Origin: an uncultured Myxococcales bacterium
Lineage (GTDB): Bacteria; Desulfobacterota; Binatia; UBA1149; CAITLU01
Reading direction: 5' to 3'
Assembly: GCA_964475235.1 (NCBI GenBank)
Contig: CAYYVZ010000002.1
Span: forward strand, 1-39,110
Length of the DNA: 39,110 bases
The position numbers were made by a program, and so were the translations under genes. Under the pieces are notes generated by a model that worked only from the letters and a program-made list of their open reading frames with translations, made no database searches and was not told where the DNA came from. Below are positions 1-39,110 of this stretch, piece after piece; within the stretch, counting starts at the first letter, position 1; each line of letters starts with the position of its first letter.

Positions 1-619
<619 letters not shown>

Positions 620-728
620 ATCGTGGTCTCCGAAGAGAAAAGTCCTAAATTTTCGAGAGTCGGTCGGCTCTTGTCATTCAAGAGCGGTGTCTGGATGTTC
701 GCCCCTCGCCAGATCGGGGCTCAACGGC

Positions 729-1148
729 TCACTCCACCAGAACGAGGAGCTGGCCGTCGGAGACCTCCGTTCCTTTGTCCACGGCGATCTTTTTTACAAC
801 ACCGGCGACCAGGGCGGTGATGTCGTTCTCCATCTTCATGGCCTCGAGCTTGACGACGGTCTGCCCGGCCCTGACCTCTTCACCCTCGGCCACGCAGACC
901 TCGGTGATGACGCCCGGGATCGGCGCGACGACGGCGCCGCGGCCGGGAGTGGCCTTTCGCACGGCGGCGCGGGCCGGTGCAGGTCCAGATGGAGCCGTGC
1001 GCGCGGGCGCCTGTCGCGGGACGGGGCCCGGAGCGACCGACTCGACCTCGAAGCTGCAGCCCTCGACGACCACGCGCGCGCCGGAAGCCTGCTCGAGGAC
1101 TTCGACCGTGTATTCCTTGCCGTAGGCTTTTACCTTGTACGTGGCCAT
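729..1148 (-). CDS. Stand-alone biotin carboxyl carrier protein, 139 aa, 1.3S transcarboxylase / decarboxylase gamma-subunit type
   Basis: N-terminus [17 protein letters not shown], a Pro/Ala-rich linker, then a biotinyl domain [34 protein letters not shown]. The biotinyl-lysine codon is K105 (complement of 834-836). The layout matches the 1.3S subunit of transcarboxylase. Confidence 0.85.
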
Positions 1149-1190
1149 GTGCGTTTCGGCGGTCTCGACGTTCGGGGGCTCGGCGCGAGC

Positions 1191-1442
1191 TCAGCGCCCG
1201 TGGAATTGACGGAGGTTGGCGATGCGCGCCGATCGTCCCCACGGCGTCGCGGCGCCGGGCACGCGTACGCGCGCGCGCTTTGCGAGGTGGGCCGCCCAGG
1301 CGGCCAGCGCGACGCGCAGCAGCTCGGGGCTGTCGGGTCTGTGGGCAGTACCGCCGGCGTCCGGTGGAACGGTGCGAAACTCGTCTGCCGTCTTTCCCAT
1401 CGTGGATGGTTCCTGTCCCCTGTTCGCGTCGAACGCCGTCAC
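1191..1442 (-). CDS. Small acyl-CoA carboxylase epsilon-like subunit, about 83 aa (start uncertain)
   Basis: The GTG start overlaps the upstream carboxyltransferase stop (GTGA at 1439-1442), suggesting translational coupling. [37 protein letters not shown] resembles the ACC-epsilon pattern of an Ala-rich helix followed by a conserved Trp. GC3 is about 80%. An internal ATG (MGKTADEF) is an alternative start. Confidence 0.5.
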
Positions 1443-2989
1443 AGCGGGATGTTGCCGTGCTTCTTCGGCGGACGGGTGTCTTTCTTGTTGGCGAGCATGG
1501 CCAGCGACTGCGCGATGCGGATGCGCGTCTGCGACGGCAGGATCACTTCGTCGATGTAACCGAGCTCGGCGGCGCGGAACGGAGTCGCGAAACGCCCCCG
1601 GTAGTCGTCGACCAGCTCCTTGCGCCTGGCCTCGGCGTCCGGTGCGTCCTTCAGGTCACCCCGGAAGATGATGCTCACCGCGCCGTCGGCGCCCATCACG
1701 GCGATCTCGGCGGACGGGTACGCGAGGTTCACGTCCGCGCGCGTGTGCTTGGGCCCCATGACGCAGTAGGCGCCGCCGTAGGCCTTGCGCGTGATCACCG
1801 TGATCTTCGGCACCGTCGCTTCGGCGTACGCGTACACGATCTTGGCACCGTGGCGGATGATGCCGCTCCACTCCTGCTGTGTGCCCGGCAGGAAGCCGGG
1901 GACGTCCACGAAGCTGACGACGGGGATGTTGAAACAGTCGGCGAACCGGATGAAGCGTGCGAGCTTGTTCGAGGCGTTGCTGTCGAGGCAGCCCGCGAGG
2001 TGCTGGGGCTGGTTGGCAGAGATCGCAATCGAACGGCCGCCGATGCGCGCGAAACCGACGATGGCGTTCTTCGCGTAGTGCGCATGCACCTCGAAGAAGC
2101 TGCCGGCGTCGACCGTCGCCTCGATGATCCTGTGCATGTCGTAGGGCTGGTTCGAGTTTTCGGGAACCACGCCGTCGAGCTCGGGCGTGAGGCGGTCCAC
2201 GGGATCGTCCGACGCGAACGCCGGCGGGTCGTCGACGTTGTTCGACGGCAGGTAGCTGAGCAGCGTTCGAACCTGGAGGATGCAGTCCTCGTCGTTCTCG
2301 GCGAGAAAGTGCGCAACGCCGCTCTTCGTGTTGTGCGAGAAGGCTCCGCCGAGGTCTTCCTGGGTCACTTCTTCGCGCGTCACCGACTTGATGACGTCGG
2401 GACCGGTCAGGAACATGTAGCTCGTCTGATCGACCATCAGGATGAAGTCGGTCAGCGCCGGCGAGTACGAAGCACCGCCGGCGCACGGTCCCATGATCGC
2501 CGAGATCTGCGGCACGACTCCCGATGCCAGCGTGTTCATCGTGAAGATTTCGGAGAAGCCGGCGAGGCTCTCGACGCCTTCCTGGATGCGTGCTCCGCCC
2601 GAATCGTTGAGGCCGACGACTGGAGCCCCGGCCTTCATCGCCAGGTCCACGATCTTGCAGATCTTGTCGGACTGCGCGTGGCTCAGGCTGCCGCCGAGCA
2701 CCGTGAAATCCTGCGCGAACGCGAAGACCGTGCGGCCGTCCACGTTGCCGTAGCCGGTGACGATGCCGTCGCCCGGGATGCGCTGCTCGTCCATCCCGAA
2801 GTCGTCGCAGCGGTGAGTCTTGAGCTTGTCGAACTCGACGAAGGTGCCGCTGTCGAACAGAAGGTCGATTCGCTCGCGGGCAGTGAGCAGGCCTTTCTCG
2901 TGGCGGGCGGCGATGCGCTTCGGGCCGCCGCCTGCGTCGGCCTGGGCGGTGCGCCTGTGGAGCTCGTCGAGGACTTCCTTGAGTGCCAT
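1439..2989 (-). CDS. Acyl-CoA carboxyltransferase, 516 aa; propionyl-CoA carboxylase beta / methylmalonyl-CoA carboxyltransferase 12S type
   Basis: Full-length match by eye to the PccB/12S family: [114 protein letters not shown]. The track ORF (1439-3349) extends 120 codons upstream, but that extension is Arg/Ser-rich junk. The ATG at 2989 gives the canonical N-terminus. Confidence 0.92.
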
Positions 2990-3474
2990 TCCGTTCTCGT
3001 GTTTCCGCCTGGAGGAGGGCGTATCTGCGGCGCCTTTTCCGTCGACTGGACGGGAAAGCGCGTCTCCGCGGCAGGGGCCCGCCGCAGCCCGGGCACCCCT
3101 CGAAACGAGTTGGAGCCGTACTAGCAAGCACGTTTCGCGAGAGCGACCGGCGACGCCGCTGGAGTGGTAGCGACGGGCGCGGCTCCCGCTCGTGCGCGAG
3201 TCCGATCTGGCGAGCGCAACGGCTGCGGCGGGCGATGGCGCCGAAGCGCCGGTCGATGCGCGCGGCCGGCTGCTGGAGACCTGCGGCGGAGACTTCCATG
3301 CGCGGCAACTTCGGCGCACGCACAGTCGTTCGGCGCGACGGTCAACCATCTCTGCGACCTGCCGCGCATGGTCATGGACCGTCCACCCTTGGGGCTTGAT
3401 TGTCCCCGGAAACGCGCTACCAAGCGAGACCCGCTCGCCCTGCCGTGGGGCCCGGTCAACACGGAATCACGCCT

Positions 3475-5133
3475 ATGTCGCAACGTTCGTATTCGCTCGA
3501 GAATCCGCTCGCGTCCGTATCCACGGACAGCGCCGCCACATCCGCCGCGTCCTCCCCCTACGACCTTGCGCTTTCGATGGGCCGCGAGCTGATCGACAAG
3601 CCGCTCGCCGGTGGCGGGCTGCGCCGCGTGATGGTGCAGCACGAAAAGCAGCGGATGACGGTGTGGGAGCGCATCAAGGTCCTGACCGACAGCGAACCCA
3701 ACTTCCTGTGGCAGAACTGGGGGCCGAACCTCGACGGCGCCTCGATCGTCACCGGCATCGTGAGCATGAAGGGCCGCGACGTCGCGGTCTACGGCCACGA
3801 TTTCACTCTGCGCGCCGGCTCGATGGACGCGACCAACGGCGCGAAGCTCGCGCGTCTCATCTACATGGCGGGTGAGAAGGGCATTCCGCTGATCGGCATG
3901 AACGACTCGGCCGGCGCCTTCGTGCCGGCGGGCGTCGGTGGCCTCGACGGCTACAGCGAAGCCTTCACCGCGCTGAGAAAAATCTCCGGCGTCGTGCCGA
4001 GCGTGATGTGCATGTTCGGCTTCAACGCCGGCGGCGGTTCCTACCTCCCGCGCCAGGGATCGTTCATGATCCAGTGCGACGGCACGTTCTTCGGCCTCAC
4101 CGGCCCGGGCGTCGTCAAGAGCGTCCTCGGCGAGGACATCAGCGCCGACGATCTCGGCGGCCCGCGCGTGCACGGCCAGAGCGGAGTCGTCGACCTGGTG
4201 ACGAACGACGAGCTCGGATCCTTGCGTACCGCGATCCGGCTGCTGTCCTACCTTCCCGACAACAACCGCTCGTTCGCACCGCTGGTGCCGACGAACGATC
4301 CGGTCGATCGCTTCACGCCCGAAGAGGACGTGCTGTTCCGCAAGACTTTCTCGAGCCACGCCGGCTTCAACGCCCCGCTCGAGATCACGCTGTACCTGCA
4401 GCAGATCTGCGACCACGGCGAATACTTCGAGCTCCAGCCGCAGCGCGCGCGCAACCTGATCACGGCGTTCGGCCGCCTGGGCGGGCACGTCGTGGGCTTC
4501 GTCGCGAACAACAGCGCCGTGTCGTCGGGCCAGATCGACATCGCGGCCGCGACCAAGGGCACGCGCTTCATTCGCTTCTGCAACCTCTACAACATCCCGC
4601 TGATCTTCATCGAGGACACCACGGGATTCCTGCCGGGCAGTGCGCAGGAGCACAACGGAATCGTGCTCGCCGGCAGGAAGCTCCTCGACTCGATCATCGA
4701 CGTTCGCACCCCGCGCATCACGCTGATCATCCGCAATGCGTTCGGCGGTGCGTATGCCGCGTACAATTCGCACTTCACCGGAGCGGACATGGTGTTCGCG
4801 CTACCGACGGCACGCATCGCGGTAATGGGGCCCGCGGGTCGCGAGTACGTGTACAAGGACGAGCTCGCCGCGATTCAGGAGAAGCACCGGGCCGCGATCC
4901 GCTCCGGCGCTTCCGAGCAGGACGCGGCGAGCGAACGCGACCGCGAGCTCGCGCTGCTCTCGCAGAAGTACGAACGCGAGCTGATGAACCCGAAGGAAGC
5001 GCTCTCGCTGGGGTCGGTGTCGAGTATCGTGATGCCCGGCACCACGCGCCGCGTGCTCGCGAAAAACCTGCTGTTCCTGATCAGCAAATACCAGCCGGCA
5101 CCGATGAGCGGCGTGCAACGGGAGTTCGAGTGA
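3475..5133 (+). CDS. Second, divergent acyl-CoA carboxyltransferase, 552 aa; GcdA / MCC-beta-like by recollection; substrate unknown
   Basis: Carboxyl-transferase motifs are present: [88 protein letters not shown]. The C-terminus ends in ...GVQREFE. I prefer the ATG at 3475 to the TTG at 3400. The stop TGA (5131-5133) overlaps the next gene's ATG. Confidence 0.88.
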
Positions 5134-7901
5134 TGCTGGATCGCGATCTCACGCCGGCACGCTTCCACGAGTCCGAGTCGCCCTGGCTCCGGTCGCTTTC
5201 GCTCGAGCACGTGAAGTGCCTGATCGTGTGTCGCGGGCCGGTGCGCAAGGAGGCGATGGACGTCTTCGACCAGATGGGCATCCGCGAGTACGGAATGCTG
5301 CTGTCGGAGAAAGACTCGATCGTCTATCCCAAGTGCCTCGCGCCGGAGCTGCGCGGCTTCCGGTTCCCCGAGAGCGTGCATCGCATTCCCGAGTACATGG
5401 GCTCGGGCCAGGAAGAAAAGACGAGGCGCATCGGCGAGATCATCGAGATCGCCACGAGCCACGGCTACACGCACATCTTCGCGGGGTACGGCTTCATGGC
5501 CGAGGACGCGGAGTTCGTGCGCGCGATCGAGGCTTCGGGACTCAGGTTCATGGGCCCGTCCTCGCACGTCGCGGACGGCGCCGGCGCGAAGGACCAGGCG
5601 AAGAAGCTGGCGCGCAGCATCGGGGTGTCGGTGACGCCGGGAGTCGACAACCCGTCGGCACTCGCGCTGATTCGCAAGGCCGGCGACTTCGCGGGCCTCG
5701 AGAAGATCGCGAAAGAGCACGCGCTCGAAGCCGGGTTGAAAGCGAAGAAGCCGCTCGAAGAGAATGCCGAGCTGGTGCTGCAGGCCGGCTACCAGAAGCT
5801 GGTCGAGCTCGTGACGATCGCCGACCTCCAGAACGAGGCGGCGATCCGCTGCGACGAGATCTGGAAGGACAACCCGGGCCGCCGGCTTCGCTTCAAGTAC
5901 ATCGGCGGCGGTGGCGGCAAGGGCCAGCGCGTGATCTCCGAGCCGGGCCAGGTCCGCGGCGCGGTGATGGACATCCTGGCCGAGTCCAAGGTCGTCGCGC
6001 CCGGCGCGAACCGGAACTTCCTGATCGAGCTCAACGTCGAGACGACCAGACACAACGAGATCCAGCTCATCGGCAACGGCAAGTGGTGCCTGGCGCTCGG
6101 CGGCCGCGACTGCTCCGTGCAGATGCACGAGCAGAAGCTGGTCGAGGTGTCGCTGACCGACGAGCAACTCGACGTCGAGATCGCCGCCGCAAAGAAGGCC
6201 GAGAAGACGAGCGGCGCGAAGGCGCGCGTCAAGGCACTGGAGAACGACAAGACCGTCCTCGCCCGCATGGAGAAGGAAGGCGAGACCTTCGGCGAGGCGG
6301 TGAAGCTCGACTCGGTGTCGACCTTCGAGGTGATCGTCGAGTCCGACCGCCACTATTTCATGGAGGTGAACACGCGCATCCAGGTCGAGCACCGGGTGAC
6401 CGAGCAGGTGTATCGCCTGAAGTTCACCAACCCGGCCGACAAGAGCGAGTGCTTCTACCTGGACTCCCTGATCGAGGCGATGGCGCTGCTCTCGGTTCAC
6501 GGAGAGAAGCTCGACAAGCCCGAGCGCGTGGTCCGTAACCTCGCGGGTGCGGAGGTGCGCATCAACGCGACGAATGCCGCGCTGCAACCGCACGCGGGCG
6601 GCGTGATCGTGAGCTGGTCGCCGGCCGTGGCCGGCGAGCTGCGCGACGACCAGGGCATCGGCATTCCGAACCCCGATACGAAGACGTTCGTGCACTACAA
6701 TCTCGCGGGCGCGTACGACTCGAACGTCGCCCTGACCATCACGCACGGAGATTCCCGCGAGGACGTGCTGACGCGGCTCGCGGACATCCTGCGCCGGACC
6801 GAGATGCGCGGCTACGATCTCGAGACCAACCTGCTCGTGCACTACGGCCTTCTGAGCTGGATGCTCGGCCACGAGCCCCTCGTCAAACCGACGACCCAGT
6901 TCATGAACTTCTACCTCGCCGGCGTCGGTGCGCTGGACATGGCGGCGCGCGACCTCGACCTCGCGCATGCGTGGAAGAGCCTGCTGCGAGCGCAGGACCC
7001 CGAGGCGCGCAAGGTCCTCGAGCTGAAGCAGACCCTGTTTCTACGCCCGATCGAACGCATGCTCGACAACGCGCATCTGCTCGCCGGATTCGTCGGCCGC
7101 TATCAGGGAAGGCTGTTCGCGCGCGACGGAGAGCGGTATCGCTTCCTCGGGAACCCGATCGATGCGCTCGAAGCGCTCCACCACTACCTGAACCTTGAGC
7201 CGCGCGCCGGCCGTGCGCCGATCGACATGATCTGGGACCACGATCAGAGGATCCTGGACGAAGCGCGCGGCTTCTACGCCGACGTTGCGAAGGCGCTCGG
7301 TACCGACGACTACGCGAAGATCGACGAGGTGTTGTGCGGCGAAAAGCCGCCCTCGCGCCTGCCCGCCGATCGCTTCGCGGCCTGCAAGGCCGCACACGCC
7401 GGCTTCCAGCTCGGCTCGAAGATCCTGCTGCTGCTTCCGACGCTCGCGCGCGTGTCGTCGTTCGACGAGATCACGGTGAACGAGAAGCTCGAGCCCGTGT
7501 TTCCGCCGGTGTTCACCGATGCGAAGACGCGCGCCGACCTGCACAAGGCGCTGGCGCCGGCTCCCAAGACCAGCTCGGACGAGATCCTCACTCCGGTTGG
7601 CGGCATGTTCTACGCACGCGAGGCGCCTCATCTCCCGCCGCTGGCGCACGAAGGCATGCACTTCGTCGCCGGCCAGCCGCTCTTCGTGATCGAGGTCATG
7701 AAGATGTTCAACAAGGTCTCGGTGCCGTTCTCGGGAACGATCACGCGGGTCCTGCTGCCGGACGGCGACGGCAGGATCGTCAAGAAGGGCGAAATCATCT
7801 TCAAGATCGAGCCCGACGACAAGCGGGTGGAAGAGAGCGCAGAAGAGATCGCCGCGCGCAGGAAATCGCAGACGGAGAAGCTGCTCGGCGCGATCGGTTA
7901 G
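5133..7901 (+). CDS. Atypical biotin carboxylase - long linker - BCCP fusion protein, 922 aa
   Basis: ATP-grasp biotin carboxylase motifs: KYIGGGGGKGQRV, LGGRDCSVQMHEQKLVEV, FMEVNTRIQVEHRVTE. A C-terminal AccB-type biotinyl domain reads TPVGGMFYAREAP...FVIEVMKMFNKV, with the K857 codon at 7701-7703. The track ORF starts at 4008, but its first 375 codons overlap the upstream carboxyltransferase in another frame. The real start is the ATG at 5133, inside TGATG. Confidence 0.88.
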   Translation: MLDRDLTPARFHESESPWLRSLSLEHVKCLIVCRGPVRKEAMDVFDQMGIREYGMLLSEKDSIVYPKCLAPELRGFRFPESVHRIPEYMGSGQEEKTRRIGEIIEIATSHGYTHIFAGYGFMAEDAEFVRAIEASGLRFMGPSSHVADGAGAKDQAKKLARSIGVSVTPGVDNPSALALIRKAGDFAGLEKIAKEHALEAGLKAKKPLEENAELVLQAGYQKLVELVTIADLQNEAAIRCDEIWKDNPGRRLRFKYIGGGGGKGQRVISEPGQVRGAVMDILAESKVVAPGANRNFLIELNVETTRHNEIQLIGNGKWCLALGGRDCSVQMHEQKLVEVSLTDEQLDVEIAAAKKAEKTSGAKARVKALENDKTVLARMEKEGETFGEAVKLDSVSTFEVIVESDRHYFMEVNTRIQVEHRVTEQVYRLKFTNPADKSECFYLDSLIEAMALLSVHGEKLDKPERVVRNLAGAEVRINATNAALQPHAGGVIVSWSPAVAGELRDDQGIGIPNPDTKTFVHYNLAGAYDSNVALTITHGDSREDVLTRLADILRRTEMRGYDLETNLLVHYGLLSWMLGHEPLVKPTTQFMNFYLAGVGALDMAARDLDLAHAWKSLLRAQDPEARKVLELKQTLFLRPIERMLDNAHLLAGFVGRYQGRLFARDGERYRFLGNPIDALEALHHYLNLEPRAGRAPIDMIWDHDQRILDEARGFYADVAKALGTDDYAKIDEVLCGEKPPSRLPADRFAACKAAHAGFQLGSKILLLLPTLARVSSFDEITVNEKLEPVFPPVFTDAKTRADLHKALAPAPKTSSDEILTPVGGMFYAREAPHLPPLAHEGMHFVAGQPLFVIEVMKMFNKVSVPFSGTITRVLLPDGDGRIVKKGEIIFKIEPDDKRVEESAEEIAARRKSQTEKLLGAIG

Positions 7902-7951
7902 GCCTTTGTTTGCACGGCGCCCCGGGTGGGTGGCGCAACGAGCCACGGCGG

Positions 7952-8629
7952 TCAGGTAGAACTCGGCTCGTCGTCTCCGGTCTCTCGCACGTTCGGAGGA
8001 AAGAGCTCCTCCGCCTGGAGTCGCAGTTCGAAGCGGGTCGGCGGGAGCAGGTCGTCCCCGCTCGCGATGCCGCTGTTCCGATAGACGCGGCCGCCCGCGA
8101 CGGGCTCGGCGAACCATTCCACCTGCCGCTTTCGCAGATTGATGATCCAGTAGTTCTCGATGCCGGCTGCGGCGTAGATGCGGGACTTGCTAAGGCGGTC
8201 CTGGGCGAGCGTGCTGTCGGCGACTTCGACGGCGAGCAGGCAAGTGCCGGGATGCTCGAACTGCCACTCGTCTTCGCGTGCTGGGACGACGGCGATGTCG
8301 GGTTCAGGAACAGAGTAGTTACCGGCGCTCACGGGAAGCTGGCATCGCACGATTGCGCGACCCTCGAGAAGCCTTGTGAGTCTGGTGGTGATTCGCCAGG
8401 TCGTTGCCGCATGCGCCGGGTTCTGCGGAGACCTCGAGACGATGAGCCCGTCGAGCAGCTCGACCCGTTCGCCTGCCTCGAGCTTGCCGTCCTCGACGAG
8501 CTGAAAGTACTCCTTCGCGGAGTAGCGGCAGGCCTCGTCGCGGGAGGATTCCACGAGAGGGAAGCTAACAGATGGCGGAAGGGGCGGGAAGGGCACCCCC
8601 AGCCGACGGTCCGACGCAACACGATTCAT
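7952..8629 (-). CDS. Uma2 (DUF820) family putative endonuclease
   Basis: YSAKEYFQLVEDGKLEAGERVELLDGLIVSRSPQNPAHAA...PEPDIAVVP...LLAVEVADSTLAQDRLSKSRIYAAAGIENYWIINL is the typical Uma2 core. The start is uncertain: ATG at 8629 or 8656, or GTG at 8554. The upstream part of the 423-aa track ORF is antisense to vapBC and I reject it. Confidence 0.8.
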   Translation of the reverse strand: MNRVASDRRLGVPFPPLPPSVSFPLVESSRDEACRYSAKEYFQLVEDGKLEAGERVELLDGLIVSRSPQNPAHAATTWRITTRLTRLLEGRAIVRCQLPVSAGNYSVPEPDIAVVPAREDEWQFEHPGTCLLAVEVADSTLAQDRLSKSRIYAAAGIENYWIINLRKRQVEWFAEPVAGGRVYRNSGIASGDDLLPPTRFELRLQAEELFPPNVRETGDDEPSST

Positions 8630-8698
8630 GACGCGCCTGTCATCGACTGCGTTCATGACATCGCGGAGCTTGCCGCCACATCGTGTTTTCCGCCATGT

Positions 8699-8714
8699 TG
8701 ATATCGTGATATCA
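8699..8714. promoter_or_regulatory. Perfect 7-bp inverted repeat TGATATC-GT-GATATCA, 9 nt upstream of vapB; putative antitoxin operator
   Basis: Read directly from the sequence at 8699-8714, in the divergent gap between the Uma2 and vapB starts. Ribbon-helix-helix antitoxins normally autoregulate through palindromes that overlap their own promoter. Confidence 0.45.
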
Positions 8715-8723
8715 GCCGGAGTC

Positions 8724-8972
8724 ATGGCCCAGCTCGTCGTTCGCGACCTCGAGGAAGAGGTCAAGCGCCGTCTGCAGCGACTCGCGCGACGCCACGGGCG
8801 GAGCATGGAGGCCGAGGCCCGCGAGATTCTCCGCGCCGCGGTTTCCGCCGAGCGTCGCGAACCGGGGCCGCTCGGGAAGCGCCTCGCTTCCCGCTTCGCC
8901 GGCATTGGACTCGACGCTTCGATTCCAGAGTTGCGCGGGCAGGGAGCGAAGCCGGTCAGGTTCCGCAAGTGA
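8724..8972 (+). CDS. vapB: Ribbon-helix-helix (FitA/Arc-like) antitoxin of a VapBC pair, 82 aa
   Basis: MAQLVVRDLEEEVKRRLQRLARRHGRSMEAEAREILRAAV is a classic FitA-like RHH N-terminus. Its stop overlaps the vapC GTG start (GTGA at 8969-8972). Confidence 0.85.
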   Translation: MAQLVVRDLEEEVKRRLQRLARRHGRSMEAEAREILRAAVSAERREPGPLGKRLASRFAGIGLDASIPELRGQGAKPVRFRK

Positions 8973-9388
8973 TCATTCTCGATACGAACGTTCTCTCGGC
9001 GCTGATGATGAGCCGGCCCGAGAAGCAGGTGGTGGACTGGCTGGACGCCCAGCCCTCGGAATCCATCTGGACGACCAGCGTTACGGTGTTCGAAGTGTCG
9101 TTCGGCCTGGCCATTCTCCCCAAGGGAAAGCGGCGCACGTCGCTCGAGCAGGCATTCGCGGACGCCCTGGCCGAAGATCTCGGCGATCGCGTGCTGGCGT
9201 TCGACGAGGATGCCGCGCGACACGCAGCCGCTCTGGCTGCGCGCGCTCGGCGTTCAGGCGGCCCCGTCGAGATTCGCGATGTTCAGATCGCCGGGATCGC
9301 GGCTGCCCGGCGCGCGTCGCTCGCGACGCGCAACTCGAAGCACTTCGAAGCATTCGGCACGAAGCTGATCGACCCCTGGCGACTCTGA
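8969..9388 (+). CDS. vapC: PIN-domain ribonuclease toxin, 139 aa
   Basis: MIILDTNVLSALM (first acidic residue), VFEVSFG (Glu), IRDVQIAGIAAARRASLATRNSKHF (conserved Asp and TRN motif). It has a 4-nt overlap with vapB. Confidence 0.9.
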   Translation: MIILDTNVLSALMMSRPEKQVVDWLDAQPSESIWTTSVTVFEVSFGLAILPKGKRRTSLEQAFADALAEDLGDRVLAFDEDAARHAAALAARARRSGGPVEIRDVQIAGIAAARRASLATRNSKHFEAFGTKLIDPWRL

Positions 9389-9406
9389 GAGGATCTCGCG
9401 GCGCGC

Positions 9407-10585
9407 TCAGTCGTTACGCGCCTTCCACTTCGTCGTGCTGTCCGGATCGCCGAGCGGGACGGTGAAGCCTGCCTGCCAGCAGTTTCCCGATTCCTCGTTC
9501 TGGAGAACGGCGAGCACGGGGAGCGTGAGCGGCACCGACGGCACGTCGAGTGTCACGCCGCGCGCCTTGAGCTTGATCGACGCCTTGCCGTCGTCGCCGG
9601 CCTTGAGCTGGAGGCCGGTGAGCCCGCCGCTGGTGCCGTCGCGGTCCTTGTAGCGGAAGCCCGTCGCCAGCGCGGTCCAGCAGTCGTTGCCGTCGCAGGT
9701 CCCGCCCGCCGGTACGCGAAACCCGGTCGCCACGTCGTCGTCGCCTTCATAGACACAGAAAAGATAACTCGCCGTCGTCGTCGGGTCGTCGAGTTCTTCG
9801 AGGCTCGTGGCGGCGCCCTTCCACTTCCACGAAGCGGCGTTGCGATCGTTCGTGCTGCCTTCGACGAACGAAAGCGTGCTGCCTCCGGCGCTCGCGGCCT
9901 TGCAGCCGACCGGAGGCGTCTCCGGACAGACGAACGCAGTCGCGTCGAGCCGGACGTCGTCGAAGTTCACTTCGGTGCCGGGCGCGGCGTCGAGATTGGT
10001 GAGACGAATGCCGAGGGCCTGTCCGGCCTGTGGGTGCGAGACGCCGGTGGTCACCTGGACGGTGGAAGTCAGGAAGCGGCCCTCTCCGGGGAGGAGCGTG
10101 TTTTCGTCGCTCGCGATCACGACACCGCCGGCAAGAAGCTCGACGCGGTAGCCGGGAAAGCCGTCGAAATCGAAATCGTTGGGCGGCGGTGCGCTCGCCA
10201 TGTTGCCGATCTCGACCGTGAGCGTGTACTCGGTCGAGAGCTGGAGCGTCGCTGCGAGAGTCTGCTGCATGCCCGCTTCGTCGCCGGAGAAGTTCTGGAA
10301 GAACGTGACGCCGACGTTGTCGCCGTCGGGCACGGGCTCGACGTAGAGGATCGTCGAGTTGGGGTTGACCACGCCGACCACGCGCGTGTTCATGTTGAGA
10401 GTGCCGAAGCTGGTCCAGCCGGTGGGAGCGACGGCACCGACGATGAAGCTGTCCGGCGGAGTCACCGGCTGCTCGAAGCTCGGGTTGAGGATGGTGACTG
10501 GAGCCGCTGCGGCGAGTGCGGGCGTCAGCGCCAGCAGTAAGCCGGCCGCGGCGCACGCGAAACGGTCGAACGTCTGATTCGTCAT
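9407..10585 (-). CDS. Secreted two-domain protein of unknown function, 392 aa
   Basis: Signal peptide MTNQTFDRFACAAAGLLLALTPALAAAAP. The N-terminal domain starts ILNPSFEQP, which is a DUF642/jelly-roll-like start. The C-terminal Cys-containing beta-rich domain contains SWKWKGAAT...YLFCVYEG...GTCDGNDCW...SIKLKARG. GAGGGGGA lies upstream of the ATG. Confidence 0.75.
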   Translation of the reverse strand: MTNQTFDRFACAAAGLLLALTPALAAAAPVTILNPSFEQPVTPPDSFIVGAVAPTGWTSFGTLNMNTRVVGVVNPNSTILYVEPVPDGDNVGVTFFQNFSGDEAGMQQTLAATLQLSTEYTLTVEIGNMASAPPPNDFDFDGFPGYRVELLAGGVVIASDENTLLPGEGRFLTSTVQVTTGVSHPQAGQALGIRLTNLDAAPGTEVNFDDVRLDATAFVCPETPPVGCKAASAGGSTLSFVEGSTNDRNAASWKWKGAATSLEELDDPTTTASYLFCVYEGDDDVATGFRVPAGGTCDGNDCWTALATGFRYKDRDGTSGGLTGLQLKAGDDGKASIKLKARGVTLDVPSVPLTLPVLAVLQNEESGNCWQAGFTVPLGDPDSTTKWKARND

Positions 10586-10699
10586 GGGTCCCCCTCGAGT
10601 CGTCCCGAGCTTAGGGGGAACTCGAGCGGGCCGTCAATGCGGTCCGGGCGAATACGGACCGGGGAAAAGAGCCTCTTCCCGCGGCCGGACAACCTGGTC

Positions 10700-11980
10700 T
10701 CAGCCGGCCTCTGCCATCCGCGCAACCGGCTCGCGCCTCGGCACGTGCACGAACCCCACCTGGTGCAGGAACTGCGTCATGTGGTCGATGTACGCGCCGC
10801 GATCGAGATGCAGCAGGTGATTGCCGGGGAACCAGTGGATGCGGCAGCGTCCCCAGTGATCCCACAGCAGCCGCGAGTGTTTCGGCGGCGCGAGGCGATC
10901 GCCGACGCCACCGATGATCATGAGACGTTCGGGCGGCAGCTTCGGCTGGTACGTGAGCGGCGTCGTCACCGCCATGATCTCGCGCAGGTAGCGCACCGAC
11001 CAGCCGAGACCGAAAAGTCCCGTGCGAACGATCGCGCCGGCCGGCTGCCACTCGAGCAGCAGGTCCACCGGACTGCACACCGGAACGTTCGGGATCACCG
11101 CTTCGAGATCGTCGTGCAGGCTCGCGAGCAGCGCCGACGTCCATCCGCCGAGACTCACGCCCGTGACGGCGATCTTCTCGACGCCGCACTGGCGGCGCAG
11201 GTAACGCATCAGCACGCGCAGGTCGCAGATCGCCTGGCCCATGCTCTCATTGATGCCGCTCATGCCGGCCGAGAAGAACCCCTGGCCGCTGTAGACGGTC
11301 GAGTCTTCCGCGCGCAGCCCGTGGTGCGGCAACGTCGCGAGTACGACGTCGTAGCCCTGCTCGTAGTACTGCTGCAGCGAAAAGAAGCGTACGTTGAGCC
11401 AGTACGGGTCGGCCATGAAGCCGTGGATCGCGAGCAGCACCGGGCGCGGGCCGTCGCCATGCCGCCACCATCGCGCACGCGCGATGCGGTTGTTCTTGTG
11501 GCTCGCGAACACCGGATCCATGCGCGGGTTCCACGGCTCGTACGGCGACTCGAACTTGAGACCGATGCAGCGGCCGTCGTCCGGCTGGAAGATCGACCAG
11601 CGCGGCTCGTACTCGCGGACCTGGACGTGGTCGGGCGGCTCGCGGAAGAACGCCGCGGGCTCCTGCCCCGGCTGCACGAGGTCGATGTATCGCTGCCAGT
11701 CCTGCGGGCCGTCGAGGAAGCCCTTGCCGTAGAGCGACGGCAGGTATCCGAGCGGCAGCGTCGCCGTAAGAAGGGCGCCGCCCCACGTCCGCATCACCAG
11801 ATCGATCGCGGCGGTCGCGTTGACGCGAGCCCAGTCCCACGGCTCGAGCTCGAAGCCTTCCGGCCGGTCGCAGAAGTTGCTCTCGAGGTTATCCCACCAT
11901 TTTCCGCCGGGCAGGATCTGCGGCGGCGAGTGGCGGAAGCTGTCGTGGGCGATACGGGAGACGATCGAGGAGCGCGGCAT
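10700..11980 (-). CDS. Alpha/beta-fold hydrolase, 426 aa
   Basis: LLAIHGFMADP (oxyanion region), nucleophile elbow GVSLGG, GGVGDRLAPP (Asp) and FPGNHLLH (His). I prefer the ATG at 11980 (MPRSSIV) to the track start at 12016. Confidence 0.8.
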   Translation of the reverse strand: MPRSSIVSRIAHDSFRHSPPQILPGGKWWDNLESNFCDRPEGFELEPWDWARVNATAAIDLVMRTWGGALLTATLPLGYLPSLYGKGFLDGPQDWQRYIDLVQPGQEPAAFFREPPDHVQVREYEPRWSIFQPDDGRCIGLKFESPYEPWNPRMDPVFASHKNNRIARARWWRHGDGPRPVLLAIHGFMADPYWLNVRFFSLQQYYEQGYDVVLATLPHHGLRAEDSTVYSGQGFFSAGMSGINESMGQAICDLRVLMRYLRRQCGVEKIAVTGVSLGGWTSALLASLHDDLEAVIPNVPVCSPVDLLLEWQPAGAIVRTGLFGLGWSVRYLREIMAVTTPLTYQPKLPPERLMIIGGVGDRLAPPKHSRLLWDHWGRCRIHWFPGNHLLHLDRGAYIDHMTQFLHQVGFVHVPRREPVARMAEAG

Positions 11981-12097
11981 TACCCCCAAGATGCGTGAGT
12001 AACGAACGCCATACAATCGTTCGTTGCGCGGTCGATCGTTTTGATGCTGCCCGAAAAATGGGCGCTCGCAGCCACCCGCCGCGGGCGGGCCGGGTCG

Positions 12098-13501
12098 CTA
12101 GCGCGCGACCGCGGCGCCGGCTCGGGACTGCTGTTCGCGGGCGGTTTCTTCCTTCAGCCGCTCGAGGTCCTCGCGCGTGACGCGCTGGTAGGACTTGGGC
12201 GCCCAGATCAGGAAGATTCCGCCCTGGAACGAGAGGAAGAGCTTCTCGATCCAGAAGCCGATGTGACCGATGAGGAAGGCCTTGGCTGCCGGCACGTGCC
12301 CGCCGAGCAGCTCGACGAAGACGAGCTCGCGCACGCCTTCTCCGGCCGCCGTCGGCGTCACGAACGTTCCGAGCGTCATCACGGCCGCTGCGTAGAAGAC
12401 CTGCAGCACGGTCACGTTCTCGACGCCGAGCGCCATCGCATTGCAGAAATACATGGCCATCGTCGTGATCTGGCCGAACACCGCGCACGCGAGGGCAACG
12501 AGGAGCGCGCCGCGCTGCGAGGAATAGGCCGTCGCGCTGTTGATCGTGCTCTGCAGGAAGCCGCGCACCTTGGCGATCGGAACTAGCGAGATGAGAGGCG
12601 CGAACATTCCCGGATTGAGCAGCAGCAGCAGCCCGAAGACGAGGCCCGCACCGAGCGGCACGGCCATGGCCTCGACGATGTCGGCGAGGTCGCGCCCGGA
12701 AAGGTCCGCAAAAGGCATGAAGAGCAGGATGGTCGCGAGCAGGCCGACCAGGCCGATGATGCGCTCGATCGCGAGGGCCGTCGTGCACTCGACGGGCTTC
12801 CTCGAAAGCCGGATCGTGTCGTAGAGGCGCCAGCCGTCGAGGCCGAGCGTGGACGGCATGACGATGCCGAAGAAGCGCCCGACGAAATAGCTCGCCGTCA
12901 GCCACGCGAACCCGAAGTCCAGCCCCTGGCCCTTGAGCAGCACCTGCCAGCGCACGATGTTGGCGAGGATGCCGAGGAACTTGACGAACGTCGCGGCGAG
13001 TACCCACGGAAGGAAGATGCCGAGGTCGAGGCCTTTCACCTCTTCCCACAGGTCTTCCATCGTCATCGGGACGCGCTGGACCCCCTGTTTCTCGACCCAG
13101 ACGGTCTCCGCCGTGACGCCCGCGAGCGGCACCTTGTCGTTCGTGTCGGCAGAAGCGAGCACGCGGTCGAGCTTGCCGTCGTGGCAGTGGTGCGGCGCAC
13201 GCATGCGCACGATCTCGCCGCCGGTCGTCTTTACGAAGACGGCTTCGCCCTTCATCGCGAGGTCGCAGACTTTGGAGCCCTCGAGCGGGATCTGGGCCTC
13301 GGGAAGCTGGCCGCCGGAGAATCGGGCCTTCATGCGGCCGACGAAGCCCGGCATGGCGGGATTGGCCTGGTAGAAGATCGTCCCGTCCGTGAGGCCGGCC
13401 CGCGGGACCTCCACGACGCCGGCGCCGAACTCCCAGAACAGCGACACGAAAATGCCGATCGTGAGGAGCGTCTTGAGGACGGTGATGATGGCCTTCTTCA
13501 T
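12098..13501 (-). CDS. UPF0104 / lysyl-phosphatidylglycerol-synthase TM-region (flippase-like) membrane protein, 467 aa
   Basis: Polytopic membrane protein with ILANIVRWQVLLKGQGL and MPSTLGLDGWRLYD motifs typical of the LPG_synthase_TM family. After TM1 there is a hydrophilic segment of roughly 125 aa. Confidence 0.75.
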   Translation of the reverse strand: MKKAIITVLKTLLTIGIFVSLFWEFGAGVVEVPRAGLTDGTIFYQANPAMPGFVGRMKARFSGGQLPEAQIPLEGSKVCDLAMKGEAVFVKTTGGEIVRMRAPHHCHDGKLDRVLASADTNDKVPLAGVTAETVWVEKQGVQRVPMTMEDLWEEVKGLDLGIFLPWVLAATFVKFLGILANIVRWQVLLKGQGLDFGFAWLTASYFVGRFFGIVMPSTLGLDGWRLYDTIRLSRKPVECTTALAIERIIGLVGLLATILLFMPFADLSGRDLADIVEAMAVPLGAGLVFGLLLLLNPGMFAPLISLVPIAKVRGFLQSTINSATAYSSQRGALLVALACAVFGQITTMAMYFCNAMALGVENVTVLQVFYAAAVMTLGTFVTPTAAGEGVRELVFVELLGGHVPAAKAFLIGHIGFWIEKLFLSFQGGIFLIWAPKSYQRVTREDLERLKEETAREQQSRAGAAVAR

Positions 13502-13536
13502 TGGGAGAATGGTCCTGCCGGAAGGGGAGTTGAGGC

Positions 13537-13555
13537 GGCGCCCCGGCCGGGCGCC
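13537..13555. other. GC-rich palindromic hairpin (GGCGCCC-cggcc-GGGCGCC) between the DUF192 gene and the UPF0104 gene
   Basis: A 7-bp perfect stem read from the sequence. There is no U-tract, so its function (terminator, attenuator or RNA stability element) is unknown. Confidence 0.3.
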
Positions 13556-13682
13556 AACGCCTTAAATCTTACGGAACGAGGCGCGCTTCAAGTTCGTGTC
13601 GCGCCAGAGCCCCGACGGTCTGCGCCAGGAGAGACGTCAGGGATCCAGGCCGGCGACTGCCGAGGCGCGTCGGCCGGGCCGT

Positions 13683-14123
13683 CTATTCCCCGGCCCTGGC
13701 CGCGCCGCGAAGGTCGGGCAGCGTCAGGCGGTCGCCGGGCTTCACGCCGTGCCGCTCGGCCCAGCCGCCCGGCACCTCGAGCACGTAGCGGGCGGGGCCG
13801 CGCGACGGGATCTTCTTTTCCGAGTAGGGAGTCGTGTTGGCGGCGATCGACACGATGGTCGCGTCGCCGCGGACATAGAGGATGTCGAGGGGAATGGGCG
13901 TATTGCTCATCCAGAAGCTGCGCTCCTCCTCCTCCTCGAAGACGAAGAGCATCCCGGCGCCTTCGGCCAGCTCGGTGCGATACATGAGCCCGCGGGACTG
14001 CTGCTCGCGCGTCAGCGCAAGCTCGACCGAAACCTCCGAGTCGCCGGTGGCCGAGTGCACGGTGACGATGGGACCGCTCGCGGCCCTGGAGCAGGCGGCG
14101 AGCGCTGCGAGGCCGGCGGCCAT
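13683..14123 (-). CDS. DUF192 (COG1430) domain lipoprotein, 146 aa
   Basis: MAAGLAALAAC lipobox-like N-terminus. GLMYRTELAEGAGMLFVF...FWMSNTPIPLDILYV...YVLEVPGGW is the DUF192 consensus. The long upstream extension in the track ORF (to 14615) has no start-codon support. Confidence 0.75.
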   Translation of the reverse strand: MAAGLAALAACSRAASGPIVTVHSATGDSEVSVELALTREQQSRGLMYRTELAEGAGMLFVFEEEEERSFWMSNTPIPLDILYVRGDATIVSIAANTTPYSEKKIPSRGPARYVLEVPGGWAERHGVKPGDRLTLPDLRGAARAGE

Positions 14124-14324
14124 GGCAGCGGCGAGCGCGTGCGATCGCAGCGCGCCGATGGCGCGAGCTCGCGACAGCGGGCGGACGGCCCGCGTTCCGC
14201 GTTGCCCCGATCGTCGTGGCGGCGTGTGCAAACGGCTGGATTGCAAGGCGGAGTCTTCCCCGGTTAAATCGCGCGCCGCGCCGCTGGAGGTCCGTTTCCG
14301 GCAGGCGCCGTATCTGGAGGTTGC

Positions 14325-16370
14325 ATGATCAGCACCGTTGTCTGGACCGCCTGTTTTCTCGGCCTCGCCGGGCTGTTCGCCGCCCAGGCCCTGCAGCGGC
14401 TCGCGATCCTCGGTTACATGCGCCCGGCGGATCGCTTCGACAACCTCCAGGAACGCATCACGCGGACCCTGCAGTACGCCATCGGGCAGTTCAAGTTCTT
14501 CAAGGGGCCCAAGCACGACCGCAAGGCCGGCATCCTCCACGCCTTCGTCTTCTGGGGCTTCCTGATCCTCGGCTACCAGGTCGTCCACATGTTCGCGCGG
14601 GGCTGGTTCCCGCACTTCCAGCTTCCCCTACTCGGGGCTGCCCAGTTCGGCGGGCCCGTCGTGTTCCTCAAGGATACGTTCGAGCTGCTCGTCGCGGTCT
14701 CGGCGCTGATCCTCGTGTCGCGCTGGCTCTTCACGCACCCGCGGCGCCTCATGGGCTTCCTGCCGGCCGAGCAGCGCGTGCACGATCACCCGCACTGGGA
14801 AGCCATCCTCATCCTCTTCTTCATCACGGCGATCACGACGAGCGGGCTCGTCTACGACGCCGGCCGCATGGTCTTCATGGCCGGCGATCCGGAGATCGAG
14901 GCCGAGAAGCAGTGGGGCTGGGTCTCGTACCTCATTTCGAACGTGCTCGCGGGCTTCGGCCCCGGCTTCGCCGAGAGCGCCAGCAACACGGCGTGGTGGA
15001 TCCACAACCTGGTCATCCTCACGTTCATCAACCTGTTGCCGCAGTCGAAGCACTTCCACGTGCTCACCTCGATCCCGAACGTCTTCTTCACGAAGCTGAA
15101 GCCGTTCGGCCAGCTGTCGAAGCAGGACCTCGAGAGCGAGAACGCCATCTACGGCACCTCGCAGATGCGCCACTTCGACTGGAAGCAGGTGCTCGACATG
15201 TACTCGTGCACCGAGTGCGGACGCTGCTCGTCGCACTGCCCGGCGACCGCCACGGGCAAGCCGCTGGCGCCGCGCCAGTTCCTGCTGAACCTGCGCAACT
15301 ACCTCTACGAGCATCCCGAGAGCGTCACCGATCCGAACGTCGAGGGCATCGTCGCGACCGGCGAGGAGACCGGCCTCGCCGAGATCATCCACGACGAGGT
15401 GCTGTGGTCGTGCAACACCTGCCGCGCGTGCGAAGAGGCGTGCCCGGTCAACATCGAGTACGTGGACAAGATCGTGGACATGCGCCGCTACCTGGTGCAG
15501 GAGGCCGCGCGTTTCCCCACCGAGCTCACGCGCGTGTTCACCGGCATGGAGCGCCAGAGCAACCCGTGGGGAATCGCGGCCGACAAGCGCGCCGACTGGG
15601 CCGAAGGCCTCGACATCCCGACGCTCGCCGAGAATCCGGAGGCCGAGTACCTGTTCTTCGTCGGCTGCGCCGGCTCGTTCGACGACCGCGCCAAGAAGAT
15701 CACCAAGGCCGTCGCCAAGCTGCTGAACGCCGCCGACATCTCGTACGCGATCCTCGGACGCGACGAGCCGTGCAACGGCGACACCGCGCGCCGCCTCGGC
15801 AACGAGTATCTCTACCAGTCGATGGCGCAGATGGCGGTCGAGACCTTCGAGAGCTGCGGCGTGAAGAAGGTGATCACCAACTGCCCGCACTGCTTCAACA
15901 CGATCAAGAACGAGTTCCCGCAGTTCGGCGGCGAGTACCAGGTGATGCACGCGACCGAGGTCGTGAGCGACCTCGTGACGTCGGGACGCCTCAAGCTCGA
16001 CGGCTCGGCCGTGGGCTCCGTCGTCTATCACGACTCGTGCTACCTCGGCCGCTACAACGACGTGTACGACGCGCCCCGCCGCATCCTCGAGGCGCTCTCG
16101 GGCGTCGATCTCCGCGAGGCGGAGCGCTCGAAAGCTTTCGGCATGTGCTGCGGCGCCGGCGGCGGCCGCATGTGGGTGGAAGAGCGGCCCGACCAGCGCG
16201 TGAACTTCCTGCGCGTCGAGCAGCTCCTCGAGACCAAGGCGACGACGATCGCGTCGGCGTGCCCCTACTGCATGACGATGCTGAGCGACGGCGTGAAGAG
16301 CAAGGAGCTCGAGGACAGCGTCAAGAACCGCGACGTGCTCGAGCTGGCGGCGGATGCGCTGCAGGCCTGA
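14325..16370 (+). CDS. Membrane-anchored Fe-S oxidoreductase: N-terminal polytopic (NarI/HdrE-like) domain fused to an HdrD/GlpC-like domain; 681 aa
   Basis: Two ferredoxin motifs, CTECGRCSSHCP and CNTCRACEEACP. Two CCG-type Cys-rich domains: FVGCAGSFD...NCPHCFNT and YHDSCYLGR...MCCGAGGG...ACPYCMTM. About 260 aa of TM helices carry conserved His residues. GGAGG lies 4 nt upstream of the ATG. Confidence 0.88.
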   Translation: MISTVVWTACFLGLAGLFAAQALQRLAILGYMRPADRFDNLQERITRTLQYAIGQFKFFKGPKHDRKAGILHAFVFWGFLILGYQVVHMFARGWFPHFQLPLLGAAQFGGPVVFLKDTFELLVAVSALILVSRWLFTHPRRLMGFLPAEQRVHDHPHWEAILILFFITAITTSGLVYDAGRMVFMAGDPEIEAEKQWGWVSYLISNVLAGFGPGFAESASNTAWWIHNLVILTFINLLPQSKHFHVLTSIPNVFFTKLKPFGQLSKQDLESENAIYGTSQMRHFDWKQVLDMYSCTECGRCSSHCPATATGKPLAPRQFLLNLRNYLYEHPESVTDPNVEGIVATGEETGLAEIIHDEVLWSCNTCRACEEACPVNIEYVDKIVDMRRYLVQEAARFPTELTRVFTGMERQSNPWGIAADKRADWAEGLDIPTLAENPEAEYLFFVGCAGSFDDRAKKITKAVAKLLNAADISYAILGRDEPCNGDTARRLGNEYLYQSMAQMAVETFESCGVKKVITNCPHCFNTIKNEFPQFGGEYQVMHATEVVSDLVTSGRLKLDGSAVGSVVYHDSCYLGRYNDVYDAPRRILEALSGVDLREAERSKAFGMCCGAGGGRMWVEERPDQRVNFLRVEQLLETKATTIASACPYCMTMLSDGVKSKELEDSVKNRDVLELAADALQA

Positions 16371-16402
16371 GGCACGATCCTGCGACGAGCCAGGACTCTT
16401 GC

Positions 16403-16852
16403 GTGAGACTCCCTCGCCGAGAGTACCTGGCGCCTCTGGTTTTCTTGCTGCTGCCCGCGATTGTCTTCGCGTCTTCGAAGAGGGACCTCCGGACTTTCGA
16501 AGCCAACGCGCCGTTCGTGGAAACGCGCGGAACCATAACTCAGTGGGAGAATACGAGAGGCTGCAAAGTCTCCGTGACCTACACGGTCGAAGGCGTTAGC
16601 CGGACCAACCGGGTAGGGAACGTGCACTTGTGCGCGCACCAGCACGGCAGCCTCGGGAAGGACGTACGCGTCTGGCACTCCACCCGCGATCCCGACTACA
16701 TCTCGCTCGTTCCTGAAACGGAGGCGCTCGACAGGATGAACGCCGAGATCGCCGGTCTCACCTGGTTCCCCGCGCTCACGCTGATCCTCTACCTTCCCCT
16801 CGCCATGATTTTCGGTTCGAGAGAGGACGATGATCACTCCGCTCGCGACTGA
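16403..16852 (+). CDS. Small two-TM membrane protein, DUF3592-like, 149 aa (GTG start)
   Basis: TM1 LAPLVFLLLPAIVFA, then a beta-rich core TRGTITQWENTRGCKVSVTYTVEGVSRTNRVG, then TM2 LTWFPALTLILYLPLAMIF. It forms the 3' tail of an otherwise out-of-frame shadow ORF (14216-16852). GC3 looks lower than in neighbouring genes, with aga/ata/aat codons. Confidence 0.55.
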   Translation: MRLPRREYLAPLVFLLLPAIVFASSKRDLRTFEANAPFVETRGTITQWENTRGCKVSVTYTVEGVSRTNRVGNVHLCAHQHGSLGKDVRVWHSTRDPDYISLVPETEALDRMNAEIAGLTWFPALTLILYLPLAMIFGSREDDDHSARD

Positions 16853-16868
16853 GCTGTTGGTCCGGCTC

Positions 16869-17513
16869 TCAGGGGGACTGCCTGCTCCATTCCGTCCAGA
16901 TCGACGGCGGGTAGATGCGCGCCACCTTCCGGAACTTTCCCTCATCGGGCTGAAACACGACGAGCTCGCCTTCACCGACGTCCGCGAACTCCTCGCCGGC
17001 CGCTTCGCGCAGGTTACTGTTGTGACTGACGATCAACGTGTTCGCGCCGGGAGGAGGCGGAGTGGTTAGCAGGCGACGGAGTGCGTCCGTGCGGCGCTGC
17101 TTCTCCTTCGGATTGCCGGCCGACTGCGCAGCGGACACGTCGGCAGTGGCAGCCGGCTCGCCCACCGCGATCAGCTTCGCGGACTCGTGAGCACGCTGGA
17201 ACTGGCTGCAGATCACGCTGCCGATCGGGATCGCCAGCGTCCGAAGCGCCTGTCCGAACGCGGCCGCCTGCGCGCGTCCGGGGTCGGTCAGCTGCCGCTG
17301 CGCAGCGACGTTCTCGAGGTGAAGCGGGTCGGTGTCTTCCTGCGATGGATCGGTCGGGAAGTGGCGGACGTAAAGCACGTAGCCGCCTTTACGAAGATCG
17401 TCGACGAGGCTGCGGTCGGGTGTTCCGCCGGCGGCAGGCGCGCAGGCGAGCGCGAGCAGGACTGCAACCTGACAAAGGACGTTCCCAGATGCGGGGCGCT
17501 GGGCAGCGAACAT
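16869..17513 (-). CDS. Secreted histidine phosphatase (phosphoglycerate-mutase-like) family protein, 214 aa
   Basis: Signal peptide MFAAQRPASGNVLCQVAVLLALACAPA. YVLYVRHFPT carries the catalytic RH motif and LIVSHNSNL the second His. Start taken at the ATG at 17513. Confidence 0.65.
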   Translation of the reverse strand: MFAAQRPASGNVLCQVAVLLALACAPAAGGTPDRSLVDDLRKGGYVLYVRHFPTDPSQEDTDPLHLENVAAQRQLTDPGRAQAAAFGQALRTLAIPIGSVICSQFQRAHESAKLIAVGEPAATADVSAAQSAGNPKEKQRRTDALRRLLTTPPPPGANTLIVSHNSNLREAAGEEFADVGEGELVVFQPDEGKFRKVARIYPPSIWTEWSRQSP

Positions 17514-17602
17514 GGTGCGCCACTCGTACGCCTGGCGGGCTGCGAAAGTGACCGTCGAACGTGCTTGGCCGCGTAAGTTTGGGCATAATTCCCTCACCCC
17601 GG

Positions 17603-18226
17603 ATGACCGAACCTCCCCCCCGCAGCCCCGCCATGTTCCGCCAGTTCGCCCTCGCGGACTGGGTGACGCTGGCCAACGCCGCCTGCGGGGCAGGGGCCAT
17701 CTTCGCGATGATGACCTACCTGCAGGTGCGCGAGGTCAGGCACATCTACTTCGCGGGCGGCCTCGTCGGGGCCGCGCTCGTCTTCGACTTTCTCGACGGT
17801 CGCATCGCACGCTGGAGGCAGCGATCCTCGATCATGGGCCGCGAGCTCGACTCGCTCTCCGACGTCATCTCCTTCGGCGTGGCGCCGGCGATGATCGCGT
17901 ACGGCTGCGGCATGCAGGGCCTCTTCGACCGGATCGTTCTCATCTACTTCGTCGTCTGCGGCGTCTCGCGACTGGCCCGGTACAACGTCACGGCCGAGGC
18001 CCTGTCCGGCGACGACGACAAGGTGAAGTACTTCGAAGGCACGCCGATCCCGACGTCCATCGTGCTCGTGCTCGTTCTGGTGGTCGCCGCGGCTTCGGGC
18101 GCGATCGGGACCGAGCTGCCGTTCGGAGTCCTGGAAATCGGCGGGTTCGAGTTTCATCCGCTCGCGCTGCTGTTCGCGGCGTCCGGCACGCTGATGATCA
18201 GCCGGGTGCACATTCCCAAGCCGTGA
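17603..18226 (+). CDS. pssA: CDP-diacylglycerol--serine O-phosphatidyltransferase (CDP-alcohol phosphatidyltransferase family), 207 aa
   Basis: DFLDGRIARWRQRSSIMGRELDSLSDVISFGVAP fits the D-x2-DG-x2-AR-x8-G-x3-D-x3-D motif. Size and TM layout match small bacterial PssA. Start is the ATG at 17603; the MFRQF Met is an alternative. Confidence 0.85.
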   Translation: MTEPPPRSPAMFRQFALADWVTLANAACGAGAIFAMMTYLQVREVRHIYFAGGLVGAALVFDFLDGRIARWRQRSSIMGRELDSLSDVISFGVAPAMIAYGCGMQGLFDRIVLIYFVVCGVSRLARYNVTAEALSGDDDKVKYFEGTPIPTSIVLVLVLVVAAASGAIGTELPFGVLEIGGFEFHPLALLFAASGTLMISRVHIPKP

Positions 18227-18228
18227 CT

Positions 18229-18257
18229 CCTGCGCGGCGCTGCGAGCGCCGCGCAGG
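18229..18257. terminator. Bidirectional hairpin between convergent pssA and the Cys-rich protein gene
   Basis: Perfect 12-bp stem CCTGCGCGGCGC / GCGCCGCGCAGG with loop TGCGA, starting 3 nt after the pssA stop. No clear U-tract. Confidence 0.6.
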
Positions 18258-18278
18258 ATGAGTACGCACGATGAGTTG

Positions 18279-18941
18279 CTACTGGCAGGCGCAGGCGCGG
18301 AGGACGTCGAATGCGCTCGAACCGGAATCCGTTGCTGGATTGGTGCAGCGGGCCCGGAACGGCATGCCGGTCGATGTCGTGCAGCCGTAGCCCCCTGCGC
18401 AGCCGGCGAAACCGCTCTGCATGCCGCTGCCGGGGGCGCCGAGGCCGTTGAGAATCGCCTCGCAGTTGGCGGCCGAACCGCTTCCGCTACCCGCCACGCT
18501 CGATGTGGCCGAATCGTAAGGCCGGTAGTGCGCGCCGCAGACCTGATCGCAACTCTGGCCCGCGCTTCCCAGGAACCAGCATTCGCCCCCGAACTCGAAG
18601 TCGCACAGACCGCTGCCATGGAGCGCAGTGGCGACGATCTGCGCATGTCCGCTGAGGTACGACTGGATCGACGAGGAGTCCGAATTGGTCGGACATGCGC
18701 CTTCCGCCTTCGTTTCGAGCTTGCTCCACGAGTCAGCGAACTTCTCGTCGCACTTGGTGAAGTCGGCCCCGCCCTCTGTCTTGATCGCTTTCCCGTACGC
18801 GGCGTGTCGGCAGGCGAAGTACTTGCCTACCGCCTTGTTCTTGCCCGCTTCGCACTTTCCCGCAGCATCGAGCGCGTGAGCAGGTTGCGCCAGTACGGCA
18901 GCCGCGAACGCCAGAACGGCGATTCGTCCCAGATCCCTCAT
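18279..18941 (-). CDS. Secreted cysteine-rich protein of unknown function, 220 aa
   Basis: Signal peptide MRDLGRIAVLAFAAAVLAQPAHA. A helical Lys/Cys module reads GKCEAGKNKAVGKYFACRHAAYGKAIK...TKCDEKFADSWSKLETKAEGACP. The C-terminal Cys/Gly/Ser-rich module reads GECWFLGSAGQSCDQVCG...GCAGGYGC...LRACACQ. GGGAGGG lies upstream of the ATG at 18941. Confidence 0.75.
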   Translation of the reverse strand: MRDLGRIAVLAFAAAVLAQPAHALDAAGKCEAGKNKAVGKYFACRHAAYGKAIKTEGGADFTKCDEKFADSWSKLETKAEGACPTNSDSSSIQSYLSGHAQIVATALHGSGLCDFEFGGECWFLGSAGQSCDQVCGAHYRPYDSATSSVAGSGSGSAANCEAILNGLGAPGSGMQSGFAGCAGGYGCTTSTGMPFRARCTNPATDSGSSAFDVLRACACQ

Positions 18942-19397
18942 GTTGTGATCCCTCCCCGCGGGAGCCACGCCGGTTCCCGGCGATGTCCGCGCGCAACGCG
19001 ATAGAGCACTGGCCAAGCTGTCGCAAAGAGTACGCCTCTGACTCCATCGCGTTTTTTCCGCGCGTGCACTGCATGAGAAACGCGGCTCGCTCGACCAACG
19101 GGCAAGGCGCCCAAATCGAAACACGGTCGCCCCGAAGGAGAAGCGTCATGGGAAAGGAAACTCATCAGGGGAGAGTGCAGGACGAGGGAGCGCCGTTTCC
19201 GATCGAGCGTCAGCGCCGTCGAGTGGCAGACCAGGGCACAGGCGGGCAGGGCGGCTCGGGCGCCGGCGGCGTCCAGAAAGGTGAGGCCCACAGCCGAGAC
19301 CGCGAGAAGGACAAGAAAGGCCGTCGCAACAAAGGGCGAACCGAGCACTGAAAAACACCGGGGCAGTCATGGATCGCCCCGCGGTGAACGGACGTCG

Positions 19398-20729
19398 TCA
19401 GTCCGGCCCGAGCGTGAAGTAGAACGTCGCGCCGCGGTCGGGCTCGCTCTCGGCCCACACGCGGCCGCCGTGACGGCGCGCGACGCGCCGTGCGATGGCG
19501 AGCCCGACACCTTCGCCCTCGAACTCGCCCACGTGGTGAAGTCGCTCGAACGTCTCGTAGATCCTCGAGGCGTAGCGCATGTCGAAGCCGGTGCCGCTGT
19601 CGCGGACGAAAAACACGCGGCCCACGTGTCCGACGCGCACCGTTGCCGGATCGCGGCCGCGCGTGAACTTCCACGCATTGGCCATGAGCTCGTGCAGGAG
19701 GCTTCGCACCAGAGCGGGATCGCCTACGGCGGTCATCCCGCCGTCGATGCCGAGGTCCACGCGGTGGTCGGGTTCGAGGCGTGCCAGCTTGGCGCCGAGC
19801 TCGGTCGCGATCTGCGTGAGGTCCACGGTTTTCTCTTCGAGCGGCTTGCCGGCCACGCGCGAGATCTCGAGCATCGCGTCCACCATGCGGTCCATGCGTG
19901 CCGTTGCCGAGGCGACTCGTGCGAGCTGTTCGCGGTGGTCGTCGTCGAGGCTCTCGGCAAGGTCGTCGCGCAGCATCTGCGTGAAGCTCGCGATGTGGCG
20001 CAGCGGCTGGCGAAGGTCGTGGGAGATGGCGCGCGTGGTCGCGCGCTGGTCCTCGAGCGTGGCTTCGAGCTCGGCCGTGCGGCTCTTCACCTTGGCTTCG
20101 AGCTGGTCGGCCAGGTTGCGGATGCGCGAGCGAGCCTCGACGAGCTTCAGGTTCTCGGCGGCGGCCCTGTCGAAGAGCCGGCGCGAGCCGTACGCGACGA
20201 ACAGCGACAGCACGAAGGCGGCCGTCGTGTCCACGATGACGGGAATGTGCGGATCGCCGGCGGGGTAGGGGCCGAGCTTCCAGATCGCGAAGTAGAACAT
20301 CGCGGCACAGGTCGCGATGTTCATGGCCTGGATGCGAAGCCCCCACGGCAGCACGGCCGAGGTCAGCAGCGTCAGCATCGTCTGGAGGATGCCGGCGATG
20401 GCGGGATTGTTGCGCGACACCGCCCCGTACGACGAGAGGCCGGCCATGAACGTGACGAGGATCCAGCCCCACAGGACCTGGTGCTTCGTGAACGCCGGCC
20501 GGTAACTGGCCAGGACGAAGGCGAGCACGGCGACGAGTCCGGCGAGGCGCAGCGGCGTGTACGGCGCGGGAAGCGACTCCCGGAGAACGACGGTGCCGAG
20601 GAGCAGAATGGCGATGACGGTCGCGCAGGCCAGGCCGATCAGGCGCAGTCGCTCCGTCACGCTGCGTTCGCGCACTTCGGCGACGGCCCGCGCAAGGCTG
20701 GCCTCGTCGTACTCCTGGTCCAAAGACAT
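19398..20729 (-). CDS. Membrane sensor histidine kinase, 443 aa: N-terminal 5-6 TM module, coiled coil, HisKA, HATPase_c
   Basis: H-box AISHDLRQPLRHI, N-box HELMANAWKF, G-boxes VRDSGTGF and GEGVGLAI. I prefer the ATG at 20729 (MSLDQEYDE) to the TTG at 20744. Confidence 0.88.
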   Translation of the reverse strand: MSLDQEYDEASLARAVAEVRERSVTERLRLIGLACATVIAILLLGTVVLRESLPAPYTPLRLAGLVAVLAFVLASYRPAFTKHQVLWGWILVTFMAGLSSYGAVSRNNPAIAGILQTMLTLLTSAVLPWGLRIQAMNIATCAAMFYFAIWKLGPYPAGDPHIPVIVDTTAAFVLSLFVAYGSRRLFDRAAAENLKLVEARSRIRNLADQLEAKVKSRTAELEATLEDQRATTRAISHDLRQPLRHIASFTQMLRDDLAESLDDDHREQLARVASATARMDRMVDAMLEISRVAGKPLEEKTVDLTQIATELGAKLARLEPDHRVDLGIDGGMTAVGDPALVRSLLHELMANAWKFTRGRDPATVRVGHVGRVFFVRDSGTGFDMRYASRIYETFERLHHVGEFEGEGVGLAIARRVARRHGGRVWAESEPDRGATFYFTLGPD

Positions 20730-20944
20730 GAGCGGGCCCCCCAAAGGCTCGCGCCGACCGGCAACTACCGAATGGGTCCGACCTCCAACCTGCCCTCACG
20801 GCAGGCATCCCCAGGAGTCGAACCCGTGGCTTGGCTATAGAGGTCGCGTGGCCGTTTCGCCACCACTTTTCTGGATGGCGAGCTCGAAGGGATCGAGGAG
20901 TCGCCGGCCGGTCGATCGATCTTCGGAGAACTTCGGGAAGCGAT

Positions 20945-20979
20945 TGCGGGCGCCGCGCAAGTTTCTCGCACGGCGCCCG
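20945..20979 (-). terminator. Strong hairpin 10 nt downstream of the stop of the secreted-repeat-protein gene
   Basis: Perfect 10-bp stem GCGGGCGCCG / CGGCGCCCGC with a 15-nt loop. The U-tract is weak. Confidence 0.5.
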
Positions 20980-20988
20980 CAGGCCTGA

Positions 20989-21882
20989 TTACTTGTGGCC
21001 CTTGTCGGCGCCCTTTCCGCCGTCGCCTTTCTCGCTCGCACCTCGCCCGTCGGATTGGCCTCCACCCGGGCTGTGCGCCTTGCCTGAGCTATTGTTGCCG
21101 GCTGCGCTCTTCGCCTTGCTGGGGCCCTGGCTGCCGCCTGCGCTTCTCGCCTTGCTGGGCGCCTGATTGCCGCCCGAGCTGCGCGCCTTGCTCGGCGGCT
21201 GGCTGCCGCCCGCGCTTTTCGCCTTGCTGGGCGCCTGGTCGCCGCCCGAGCTGCGCATCTTGCTGTCACCCTGGCCGGACGAGCGTCCCGACGATTTCGG
21301 CTGCTCCATGCGGGCAGGCCCGCTGTCGCTGCGATTCGCCGGTGCGTTCCTCTCCTGGATCTGCTGCTCGGGCCGGGCACCGCTCTTTTCGTAGCGGTCA
21401 TCCCGACGGCCGGCATCGCGCACCGTGCGGTCCCAGTGGCGGTCGCGCTTCCACGAGCTCCAGTTCCGCTCGACGTCGTTGTAGTTCACGCGCTCGTGCT
21501 CCCAGCGGCGGCCGTCCCAGTCGTGATTGCGGTATCGCGTCCGCCAGTCGCGCGGAATTCCCGAGTAGAAGACCGGCACGCTGCCGTAGGTCTCCCAGCC
21601 GCGATCGTAGTAGCTCGACCGGTACCAGCGGCCTTCCCACGGCCTCCACCAGAACCCGTCGTAGAAGAAGATCTCCGCCTCGTAGTCCGGCACAGCGTAG
21701 GCGTAGGACCCCGGAAGCGCCACGAGCGTCGGAGCCGCGTGGAACGAGATGGAGGGCAACGGAATTCCGATGCCCACGTGGATGCTCTGGGCCTCGGCGC
21801 GCACGGCGCCTATGCCCGCAACTGCGGCAAAGGTCGCCGTAAGGACCAGCATCCTGCTGTTCTTCGATATCTTCGTGCTCAT
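20989..21882 (-). CDS. Secreted protein, 297 aa: Trp/Tyr/Arg-rich N-terminal domain plus a Gly/Ser/Lys-rich repetitive tail
   Basis: AAGGAG RBS followed by ATG at 21882. Signal peptide MSTKISKNSRMLVLTATFAAVAGIGAVRAEA. The domain reads PGSYAYAVPDYEAEIFFYDGFWWRPWEGRWYRSSYYDRGW. The tail holds 12-aa repeats of consensus (S/A)GG(S/N/D)Q(A/P/G)PSKA(K/R)S. Confidence 0.8.
   Translation of the reverse strand: MSTKISKNSRMLVLTATFAAVAGIGAVRAEAQSIHVGIGIPLPSISFHAAPTLVALPGSYAYAVPDYEAEIFFYDGFWWRPWEGRWYRSSYYDRGWETYGSVPVFYSGIPRDWRTRYRNHDWDGRRWEHERVNYNDVERNWSSWKRDRHWDRTVRDAGRRDDRYEKSGARPEQQIQERNAPANRSDSGPARMEQPKSSGRSSGQGDSKMRSSGGDQAPSKAKSAGGSQPPSKARSSGGNQAPSKARSAGGSQGPSKAKSAAGNNSSGKAHSPGGGQSDGRGASEKGDGGKGADKGHK
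21060..21275. repeat. Six tandem 36-bp units, in frame, inside the 3' end of the 20989-21882 gene
   Basis: The motif cgccttgc(t/c) recurs at 21076, 21112, 21148, 21184 and 21220, with a degenerate copy at 21256. The period is exactly 36 bp. There are no spacers, so this is not a CRISPR array. Confidence 0.85.
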
Positions 21883-22130
21883 CTGTGTCTCCTTTCGCTT
21901 GCGCGATCGGCTCACGAAGAAGACCCGCCACCGGAGGCAAGCAACTTCGTTCGCGCCTTCTGGAGAGACGTGGCGCGAAGAGTTGTCATTCCCATTCGGT
22001 CAAAAGGAGACCCACTTGCCACCCGATGACGACTCGATCGCGCATGTTCTTCGACAGAGGTGCCGATGGAGCGCCGGAGCGCGTGGAGCGAACAGGGATG
22101 ACAGAGAGGGAAGGGGGGTCGCAGCCCCGA

Positions 22131-25100
22131 TCACTCGATGACGACGCGAGTGCTCGCGGAGTGCCCGTAGACGTCCGGCGAGTACATCTCCTCGGCGCGA
22201 GCCGGCGGTACCACGAACGTTCCGGGGGTCGTCGCGCGTGCCGTGTACTCGTAGTCGTGGGAGCCGGGCCAGAGCAGCGAAGCGAATGCTTCCGCTCGGT
22301 CGTCGCGAAGATTCTGGTGGATCTGCCACGTCCTGTTCCACCAGCCGAAGTACATGTCGTCTTCGTAGAAGTCGTAGTAGCTCGGCGTCGCACCGGTGCC
22401 GGAGACGGGAGCAATGGGTTCGAGGCCGGCCGGAAGCGGATCCACCAGGGCGACCTGGTAGCGGCGTTCGTTGTTCCTCATCCCCACACGGACTTTCACG
22501 CGCGCGCCGAGGCGGATCTTCCACGACCCGTCGCCCTGCTGGACGACGTCGCGTGGATCGTCGGCGCCCTCGTACCGGCGGTCGACGACGAAGCCGCGCT
22601 CGGCAGGAACGAGGTCGAGCGCTTTCGGCGCGTAGCGCAGCGCTGCGCGGTAATAGAGCCTTCCCGGCCCGTCCTTGGCGATGGCAAGCGGCCCCTTCGA
22701 GCGCGCGAGGATGTCCGGCGTCGAGACCTTGAACGCCGCGCTCTCCGTGGAGCGCCCGCGGAACGCGTGCTCGCCGGCAAACCCATCGCCGAGCCAGACC
22801 TTCGCGAGAAAGTCCGGCTCTTCCTTCTCGAACGTTCGGAAGTACGTGTTGAGCGCAAGCAGCGCGAAGGCGTTGTCCTGGGTGTTCGACCACTGGCCCG
22901 ACTTGCGCTGCGCGAGCAGGCCGGCCGTGAGCTTCGGAATGACGGCGAGATCGGGACGTGCGCGAATCAGCGCCTCGAGCACCACGCCGTCGCTGCGGGT
23001 GGTGCTGTAGAACAGCAGCCTCGCGCGGTCTTCGTAGTCGGCCGGGAAGCTCGCGGTGCCGGAAGTCTCGCGCACGCGGCCGAGCACGCAGTCGGTGAGC
23101 GCCTTCTTCTCGGGTGTCTTCGTCGCGGCGATCGCCCCGAGCATCCAGCCGCAGGCTTCGGCCGGGACCTTGTCCGTGCCGCCGGCGCGCGCGATCACTT
23201 CGCGGACCCTGGCGACGTCCACGTCGCCGGAGAGAGCACGCACGTAGAGCGCATAGCTCGACGGCACCGCGCGCATCCACGAGGTGTAGAAGTCCGGGAC
23301 GGAGCCTTCGACGGTTCGCAGATAGCCGAGGCCCTTCTCGATCGCTTCGGGCGGGACTTCGTAACCGCGCTCCTTCGCACGAAGAAGCGCGTGCGTCGCG
23401 TGCGCCGTGACGAACGGGCTGGACGCCTCGCTCGCGCTCCACAGCCCGAAGCCTCCATTGGCCCCCTGCCGCTTGACGAGCTCCTTCAGGTGAGCCTCGA
23501 CGCTGCTGCGGATCGCCTCGGGGCTCGGCAAGCCGGACGCACGGAAGGAGGACAGGACGTCTTCCATCGCAACCACGGCGAGGATGCGCGACGACATCTG
23601 CTCCGCACATTCGTAGGGGTACTTGACCAGATAGAGGATCGCGTCGGTGAGCGACTGGAGGTTGGTGGACGAGGTGGTGACGTCGAGGCCGCCGACTCCG
23701 GGCCAGACGCCGTCCGGAAGCGCGAGGGGATGATGGACGGCGCCTTCGTCGACGACGCCGTAGACGGAAGCCGACTGCATCGCAGCCGGTGTGGATACGG
23801 GAAGCGTGACGCTCGCCGCATCTCCGGCCTCGCTGCTGGCCGCGACCACGTCGAAGGAAGCCTGGCCCGGAACGCCGGCGGCCGCCGGGAAGCGAAGCTC
23901 GACGCGGTCGTTCGCGGGGATCGTCACTTCGCGTCCGGCGCCCTGCGTGAGCGAAAGATTGCTCGCGCGCAGGGCGACCTTCACCGACGCTTCACGATCC
24001 GTCCGGTTCTGCACGACGACCGGCAGGTCGAACACGTCGCCGAAGTTGAGAAAGCGCGGTGCGCTCGGCCTCACCACCAGCGGCAACTCGGCGGTGATCG
24101 ACGCTTCCGCCTTGCCGAAGCGCGCGGCATCCGCGGCGGCGATGGCCATGATGCGGTAGCGCGTCACGCTGTCGGGCAGCTTGAACGAAGCGGAGGCCCT
24201 CCCTTCGGCGTCGGTCACGAGCGCGGGGAAGAACGCTGCGAGCGGGCTCATGTCCTTGCGCAGGAAGAGGGGAGGCGGCGCGTCACCGAAGCCTCCCGGC
24301 GCCTCCTCCGGCTCTCCGTACGCGCCGCCCAGGGCTTCGCCGGCCGGAACCTCGCCGCGCAGCAGCAGGTGCTCGCGTGAATGCCAGTCGCTGGCTCCCG
24401 GCCCGCGGTCTGGATGGAACGTTTTGATGGGATCGCCGAGAGAGTGGTTGGAGAGCGCAAGGATCGCCTCGTCCACGACGAACACCGCCACTTCGGCGCC
24501 GGCAACCGGCGCGCCCTTCGCGTCGCGCACGGAGATGGCGAAGCCGGCCTCGCTTGCCGGTGTGACGCTCGCGCGATCGGGAGCGACCGACACGTCGAGG
24601 ATCCGCGACTTCGGCGTCACCCGGAACTGGATCGCACCGCTCGCGTACGCAGGCCGGGGCGGCAGCGGAGCGCCGCCGTCCGGCTGCGTTCGCGGCGCCT
24701 GGCCGACGGCATCCACCTGCACCTGGAAACTCGGGGCCAGCGAGTCGGTGATGGGTACGTCGATCGACATGGTTCGCTCGAGCCGAAGCCGCTTCGTGTC
24801 GACGATGCCGCTGCGGCGAATCGTGACGGTCGCCTCGGCCGGATAGAACGGCGCGCCGATGGTGACTCTTGCGGTCTCGCCGCCGGCGTACTGCCTGCGG
24901 ATGCTCGAGAGCTCGATCTTCTCCTCCCGGACTCCCGTCGATTCGTCGCGATACCATCCGCTCGCATAGAAGGACGAGACCGTCTGGCTCACCCGTCCCT
25001 GCGGATCGGCAATCGACGCGAGGATGTCGTAGCTGCCGCCTTTCGCCGCATGAAAGCGGCAGGTCACCGGCTCGCGACCGCTCGTCACGAAGCAGCGCTG

Positions 25101-28097
25101 GACGTCCGTGGTCCGCTTTCCGTAGGTCCCGTCGCGATAGCCCCATTCCGCGCGGGAGGCCGTCACGTCGATCGGCGCGCCCGCGGCGATCCTGCCGTCG
25201 CGGTCGACGCCGATCACCGAGACGGTCACGTCGGTGCCGGGATCCACGTAGGACTTGTCCATGCGCAGGCCCACGTACAGGTCGGCGGGATGGACGATCA
25301 GCGAGGACTTCCTGTTCCAGGCCTGGCGATTGACGTCGATGACTTCGGTCTCCGCGGTCACCTTCATCGGTACGGCGGGATTCGCGCTCACGAGGTCGAG
25401 GTGGAGCGTGTGCGAGCCGTCCTGCCCGGTCGTGCCGCTGCTCGTCGCCGCCGGCCCGCGCGAGTAGCTGTAGTAATCGTATTCTCCGCCGTCGTACTCG
25501 CCGTATCCCCACGATGGGATCGCGCCGAAGTCGTACTCGCTGTGACCGGGTGGCACGAAACGGGTTTGCGACGAGCTCACCGTCCAGCGCACCGGCGCGC
25601 CGGCCAGCGGTCCGCCCGCGAAGTAGCTCGCGTCCACGCGCATGTCGGCACCGCCCCCGACCAGAGCGGGGCCGCCCGGCGACGACGCCTTCACTTCGAA
25701 CTCGGGACGCCGGAACTCGCGGATGTCGATCGTGTGCTCGCCCGAGCCGGCGAGGCCGAGCGCCGCCGCGTTGGTCAGCCAGAGCTCGATCGTGGCTTCG
25801 CCGAGATTCGCTTCAGGCGAGAGCTTGAAGCGTGCATCGAAGCCGCCGGCCGCGCTGACGTTCGACTTGCCTTCGGCCACTGTGTTCTGGCGCGCGTCGC
25901 GCACCCGGAACTGCACGCCTTCGAGCCAGGACGGCATGCCGACGTCGCCGCGCTTGCGGAAGTCCACCGTGCGGATCCAGCCCTTGATCGCGACTTCCTC
26001 GCCGGGCCGGTAGGTGCCGCGGTCGTCGTCCACGTGCCAGACGAGCTTGCGGTCGGTCGCCCCTGACCAATCGCTCCAGTACCAGTAAGAGCCTTCGACG
26101 AACGCGGAGTCGGCCCCGCGGCGTGCCACGAGGACGATGTCGTTGCGACGAGTCCCGTCCGGCATCGCCAGGGTCACGAGCCCGTCTCTGCCGGTGCGGC
26201 CGGAGATGCCGCCGGGCTCGAGCGACACGTCCACGCCGCTCGCCGGCGCGCCGCTCGCGAGCTCGCTCACGTACACCGTCACCGACTCGCGGTCGGCGAA
26301 CGCATCGAGGCCGAGATGCGTCAGCTGAATCCACGCCGTCGATTCGCCGGAGCGGTAGAAATCGTCGTCGTCGGCCTTCTCGACTTTGTCGGGACCGATC
26401 GCGACGATCGCATGCCCGAAACCTTCCGGACCCACGGCCGCGCCGAGGTCGATGTCGAGGACACGCTTGGCGCCGCGCGTTCCCGTCACGACGATCGTGT
26501 CGTCGAAGACCTTGGTTCCCGGCGCCTTCGAATAGTCCTTGTCGCCGTAACCGGCTCCCCAGCTCGACCAGGCCTCGTGGTCTTTCGGCTCGACTCGCCA
26601 GATCTTCAGCGCGAGCCGGTCGTAACCTTGCAGCTCGACCGGCACGGCCGGCTTCGCGCCGGGTTCGAGCACCGTCATTCCCCACGGCGCACGGAGGGAT
26701 GGATCGGCTTCCGCAACCCGCCACGCGCGCTTCTCGTCGCGGCCGAGCTGCTGGCCGCGCGTGTCGGTGATCTTGCCGGAGAACTTCACCTCGTACGTCG
26801 CGAGCGGCTGGACCTCGCCGCGCACGCGCAGCGTCGTCCCCGAGCACGACACGCTCATGTCCTCGATCGAAGGCGACACCTCGACGAACGAAGAAGTGCA
26901 GCTCGCCGGATCGAGCTCGGTCGAGAATCCCGCTTCGAAGCTGTCACCCGGGTCGCATGCCGTACGCTCGCAGGTCGCGTCGGTGATGGAGAGGGGAGGG
27001 AGCGTATAGAACGAGACGCTGCGCGCACTCCTGCTCGGATTCGGGCCCTCGGCCGATGGGACTCCGGCGAGGATCTCGATGGCGATGTGCGCGTTACGCG
27101 GCCACGGCGCGTCGCTCTTGAGGATGAGCAGGCGGTCGGTGCGTGCGTTCTCTCCAGCGGATTCGAGGAATTTCTTCAGGCGCGGGTCGGCTTCCTGCGC
27201 AGCGGCGACTTCGGCGTCGCTCGCGAGGCGCACAGCGGCTGCGTTCTTGGCGGCGCTGACCCTGACCAGCGGCAGCACATCGGCCGGAACGATCCGCTGG
27301 TCGAACTGGAGGACGATGGGCGTCTCGAGGCTGCCTCGCTCGTAGCCCGGCGGATAGCTGCCGACGACGTTCGGGCCGCCGGTGGTGAACGAGAACCGCT
27401 TTGCCTCGGCCAGCACGCCTCCGGCCGAGCTTCGCATTCCTGCCGGAATCTCGACTTCGTACGGCGTGGCCCCGGCCAGGCGGTCGGTCGCCTCGAACTG
27501 AAGCGTGCGCGAGTCCTTCCAGCGCCAGCTTCCCTCCGCCGCGGGCGTGATCTTCACCGGGGAACCTGCCGGCGCAGCCTCCGCCCACGTCGTCGCCATC
27601 GGCTGGCTGAAGACGACCTTCACGTACTTCGTGTCGCCGGTGTTGCCTTCGGGACTCCATTCGACGACGCGAAGTGGCGTGGGGACGGCGACCGTGCGCG
27701 GCGCGGGCGGCGAGGGCTCACGGGGCGGAGGAATCTGTTCTCGGGCAGGGGCTGCCGAAGGCGGCGGCGGACCGGGCTTCAGCACAGGCGCGCCGGCCGG
27801 CGCAGGTTCTGCGGCGGTGGCGGCCGGGAGCCGCGCGAGCAACCCGGTCGTCTCCTCGTCGGACAGCCTTCGCGCTTCCGGAGTTCGGGCGCGCTCGGGC
27901 GCCGGCGCGCTCGCCTGGCCTTCGGTCAGCCGCAGCGTCAGCCCGCTCGGAGCCTTTTCGATGGATTCGATCCGCGCGGCGAGATCGGCGGGCGGGGCCT
28001 GCAGCCGACCTGGACTGTCGCAGCTCGCTGCGAAGGCGGCAGCAACGACGAGAAGGATCGCGCGCGCGCTTCTTCGAATGTCGGAACGCGAGCGCAT
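22131..28097 (-). CDS. Alpha-2-macroglobulin family lipoprotein with an intact thioester, 1988 aa
   Basis: Lipoprotein signal MRSRSDIRRSARAILLVVAAAFAASC. A Pro/Ala-rich tether is followed by many Ig/MG-like domains. The thioester motif KYPYECAEQMSS places CAEQ at the complement of 23598-23609 (Cys1497). The thioester-domain helices include NGGFGLWS. Start taken at the ATG at 28097, not the track start at 28220. Confidence 0.9.
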   Translation of the reverse strand: MRSRSDIRRSARAILLVVAAAFAASCDSPGRLQAPPADLAARIESIEKAPSGLTLRLTEGQASAPAPERARTPEARRLSDEETTGLLARLPAATAAEPAPAGAPVLKPGPPPPSAAPAREQIPPPREPSPPAPRTVAVPTPLRVVEWSPEGNTGDTKYVKVVFSQPMATTWAEAAPAGSPVKITPAAEGSWRWKDSRTLQFEATDRLAGATPYEVEIPAGMRSSAGGVLAEAKRFSFTTGGPNVVGSYPPGYERGSLETPIVLQFDQRIVPADVLPLVRVSAAKNAAAVRLASDAEVAAAQEADPRLKKFLESAGENARTDRLLILKSDAPWPRNAHIAIEILAGVPSAEGPNPSRSARSVSFYTLPPLSITDATCERTACDPGDSFEAGFSTELDPASCTSSFVEVSPSIEDMSVSCSGTTLRVRGEVQPLATYEVKFSGKITDTRGQQLGRDEKRAWRVAEADPSLRAPWGMTVLEPGAKPAVPVELQGYDRLALKIWRVEPKDHEAWSSWGAGYGDKDYSKAPGTKVFDDTIVVTGTRGAKRVLDIDLGAAVGPEGFGHAIVAIGPDKVEKADDDDFYRSGESTAWIQLTHLGLDAFADRESVTVYVSELASGAPASGVDVSLEPGGISGRTGRDGLVTLAMPDGTRRNDIVLVARRGADSAFVEGSYWYWSDWSGATDRKLVWHVDDDRGTYRPGEEVAIKGWIRTVDFRKRGDVGMPSWLEGVQFRVRDARQNTVAEGKSNVSAAGGFDARFKLSPEANLGEATIELWLTNAAALGLAGSGEHTIDIREFRRPEFEVKASSPGGPALVGGGADMRVDASYFAGGPLAGAPVRWTVSSSQTRFVPPGHSEYDFGAIPSWGYGEYDGGEYDYYSYSRGPAATSSGTTGQDGSHTLHLDLVSANPAVPMKVTAETEVIDVNRQAWNRKSSLIVHPADLYVGLRMDKSYVDPGTDVTVSVIGVDRDGRIAAGAPIDVTASRAEWGYRDGTYGKRTTDVQRCFVTSGREPVTCRFHAAKGGSYDILASIADPQGRVSQTVSSFYASGWYRDESTGVREEKIELSSIRRQYAGGETARVTIGAPFYPAEATVTIRRSGIVDTKRLRLERTMSIDVPITDSLAPSFQVQVDAVGQAPRTQPDGGAPLPPRPAYASGAIQFRVTPKSRILDVSVAPDRASVTPASEAGFAISVRDAKGAPVAGAEVAVFVVDEAILALSNHSLGDPIKTFHPDRGPGASDWHSREHLLLRGEVPAGEALGGAYGEPEEAPGGFGDAPPPLFLRKDMSPLAAFFPALVTDAEGRASASFKLPDSVTRYRIMAIAAADAARFGKAEASITAELPLVVRPSAPRFLNFGDVFDLPVVVQNRTDREASVKVALRASNLSLTQGAGREVTIPANDRVELRFPAAAGVPGQASFDVVAASSEAGDAASVTLPVSTPAAMQSASVYGVVDEGAVHHPLALPDGVWPGVGGLDVTTSSTNLQSLTDAILYLVKYPYECAEQMSSRILAVVAMEDVLSSFRASGLPSPEAIRSSVEAHLKELVKRQGANGGFGLWSASEASSPFVTAHATHALLRAKERGYEVPPEAIEKGLGYLRTVEGSVPDFYTSWMRAVPSSYALYVRALSGDVDVARVREVIARAGGTDKVPAEACGWMLGAIAATKTPEKKALTDCVLGRVRETSGTASFPADYEDRARLLFYSTTRSDGVVLEALIRARPDLAVIPKLTAGLLAQRKSGQWSNTQDNAFALLALNTYFRTFEKEEPDFLAKVWLGDGFAGEHAFRGRSTESAAFKVSTPDILARSKGPLAIAKDGPGRLYYRAALRYAPKALDLVPAERGFVVDRRYEGADDPRDVVQQGDGSWKIRLGARVKVRVGMRNNERRYQVALVDPLPAGLEPIAPVSGTGATPSYYDFYEDDMYFGWWNRTWQIHQNLRDDRAEAFASLLWPGSHDYEYTARATTPGTFVVPPARAEEMYSPDVYGHSASTRVVIE

Positions 28098-28323
28098 CGG
28101 CCGCCGCGAGCATGGCGGCCGAGCACGCGCGAGACAAGCGGCGTTTCGGCAGAACGCCTGAAACGGAAGGCGGGCGGTGATGCCGGCCACCGTCGAAGGC
28201 AGCACGCGACGTTCCAGCACCTGCCCATCTTGTGTTGGCGGCGCCCCCTCGGCACGAACGCGACCGGGCGCGGTGGCCCGGAAGCTCCTGAAGGCGCCCG
28301 GGCGGCGCGGAGGCGAGAGAGGA

Positions 28324-29094
28324 ATGAATTACGAAATCCGGGCGCTGTCGTTCAGCGAGATCCTCGACACCTCTTTTTCGATCCTCCGCGAGAACTTCGT
28401 TCTGCTGGTGGGCGTTTCGGCCAGCATGTACCTGCCGATCGCGATCGTCTCGGCGTTTCTCGGCCAACCCGTCGCCGAGGCCCAGCCCGAGCTGGACGTG
28501 CAGGACCTGTTGGCCGGGCTGTTCATCCTGGTTTACCTCTCGGTGCTCTGGCCGATCGTGACCGCCTCGCTCGCGCATGCGATCGGCGAGATCTACCGCG
28601 GCAACCAGGTCACCATCGGTGCCGCACTCTCGCGCGGCTGGAAGCTGATCCTGCCGCTGTCGGGGACGGCGATTCTCGCCTGGACGCTCACCCTGTTCGG
28701 CCTGATCCTTCTCGTCATCCCCGGCATCTATCTCATGCTCGCGTGGTCCCAGTGGACCAACATCGCCGTGCTCGAGGACACGTTCGGGTACAAGGCGCTG
28801 AAGCGAAGCTCCGAGCTCGTCCGCGGGTATCGCTGGCGAACCTTCGGCCTGTTCTTCGTCATTGGGATCGTCGTGTGGGTGCTGTCGGTAGCCGTCAGCC
28901 TCACGCTCGGGTTCGTGCCGTTGGTCGGTCCGCTCGTCGAAGGGGTGGTTCAATCCATCGGCGGCACGTTCACGTCGATCATCCTCGTGGTGATGTACTT
29001 CGACCTGCGCTGCCGAAAGGAGCAGTTCGACATCGAGCACCTCGCGACCATCGTTTCCTCTCCGGCTGCCGAAAGCGCTGCTGCGCTTTCCTGA
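28324..29094 (+). CDS. Polytopic membrane protein, 256 aa, GP-PDE-membrane-domain-like; first gene of the MoxR cluster
   Basis: MNYEIRALSFSEILDTSFSILRENFVLLVGV followed by 5-6 TM helices and YFDLRCRKEQFD near the C-terminus. GAGAGAGGA lies just upstream of the ATG. Confidence 0.7.
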   Translation: MNYEIRALSFSEILDTSFSILRENFVLLVGVSASMYLPIAIVSAFLGQPVAEAQPELDVQDLLAGLFILVYLSVLWPIVTASLAHAIGEIYRGNQVTIGAALSRGWKLILPLSGTAILAWTLTLFGLILLVIPGIYLMLAWSQWTNIAVLEDTFGYKALKRSSELVRGYRWRTFGLFFVIGIVVWVLSVAVSLTLGFVPLVGPLVEGVVQSIGGTFTSIILVVMYFDLRCRKEQFDIEHLATIVSSPAAESAAALS

Positions 29095-29103
29095 ACCAGC
29101 ACG

Positions 29104-29721
29104 TTGGCGACTCCGGCCGGCTCGGACGAGGAAATCCGCCGCCTCGCGCGCGAGATCCTGAGCGAACCCGAGTTCGCACGCTGGCGGCCGGCCGCCATGG
29201 GGTCGCTCGAGGAGACGCTGATCGAATGGCTCAACTGGATCGTCCGCTTTCTCTCCGGAACGGCGGACGTGAGCCTGGCGGCCTACGTCGTCTTCTGGTG
29301 CGCGCTCGCGGCGTTCGTTCTCCTTCTGGGTTCCCAGGCCGTGCGAACGATCCGCGCCGTGCGCGCGCCGCGGGTCGCCGTTGCGCGCCCTACGCGTGAG
29401 GCCCGCACCACCGATTTCGCCGCCGAAGCCGAAGCGTTCGCGCGCGAGGGGCGCTACCTCGAGGCGGCGCACTGTCTTCACCTCGCGTGCATCGAAGCGC
29501 TTCTGCAACGCGGAGTGCTGCGCCTTTCGCGGTCCGAGCCCAACCGCACGCTGAGGGCTCGCCTGCGCGCGTCCTCGCTGCCGGCGGCGGACTCCGAAGA
29601 GCTCTGCCGCCTTCTCGACAGCATGGAGTCGTCGTGGTTCCGCACGCGCCAGGCGGACGCACCCCTCTACGAAGCGTGGCGCGCGGCACACCGGCGCCTC
29701 GCCGGCGGAGCGGCCAGGTGA
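29104..29721 (+). CDS. DUF4129 domain membrane protein, about 205 aa (TTG start; start uncertain)
   Basis: AREILSEPEFARW, one TM (AAYVVFWCALAAFVLLL), then AEAFAREGRYLEAAHCLHLACIEALLQRGVLRLSRSEPNRT. This is the DUF4129 pattern. Lies 9 nt after the upstream stop. Confidence 0.65.
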   Translation: MATPAGSDEEIRRLAREILSEPEFARWRPAAMGSLEETLIEWLNWIVRFLSGTADVSLAAYVVFWCALAAFVLLLGSQAVRTIRAVRAPRVAVARPTREARTTDFAAEAEAFAREGRYLEAAHCLHLACIEALLQRGVLRLSRSEPNRTLRARLRASSLPAADSEELCRLLDSMESSWFRTRQADAPLYEAWRAAHRRLAGGAAR

Positions 29722-30923
29722 GCACGCTGCAGCGGGCCGCGCTCCTTTCGGTGTTCTTCGGCCTCATCGTCGTCGGCTTCTTCGCGCAGAGCGACGGCCG
29801 CGAGGTGACGACGACGAGCTTCGGCGAAACACCGAAGGGCTACCGCGCCGCGTACGAGTTGCTGCGACGCCTCGCGGTTCCGGTCAGCCGCAGCTCTTCC
29901 GATCCGGCTGCGCTCGCGCCGGGCACGCTCTGGCTGATCGACCCGCCGCGACTCTGCGGTCCGGCAGCGCAGGTGATGCCGATGGACGACTACGGCGCCG
30001 ACGGGACGCTGTCCGGATGGGTGCGGCGCGGAGGAACGCTCGTGCTGTTTCTCGACGCGGGATCGAACGACTCGTGCGACGCGATTGCCGGCTTCGACCT
30101 GCCGATGCTCGATCCACTCGTCTGCCAGCCGGGAGCGGAGAACGACGGTGATCCCGGGGAGCAACAAAAGGCTGGGAAACCCCCGTCGATCCAGCAGGAA
30201 ACCGGCAAATCCGGAACCGTGGAAATGACCGGGCGCCTGGCCGCCTCGCCTCGCCGGCTCGAATCCGTCCTGCGCACGTTCCTGCCCGGATCCACGTGGG
30301 AGACCGTGCTCGACGCGAACGGCAGTCCGTTCGTGGTCGAACGCGAGCTCGGCGACGGGCGCATCGTCGCGATCGCCGACGCCCGCGTCGCCAGCAACCA
30401 GTTCCTCGACCTGCACGACTCCGCGCTGCTGCTCGTGGACGTGGTGCGTGCGTACGGCGACCCGACGATCGACGAATGGCTGCACGGGTTTCGCACGCAC
30501 GAGAGCCTTCCGCTTTATCTGCTTTCGTCGCCGGCGCTGCCGGTGTTCTGCGGCATCGCGCTGCTCGCGCTCGCGCTCGCGTGGTACGGTGCGGTCGTGC
30601 CGGCCCGAACCGCGCGGACGCACCTCGAGCCGCCGTCCCTCGACGGCTCGATCGATGCGCTGGCCGCGGCCTACGCGGCGACGGCAGACTACCCGTCCCT
30701 GCACGAACGTTACCGCCACTATGCGTCCGGCCGGCTGCGTCACTTCCTGGGAATGCCTGCCGACACGGCGCTCGACGTGCTCGCCGGCGCGCTCGAGCGG
30801 CGCCGCCGCATTCCCCGCGATCGTGTGCACGCACTGTTCGACCGCAAGGCGGCCGGCGAGCGCGACGACATGATCGACCAGATGCACCGACTCGACCAGC
30901 TCATCCAGGAGGCCCGCCCATGA
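29718..30923 (+). CDS. DUF4350 domain protein, 401 aa
   Basis: The GTG start overlaps the upstream stop (GTGA). N-terminal TM, then GYRAAYELLRRLAVPV...GTLWLIDPP...WVRRGGTLVLFLD, a second TM, and a helical C-terminus. Confidence 0.65.
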   Translation: MSTLQRAALLSVFFGLIVVGFFAQSDGREVTTTSFGETPKGYRAAYELLRRLAVPVSRSSSDPAALAPGTLWLIDPPRLCGPAAQVMPMDDYGADGTLSGWVRRGGTLVLFLDAGSNDSCDAIAGFDLPMLDPLVCQPGAENDGDPGEQQKAGKPPSIQQETGKSGTVEMTGRLAASPRRLESVLRTFLPGSTWETVLDANGSPFVVERELGDGRIVAIADARVASNQFLDLHDSALLLVDVVRAYGDPTIDEWLHGFRTHESLPLYLLSSPALPVFCGIALLALALAWYGAVVPARTARTHLEPPSLDGSIDALAAAYAATADYPSLHERYRHYASGRLRHFLGMPADTALDVLAGALERRRRIPRDRVHALFDRKAAGERDDMIDQMHRLDQLIQEARP

Positions 30924-31870
30924 GTTCGCCCGACGTGGACTTCACGAAAGACAGCTACGAACGGATCGCATCGGCGATTCGCGAAGTCGTCATCGGACAG
31001 GACGAAGCGCTGCGCCTCGTCTTCGCAACGCTCGTGTGCCCGGGACACAGCCTGATCGAAGGCGTTCCGGGTCTCGCCAAGACCCTGCTCGTGCGCTGCC
31101 TCGCGTCGGCGCTCGGCATCCGCTTCGGGCGCGTGCAGTTCACGCCGGACCTCATGCCGAGCGACATCACCGGCACGCCGATCCTGCAGCCGAACAGCGG
31201 CCGCGTGGAGTTCCGTCCGGGCCCCATCTTCACCGACCTCCTGCTGGCCGACGAGATCAACCGCGCATCGGCCAAGACCCAGGCGGCCCTGCTCGAAGCG
31301 ATGCAGGAAAGCGCCGTCACCGTGGACGGCCAGCGCCACGAGCTGGGTCCCGACTTCTGCGTGTTCGCGACGCAGAACCCTGTCGAGCACGAAGGCACCT
31401 ACGCGCTGCCCGAGGCGGAGCTCGACCGCTTCCTCTTCAAGATCGTCGTCGGCTATCCGGACGAGGCCGACGAGATCGCGATTCTGGCGGGCCACCACGC
31501 GCATCCGCGCAGCGCCGTTCCCTCGGCGATCCTCGACTCCGCGGACCTGGCGCGCTGCCGCGAAGCCGTGCGCGGCGTCATCGTGCGCGACGAGATCGTC
31601 GCGTACACGACGGCGCTCGTCCGCGCCACGCGCTCGGACGCCAACTTCGCACTCGGTGCGTCGCCGCGCGCGGGCGTGTTCCTGCTGCGCGCCGCCAAGT
31701 GCGGCGCCGCGATCGCGGGCCGCGACTTCGTGCTGCCCGAAGACGTCCAGGAGATGGTTCTGCCCGTCCTCCAGCACCGCGTGCAGCTCCAGCCGAGCGC
31801 GGAGATCGAAGGTTTGTCCGTCGGCCGCGCGCTGCAGGCAACGATGTCGAGCGTGACCGTCCCGCGCTGA
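30920..31870 (+). CDS. moxR: MoxR-family AAA+ ATPase, 316 aa
   Basis: VIGQDEALRLV, Walker A EGVPGLAKT, Walker B LLLADEINRA, sensor-1 FATQNP, EAELDRF. The ATG overlaps the upstream stop (ATGA). Confidence 0.93.
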   Translation: MSSPDVDFTKDSYERIASAIREVVIGQDEALRLVFATLVCPGHSLIEGVPGLAKTLLVRCLASALGIRFGRVQFTPDLMPSDITGTPILQPNSGRVEFRPGPIFTDLLLADEINRASAKTQAALLEAMQESAVTVDGQRHELGPDFCVFATQNPVEHEGTYALPEAELDRFLFKIVVGYPDEADEIAILAGHHAHPRSAVPSAILDSADLARCREAVRGVIVRDEIVAYTTALVRATRSDANFALGASPRAGVFLLRAAKCGAAIAGRDFVLPEDVQEMVLPVLQHRVQLQPSAEIEGLSVGRALQATMSSVTVPR

Positions 31871-31886
31871 CGGTACCGGCACGGCG

Positions 31887-33224
31887 ATGATCGGACCCTC
31901 GACGAGACTGCTGCGGCTGTTCGCGGCCTGGACGGCGTCGGCGCTGCTGGTGGTCGCGGCGCCGGGACTCGCGCCGGTGGCGTGGAGCGCACTCGTCGCA
32001 CTGGCCGTCGTGCTCGCGTGGGATGCGCGGTCGCTGGCGCGCGAGCCCCGCATCGCGGCAAGGCGGATGCTTCCCGACCGGGCTTTCGTCGGGCAGGACA
32101 TCGAGATCGGCGTCGAGATCGCGAACGCCGGCACGCGCGGCGTCGCCGTCGAGGTCATCGACGAACCGGCGGACGACCTGCGCCGCGACGAGCCTCTGCT
32201 GCGAGCCGGCCCCGTTCCCGGCGGCGACCGCGTGGTCGTGACGTATGCCGCACGACCCGGGAAGCGGGGAAACCGCCCGTTCGGTTCGATCCTCACCGTC
32301 GCGGACTCGCCGCTCGGGCTGCTGCGCCGGCGCACGGTTCACGAATCCCCGGCGTCGCTGCGGGTGTTTCCGAGCGCGGCGCAGTCGTTGCGCGAGGCGC
32401 TGCGGGATCCTGCCGGGCTCCTCGTCGACACGGGCGCGAAGCCCATCCGGCGCCGCGGCGAAGGCATGGACCTCGAGTCGCTGCGCGACTACGTGGAAGG
32501 CGACGACCCGCGCCGTGTGCACTGGGCAGCGAGCGCGCGCCGCGGCCGACCCGTCGTGCGCGTGAACCAGCACGAATCGAATCACGCCGTGCTGCTCGCC
32601 GTGGACACGAGCCGTCTCATGGGCGTCCAGGTCGAAGGCCGCAGCAAGCTCGACTACGCGGTCGATGCCGCGATCGCGCTCGGCCTCGCGGCTCTCGGTC
32701 ACGGAGATCGCGTCGGAGTCGCGGCGTTCGACGCGAAGGTGCACGCGCTGGTGGCACCGCGCGGCTCGCGCCGGCAGCTCGCGTCGATCGTCGATGCGCT
32801 TCAGCCCCTCGAGCCGTCGGCCGGCGAAGCCAGCTACCGGGATCTCGTGCGCACGCTCTGTGCCAGGCAGCGCCGGCGCTGCCTGGTGATCGTGCTCACC
32901 GATTTCGTCGAGATCGATCCCGAGTCGCTCGTGTTGCCGCTGCGGACGCTGTCGCGCCAGCACGGCGTCGTCGTCGCCGCGCTGCGCGACCCCGTCTTTC
33001 TCGAGCTCGACCGCGCGGCGCCGGACGCCGTGCCGCACGCCGGTCCGTCCGCCGAGATTACGATGATGCGCCGGCTCGTGCTCGACGACCTGGCCGCCGC
33101 GCGCGAATCGACGCTCGCGCAGCTTCGGCGCGCCGGCATCTCGACCATCGACGCGATGCCGCGCGCGCTCGGGGCATCGCTGGTCAATCGCTATCTGGAG
33201 CTGCGCTACGGGCCGGAACGATGA
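31887..33224 (+). CDS. DUF58 (vWA-like) protein, 445 aa
   Basis: Two N-terminal TM helices. LRDYVEGDDPRRVHWAASARRGRPVVRVNQHE is the DUF58 signature. LLAVDTSRLM is a MIDAS-like segment. Confidence 0.88.
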   Translation: MIGPSTRLLRLFAAWTASALLVVAAPGLAPVAWSALVALAVVLAWDARSLAREPRIAARRMLPDRAFVGQDIEIGVEIANAGTRGVAVEVIDEPADDLRRDEPLLRAGPVPGGDRVVVTYAARPGKRGNRPFGSILTVADSPLGLLRRRTVHESPASLRVFPSAAQSLREALRDPAGLLVDTGAKPIRRRGEGMDLESLRDYVEGDDPRRVHWAASARRGRPVVRVNQHESNHAVLLAVDTSRLMGVQVEGRSKLDYAVDAAIALGLAALGHGDRVGVAAFDAKVHALVAPRGSRRQLASIVDALQPLEPSAGEASYRDLVRTLCARQRRRCLVIVLTDFVEIDPESLVLPLRTLSRQHGVVVAALRDPVFLELDRAAPDAVPHAGPSAEITMMRRLVLDDLAAARESTLAQLRRAGISTIDAMPRALGASLVNRYLELRYGPER

Positions 33225-34254
33225 GCGCGGACATCCATTCGGTCGAGGGCGGAGCGTCTTTCGCGAGCCTTCGCGTGGTGACGAGGACACCGGCGACGAG
33301 GGCGCAGCACGCGGCGACGACGAGAAAGCGCGCCCCGGTCGAGATGCCCGACTCGCGCACGAAGCTCTCGATGAACGCGGCCAGCAGGAACAGTGGAATC
33401 GCCATCGCGAGCAGCATGAGGGCCGACGGAACCGCCGTGCGCAGCGCGGCAGCGCGCCCCCGGCGCCCCGGAAGCGCCACCGCTTCGCCCAGCAGCAGCC
33501 CGCCGGCGGCGCAGAGCGAGATCGCGCCTAGCTCGGGAATCCCGTGCGGAAGGATCCACGCGAGGAAACGCCAGGCGAGGTCGTCGCGCAGGAAGACGGC
33601 TCCGAGCGCTCCGAGCACCAGACCGTTGTAGATCTGCAACAGAAGTGTCGGGACGCCTGCGAGGATGCCGACGGCGAACGAAAGCAGGCCAACGCGCGTG
33701 TTGTTCGCGAACAGCATCGAGCCGAAGAACGCACGCTCGGAAAGGTCCGAAGCTTCCCACTGGAGGAAGTCCTCGCGAGCTTCGCGCGAGGACCAGAGCT
33801 TCTCGAGCGAGGCCGGGGAGTAGCCGAGCTGACGGGGGACGAACGCCGTCAGCGCCTCGGGCGTCGAGCGCGCGAGCACTCCGCCGACGAACACGCCCAT
33901 CGCGAGCAGCGACCACGCAAGGACCTGCGCGTGCCAGGTTCGCCTCAGTGCGTCGGCTGCGCGGCTCGTCCATGGCGTCGGGCCGGATCCGGCGTCGGCC
34001 GCCGGCGGCGCTGGCAGCAGCGTGTGGGCACGGACGCACAATGCGTTGACGTAGCGGATGTGGTCGTCGTCGCTGCCCGCTTCGCGCAGTCTCGCGAGTC
34101 GCGCGGCGTGGATCCGGTACAGCGACACGAGCTCGCGAAGATCGTCCAGCGCAACGCCGCGCAGCCGGGTCTTCTCGCTGCGGTCGAGCAGGAGCTCGAA
34201 TCGCTTGGCATCCGAAATCGTTTGCGTTCTATTTCTGCCCGCTGCGGTCGTCAT
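33184..34254 (-). CDS. Stage II sporulation protein M-like (SpoIIM/DUF95) membrane protein, 356 aa
   Basis: N-terminal soluble helical region (RFELLLDRSEKTRLRG...LYRIHAARLARL), then a polytopic region FANNTRVGLLSFAVGILAGVPTLLLQIYNGLVLG...LPHGIPELGAISLCAAGG. ATG at 34254. The 3' end overlaps the DUF58 3' end by 41 nt. Confidence 0.8.
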   Translation of the reverse strand: MTTAAGRNRTQTISDAKRFELLLDRSEKTRLRGVALDDLRELVSLYRIHAARLARLREAGSDDDHIRYVNALCVRAHTLLPAPPAADAGSGPTPWTSRAADALRRTWHAQVLAWSLLAMGVFVGGVLARSTPEALTAFVPRQLGYSPASLEKLWSSREAREDFLQWEASDLSERAFFGSMLFANNTRVGLLSFAVGILAGVPTLLLQIYNGLVLGALGAVFLRDDLAWRFLAWILPHGIPELGAISLCAAGGLLLGEAVALPGRRGRAAALRTAVPSALMLLAMAIPLFLLAAFIESFVRESGISTGARFLVVAACCALVAGVLVTTRRLAKDAPPSTEWMSALIVPARSAAPDSD

Positions 34255-34321
34255 CGGTGGTTCGGTTCGATCCGAGCGTAGGCCCAGGCGCGGCGTCATT
34301 CCAGTGCAACCTCGTCAAGAA

Positions 34322-35131
34322 GTGCTTACCGCCGAGTCCGTGCGGCTCGATCTTCCTGTGGCCGGGCCGGCGAGCAGGATGGCGGCGTACGCCATCGACT
34401 TCCTCGCGATCTCCGTGCTCGCCCTGCTGGTGGTCGTGCTCTTTGCGGGTTCCGGCACGCTCGCCAGCTGGATCGTCGAGCAGTTCAGGGAGCTTCTCGC
34501 GCTGATTCCGGAGCCCGGCGAGCCGCCGGACGTCGAACGGATCCGCACCTTCGTGCTCGTCTCGGTCGTGGTCGCCCTGACGCTGCAGCTCGGCGTGGAG
34601 CTGCTGTACTTCGCCTTCTTCGAACGGGTCTGGCGAGGCCAGTCGCCCGGCAAGCGCCTGCTCAAGCTGAGGGTCGTCAGCGACGACGGCGGCGGTGTGT
34701 CGGCGAACCAGTCCGTGACGCGCAACCTGCTGCGTGTCGCCGACATCCTGCCGGCCCAGTACATCGTCGGCCTCGCGTCCATGCTGAGCTCGACCAGCGG
34801 CAAGCGGCTCGGCGACTGGGCGGCAGGCACGATCGTGATTCGCCTCGATCGCCCGGCCGGCGCGGCGGCAATCGACGACGAGCCCATGCCCGGCGACGAA
34901 ACGTTCGTGTTCGATGCGCAGCAGCTGCGGACGATGGGGCGCGTCGAGCTCACGCTTCTGCGGCGCGCGCTCCGGCAGGCCGACGACGCCGACTCCGAAG
35001 CGCGCGCACGAATACTCGAGAAGGCGACGACCGCGCTCGCCTCGCGCATGGGCTACTCCGCGCCGGTCGCGCCCGGACAGCAGCGGGCGTTTCTGCGCGC
35101 CCTGCACCGCGCCGTGACACTGCATCGTTAG
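34322..35131 (+). CDS. RDD family membrane protein, about 269 aa (GTG start at 34322 or 34304)
   Basis: PASRMAAYAIDFLAI...FFERVWRGQSPGKRLLKLRVV...NLLRVADILP...GKRLGDWAAGTIVI is the RDD-domain pattern. Divergent from the SpoIIM-like gene. Confidence 0.78.
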   Translation: MLTAESVRLDLPVAGPASRMAAYAIDFLAISVLALLVVVLFAGSGTLASWIVEQFRELLALIPEPGEPPDVERIRTFVLVSVVVALTLQLGVELLYFAFFERVWRGQSPGKRLLKLRVVSDDGGGVSANQSVTRNLLRVADILPAQYIVGLASMLSSTSGKRLGDWAAGTIVIRLDRPAGAAAIDDEPMPGDETFVFDAQQLRTMGRVELTLLRRALRQADDADSEARARILEKATTALASRMGYSAPVAPGQQRAFLRALHRAVTLHR

Positions 35132-35235
35132 CGGACCTGCCGCACCGTTCAGCGGCGCTGCACATTTCCGGAGCGAGCGTTCCGTCCCTGCGCGGGCTGG
35201 GCCGATCGGCGAGCTCCGTGCTACGGTGCTCCGTC

Positions 35236-37161
<1,926 letters not shown>

Positions 37162-37223
37162 GATCGGGGACGGATCCCGATTTGCCCCGGGCCGCCGCCG
37201 CTGCTTTCCTGTGCGGCCGCCGG

Positions 37224-37598
37224 ATGATCGAACCGATTCGCAAGCTCGTCGCACGACGCCTTCCCGCCGCGCTCTGCCTGCTGGCCGCGGCGATGCAGGT
37301 CGGCCTGCCGGCTCTGCATGCGCCGCACTCGGCGAGCATCCGTCCGGAAGTCGTCGCCGCCGGCGGCGCCGCCGTTCTCATCGACGCTCGGAACGTTGCC
37401 GACGAGGGTCCTCACGACCCGGCGTCGTGCTCGCAGTGCCGCCTCGTCTCCCAGCTCAAGTCGCTGGCCCCGCTTTCCGTCGTCGCCGCTCTTCCCGCCA
37501 TCGAGGCCCGCTGGCTCGGGGCGACTCCGGCGGCCGGTCTGCTCTCCCACGCCGGACACGGGACCGGCGCGCCGCGCGCTCCGCCCTTCCTCGCCTGA
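37224..37598 (+). CDS. Small DUF2946-like protein, 124 aa
   Basis: N-terminal hydrophobic helix LPAALCLLAAAMQVGLPALHAP, a central HDPASCSQC motif, and C-terminal GAPRAPPFLA. This resembles the DUF2946 layout of TM, His/CxxC and C-terminal R(A/G)PP. Confidence 0.5.
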   Translation: MIEPIRKLVARRLPAALCLLAAAMQVGLPALHAPHSASIRPEVVAAGGAAVLIDARNVADEGPHDPASCSQCRLVSQLKSLAPLSVVAALPAIEARWLGATPAAGLLSHAGHGTGAPRAPPFLA

Positions 37599-37722
37599 AC
37601 AGCACCTTTTCCGTTTCTTTCCGACGGTAGTGCGCGCGGCGTATCTGCCGTGGCCGAGCATTCGCGCGTTTGCGCGCATCTGCGGTCGCGGGCGTCGCGT
37701 TCGTACAGGCAAGGAGTCCAAC

Positions 37723-39110
37723 ATGTTCTCATCGCACCGCGTGCCGCCCCTTCGAAGGGCGGCCCGCATCCTTTTCTTCATGACCCTCGTCGTTGCGCTT
37801 CCGGCCGCTCCGGCCCGCGCGGGCGATACCGAAGCCGAGATCCGCTCGCTCCGCGAGGAGGTGGAAACGCTGCGCCGACGTGACGACGAGAACCGCGCGC
37901 GCATGGCCGAGATGGAGCGCATGCTGCGCGAGGTCCTCGACGCGCGCGCGGCGACGCCGGCCGCGACTCCGCACGGCACGCCGGCCGCGCGGCCGGGTTC
38001 GGACGCCTCGTCGCAAGCAGCCACTGCCACCACGCCGGCCGAGGCTCTCGACCGCGCGCTCGCTGCCTCACCATCGGCACCGACACCGGCGCCGGCGGCA
38101 GGCGGCGCAGGCGGCGATCTTGCGTCGGCCACCATCGGCGGCGGGGCGGCGCGCGCGCGCCTGATCGACATTGCGTTCTCGACTCTCGTCGCCGGCGGCG
38201 GTTCGTCGGTGGGCAACGAAGCGCTGGGCGAGCTTCAGGGCGGCGGTCACGATCCGAACCAGAACGGGTTTACGCTGCAGCAGGGCGAGCTGTCGCTGAC
38301 CGGCGCCGTCGATCCGTACTTCTCGGGCGAGGCGCACATCGTTGCGTCGCTCCACGGCGTCGAGCTCGAGGAGGCGTTCCTCACGACGAGCGCGCTGCCG
38401 CTCGGCCTCCAGGTCGAGGCGGGCTACTCGCTGACCGAGTTCGGCCTGATCAACCCGACGCACGTGCATGCATGGGACTGGCTCGACCAGCCGGTCGTCA
38501 ACACGCGCATGTTCGGCAGTGAGGGGACGCGCTCGCCGGGCGCACGCCTGGCGTGGCTGCTACCCGTGCCCTTCTTCGCGGAGCTCCACGCGGGCGTGCA
38601 GAACGCCAACGAAGGCGAGTTCACGCCGAGCTTCATGGCCGCCGAAGGGGTCGGCGGGAGGCCGAGCGTGGATCGCGACGTGCGCGGCTTCGACGACCTG
38701 CTCTGGCTCGTGCGCGCGAACGCGTCGTGGGACCTGACGGACCAGACCGCGCTGCTCGTCGGAGCATCGGGCCTCTACGGCCCGAACCAGACCGGCTCCG
38801 ACGGAGAAACGTGGATCTACGGGATCGACGCGAAACTGAGATGGCGGCCCGCCGACAACTTCCGCGGCTGGCCCTTCGTGCTGTGGCAGACGGAGGCGAT
38901 CGGCCGCAGCTACCACGCCGACGGTTTCGTCGCGGGCACCGACATCGATCCGGCTTCGGGCGAGTTCCCGAACGACCTCGCCTCCGGCACGCTGCACGAC
39001 GAAGGCTTCTACACGCAGCTTCTGGTCGGATTTCACTACGGCTGGGCGGCCGGGCTTCGTGCCGAGTATGCGACGGGAAGCGGCGCGAGCATCGCCGACG
39101 GCATCCTCGT
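37723..39110 (+). CDS. Outer-membrane beta-barrel / porin-like protein with an N-terminal coiled coil. Partial: runs off the right edge.
   Basis: Absent from the ORF track because it has no in-window stop. AAGGAG at 37711-37716 precedes the ATG at 37723. Signal peptide MFSSHRVPPLRRAARILFFMTLVVALPAAPARA. Coiled coil EAEIRSLREEVETLRRRDDENRARMAEMERMLREV, an Ala/Pro linker, then alternating beta-strand-like sequence (GGGHDPNQNGFTLQQGELSLTGAVDPYFSGEAHIV...YGIDAKLRWRP...). The frame is open for 462 codons. Confidence 0.75.
   Translation, partial: MFSSHRVPPLRRAARILFFMTLVVALPAAPARAGDTEAEIRSLREEVETLRRRDDENRARMAEMERMLREVLDARAATPAATPHGTPAARPGSDASSQAATATTPAEALDRALAASPSAPTPAPAAGGAGGDLASATIGGGAARARLIDIAFSTLVAGGGSSVGNEALGELQGGGHDPNQNGFTLQQGELSLTGAVDPYFSGEAHIVASLHGVELEEAFLTTSALPLGLQVEAGYSLTEFGLINPTHVHAWDWLDQPVVNTRMFGSEGTRSPGARLAWLLPVPFFAELHAGVQNANEGEFTPSFMAAEGVGGRPSVDRDVRGFDDLLWLVRANASWDLTDQTALLVGASGLYGPNQTGSDGETWIYGIDAKLRWRPADNFRGWPFVLWQTEAIGRSYHADGFVAGTDIDPASGEFPNDLASGTLHDEGFYTQLLVGFHYGWAAGLRAEYATGSGASIADGIL

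Follow-up and report, generated by a model that had tools for sequence, protein, structure and literature searches.

The described systems closest to the gene pair reported here are biotin-dependent acyl-CoA carboxylases, foremost bacterial and mitochondrial propionyl-CoA carboxylase (PCC; PccA/PccB, alpha6beta6; PDB 3n6r, 7ybu; S. coelicolor PccB 1xnv), which joins a biotin carboxylase (BC) domain, a BT domain and a biotin carrier (BCCP) domain on an alpha chain of ~600-730 aa and keeps the carboxyltransferase (CT) on a second chain. Others are the promiscuous acyl-CoA carboxylases (S. coelicolor AccA2/AccB/AccE, T. fusca AcCCase, M. tuberculosis AccA3/AccD5 and the Sulfolobus/Metallosphaera ACC/PCC), the E. 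coli-type acetyl-CoA carboxylase (ACC; AccA/AccD + AccB + AccC), 3-methylcrotonyl-CoA carboxylase (MCC), geranyl-CoA carboxylase (GCC) and the glutaconyl-CoA decarboxylase GcdA, and the single-chain long-chain acyl-CoA carboxylase (LCC; PDB 4rcn), with BC, BT-like, BCCP and CT on one polypeptide. Asp422 of S. coelicolor PccB marks propionyl-specific enzymes; residues other than Asp go with relaxed specificity, and a hydrophobic residue in its place widens specificity to acetyl- and butyryl-CoA (PMC7835884).

The window, by which we mean the whole stretch of 39,110 nucleotides analysed from an uncultured Myxococcales bacterium (GCA_964475235.1 CAYYVZ010000002.1:1-39110), carries on its plus strand a gene pair for a carboxylase of short-chain acyl-CoAs that has two subunits, depends on ATP and biotin and belongs to a divergent, so far uncharacterised family. 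The general features of such an enzyme are all present: a BC domain, a biotinyl lysine and a CT with two Gly-Gly pairs. We propose, with a probability of roughly 0.6, that it is a propionyl-CoA-type carboxylase in which the BT domain has been replaced by a helical domain. The first gene (3475-5133) encodes the 552-aa CT, or beta, subunit, which probably belongs to the PccB/MmdA/12S group as a divergent representative, and the second (5133-7901) a 922-aa alpha subunit composed of a BC domain with insertions, the helical domain, an AccB-type BCCP domain and a C-terminal helix. Direct reading of the sequence (gTGATGc) places the CT stop codon TGA at 5131-5133 and the alpha ATG at 5133-5135, so that both open reading frames and the one-base overlap behind the translational coupling through TGATG are as the sequence-only reading had described them; the identical 1-nt overlap or a gap of at most 6 nt recurs in relatives. 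The two proteins are obligate partners. A survey of gene neighbourhoods, which that reading had suggested, found the CT gene immediately upstream of the alpha gene in 83 of 85 loci, or 83 of the 84 that can be evaluated, one exception being explained by a contig edge. No NCBIfam model reaches its cut-off on either protein.

In the alpha subunit, PF00289, PF02786 and PF00364 pass with weak scores in the Pfam search, and PF02785 falls below threshold (25 bits against a cut-off of 32.4 bits). The AF2 model of the whole protein is confident (pLDDT 91.5, pTM 0.91), and Foldseek matches to BC structures have a target-normalised TM of ~0.8. Fourteen catalytic residues of E. coli BC are kept (K116, K159, E201, H209, Q233, K238, E276, E288, N290, R292, Q294, V295, E296 and R338), the sole catalytic change being H236 to E333, which bears out the claim that the ATP-grasp motifs are retained. 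What sets the domain apart is its insertions, measured by alignment to E. coli AccC. At the N-terminus, where a KILIANRGEIA-type segment had been noted as replaced, KIVIANRGEIA of E. coli AccC indeed pairs with KCLIVCRGPVRKEAMD and 22 aa are added (6-27); a second insertion adds 12 aa (77-88). Where the ATP-grasp B domain begins, 55 aa (176-183 and 204-250, within 5658-5882) are inserted ahead of the glycine loop, exactly the number first estimated, and residues 174-246 are predicted to form four helices. The Lys/Glu/Ala-rich insertion after QKLVEV, first put at ~27 residues, counts 29 (341-357 and 371-382; 6153-6278) and is predicted to be a helical hairpin. Fifteen residues, again as estimated, follow the VEH motif, NTRIQVEHRVTE (aa 430-444, 6420-6464; a predicted beta-hairpin), and a sixth insertion adds 8 aa (500-507). 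These features are conserved among 53 aligned family members at 35-93% identity, so the insertions and the architecture are not a matter of chance. None of the solved structures in the PDB has these insertions, and the large subunit is as atypical in its length, its insertions and the region between BC and BCCP as first supposed.

That region, at the position of the BT domain in PCC and MCC alpha subunits, is a family-specific helical domain of ~225 aa (aa ~586-812, 6888-7568) with ~12 helices and one small hairpin. The sequence-only reading called it a helical linker of ~220 aa; it is helical and it is not a BT domain, but "linker" is too weak a word for what the domain-only AF2 model predicts with high confidence to be a compact fold (pLDDT 93.4, pTM 0.88). 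A structure search against the PDB, proposed at the time as a comparison with BT domains, returned a best match of E=0.27 with TM at most 0.22, and no PCC, MCC or LCC chain stood among the hits listed; neither BFVD nor Pfam yielded a match. Among 1.84 billion representative sequences the domain has 119 relatives, nearly all of them proteins of the same architecture, full-length or fragmentary. As neither the PDB nor sequences outside the family offer a match, identity with a BT domain is ruled out. Judged by its model, the fold is new, lacking a structural relative among known structures. Nor does the pair nest with characterised MCC, GCC, PCC or LCC enzymes that share its insertions.

The AccB-type biotinyl domain that follows (7575-7817; PF00364, 43 bits) needs no gaps in its alignment with E. 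coli AccB, thumb segment included. Its attachment residue, Lys857 in EVMKMFN (codon 7701-7703), lies in a stretch, E854-V855-M856-K857-M858, that is invariant in 53 sequences, in agreement with the first assignment of both domain and lysine. Beyond it, alignment and model place a conserved C-terminal helix (aa 902-922, 7836-7898) that the earlier description did not include.

The CT subunit matches PF01039 with 356 bits. Its lineage had been placed closer to GcdA and MCC-beta than to PccB, and this does not hold: in comparisons with PDB chains, those of PccB, AccD5, 12S and MmdA type score 265-318 bits (best match 1vrg, 318 bits), the MCC-beta and GCC-beta chains reach only 110-143 bits, and GcdA is absent among the top 60 matches, so the GcdA/MCC-beta branch is rejected. 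The closest PDB and NCBIfam matches are PccB/MmdA-type at only ~34-38% identity, a placement by match scores, and TIGR01117 gives 349 bits where 999 are required. By sequence comparison the CT is probably an outlying member of the PccB/MmdA/12S group. The two glycine pairs of the oxyanion holes, G186-G187 and G424-G425, are both invariant.

The position of PccB Asp422 is less accommodating to a propionyl-CoA role. It is occupied by Ala428 in all 84 family CTs, none of which has the Asp that marks propionyl-specific enzymes, and a broader acetyl/propionyl/butyryl specificity is therefore possible. This is one reason to consider that the enzyme may be a promiscuous acetyl-/propionyl-/butyryl-CoA carboxylase, as are the actinobacterial and archaeal ACC/PCC enzymes, serving mainly malonyl-CoA supply in Leptospira. 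Non-Asp residues are linked to relaxed specificity (PMC7835884), Ile stands at the equivalent site in 1vrg and 1x0u, the solved CTs most similar to this one, and the BCCP, with its thumb, is of the AccB kind found in ACC. We regard this reading as possible but rather unlikely, however, as no fab or acp genes are linked to the pair at any surveyed locus and the sole recurrent pathway context is that of methylmalonyl-CoA.

That context is most explicit in the mostly gammaproteobacterial branch, one of two family branches with a mutual identity of only 47-50%. In 27 of its loci a methylmalonyl-CoA epimerase gene (TIGR03081, 142 bits against a cut-off of 115) follows the BC gene at a median distance of 18 nt; in 24 of these a methylmalonyl-CoA mutase comes next (NF006944, 1255 bits, cut-off 876), and 21 have MeaB as well (NF006958, 477 bits, cut-off 329), all on the same strand as the pair. 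Of the branch loci where these genes are not seen, four end within ~160 nt past the BC gene, and several others have 2-8 kb of downstream flank without them. An epimerase is required only when (S)-methylmalonyl-CoA, the PCC product, is made. Gammaproteobacteria, moreover, carry the classical AccABCD, which counts against a promiscuous, malonyl-CoA-supplying enzyme there and makes it unlikely that the pair is the housekeeping ACC of that branch. Independently of that branch, the mutase also adjoins the pair in the window's own lineage, in two arrangements, one in the window and its relative L003, the other in L004. The operons with epimerase, mutase and MeaB, together with the mutase beside the pair in the window's lineage, are why the propionyl-CoA role is the best supported; we hypothesize that propionyl-CoA is the most likely physiological substrate and (S)-methylmalonyl-CoA the product. 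The substrate had been called unpredictable, a judgement that was overly cautious in view of these conserved operons, and nothing supports the enoyl-CoA then offered as a candidate. Because the branches are only distantly identical, function is carried from one to the other by inference only.

Within the window, the pair is separated from the mutase by a canonical PccB-type CT and a BCCP. Across a 485-bp divergent intergenic region (2990-3474), which presumably holds putative promoters for both directions, the neighbouring minus-strand operon runs from a canonical PccB/MmdA-type CT of 516 aa (1439-2989; TIGR01117, 805 bits), which shares only 34% identity with the atypical CT and has Cys at the D422 position, through a small ORF and a stand-alone biotin carrier protein of 153 aa (729-1190; with a counterpart in L003) to the N-terminal part of the methylmalonyl-CoA mutase (2-673), a gene that runs past the window edge. 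This canonical CT and BCCP could be the real PCC of the organism, a point against our reading. Compatibly with any choice of substrate, the 922-aa BC might also carboxylate the stand-alone BCCP in trans for the canonical CT, which would make the divergent clusters one functional unit with two carboxyltransferases. A BC gene is missing from the operon both in the window and in L003, and the two clusters share the intergenic region; but the arrangement is limited to the window and this 92%-identical relative, L004 (79% identical) has no canonical CT and BCCP beside the pair, and the BC for such a BCCP is usually a separate AccC encoded elsewhere in the genome. We consider such sharing improbable.

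The family is large and widespread, occurring in at least 562 species genomes of Myxococcota, Leptospira (including L. interrogans), Binatia and marine Gammaproteobacteria. In Leptospira and Myxococcota, and at most of the Binatia loci, the pair is solitary, its neighbourhood variable and without a pathway clue, which weakens the propionyl-CoA reading. Throughout Leptospira its context-free, housekeeping-like position and high abundance favor promiscuity instead. The L. interrogans orthologues LIC11517 (555 aa) and LIC_11518 (914 aa) are both detected in the proteome, where the CT ranks 8th by abundance (PMC8659334), and we count this expression in favor of our own reading as well. Database names there read acetyl-CoA carboxylase, against propionyl-CoA although given by homology only, and would be functionally right if the pair mainly supplied malonyl-CoA. 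L. interrogans additionally expresses a separate 487-aa AccC-type BC, which points to other carboxylases in that organism and counts against the promiscuous, malonyl-CoA-supplying alternative. Our literature search found no biochemical study or published enzyme assay of the family.

Many carriers, such as Oleispira, Thalassolituus, Bermanella, Binatia and Leptospira, degrade lipids or alkanes. With a residue as small as Ala at the pocket position, larger acyl groups might fit, and a CT ~34-38% identical to characterised enzymes leaves room for another substrate (butyryl-, crotonyl- or other enoyl-, branched or medium-chain acyl-CoA), the mutase link then reflecting a broader regulon for the breakdown of fatty acids or hydrocarbons. 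We think this very unlikely, since the operon mutase scores above the methylmalonyl-CoA mutase equivalog cut-off and is accompanied by MeaB and a bona fide epimerase, the CT is remote from the enoyl-type MCC and GCC beta subunits, and genes for an acyl-CoA dehydrogenase or a hydratase do not recur beside the pair.

For the propionyl-CoA-type carboxylase that we favor, we propose that the BC domain would carboxylate biotin on Lys857 of its own BCCP, that carboxybiotin would then swing to the PccB-type CT, and that the CT would transfer CO2 onto the acyl-CoA alpha-carbon. The resulting (S)-methylmalonyl-CoA would enter the epimerase/B12-mutase route to succinyl-CoA. The helical domain would stand in for BT, presumably holding the alpha subunit on the CT core, a role that we infer, as we do the oligomeric state.

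Set against the known systems, the pair cannot be a single-chain LCC, which is ruled out by its separate genes and by the low scores against 4rcn (BC part, 89 bits; CT part, 78 bits). With E. coli-type ACC it shares BC chemistry and an AccB-type BCCP with a thumb, but its CT is a single PccB-type chain rather than AccA/AccD, BC and BCCP are fused, and the dimer-interface residues R19, E23, F363 and R366 of E. coli BC are not kept; this fusion and the low scores (accA and accD models, 31-37 bits against cut-offs of ~317-319; accC model, 141 bits against 626) rule that identity out. MCC, geranyl-CoA carboxylase and GcdA have the BC, BCCP and crotonase-fold CT superfamilies in common with the pair, which lacks BT. 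The promiscuous acyl-CoA carboxylases resemble it in their PccB-type CT with a non-Asp specificity residue, in the fusion of BC and BCCP (the actinobacterial enzymes) and perhaps in multi-substrate scope; the pair differs in having no epsilon subunit gene, in its alpha architecture (helical domain, insertions) and in its taxa, Myxococcota, Leptospira, Binatia and Gammaproteobacteria. Of the classical PccA/PccB make-up, the BT domain and the Asp422 equivalent are both absent. Relative to PCC, the alpha subunit is longer (922 aa), has five to six BC insertions and the new helical domain instead of BT, and ends in an AccB-like BCCP with a thumb followed by the extra helix, the CT is only ~34-38% identical with Ala for Asp422, and neither protein reaches a curated family cut-off. 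What the pair and PCC have in common is the two-subunit split, BC being joined to the carrier in one subunit and the other being a crotonase-fold CT, probably of the PccB lineage, the retained catalytic residues, and the association of their genes with methylmalonyl-CoA epimerase, mutase and MeaB.

The atypical carboxylase is encoded by two genes on the + strand, and both open reading frames delineated in the sequence-only reading are present: the carboxyltransferase (CT) gene at 3475-5133 (552 aa) and the large-subunit gene at 5133-7901 (922 aa). One base is common to the CT stop codon TGA (5131-5133) and the large-subunit ATG (5133-5135). The CT protein matches the Pfam model Carboxyl_trans strongly (356 bits); the 922-aa protein gives weak matches only, to Biotin_carb_N (43 bits), CPSase_L_D2 (58 bits) and Biotin_lipoyl (43 bits), and its match to Biotin_carb_C (25 bits) lies below the gathering score. 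The curated models of NCBIfam miss the family, neither protein coming close to any model's cut-off (accC, 141 vs 626 bits; mmdA, 349 vs 999 bits). The atypical CT also carries an insertion of ~17 aa relative to the canonical CT of the window, at aa ~455-500 (nt ~4837-4974), in a charged, Ala-rich stretch of 24 residues that could be a candidate docking site for the large subunit.

Alignment of the 922-aa protein to AccC of E. coli MG1655 bears out all of the biotin carboxylase (BC) insertions that had been proposed from sequence, namely 55 extra residues at the start of the B-domain, 29 after QKLVEV and 15 after the VEH motif, and adds further insertions of 22 aa at the N-terminus, then 12 and 8 aa. 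The 14 catalytic and ligand positions checked are kept relative to E. coli AccC, the sole change being H236 to Glu. E. coli K238 corresponds to the invariant K335 in this explicit alignment. Loss of the catalytic lysine through a leucine in its place is ruled out, as Leu300 aligns to K202 and not to K238. The biotinyl domain aligns without gaps to E. coli AccB, thumb segment included, with K857 inside the invariant EVMKM motif, and is followed by an unusual feature, a conserved helix C-terminal to the biotin carrier (BCCP) domain (aa 902-922).

The family is not rare. Over 100 cluster representatives are related to the 922-aa protein at 58-93% identity, and with one genome scanned per species at least 562 genomes, in four phyla, proved to encode a relative. 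Carriers include Myxococcota (e.g., Sandaracinus and Polyangiales), Leptospira (L. interrogans, L. alexanderi, L. biflexa and L. vanthielii) and other Leptospirales, Binatia, MAGs labelled Desulfuromonadales, and many marine Gammaproteobacteria (Halieaceae, Cellvibrionaceae, Spongiibacteraceae, Oleispira, Thalassolituus, Bermanella, Bacterioplanoides and Dasania). Among named relatives, Binatia MAGs come closest to the window protein (~80% identity), and the window probably derives from this group. Public names for the family are generic or homology-based. When ORFs from 85 fetched loci were clustered, the CT gene immediately preceded the BC gene in 83. One of the two exceptions is a contig edge; the other, locus L049, is genuinely without a CT, as tblastn found no CT gene within 8 kb of its BC-helical-BCCP gene (7890-10730), the sole evaluable locus of this kind.

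In L. interrogans Copenhageni the orthologues (locus L016, 6327-10742) are AAS70113.1 (555 aa, ‘acetyl-CoA carboxylase alpha subunit’) and AAS70114.1 (914 aa), which can be equated with LIC11517/accA2/Q72S69 and LIC_11518/Q72S68 on the basis of their names, lengths and strain. In the L. interrogans proteome the CT (LIC11517) is represented by 35 peptides and ranks 8th in abundance, and the large subunit (LIC_11518) is represented by 19 peptides (PMC8659334). A separate 487-aa AccC and MccB occur in the same proteome (PMC8659334), so the pair is not the sole biotin enzyme of Leptospira. Both subunits are abundantly expressed in this species, yet they are named by homology only (‘acetyl-CoA carboxylase’) or generically (‘ATP-binding protein’). 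Searches on carboxylases of Leptospira and other organisms, in a literature collection with few subscription journals, returned mentions of this family in proteome and transcriptome work only and no characterisation of it.

By score, the CT is closest to PccB-type chains. In a PDB-wide HMMER search it matched those of T. maritima (1vrg, 318 bits), S. coelicolor (PccB, ~305 bits) and human (PCCB, 285 bits), as well as the MmdA-like protein of S. tokodaii (1x0u, 309 bits), 12S (270 bits) and AccD5 (267 bits). MCC-beta and GCC-beta chains reached 110-143 bits only, and GcdA was absent among the best 60 PDB matches. The kinship to GcdA and MCC-beta that the sequence-only reading had suggested for this protein is therefore wrong. 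The position of D422 in S. coelicolor PccB is occupied by Ala428, which is invariant in 84/84 aligned family CTs, as are both oxyanion-hole Gly pairs. An Asp at this site is conserved among propionyl-CoA-carboxylating enzymes, and an Ile there accompanies promiscuity (PMC7835884). The main rival to a dedicated propionyl-CoA carboxylase is a promiscuous enzyme acting on acetyl-, propionyl- and butyryl-CoA, which is favored by the invariance of Ala428, the AccB type of the carrier, and the housekeeping-like character and high expression of the pair in Leptospira; we regard it as unlikely, if the foremost of the alternatives.

The strongest evidence on the substrate comes from genomic context. 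In a branch at 47-50% identity, mostly gammaproteobacterial, the pair stands at the head of a conserved same-strand operon. It is followed in 27 loci, with a median spacing of 18 nt, by a methylmalonyl-CoA epimerase (137 aa; TIGR03081, 142 bits against a cut-off of 115), then in 24 loci by a 719-aa methylmalonyl-CoA mutase (NF006944, 1255 bits; cut-off 876) and in 21 loci by MeaB (NF006958, 477 bits; cut-off 329). Among the branch loci without these genes, four end within ~160 nt downstream of the pair, but several have 2-8 kb of downstream flank and still lack them. An epimerase is required only if (S)-methylmalonyl-CoA is made, and this is the product of propionyl-CoA carboxylase. We propose, with a probability of about 0.6, that the pair is a divergent two-subunit acyl-CoA carboxylase of the PccB type, whose job is the carboxylation of propionyl-CoA and in which a novel helical domain stands in for the BT domain that joins the subunits in PCC and MCC. 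Action on a different acyl-CoA altogether is very unlikely.

The lineage of the window likewise links the pair to a mutase, though in different layouts. In the window and in L003 (a relative at 92% identity) the pair is divergent from a neighboring operon on the - strand (2-2989), which has the same layout in both. It comprises a canonical PccB/MmdA-type CT (1439-2989, -; 516 aa; TIGR01117, 805 bits; 34% identity with the atypical CT), a small ORF (~1191-1442, -), a stand-alone BCCP (729-1190, -) and a methylmalonyl-CoA mutase cut by the window end (2-673, -). No biotin carboxylase gene lies within this operon. For the window only, the BC of the large subunit could conceivably also serve the neighboring BC-less CT and BCCP in trans; we consider this improbable, and it would be compatible with the other readings, propionyl-CoA carboxylation included. 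In L004 (79% identical) a mutase follows the pair with a helicase gene in between, and the canonical CT is absent. The pairs of Leptospira and Myxococcota are solitary, and their neighborhoods vary.

Other neighbors were also observed. In 11 loci (L022, L023, L028, L030-L032, L035-L038 and L043), from MAGs labelled Myxococcota, Deltaproteobacteria, Spirochaetaceae and Proteobacteria, purL (FGAR amidotransferase, ~1297 aa) follows the pair on the same strand, with adenylosuccinate lyase also following in 7/11; this neighborhood recurs but is functionally unrelated to the carboxylase. Immediately after the pair in the window, and convergent with it, is a 423-aa ORF (7952-9223, -) with a C-terminal Uma2 (putative restriction endonuclease) domain. 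Its GC3 of 0.75 is below that of its neighbors and a different gene occupies this place in L003, so it may be a recent insertion. The remainder of the window holds nothing related to the pair. It does encode an HpiC1-like cyclase-domain protein (392 aa) adjoining an alpha/beta-hydrolase (ABHD18-like, 438 aa) at 9407-12016 (-), the two kept together in L003; a 681-aa protein with a 4Fe-4S dicluster and two CCG cysteine-rich domains (HdrD/GlpC-like; 14325-16370, +), conserved in L003; and a 2029-aa bacterial alpha-2-macroglobulin with MG2, A2M bait-region, TED and bMG10 domains (22131-28220, -).

The AlphaFold2 model of the 922-aa protein (53-sequence family alignment) has a pLDDT of 91.5 and a pTM of 0.91; Foldseek with this whole model returned BC domains only (target-normalised TM ~0.8, 21-25% identity) and was uninformative on the helical region. 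Modelled alone from 22 sequences, the region between BC and BCCP is compact and mostly helical (pLDDT 93.4, pTM 0.88). The ‘helical linker’ of the sequence-only reading is, in this model, a compact domain and not a loose linker. The structural comparison with known BT domains which that reading had suggested gave no BT match: Foldseek against the PDB found nothing significant (best E=0.27, TM <=0.22), with PCC, MCC, LCC, PC and ACC chains absent from the list, and Foldseek against BFVD found no match. With phmmer, the segment had only 119 matches among 1.84 billion representatives, nearly all of which share this protein's layout, either at full length (886-974 aa) or as fragments. A BT domain or other known fold was therefore rejected, and these results together indicate that the region, as modelled, is a family-specific domain.

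The chemistry of the pair is known and its function looks ordinary; the novelty lies in the subunit architecture and the middle domain. Its interest rests on this domain, on the size of the family and on its presence and abundance in a pathogen. Assignment to propionyl-CoA carboxylation would correct reconstructions of odd-chain fatty-acid, propionate and hydrocarbon degradation in marine Gammaproteobacteria, Binatia, Myxococcota and Leptospira. A more far-reaching reading, which we hold to be doubtful, is that the helical domain, BC insertions and C-terminal helix form a holoenzyme architecture distinct from the alpha6beta6, BT-hook one of PCC and MCC, in a dual acetyl-/propionyl-CoA carboxylase that is a major supplier of malonyl- and methylmalonyl-CoA in Leptospira (pathogens included, where it ranks among the most abundant proteins), Myxococcota and Binatia; if true, a central enzyme would have gone unrecognised, and it might serve as a pathogen-selective target. 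Biotin-dependent carboxylases serve as a structural paradigm, and a structure of the pair would reveal a second mode of holoenzyme assembly. To our knowledge, all known acyl-CoA carboxylases with a fused BC-BCCP subunit dock on the CT core via a BT domain, which appears to be replaced here by a fold without a PDB counterpart.

Follow-up and report, generated by a model that had tools for sequence, protein, structure and literature searches.

Seven genes, here called G1 to G7, lie between positions 28324 and 35131 of the window, the 39,110-nt stretch of DNA that was analysed:

G1, 28324..29094, plus strand: polytopic protein of 256 amino acids (aa) with four transmembrane (TM) segments, of the GPDPase_memb / DUF7847 / DUF975-like superfamily (GC3 0.87)
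G2, 29104..29721, plus strand: 205-aa single-pass protein with a C-terminal helical domain, a putative divergent DUF4129 protein
G3, 29718..30923, plus strand: 401-aa DUF4350 protein (Pfam E 3.6e-15)
G4, 30920..31870, plus strand: 316-aa soluble MoxR AAA+ ATPase of the MRP type
G5, 31887..33224, plus strand: 445-aa DUF58 protein, with an N-terminal TM hairpin (8-45) followed by a cytoplasmic vWA-like domain
G6, 33184..34254 (probable start), minus strand: 356-aa protein in which a cytoplasmic helical DUF8413 domain at the N-terminus precedes a polytopic SpoIIM/DUF95 domain (SpoIIM E 3.5e-30)
G7, 34322 (probable start)..35131, plus strand: 269-aa RDD-family membrane protein (RDD E 1.1e-17) with a conserved C-terminal domain of about 100 aa

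All seven open reading frames have a coding-type GC3 (0.82-0.90), with lower values in the alternative frames, and AGAGAGGA is found immediately 5' of the G1 ATG. The stop of G1 (29094) is followed after a 9-nt gap by the TTG start of G2 (29104), G2 and G3 are joined by a GTGA overlap (29718-29721), G3 and G4 by an ATGA overlap (30920-30923), and 16 nt separate the stop of G4 (31870) from the ATG start of G5 (31887). No terminator-like signals above background were found inside G1-G5. The convergent 3' ends of G5 and G6 overlap by 41 nt (33184-33224). Based on alignment to homologues, the start of G6 is most likely at 34254 and that of G7 is most likely the GTG at 34322 (fixed with the homologues from loci L001, L003, L086 and L088), giving a divergent spacer of 67 nt. 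Hydropathy indicates four TM segments in G1, one in G2, two in G3, none in G4, a two-TM hairpin in G5, five in G6 and two in G7; a third in G7 was scored only on the long reading frame from 34058 and lies upstream of the 34322 start. The preliminary description of this locus had the same gene content and packing, six membrane-anchored products out of seven, and a convergent SpoIIM-like gene with the RDD gene diverging from it; GC3, the Pfam and orthologue matches, the junctions, the strands and hydropathy, which leaves G4 as the soluble product, all agree with it.

G1 itself has no direct match in Pfam; its orthologues match GPDPase_memb (18/30) or DUF7847 (12/30). The C-terminal motif Y-x-D-x-R-x-R-x-E is conserved, and the conserved residues are R161, Y225, R229, E233 and D236. 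The earlier assignment of G2 to DUF4129 holds through its relatives and not through a direct match: neither G2 nor its close homologues match Pfam, DUF4129 being absent for G2 even at E 10, but PF13559 is matched by 26/30 positional orthologues, and hhalign, run with the G2 family against these, gave a probability of 98.5% (E 1.5e-15, 192 columns). As judged from these profiles G2 is a divergent DUF4129 protein, with WF where the family has a YG motif, and its C-terminal domain is predicted to be cytoplasmic because a K/R-rich stretch follows the TM segment. G3 is predicted to consist of an N-terminal anchor, an extracytoplasmic GldG/GIFT-like domain, which is class I glutamine-amidotransferase-like, a second TM segment and a cytoplasmic helical tail of about 105 aa. 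Foldseek searches with its AF2 model (pLDDT 86.5) retrieved the trimerisation domain of a GH42 beta-galactosidase (E 5e-5) and the N-terminal domain of IFT52 (E 4e-4). No catalytic-type residues are conserved in G3, where conservation is limited to N227 and glycines.

G4 matches AAA_3 (E 4.8e-59) and AAA_lid_2 (E 1.2e-21) and has intact Walker A (GVPGLAKT), Walker B (LLADEINRA) and sensor/arginine residues; among PDB sequences 2R44 matches it best (E 3.3e-67). There is also a secondary match to bpMoxR (PF20030; 36.9 bits, cut-off 27). MoxR-vWA modules reportedly occur in conflict systems, and this match would fit an anti-phage or biological-conflict system of that type. However, it lies beneath a much stronger AAA_3 match (198 bits), the beta-propeller and effector domain are absent, PADLOC matches none of the seven proteins and, unlike a mobile defence island, the cluster has a fixed location across genera beside housekeeping genes (mtrAB, rRNA operon), which renders a conflict function extremely unlikely.

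G5 matches DUF58 (E 6.8e-31) and VWA_2 (E 1.6e-9) and has no PDB match by sequence. Its MIDAS is non-canonical, D240-x-(S/G)-R243, with an invariant arginine replacing the serine of DxSxS; among 84 sequences the columns hold D in 83, G in 60 or S in 24, and R in all 84. The usual metal-bridged contact between a vWA domain and its client may therefore not apply. Like G4 and G5, the AAA+ hexamer and vWA adaptor of RavA-ViaA, CbbQ-CbbO, NorQ-NorD and MoxR1-RipA are encoded side by side, and a general model of an adaptor-mediated remodeller can be taken from these chaperone pairs. Their adaptors, by contrast, have a canonical MIDAS and serve soluble or respiratory enzyme clients, while G5 is membrane-anchored. 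A passage in PMC11834572 cites RavA-ViaA, NorQ-NorD and MoxR1-RipA as assembly chaperones.

G6 homologues carry PF28475 and PF01944, and the DUF8413-SpoIIM architecture is present in every homologue listed. The invariant polar residues of G6 are NN, N, HGxxE, R and E, of which N, N, H, E, R and E lie within TM helices. Its AF2 model (pLDDT 89) matches no PDB fold at E<=0.001. The polytopic Pfam SpoIIM domain is shared with Bacillus subtilis SpoIIM (DMP engulfment complex) and the DUF95/SpoIIM proteins of circular bacteriocins; unlike these, G6 has DUF8413 as an additional domain at its N-terminus and forms a pair or a fusion with RDD. Genes for SpoIID/SpoIIP, a bacteriocin precursor or a transporter are missing from its surroundings, and the cluster's hosts often belong to non-sporulating phyla (Bacteroidota, Gemmatimonadota), unlike the B. 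subtilis setting. In four Gemmatimonadota genomes RDD and DUF8413-SpoIIM are fused in one reading frame.

Synteny was assessed in the 80 GTDB loci with the MoxR most similar to G4. With ORF-level HMMs built iteratively from the same loci, sensitive for G1 and G2 and independently uncalibrated, the order G1-G5 was found to be kept in 68/72 evaluable loci, and the complete set falls within 10 kb in 31 of 43. Recurrence of one gene order in several phyla is far beyond chance; the preliminary description had allowed that the genes might not be syntenic outside this genome, and this proved not to be the case. Seventy-seven of the 80 nearest MoxR homologues are placed in the same cluster type, and the ATPase is therefore co-inherited with its partners. 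The cluster is present in Actinomycetota (including Mycobacterium and Streptomyces), Bacteroidota, Chloroflexota, Gemmatimonadota, Armatimonadota and Poribacteria, and in metagenomic relatives (L001, L003/L004, L086). G6 and G7 are downstream and convergent in the window, Actinomycetota and Chloroflexota, upstream in Bacteroidota (RDD(-)|SpoIIM(+)-G1..G5) and fused to each other in Gemmatimonadota. Across phyla, no gene beyond these seven is conserved.

The set is incomplete within 10 kb in 12/43 evaluable loci, seven having the core without SpoIIM/RDD (Kribbella, Arthrobacter and Nesterenkonia are among such loci) and one lacking RDD only; thus the G6/G7 module is not obligatorily adjacent. 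These loci, the whole rRNA operon between the two units in Streptomyces, the approximately 8 kb of chemotaxis-type genes between them in L088, and the opposite strand of G6 in most lineages would suit a G1-G5 MoxR operon that is functionally independent of the SpoIIM/RDD pair, the two being neighbours through inherited order only. The linkage, however, is kept over at least six phyla in three arrangements, including one, in Bacteroidota, where SpoIIM runs in the same direction as G1-G5 and heads them; inherited order cannot explain the pattern. Since MoxR-DUF58 is also present in every G6-homologue context examined, independence of the two units appears improbable.

The same seven families in the same order and on the same strands constitute Rv3689-Rv3695 of Mycobacterium tuberculosis (moxR2 = Rv3692) and MAB_0386c-MAB_0392c of Mycobacterium abscessus (PMC8191103 annotation table). 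The mycobacterial order is membrane protein, DUF4129, DUF4350, MoxR, DUF58, SpoIIM (opposite strand) and RDD, with which loci L059, L069 and L076 agree, and the window cluster is orthologous to Rv3689-Rv3695. The actinobacterial G1 is longer (about 350-450 aa), the actinobacterial G2 has the direct DUF4129 match that G2 of the window lacks, the MoxR proteins share only about 48-50% identity, and the neighbours differ (glpK in mycobacteria). Full-text literature searching found no functional study of the gene set, in line with the preliminary description, which knew of no established role. Its further view of the locus as the strongest candidate for an uncharacterised system stands as to role but not as to novelty, given the mycobacterial loci and a neighbourhood partly described in 2015: the locus adds one more copy to a widespread, uncharacterised type of system and does not represent a new kind. 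The only prior notices found are a comparative-genomics study of 2015, which predicted a role in secretion or membrane remodelling (PMC5898192), and scattered M. tuberculosis omics matches. Rv3694c (SpoIIM-like) and Rv3695 (RDD) were recovered with PbpA and LamA by co-immunoprecipitation with the divisome protein Rv0954, at low counts of 9-10 spectra (PMC8093794). In Mycobacterium chelonae the whole block is co-downregulated within about 15 contiguous genes, for which a deletion or silencing could be the cause.

The flanking genes are less constant. In Streptomyces, Actinomyces, Kribbella, Arthrobacter and others mtrA-mtrB, an actinobacterial cell-cycle/cell-wall two-component system, is directly upstream of and divergent from G1; it is absent from this position in Mycobacterium, and the adjacency could stem from inheritance of gene order rather than from co-regulation. 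The alpha-2-macroglobulin (A2M) gene upstream in the window and the Ser/Thr kinase gene downstream (35236-37161) had been proposed as possibly attached to the cluster, and together they could make it an accessory to signalling or protease defence in which the kinase phosphorylates MoxR. The kinase gene lies 3' of RDD in the window and also in L001, a dual-specificity protein phosphatase occupies its position in L003/L004, and the bifidobacterial PFNA operon, which has the same MoxR-DUF58 core and an adjacent Ser/Thr kinase, encodes Pkb2, reported to phosphorylate that cluster's MoxR (PMC8430577). On the other hand, A2M is missing from L001, the closest relative, where a homologous 306-aa gene (66% identity) adjoins G1, and is therefore an insertion in the window; the kinase adjacency is confined to these two closely related contigs, and in none of the 80 GTDB loci is a kinase, phosphatase or A2M gene a conserved neighbour. 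Neither attachment was borne out, and such an accessory function is very doubtful.

Among other MoxR clusters, the Bat operon (Bacteroides aerotolerance; MoxR-DUF58-BatA-BatB-BatC-BatD-BatE), for which stress and envelope phenotypes have been reported (PMC11834572), likewise has an MRP-type MoxR, then DUF58, and membrane partners. It differs in having MoxR first and extra vWA-TM, TPR and BatD/E proteins, whereas the window lacks BatA/B, TPR and BatD and has MoxR fourth; in Bacteroidota the seven-gene cluster is a locus separate from Bat (L010, L058 and others). The Pseudomonas TgpA type is a MoxR-DUF58-transglutaminase cluster, and DUF4129 is the C-terminal domain of TgpA-like transglutaminases. 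Unlike such clusters the window has neither a transglutaminase core nor an FN3 protein; its putative DUF4129 stands alone as a bitopic protein, and the DUF4350 ectodomain replaces the transglutaminase of PFNA/TgpA-type clusters.

The archaeal arCOG01314 (DUF4350), MoxR (COG0714) and vWA triad is common to the window and has a membrane-anchored GldG-like ectodomain, and bacterial SpoIIM homologues adjoin vWA and COG0714 genes; in archaea the partners are proteins of the Ig-like or S-layer type (arCOG02884 and others), and DUF4129, GPDPase_memb-like and RDD proteins are not described there (PMC5898192). Makarova, Galperin & Koonin (2015, PMC5898192) predicted that the triad forms a complex for secretion or membrane remodelling, a 'novel secretion system', citing similarity to GldG. 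Extended to the window, SpoIIM-like, RDD and G1 would be the conduit and the DUF4350 ectodomain an outer scaffold, with MoxR-DUF58 assembling or energising the apparatus. Foldseek reproduces the GldG-like fold relationship, SpoIIM/DUF95 is obligatory in circular-bacteriocin export and maturation clusters (PMC8659200), and the invariant polar residues in the G6 TM helices also suit a conduit. There is, however, no conserved cargo gene, precursor peptide, ABC transporter or outer-membrane component in or beside the cluster, the G6 model matches no solved transporter (best Foldseek E 0.27; TM-scores 0.21 or lower), and the cluster is unchanged despite the very different envelopes of Actinomycetota, Bacteroidota and Gemmatimonadota. 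Export is thus an unlikely function.

The order conservation, the three linked arrangements, the co-inheritance of MoxR and the 4-nt start/stop overlaps argue for a widespread seven-gene envelope system of two linked modules, in which MoxR-DUF58 would remodel membrane partners for envelope or division homeostasis, a reading in which our confidence is about even. Module 1 would be the co-directional, translationally coupled operon G1-G5, in which the hairpin-anchored G5 adaptor may recruit the soluble G4 hexamer to the cytoplasmic side of the membrane. The pair would spend ATP to assemble, disassemble or conformationally switch its putative clients, acting through the cytoplasmic helical tails of G2 and G3. 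Such remodelling on the cytoplasmic side is suggested by MoxR-vWA precedent and by topology: of the six membrane proteins, five have predicted cytoplasmic helical domains, on the side of MoxR and the vWA domain. Comparison of four of these domains with each other found them to be unrelated, with no shared docking motif. Outside the membrane G3 may present a non-catalytic GldG/GIFT-like domain for oligomerisation or glycan binding; polytopic G1 would complete the module, and the G6/G7 pair would work as one unit, module 2. In this reading the cluster proteins would form a physical complex.

The sole characterised SpoIIM is a scaffold for peptidoglycan hydrolases (PMC5898192), and this, together with the mtrAB adjacency and the Rv0954 co-immunoprecipitation, points to the envelope or division. 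Sporulation, defence or a kinase/A2M pathway is less likely; the physiological role of the system is most likely cell-envelope homeostasis tied to cell-wall growth or division.

Coding frames in the window were judged by third-position GC (GC3). The G+C content of the window is uniformly high (about 65–72%) and, as a result, long spurious ORFs are common. The seven genes of the cluster have GC3 values of 0.82–0.90, which the competing frames lack, and both the genes and their junctions are exactly those of the preliminary description. They are as follows, with the starts of G6 and G7 placed by alignment of homologues.

28324-29094, + strand: G1, GPDPase_memb-like protein; followed by a 9-nt gap
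29104-29721, + strand: G2, divergent DUF4129 protein; TTG start, GTGA overlap with G3
29718-30923, + strand: G3, DUF4350 protein; ATGA overlap with G4
30920-31870, + strand: G4, MoxR protein; 16-nt gap before G5
31887-33224, + strand: G5, DUF58 protein; 3′ end convergent with G6
start 34254, - strand: G6, DUF8413-SpoIIM protein; convergent with G5
GTG start 34322, + strand: G7, RDD protein; divergent from G6

The overlaps and short gaps couple G1 to G5 tightly at the translational level, and G6 and G7 are separated by a divergent spacer of 67 nt. The 3′ ends of G5 and G6 overlap convergently by 41 nt (33184-33224), as they also do in the metagenomic relatives L001 and L003/L004. Among 35 loci in which the DUF58 and SpoIIM-like genes converge, the two overlap in 10 and have stops less than 100 nt apart in 29. 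This leaves no room for a terminator between them, such that antisense interference across the overlap is possible. A promoter and terminator scan was uninformative, with no promoters and one terminator-like site, which is below the shuffle mean, and an Rfam search of the window gave no matches.

Direct Pfam matches were obtained for five of the seven products (DUF4350; MoxR, as AAA_3 and AAA_lid_2; DUF58 with VWA_2; SpoIIM; and RDD), and a hydropathy scan placed transmembrane (TM) segments in all seven products except MoxR. Neither G2 nor its close homologues match Pfam DUF4129. However, 26 of 30 positional orthologues of G2 from other phyla do so, and a profile-profile comparison of G2 with these orthologues gave a probability of 98.5% (E = 1.5e-15, 192 columns). 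On these grounds G2 is a divergent DUF4129 protein, with WF at the place of the YG motif of the family. Its DUF4129 domain is predicted by the positive-inside rule to be cytoplasmic, and the N-terminal signal-like segment added in the Bacteroidota orthologues is consistent with this topology. G1 has no direct Pfam match; its orthologues match GPDPase_memb (18/30), DUF7847 (12/30) and DUF7544 (6/30).

In the AlphaFold2 model of G3 (pLDDT 86.5), an N-terminal anchor is followed by an α/β ectodomain, which a second TM helix connects to a helical tail in the cytoplasm. The ectodomain resembles the trimerisation domain of GH42 β-galactosidases and the GIFT-like domain of IFT52 (Foldseek E = 5e-5 to 5e-4), in agreement with the published GldG/β-galactosidase-domain assignment (PMC5898192). 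Catalytic-type residues are not conserved among the G3 orthologues, and the modelled ectodomain is of a non-enzymatic oligomerisation or glycan-binding type. A DExxHG motif before the second TM helix was considered as a catalytic site and rejected, as it is kept in the subfamily of the window only and lost in the wider family.

In G4 the Walker A, Walker B, sensor and arginine positions of the AAA_3 core are all intact, an AAA_lid_2 domain is present, and the best PDB relative is the uncharacterised 2R44 (E = 3e-67). G4 thus belongs to the MRP-type MoxR AAA+ ATPases, with predicted ATPase/chaperone activity and a predicted hexameric state. G5 (PF01882, E = 7e-31; PF13519, E = 2e-9) has an N-terminal TM hairpin followed by a cytoplasmic vWA-like domain, which does not contain the canonical MIDAS motif DxSxS but reads D240-T-S-R-L. 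Over 84 G5 orthologues the MIDAS columns hold D in 83, G in 60 or S in 24, and R in all 84, with T, L, V or M at the fifth position; a non-canonical D-x-(G/S)-R with an invariant arginine is therefore found throughout the orthologous group.

The G6 model (pLDDT 89) shows a three-helix DUF8413 domain at the N-terminus and then a helical membrane bundle, with invariant residues N, N, H-G-x-x-E, R and E. Foldseek matched this confident model to no solved PDB structure at E ≤ 0.001, and sequence searches of the PDB gave no match for G3, G5, G6 or G7. G7 has a conserved C-terminal domain that is contiguous with DUF8413 in gene fusions of the Gemmatimonadota, which places the two on the same, cytoplasmic side. 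By predicted topology, five of the six membrane proteins of the cluster put helical domains in the cytoplasm. A docking domain shared among the cytoplasmic tails of G2, G3, G6 and G7 was rejected (hhalign probabilities all ≤1.1%).

A scan of GTDB with the MoxR protein as query, using one genome per species, yielded 80 best-matching loci with MoxR identities of 43–56%; no GTDB representative exceeds 56% identity to G4. The genes of each locus were identified by searching six-frame ORFs with HMMs built iteratively from the proteins of the window. The order G1-G2-G3-G4-G5 on one strand was found in 68 of the 72 loci with enough flanking sequence (Actinomycetota 49/49, Bacteroidota 9/9, Gemmatimonadota 3/3, Chloroflexota 4/5), and of 43 loci evaluable for the complete set, 31 have it within 10 kb. 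The full set is also present in the metagenomic relatives L001, L003/L004 and L086, while L005 ends at a contig edge; three Mycobacterium loci (L059, L069 and L076) have a layout identical to that of the window. The preliminary description had made its case depend on synteny outside the window genome, and this was found in several phyla. The best genome matches to G4 lie in the same type of neighbourhood in 77 of the 80 loci (the exceptions are L009, L041 and L062), and G4, judged on this best-match context, is probably orthologous to the MoxR proteins of this neighbourhood, as opposed to those of the Bat type or other MoxRs. Comparison of the loci across phyla revealed no conserved eighth gene.

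The gene set is co-inherited, and the linkage of the G1–G5 core to the SpoIIM/RDD pair has been kept through rearrangements. A downstream, convergent pair is found in the Actinomycetota, Chloroflexota, Armatimonadota and the lineage of the window, while in the Bacteroidota (Segatella, Prevotella, Pedobacter and Hymenobacter) the order is RDD(-), SpoIIM(+), G1, G2, G3, G4, G5. In four Gemmatimonadota genomes, including Longimicrobiales, an N-terminal RDD and a C-terminal DUF8413-SpoIIM are encoded in one ORF of 594–789 amino acids, a Rosetta stone arrangement from which the SpoIIM-like and RDD proteins are expected to act together.

L008, 5454-7823, - strand: RDD-SpoIIM fusion
L013, 12230-14038, - strand: RDD-SpoIIM fusion
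L035, 12265-14088, - strand: RDD-SpoIIM fusion
L036, 8900-10684, - strand: RDD-SpoIIM fusion

In the metagenomic relative L088, an insertion of about 8 kb with genes of chemotaxis and two-component type (11019-19165; a CheB/CheR-PAS fusion, a HisKA_3 kinase and response regulators) lies between SpoIIM and DUF58, and the two modules are therefore separable. That they are independent units and merely neighbours is nevertheless quite unlikely. In the Streptomyces sp. cg28 chromosome (L022) a complete 16S-23S-5S rRNA operon on the - strand (12395-17552) separates DUF58 from SpoIIM/RDD, and the rRNA operon at this position accounts for the ending of about 30 Streptomyces draft contigs just past DUF58.

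The same cluster has been annotated in mycobacteria, as Rv3689-Rv3695 in M. tuberculosis and MAB_0386c-0392c in M. abscessus (PMC8191103). All seven families of that neighbourhood, the collinear G1–G5 on one strand and the adjacent SpoIIM/RDD pair are present in the window, and with every applicable feature found the locus is a member of this type. The claim of a conserved, uncharacterised multi-component membrane system is thereby upheld: searches of the open-access full-text literature found no functional study of the seven-gene set (subscription-only papers may have escaped), and the prior record is limited to comparative-genomics notes of 2015 (PMC5898192) and incidental omics listings. 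Its standing as a novel system is not, and the window copy adds a divergent member to a kind of system that is already known, though uncharacterised, and does not represent a new kind.

Other MoxR-containing systems share less with the cluster. The Bat operon has only the MoxR-DUF58 core in common, differs in gene order, and its BatA/BatB vWA-TM proteins, TPR protein (BatC) and BatD/BatE are absent from the cluster and its flanks. The TgpA/PFNA clusters share only the DUF4129 module beyond that core, and their membrane transglutaminase-core protein is not found in the window cluster (no transglutaminase Pfam match). Three literature leads were set aside: MSMEG_6606-6612 (SigF regulon) and the Riemerella Bat operon concern other MoxR clusters, and SCO3014 is a small gene upstream of mtrA.

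A secretion or export apparatus was predicted in 2015 for the archaeal arCOG01314 system (PMC5898192), which has only the DUF4350, MoxR and vWA triad in common with the window; its Ig-like/S-layer-type partners (arCOG02884 etc.) were not found in the cluster, where the partners are instead DUF4129, GPDPase_memb-like, SpoIIM and RDD proteins. Circular-bacteriocin clusters likewise have SpoIIM/DUF95 as an obligatory component (PMC8659200), but no precursor peptide or transporter adjoins SpoIIM here and no small ORF or ABC transporter is conserved across the loci. An export function is a doubtful explanation of the cluster. As for the SpoIIM engulfment (DMP) machinery of sporulating hosts, neither SpoIID nor SpoIIP is encoded within the 39 kb of the genome that the window covers; the cluster type itself occurs in non-sporulating phyla. 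A defence role, as in MoxR-vWA conflict systems, is highly improbable, given that none of the seven proteins has a PADLOC match, that no β-propeller or effector domain was found, and that the context is one of stable housekeeping genes (mtrAB, rRNA operon).

Other genes of the window are listed below.

1439-3349, - strand: carboxyltransferase
3400-5133, + strand: carboxyltransferase
about 5136-7901, + strand: biotin carboxylase/BCCP-type protein
7955-9253, - strand: Uma2-family protein
9407-10585, - strand: HpiC1-cyclase-like protein
12098-13501, - strand: LPG_synthase_TM
further genes to 20744: DUF192, CCG/4Fe-4S protein, CDP-alcohol phosphatidyltransferase, histidine kinase
20989-21915, - strand: secreted W/R/Y-rich protein, 308 aa, no family match
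22131-28220, - strand: A2M, 2029 aa (A2M, bMG10, MG2 and Big_5 domains)
35218-37161, + strand: Ser/Thr kinase, Pkinase domain at residues 331-587
36771-38216, - strand: ORF overlapping the window-end ORF, no match
37228-39110, + strand: ORF running off the window end, GC3-supported, 627 aa within the window, no Pfam match

From LPG_synthase_TM onward the gene order is that of L001, and several of the upstream genes encode lipid or head-group enzymes, with a possible bearing on a membrane system. The A2M gene lies between G1 and the 308-aa gene in the window. In L001 a 306-aa homologue of the latter protein (66% identity) directly adjoins G1 and A2M is absent, which indicates that A2M is a lineage-specific insertion. 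A Ser/Thr kinase gene next to RDD is confined to the window and L001, and L003/L004 have a dual-specificity phosphatase at that place. The functional attachment of A2M and the kinase suggested earlier is thus not supported by synteny, and a pathway linked to either is very unlikely. The window kinase has about 320 residues with three weak hydrophobic segments before its Pkinase domain, the reverse of the usual PknB-type layout, and its PADLOC and NCBIfam matches are all to generic kinase models. A gene of 329 aa that precedes G1 in L086, considered as a shared partner, is unrelated to the 308-aa gene.

In many Actinomycetota, mtrA and mtrB directly adjoin G1 on its upstream side, in divergent orientation (L017, 3923-6614; L022, 2441-5285; about 35 others), with NCBIfam equivalog scores of 375–397 and 543–715 bits, respectively, well above cut-off. 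The spacer is below 100 nt in Actinomyces, Kribbella and Arthrobacter, and the adjacency is absent in Mycobacterium. This arrangement suggests that the G1 operon may share regulation with the mtrAB cell-wall/cell-cycle two-component system. In M. tuberculosis, Rv3694c and Rv3695 were both found in the co-IP of the divisome protein Rv0954, with PbpA and LamA (PMC8093794), and one D-cycloserine-resistant mutant carries a nonsynonymous change in Rv3690. The one SpoIIM that has been characterised serves as a scaffold for peptidoglycan hydrolases (PMC5898192). The evidence for a role of the cluster in the cell envelope or cell division is circumstantial and not decisive.

Precedents for MoxR-vWA pairs include RavA-ViaA, NorQ-NorD, CbbQ-CbbO and MoxR1-RipA (cited in the reference list of PMC11834572). 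By analogy with such pairs, DUF58 would tether MoxR to the membrane, where MoxR would spend ATP to assemble or remodel its membrane partners. A tentative and rather unlikely extension is that DUF8413-SpoIIM/RDD forms an enzyme or gate embedded in the membrane and active at the division site or growing cell wall, with MoxR and the MIDAS-less DUF58 as a dedicated AAA+ machine that turns it on and off through the DUF4129 and DUF4350 tails. It is prompted by the position of the invariant G6 residues inside TM helices, by the confident G6 model without a counterpart among solved structures, and by the natural SpoIIM-RDD fusion. If true, it would be an envelope-remodelling machine of a new, ATP-regulated class, common to M. 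tuberculosis, Streptomyces and gut Bacteroidota.

Among AAA+ systems without an assigned client, those of MoxR ATPases with DUF58/vWA partners rank with the most widespread, and the SpoIIM and RDD homologues of non-sporulating bacteria are likewise unexplained. The seven 'unknowns' form one conserved unit in at least six phyla, with hosts that include M. tuberculosis, antibiotic-producing Streptomyces (beside mtrAB) and the human-gut Segatella and Prevotella. The window copy comes from an uncultured high-GC lineage, and where close homologues of G6 have been given a taxonomic name, they come from Myxococcota MAGs. Experimental handles are provided by the natural RDD-SpoIIM fusion, the MIDAS-less adaptor with its invariant arginine, the predicted cytoplasmic docking tails and the mycobacterial divisome co-IP link. 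The comparative evidence (the fusion, the different arrangements, the mtrAB adjacency and the MIDAS-less adaptor) makes the question of how MoxR/DUF58 and SpoIIM homologues function more testable in model organisms.
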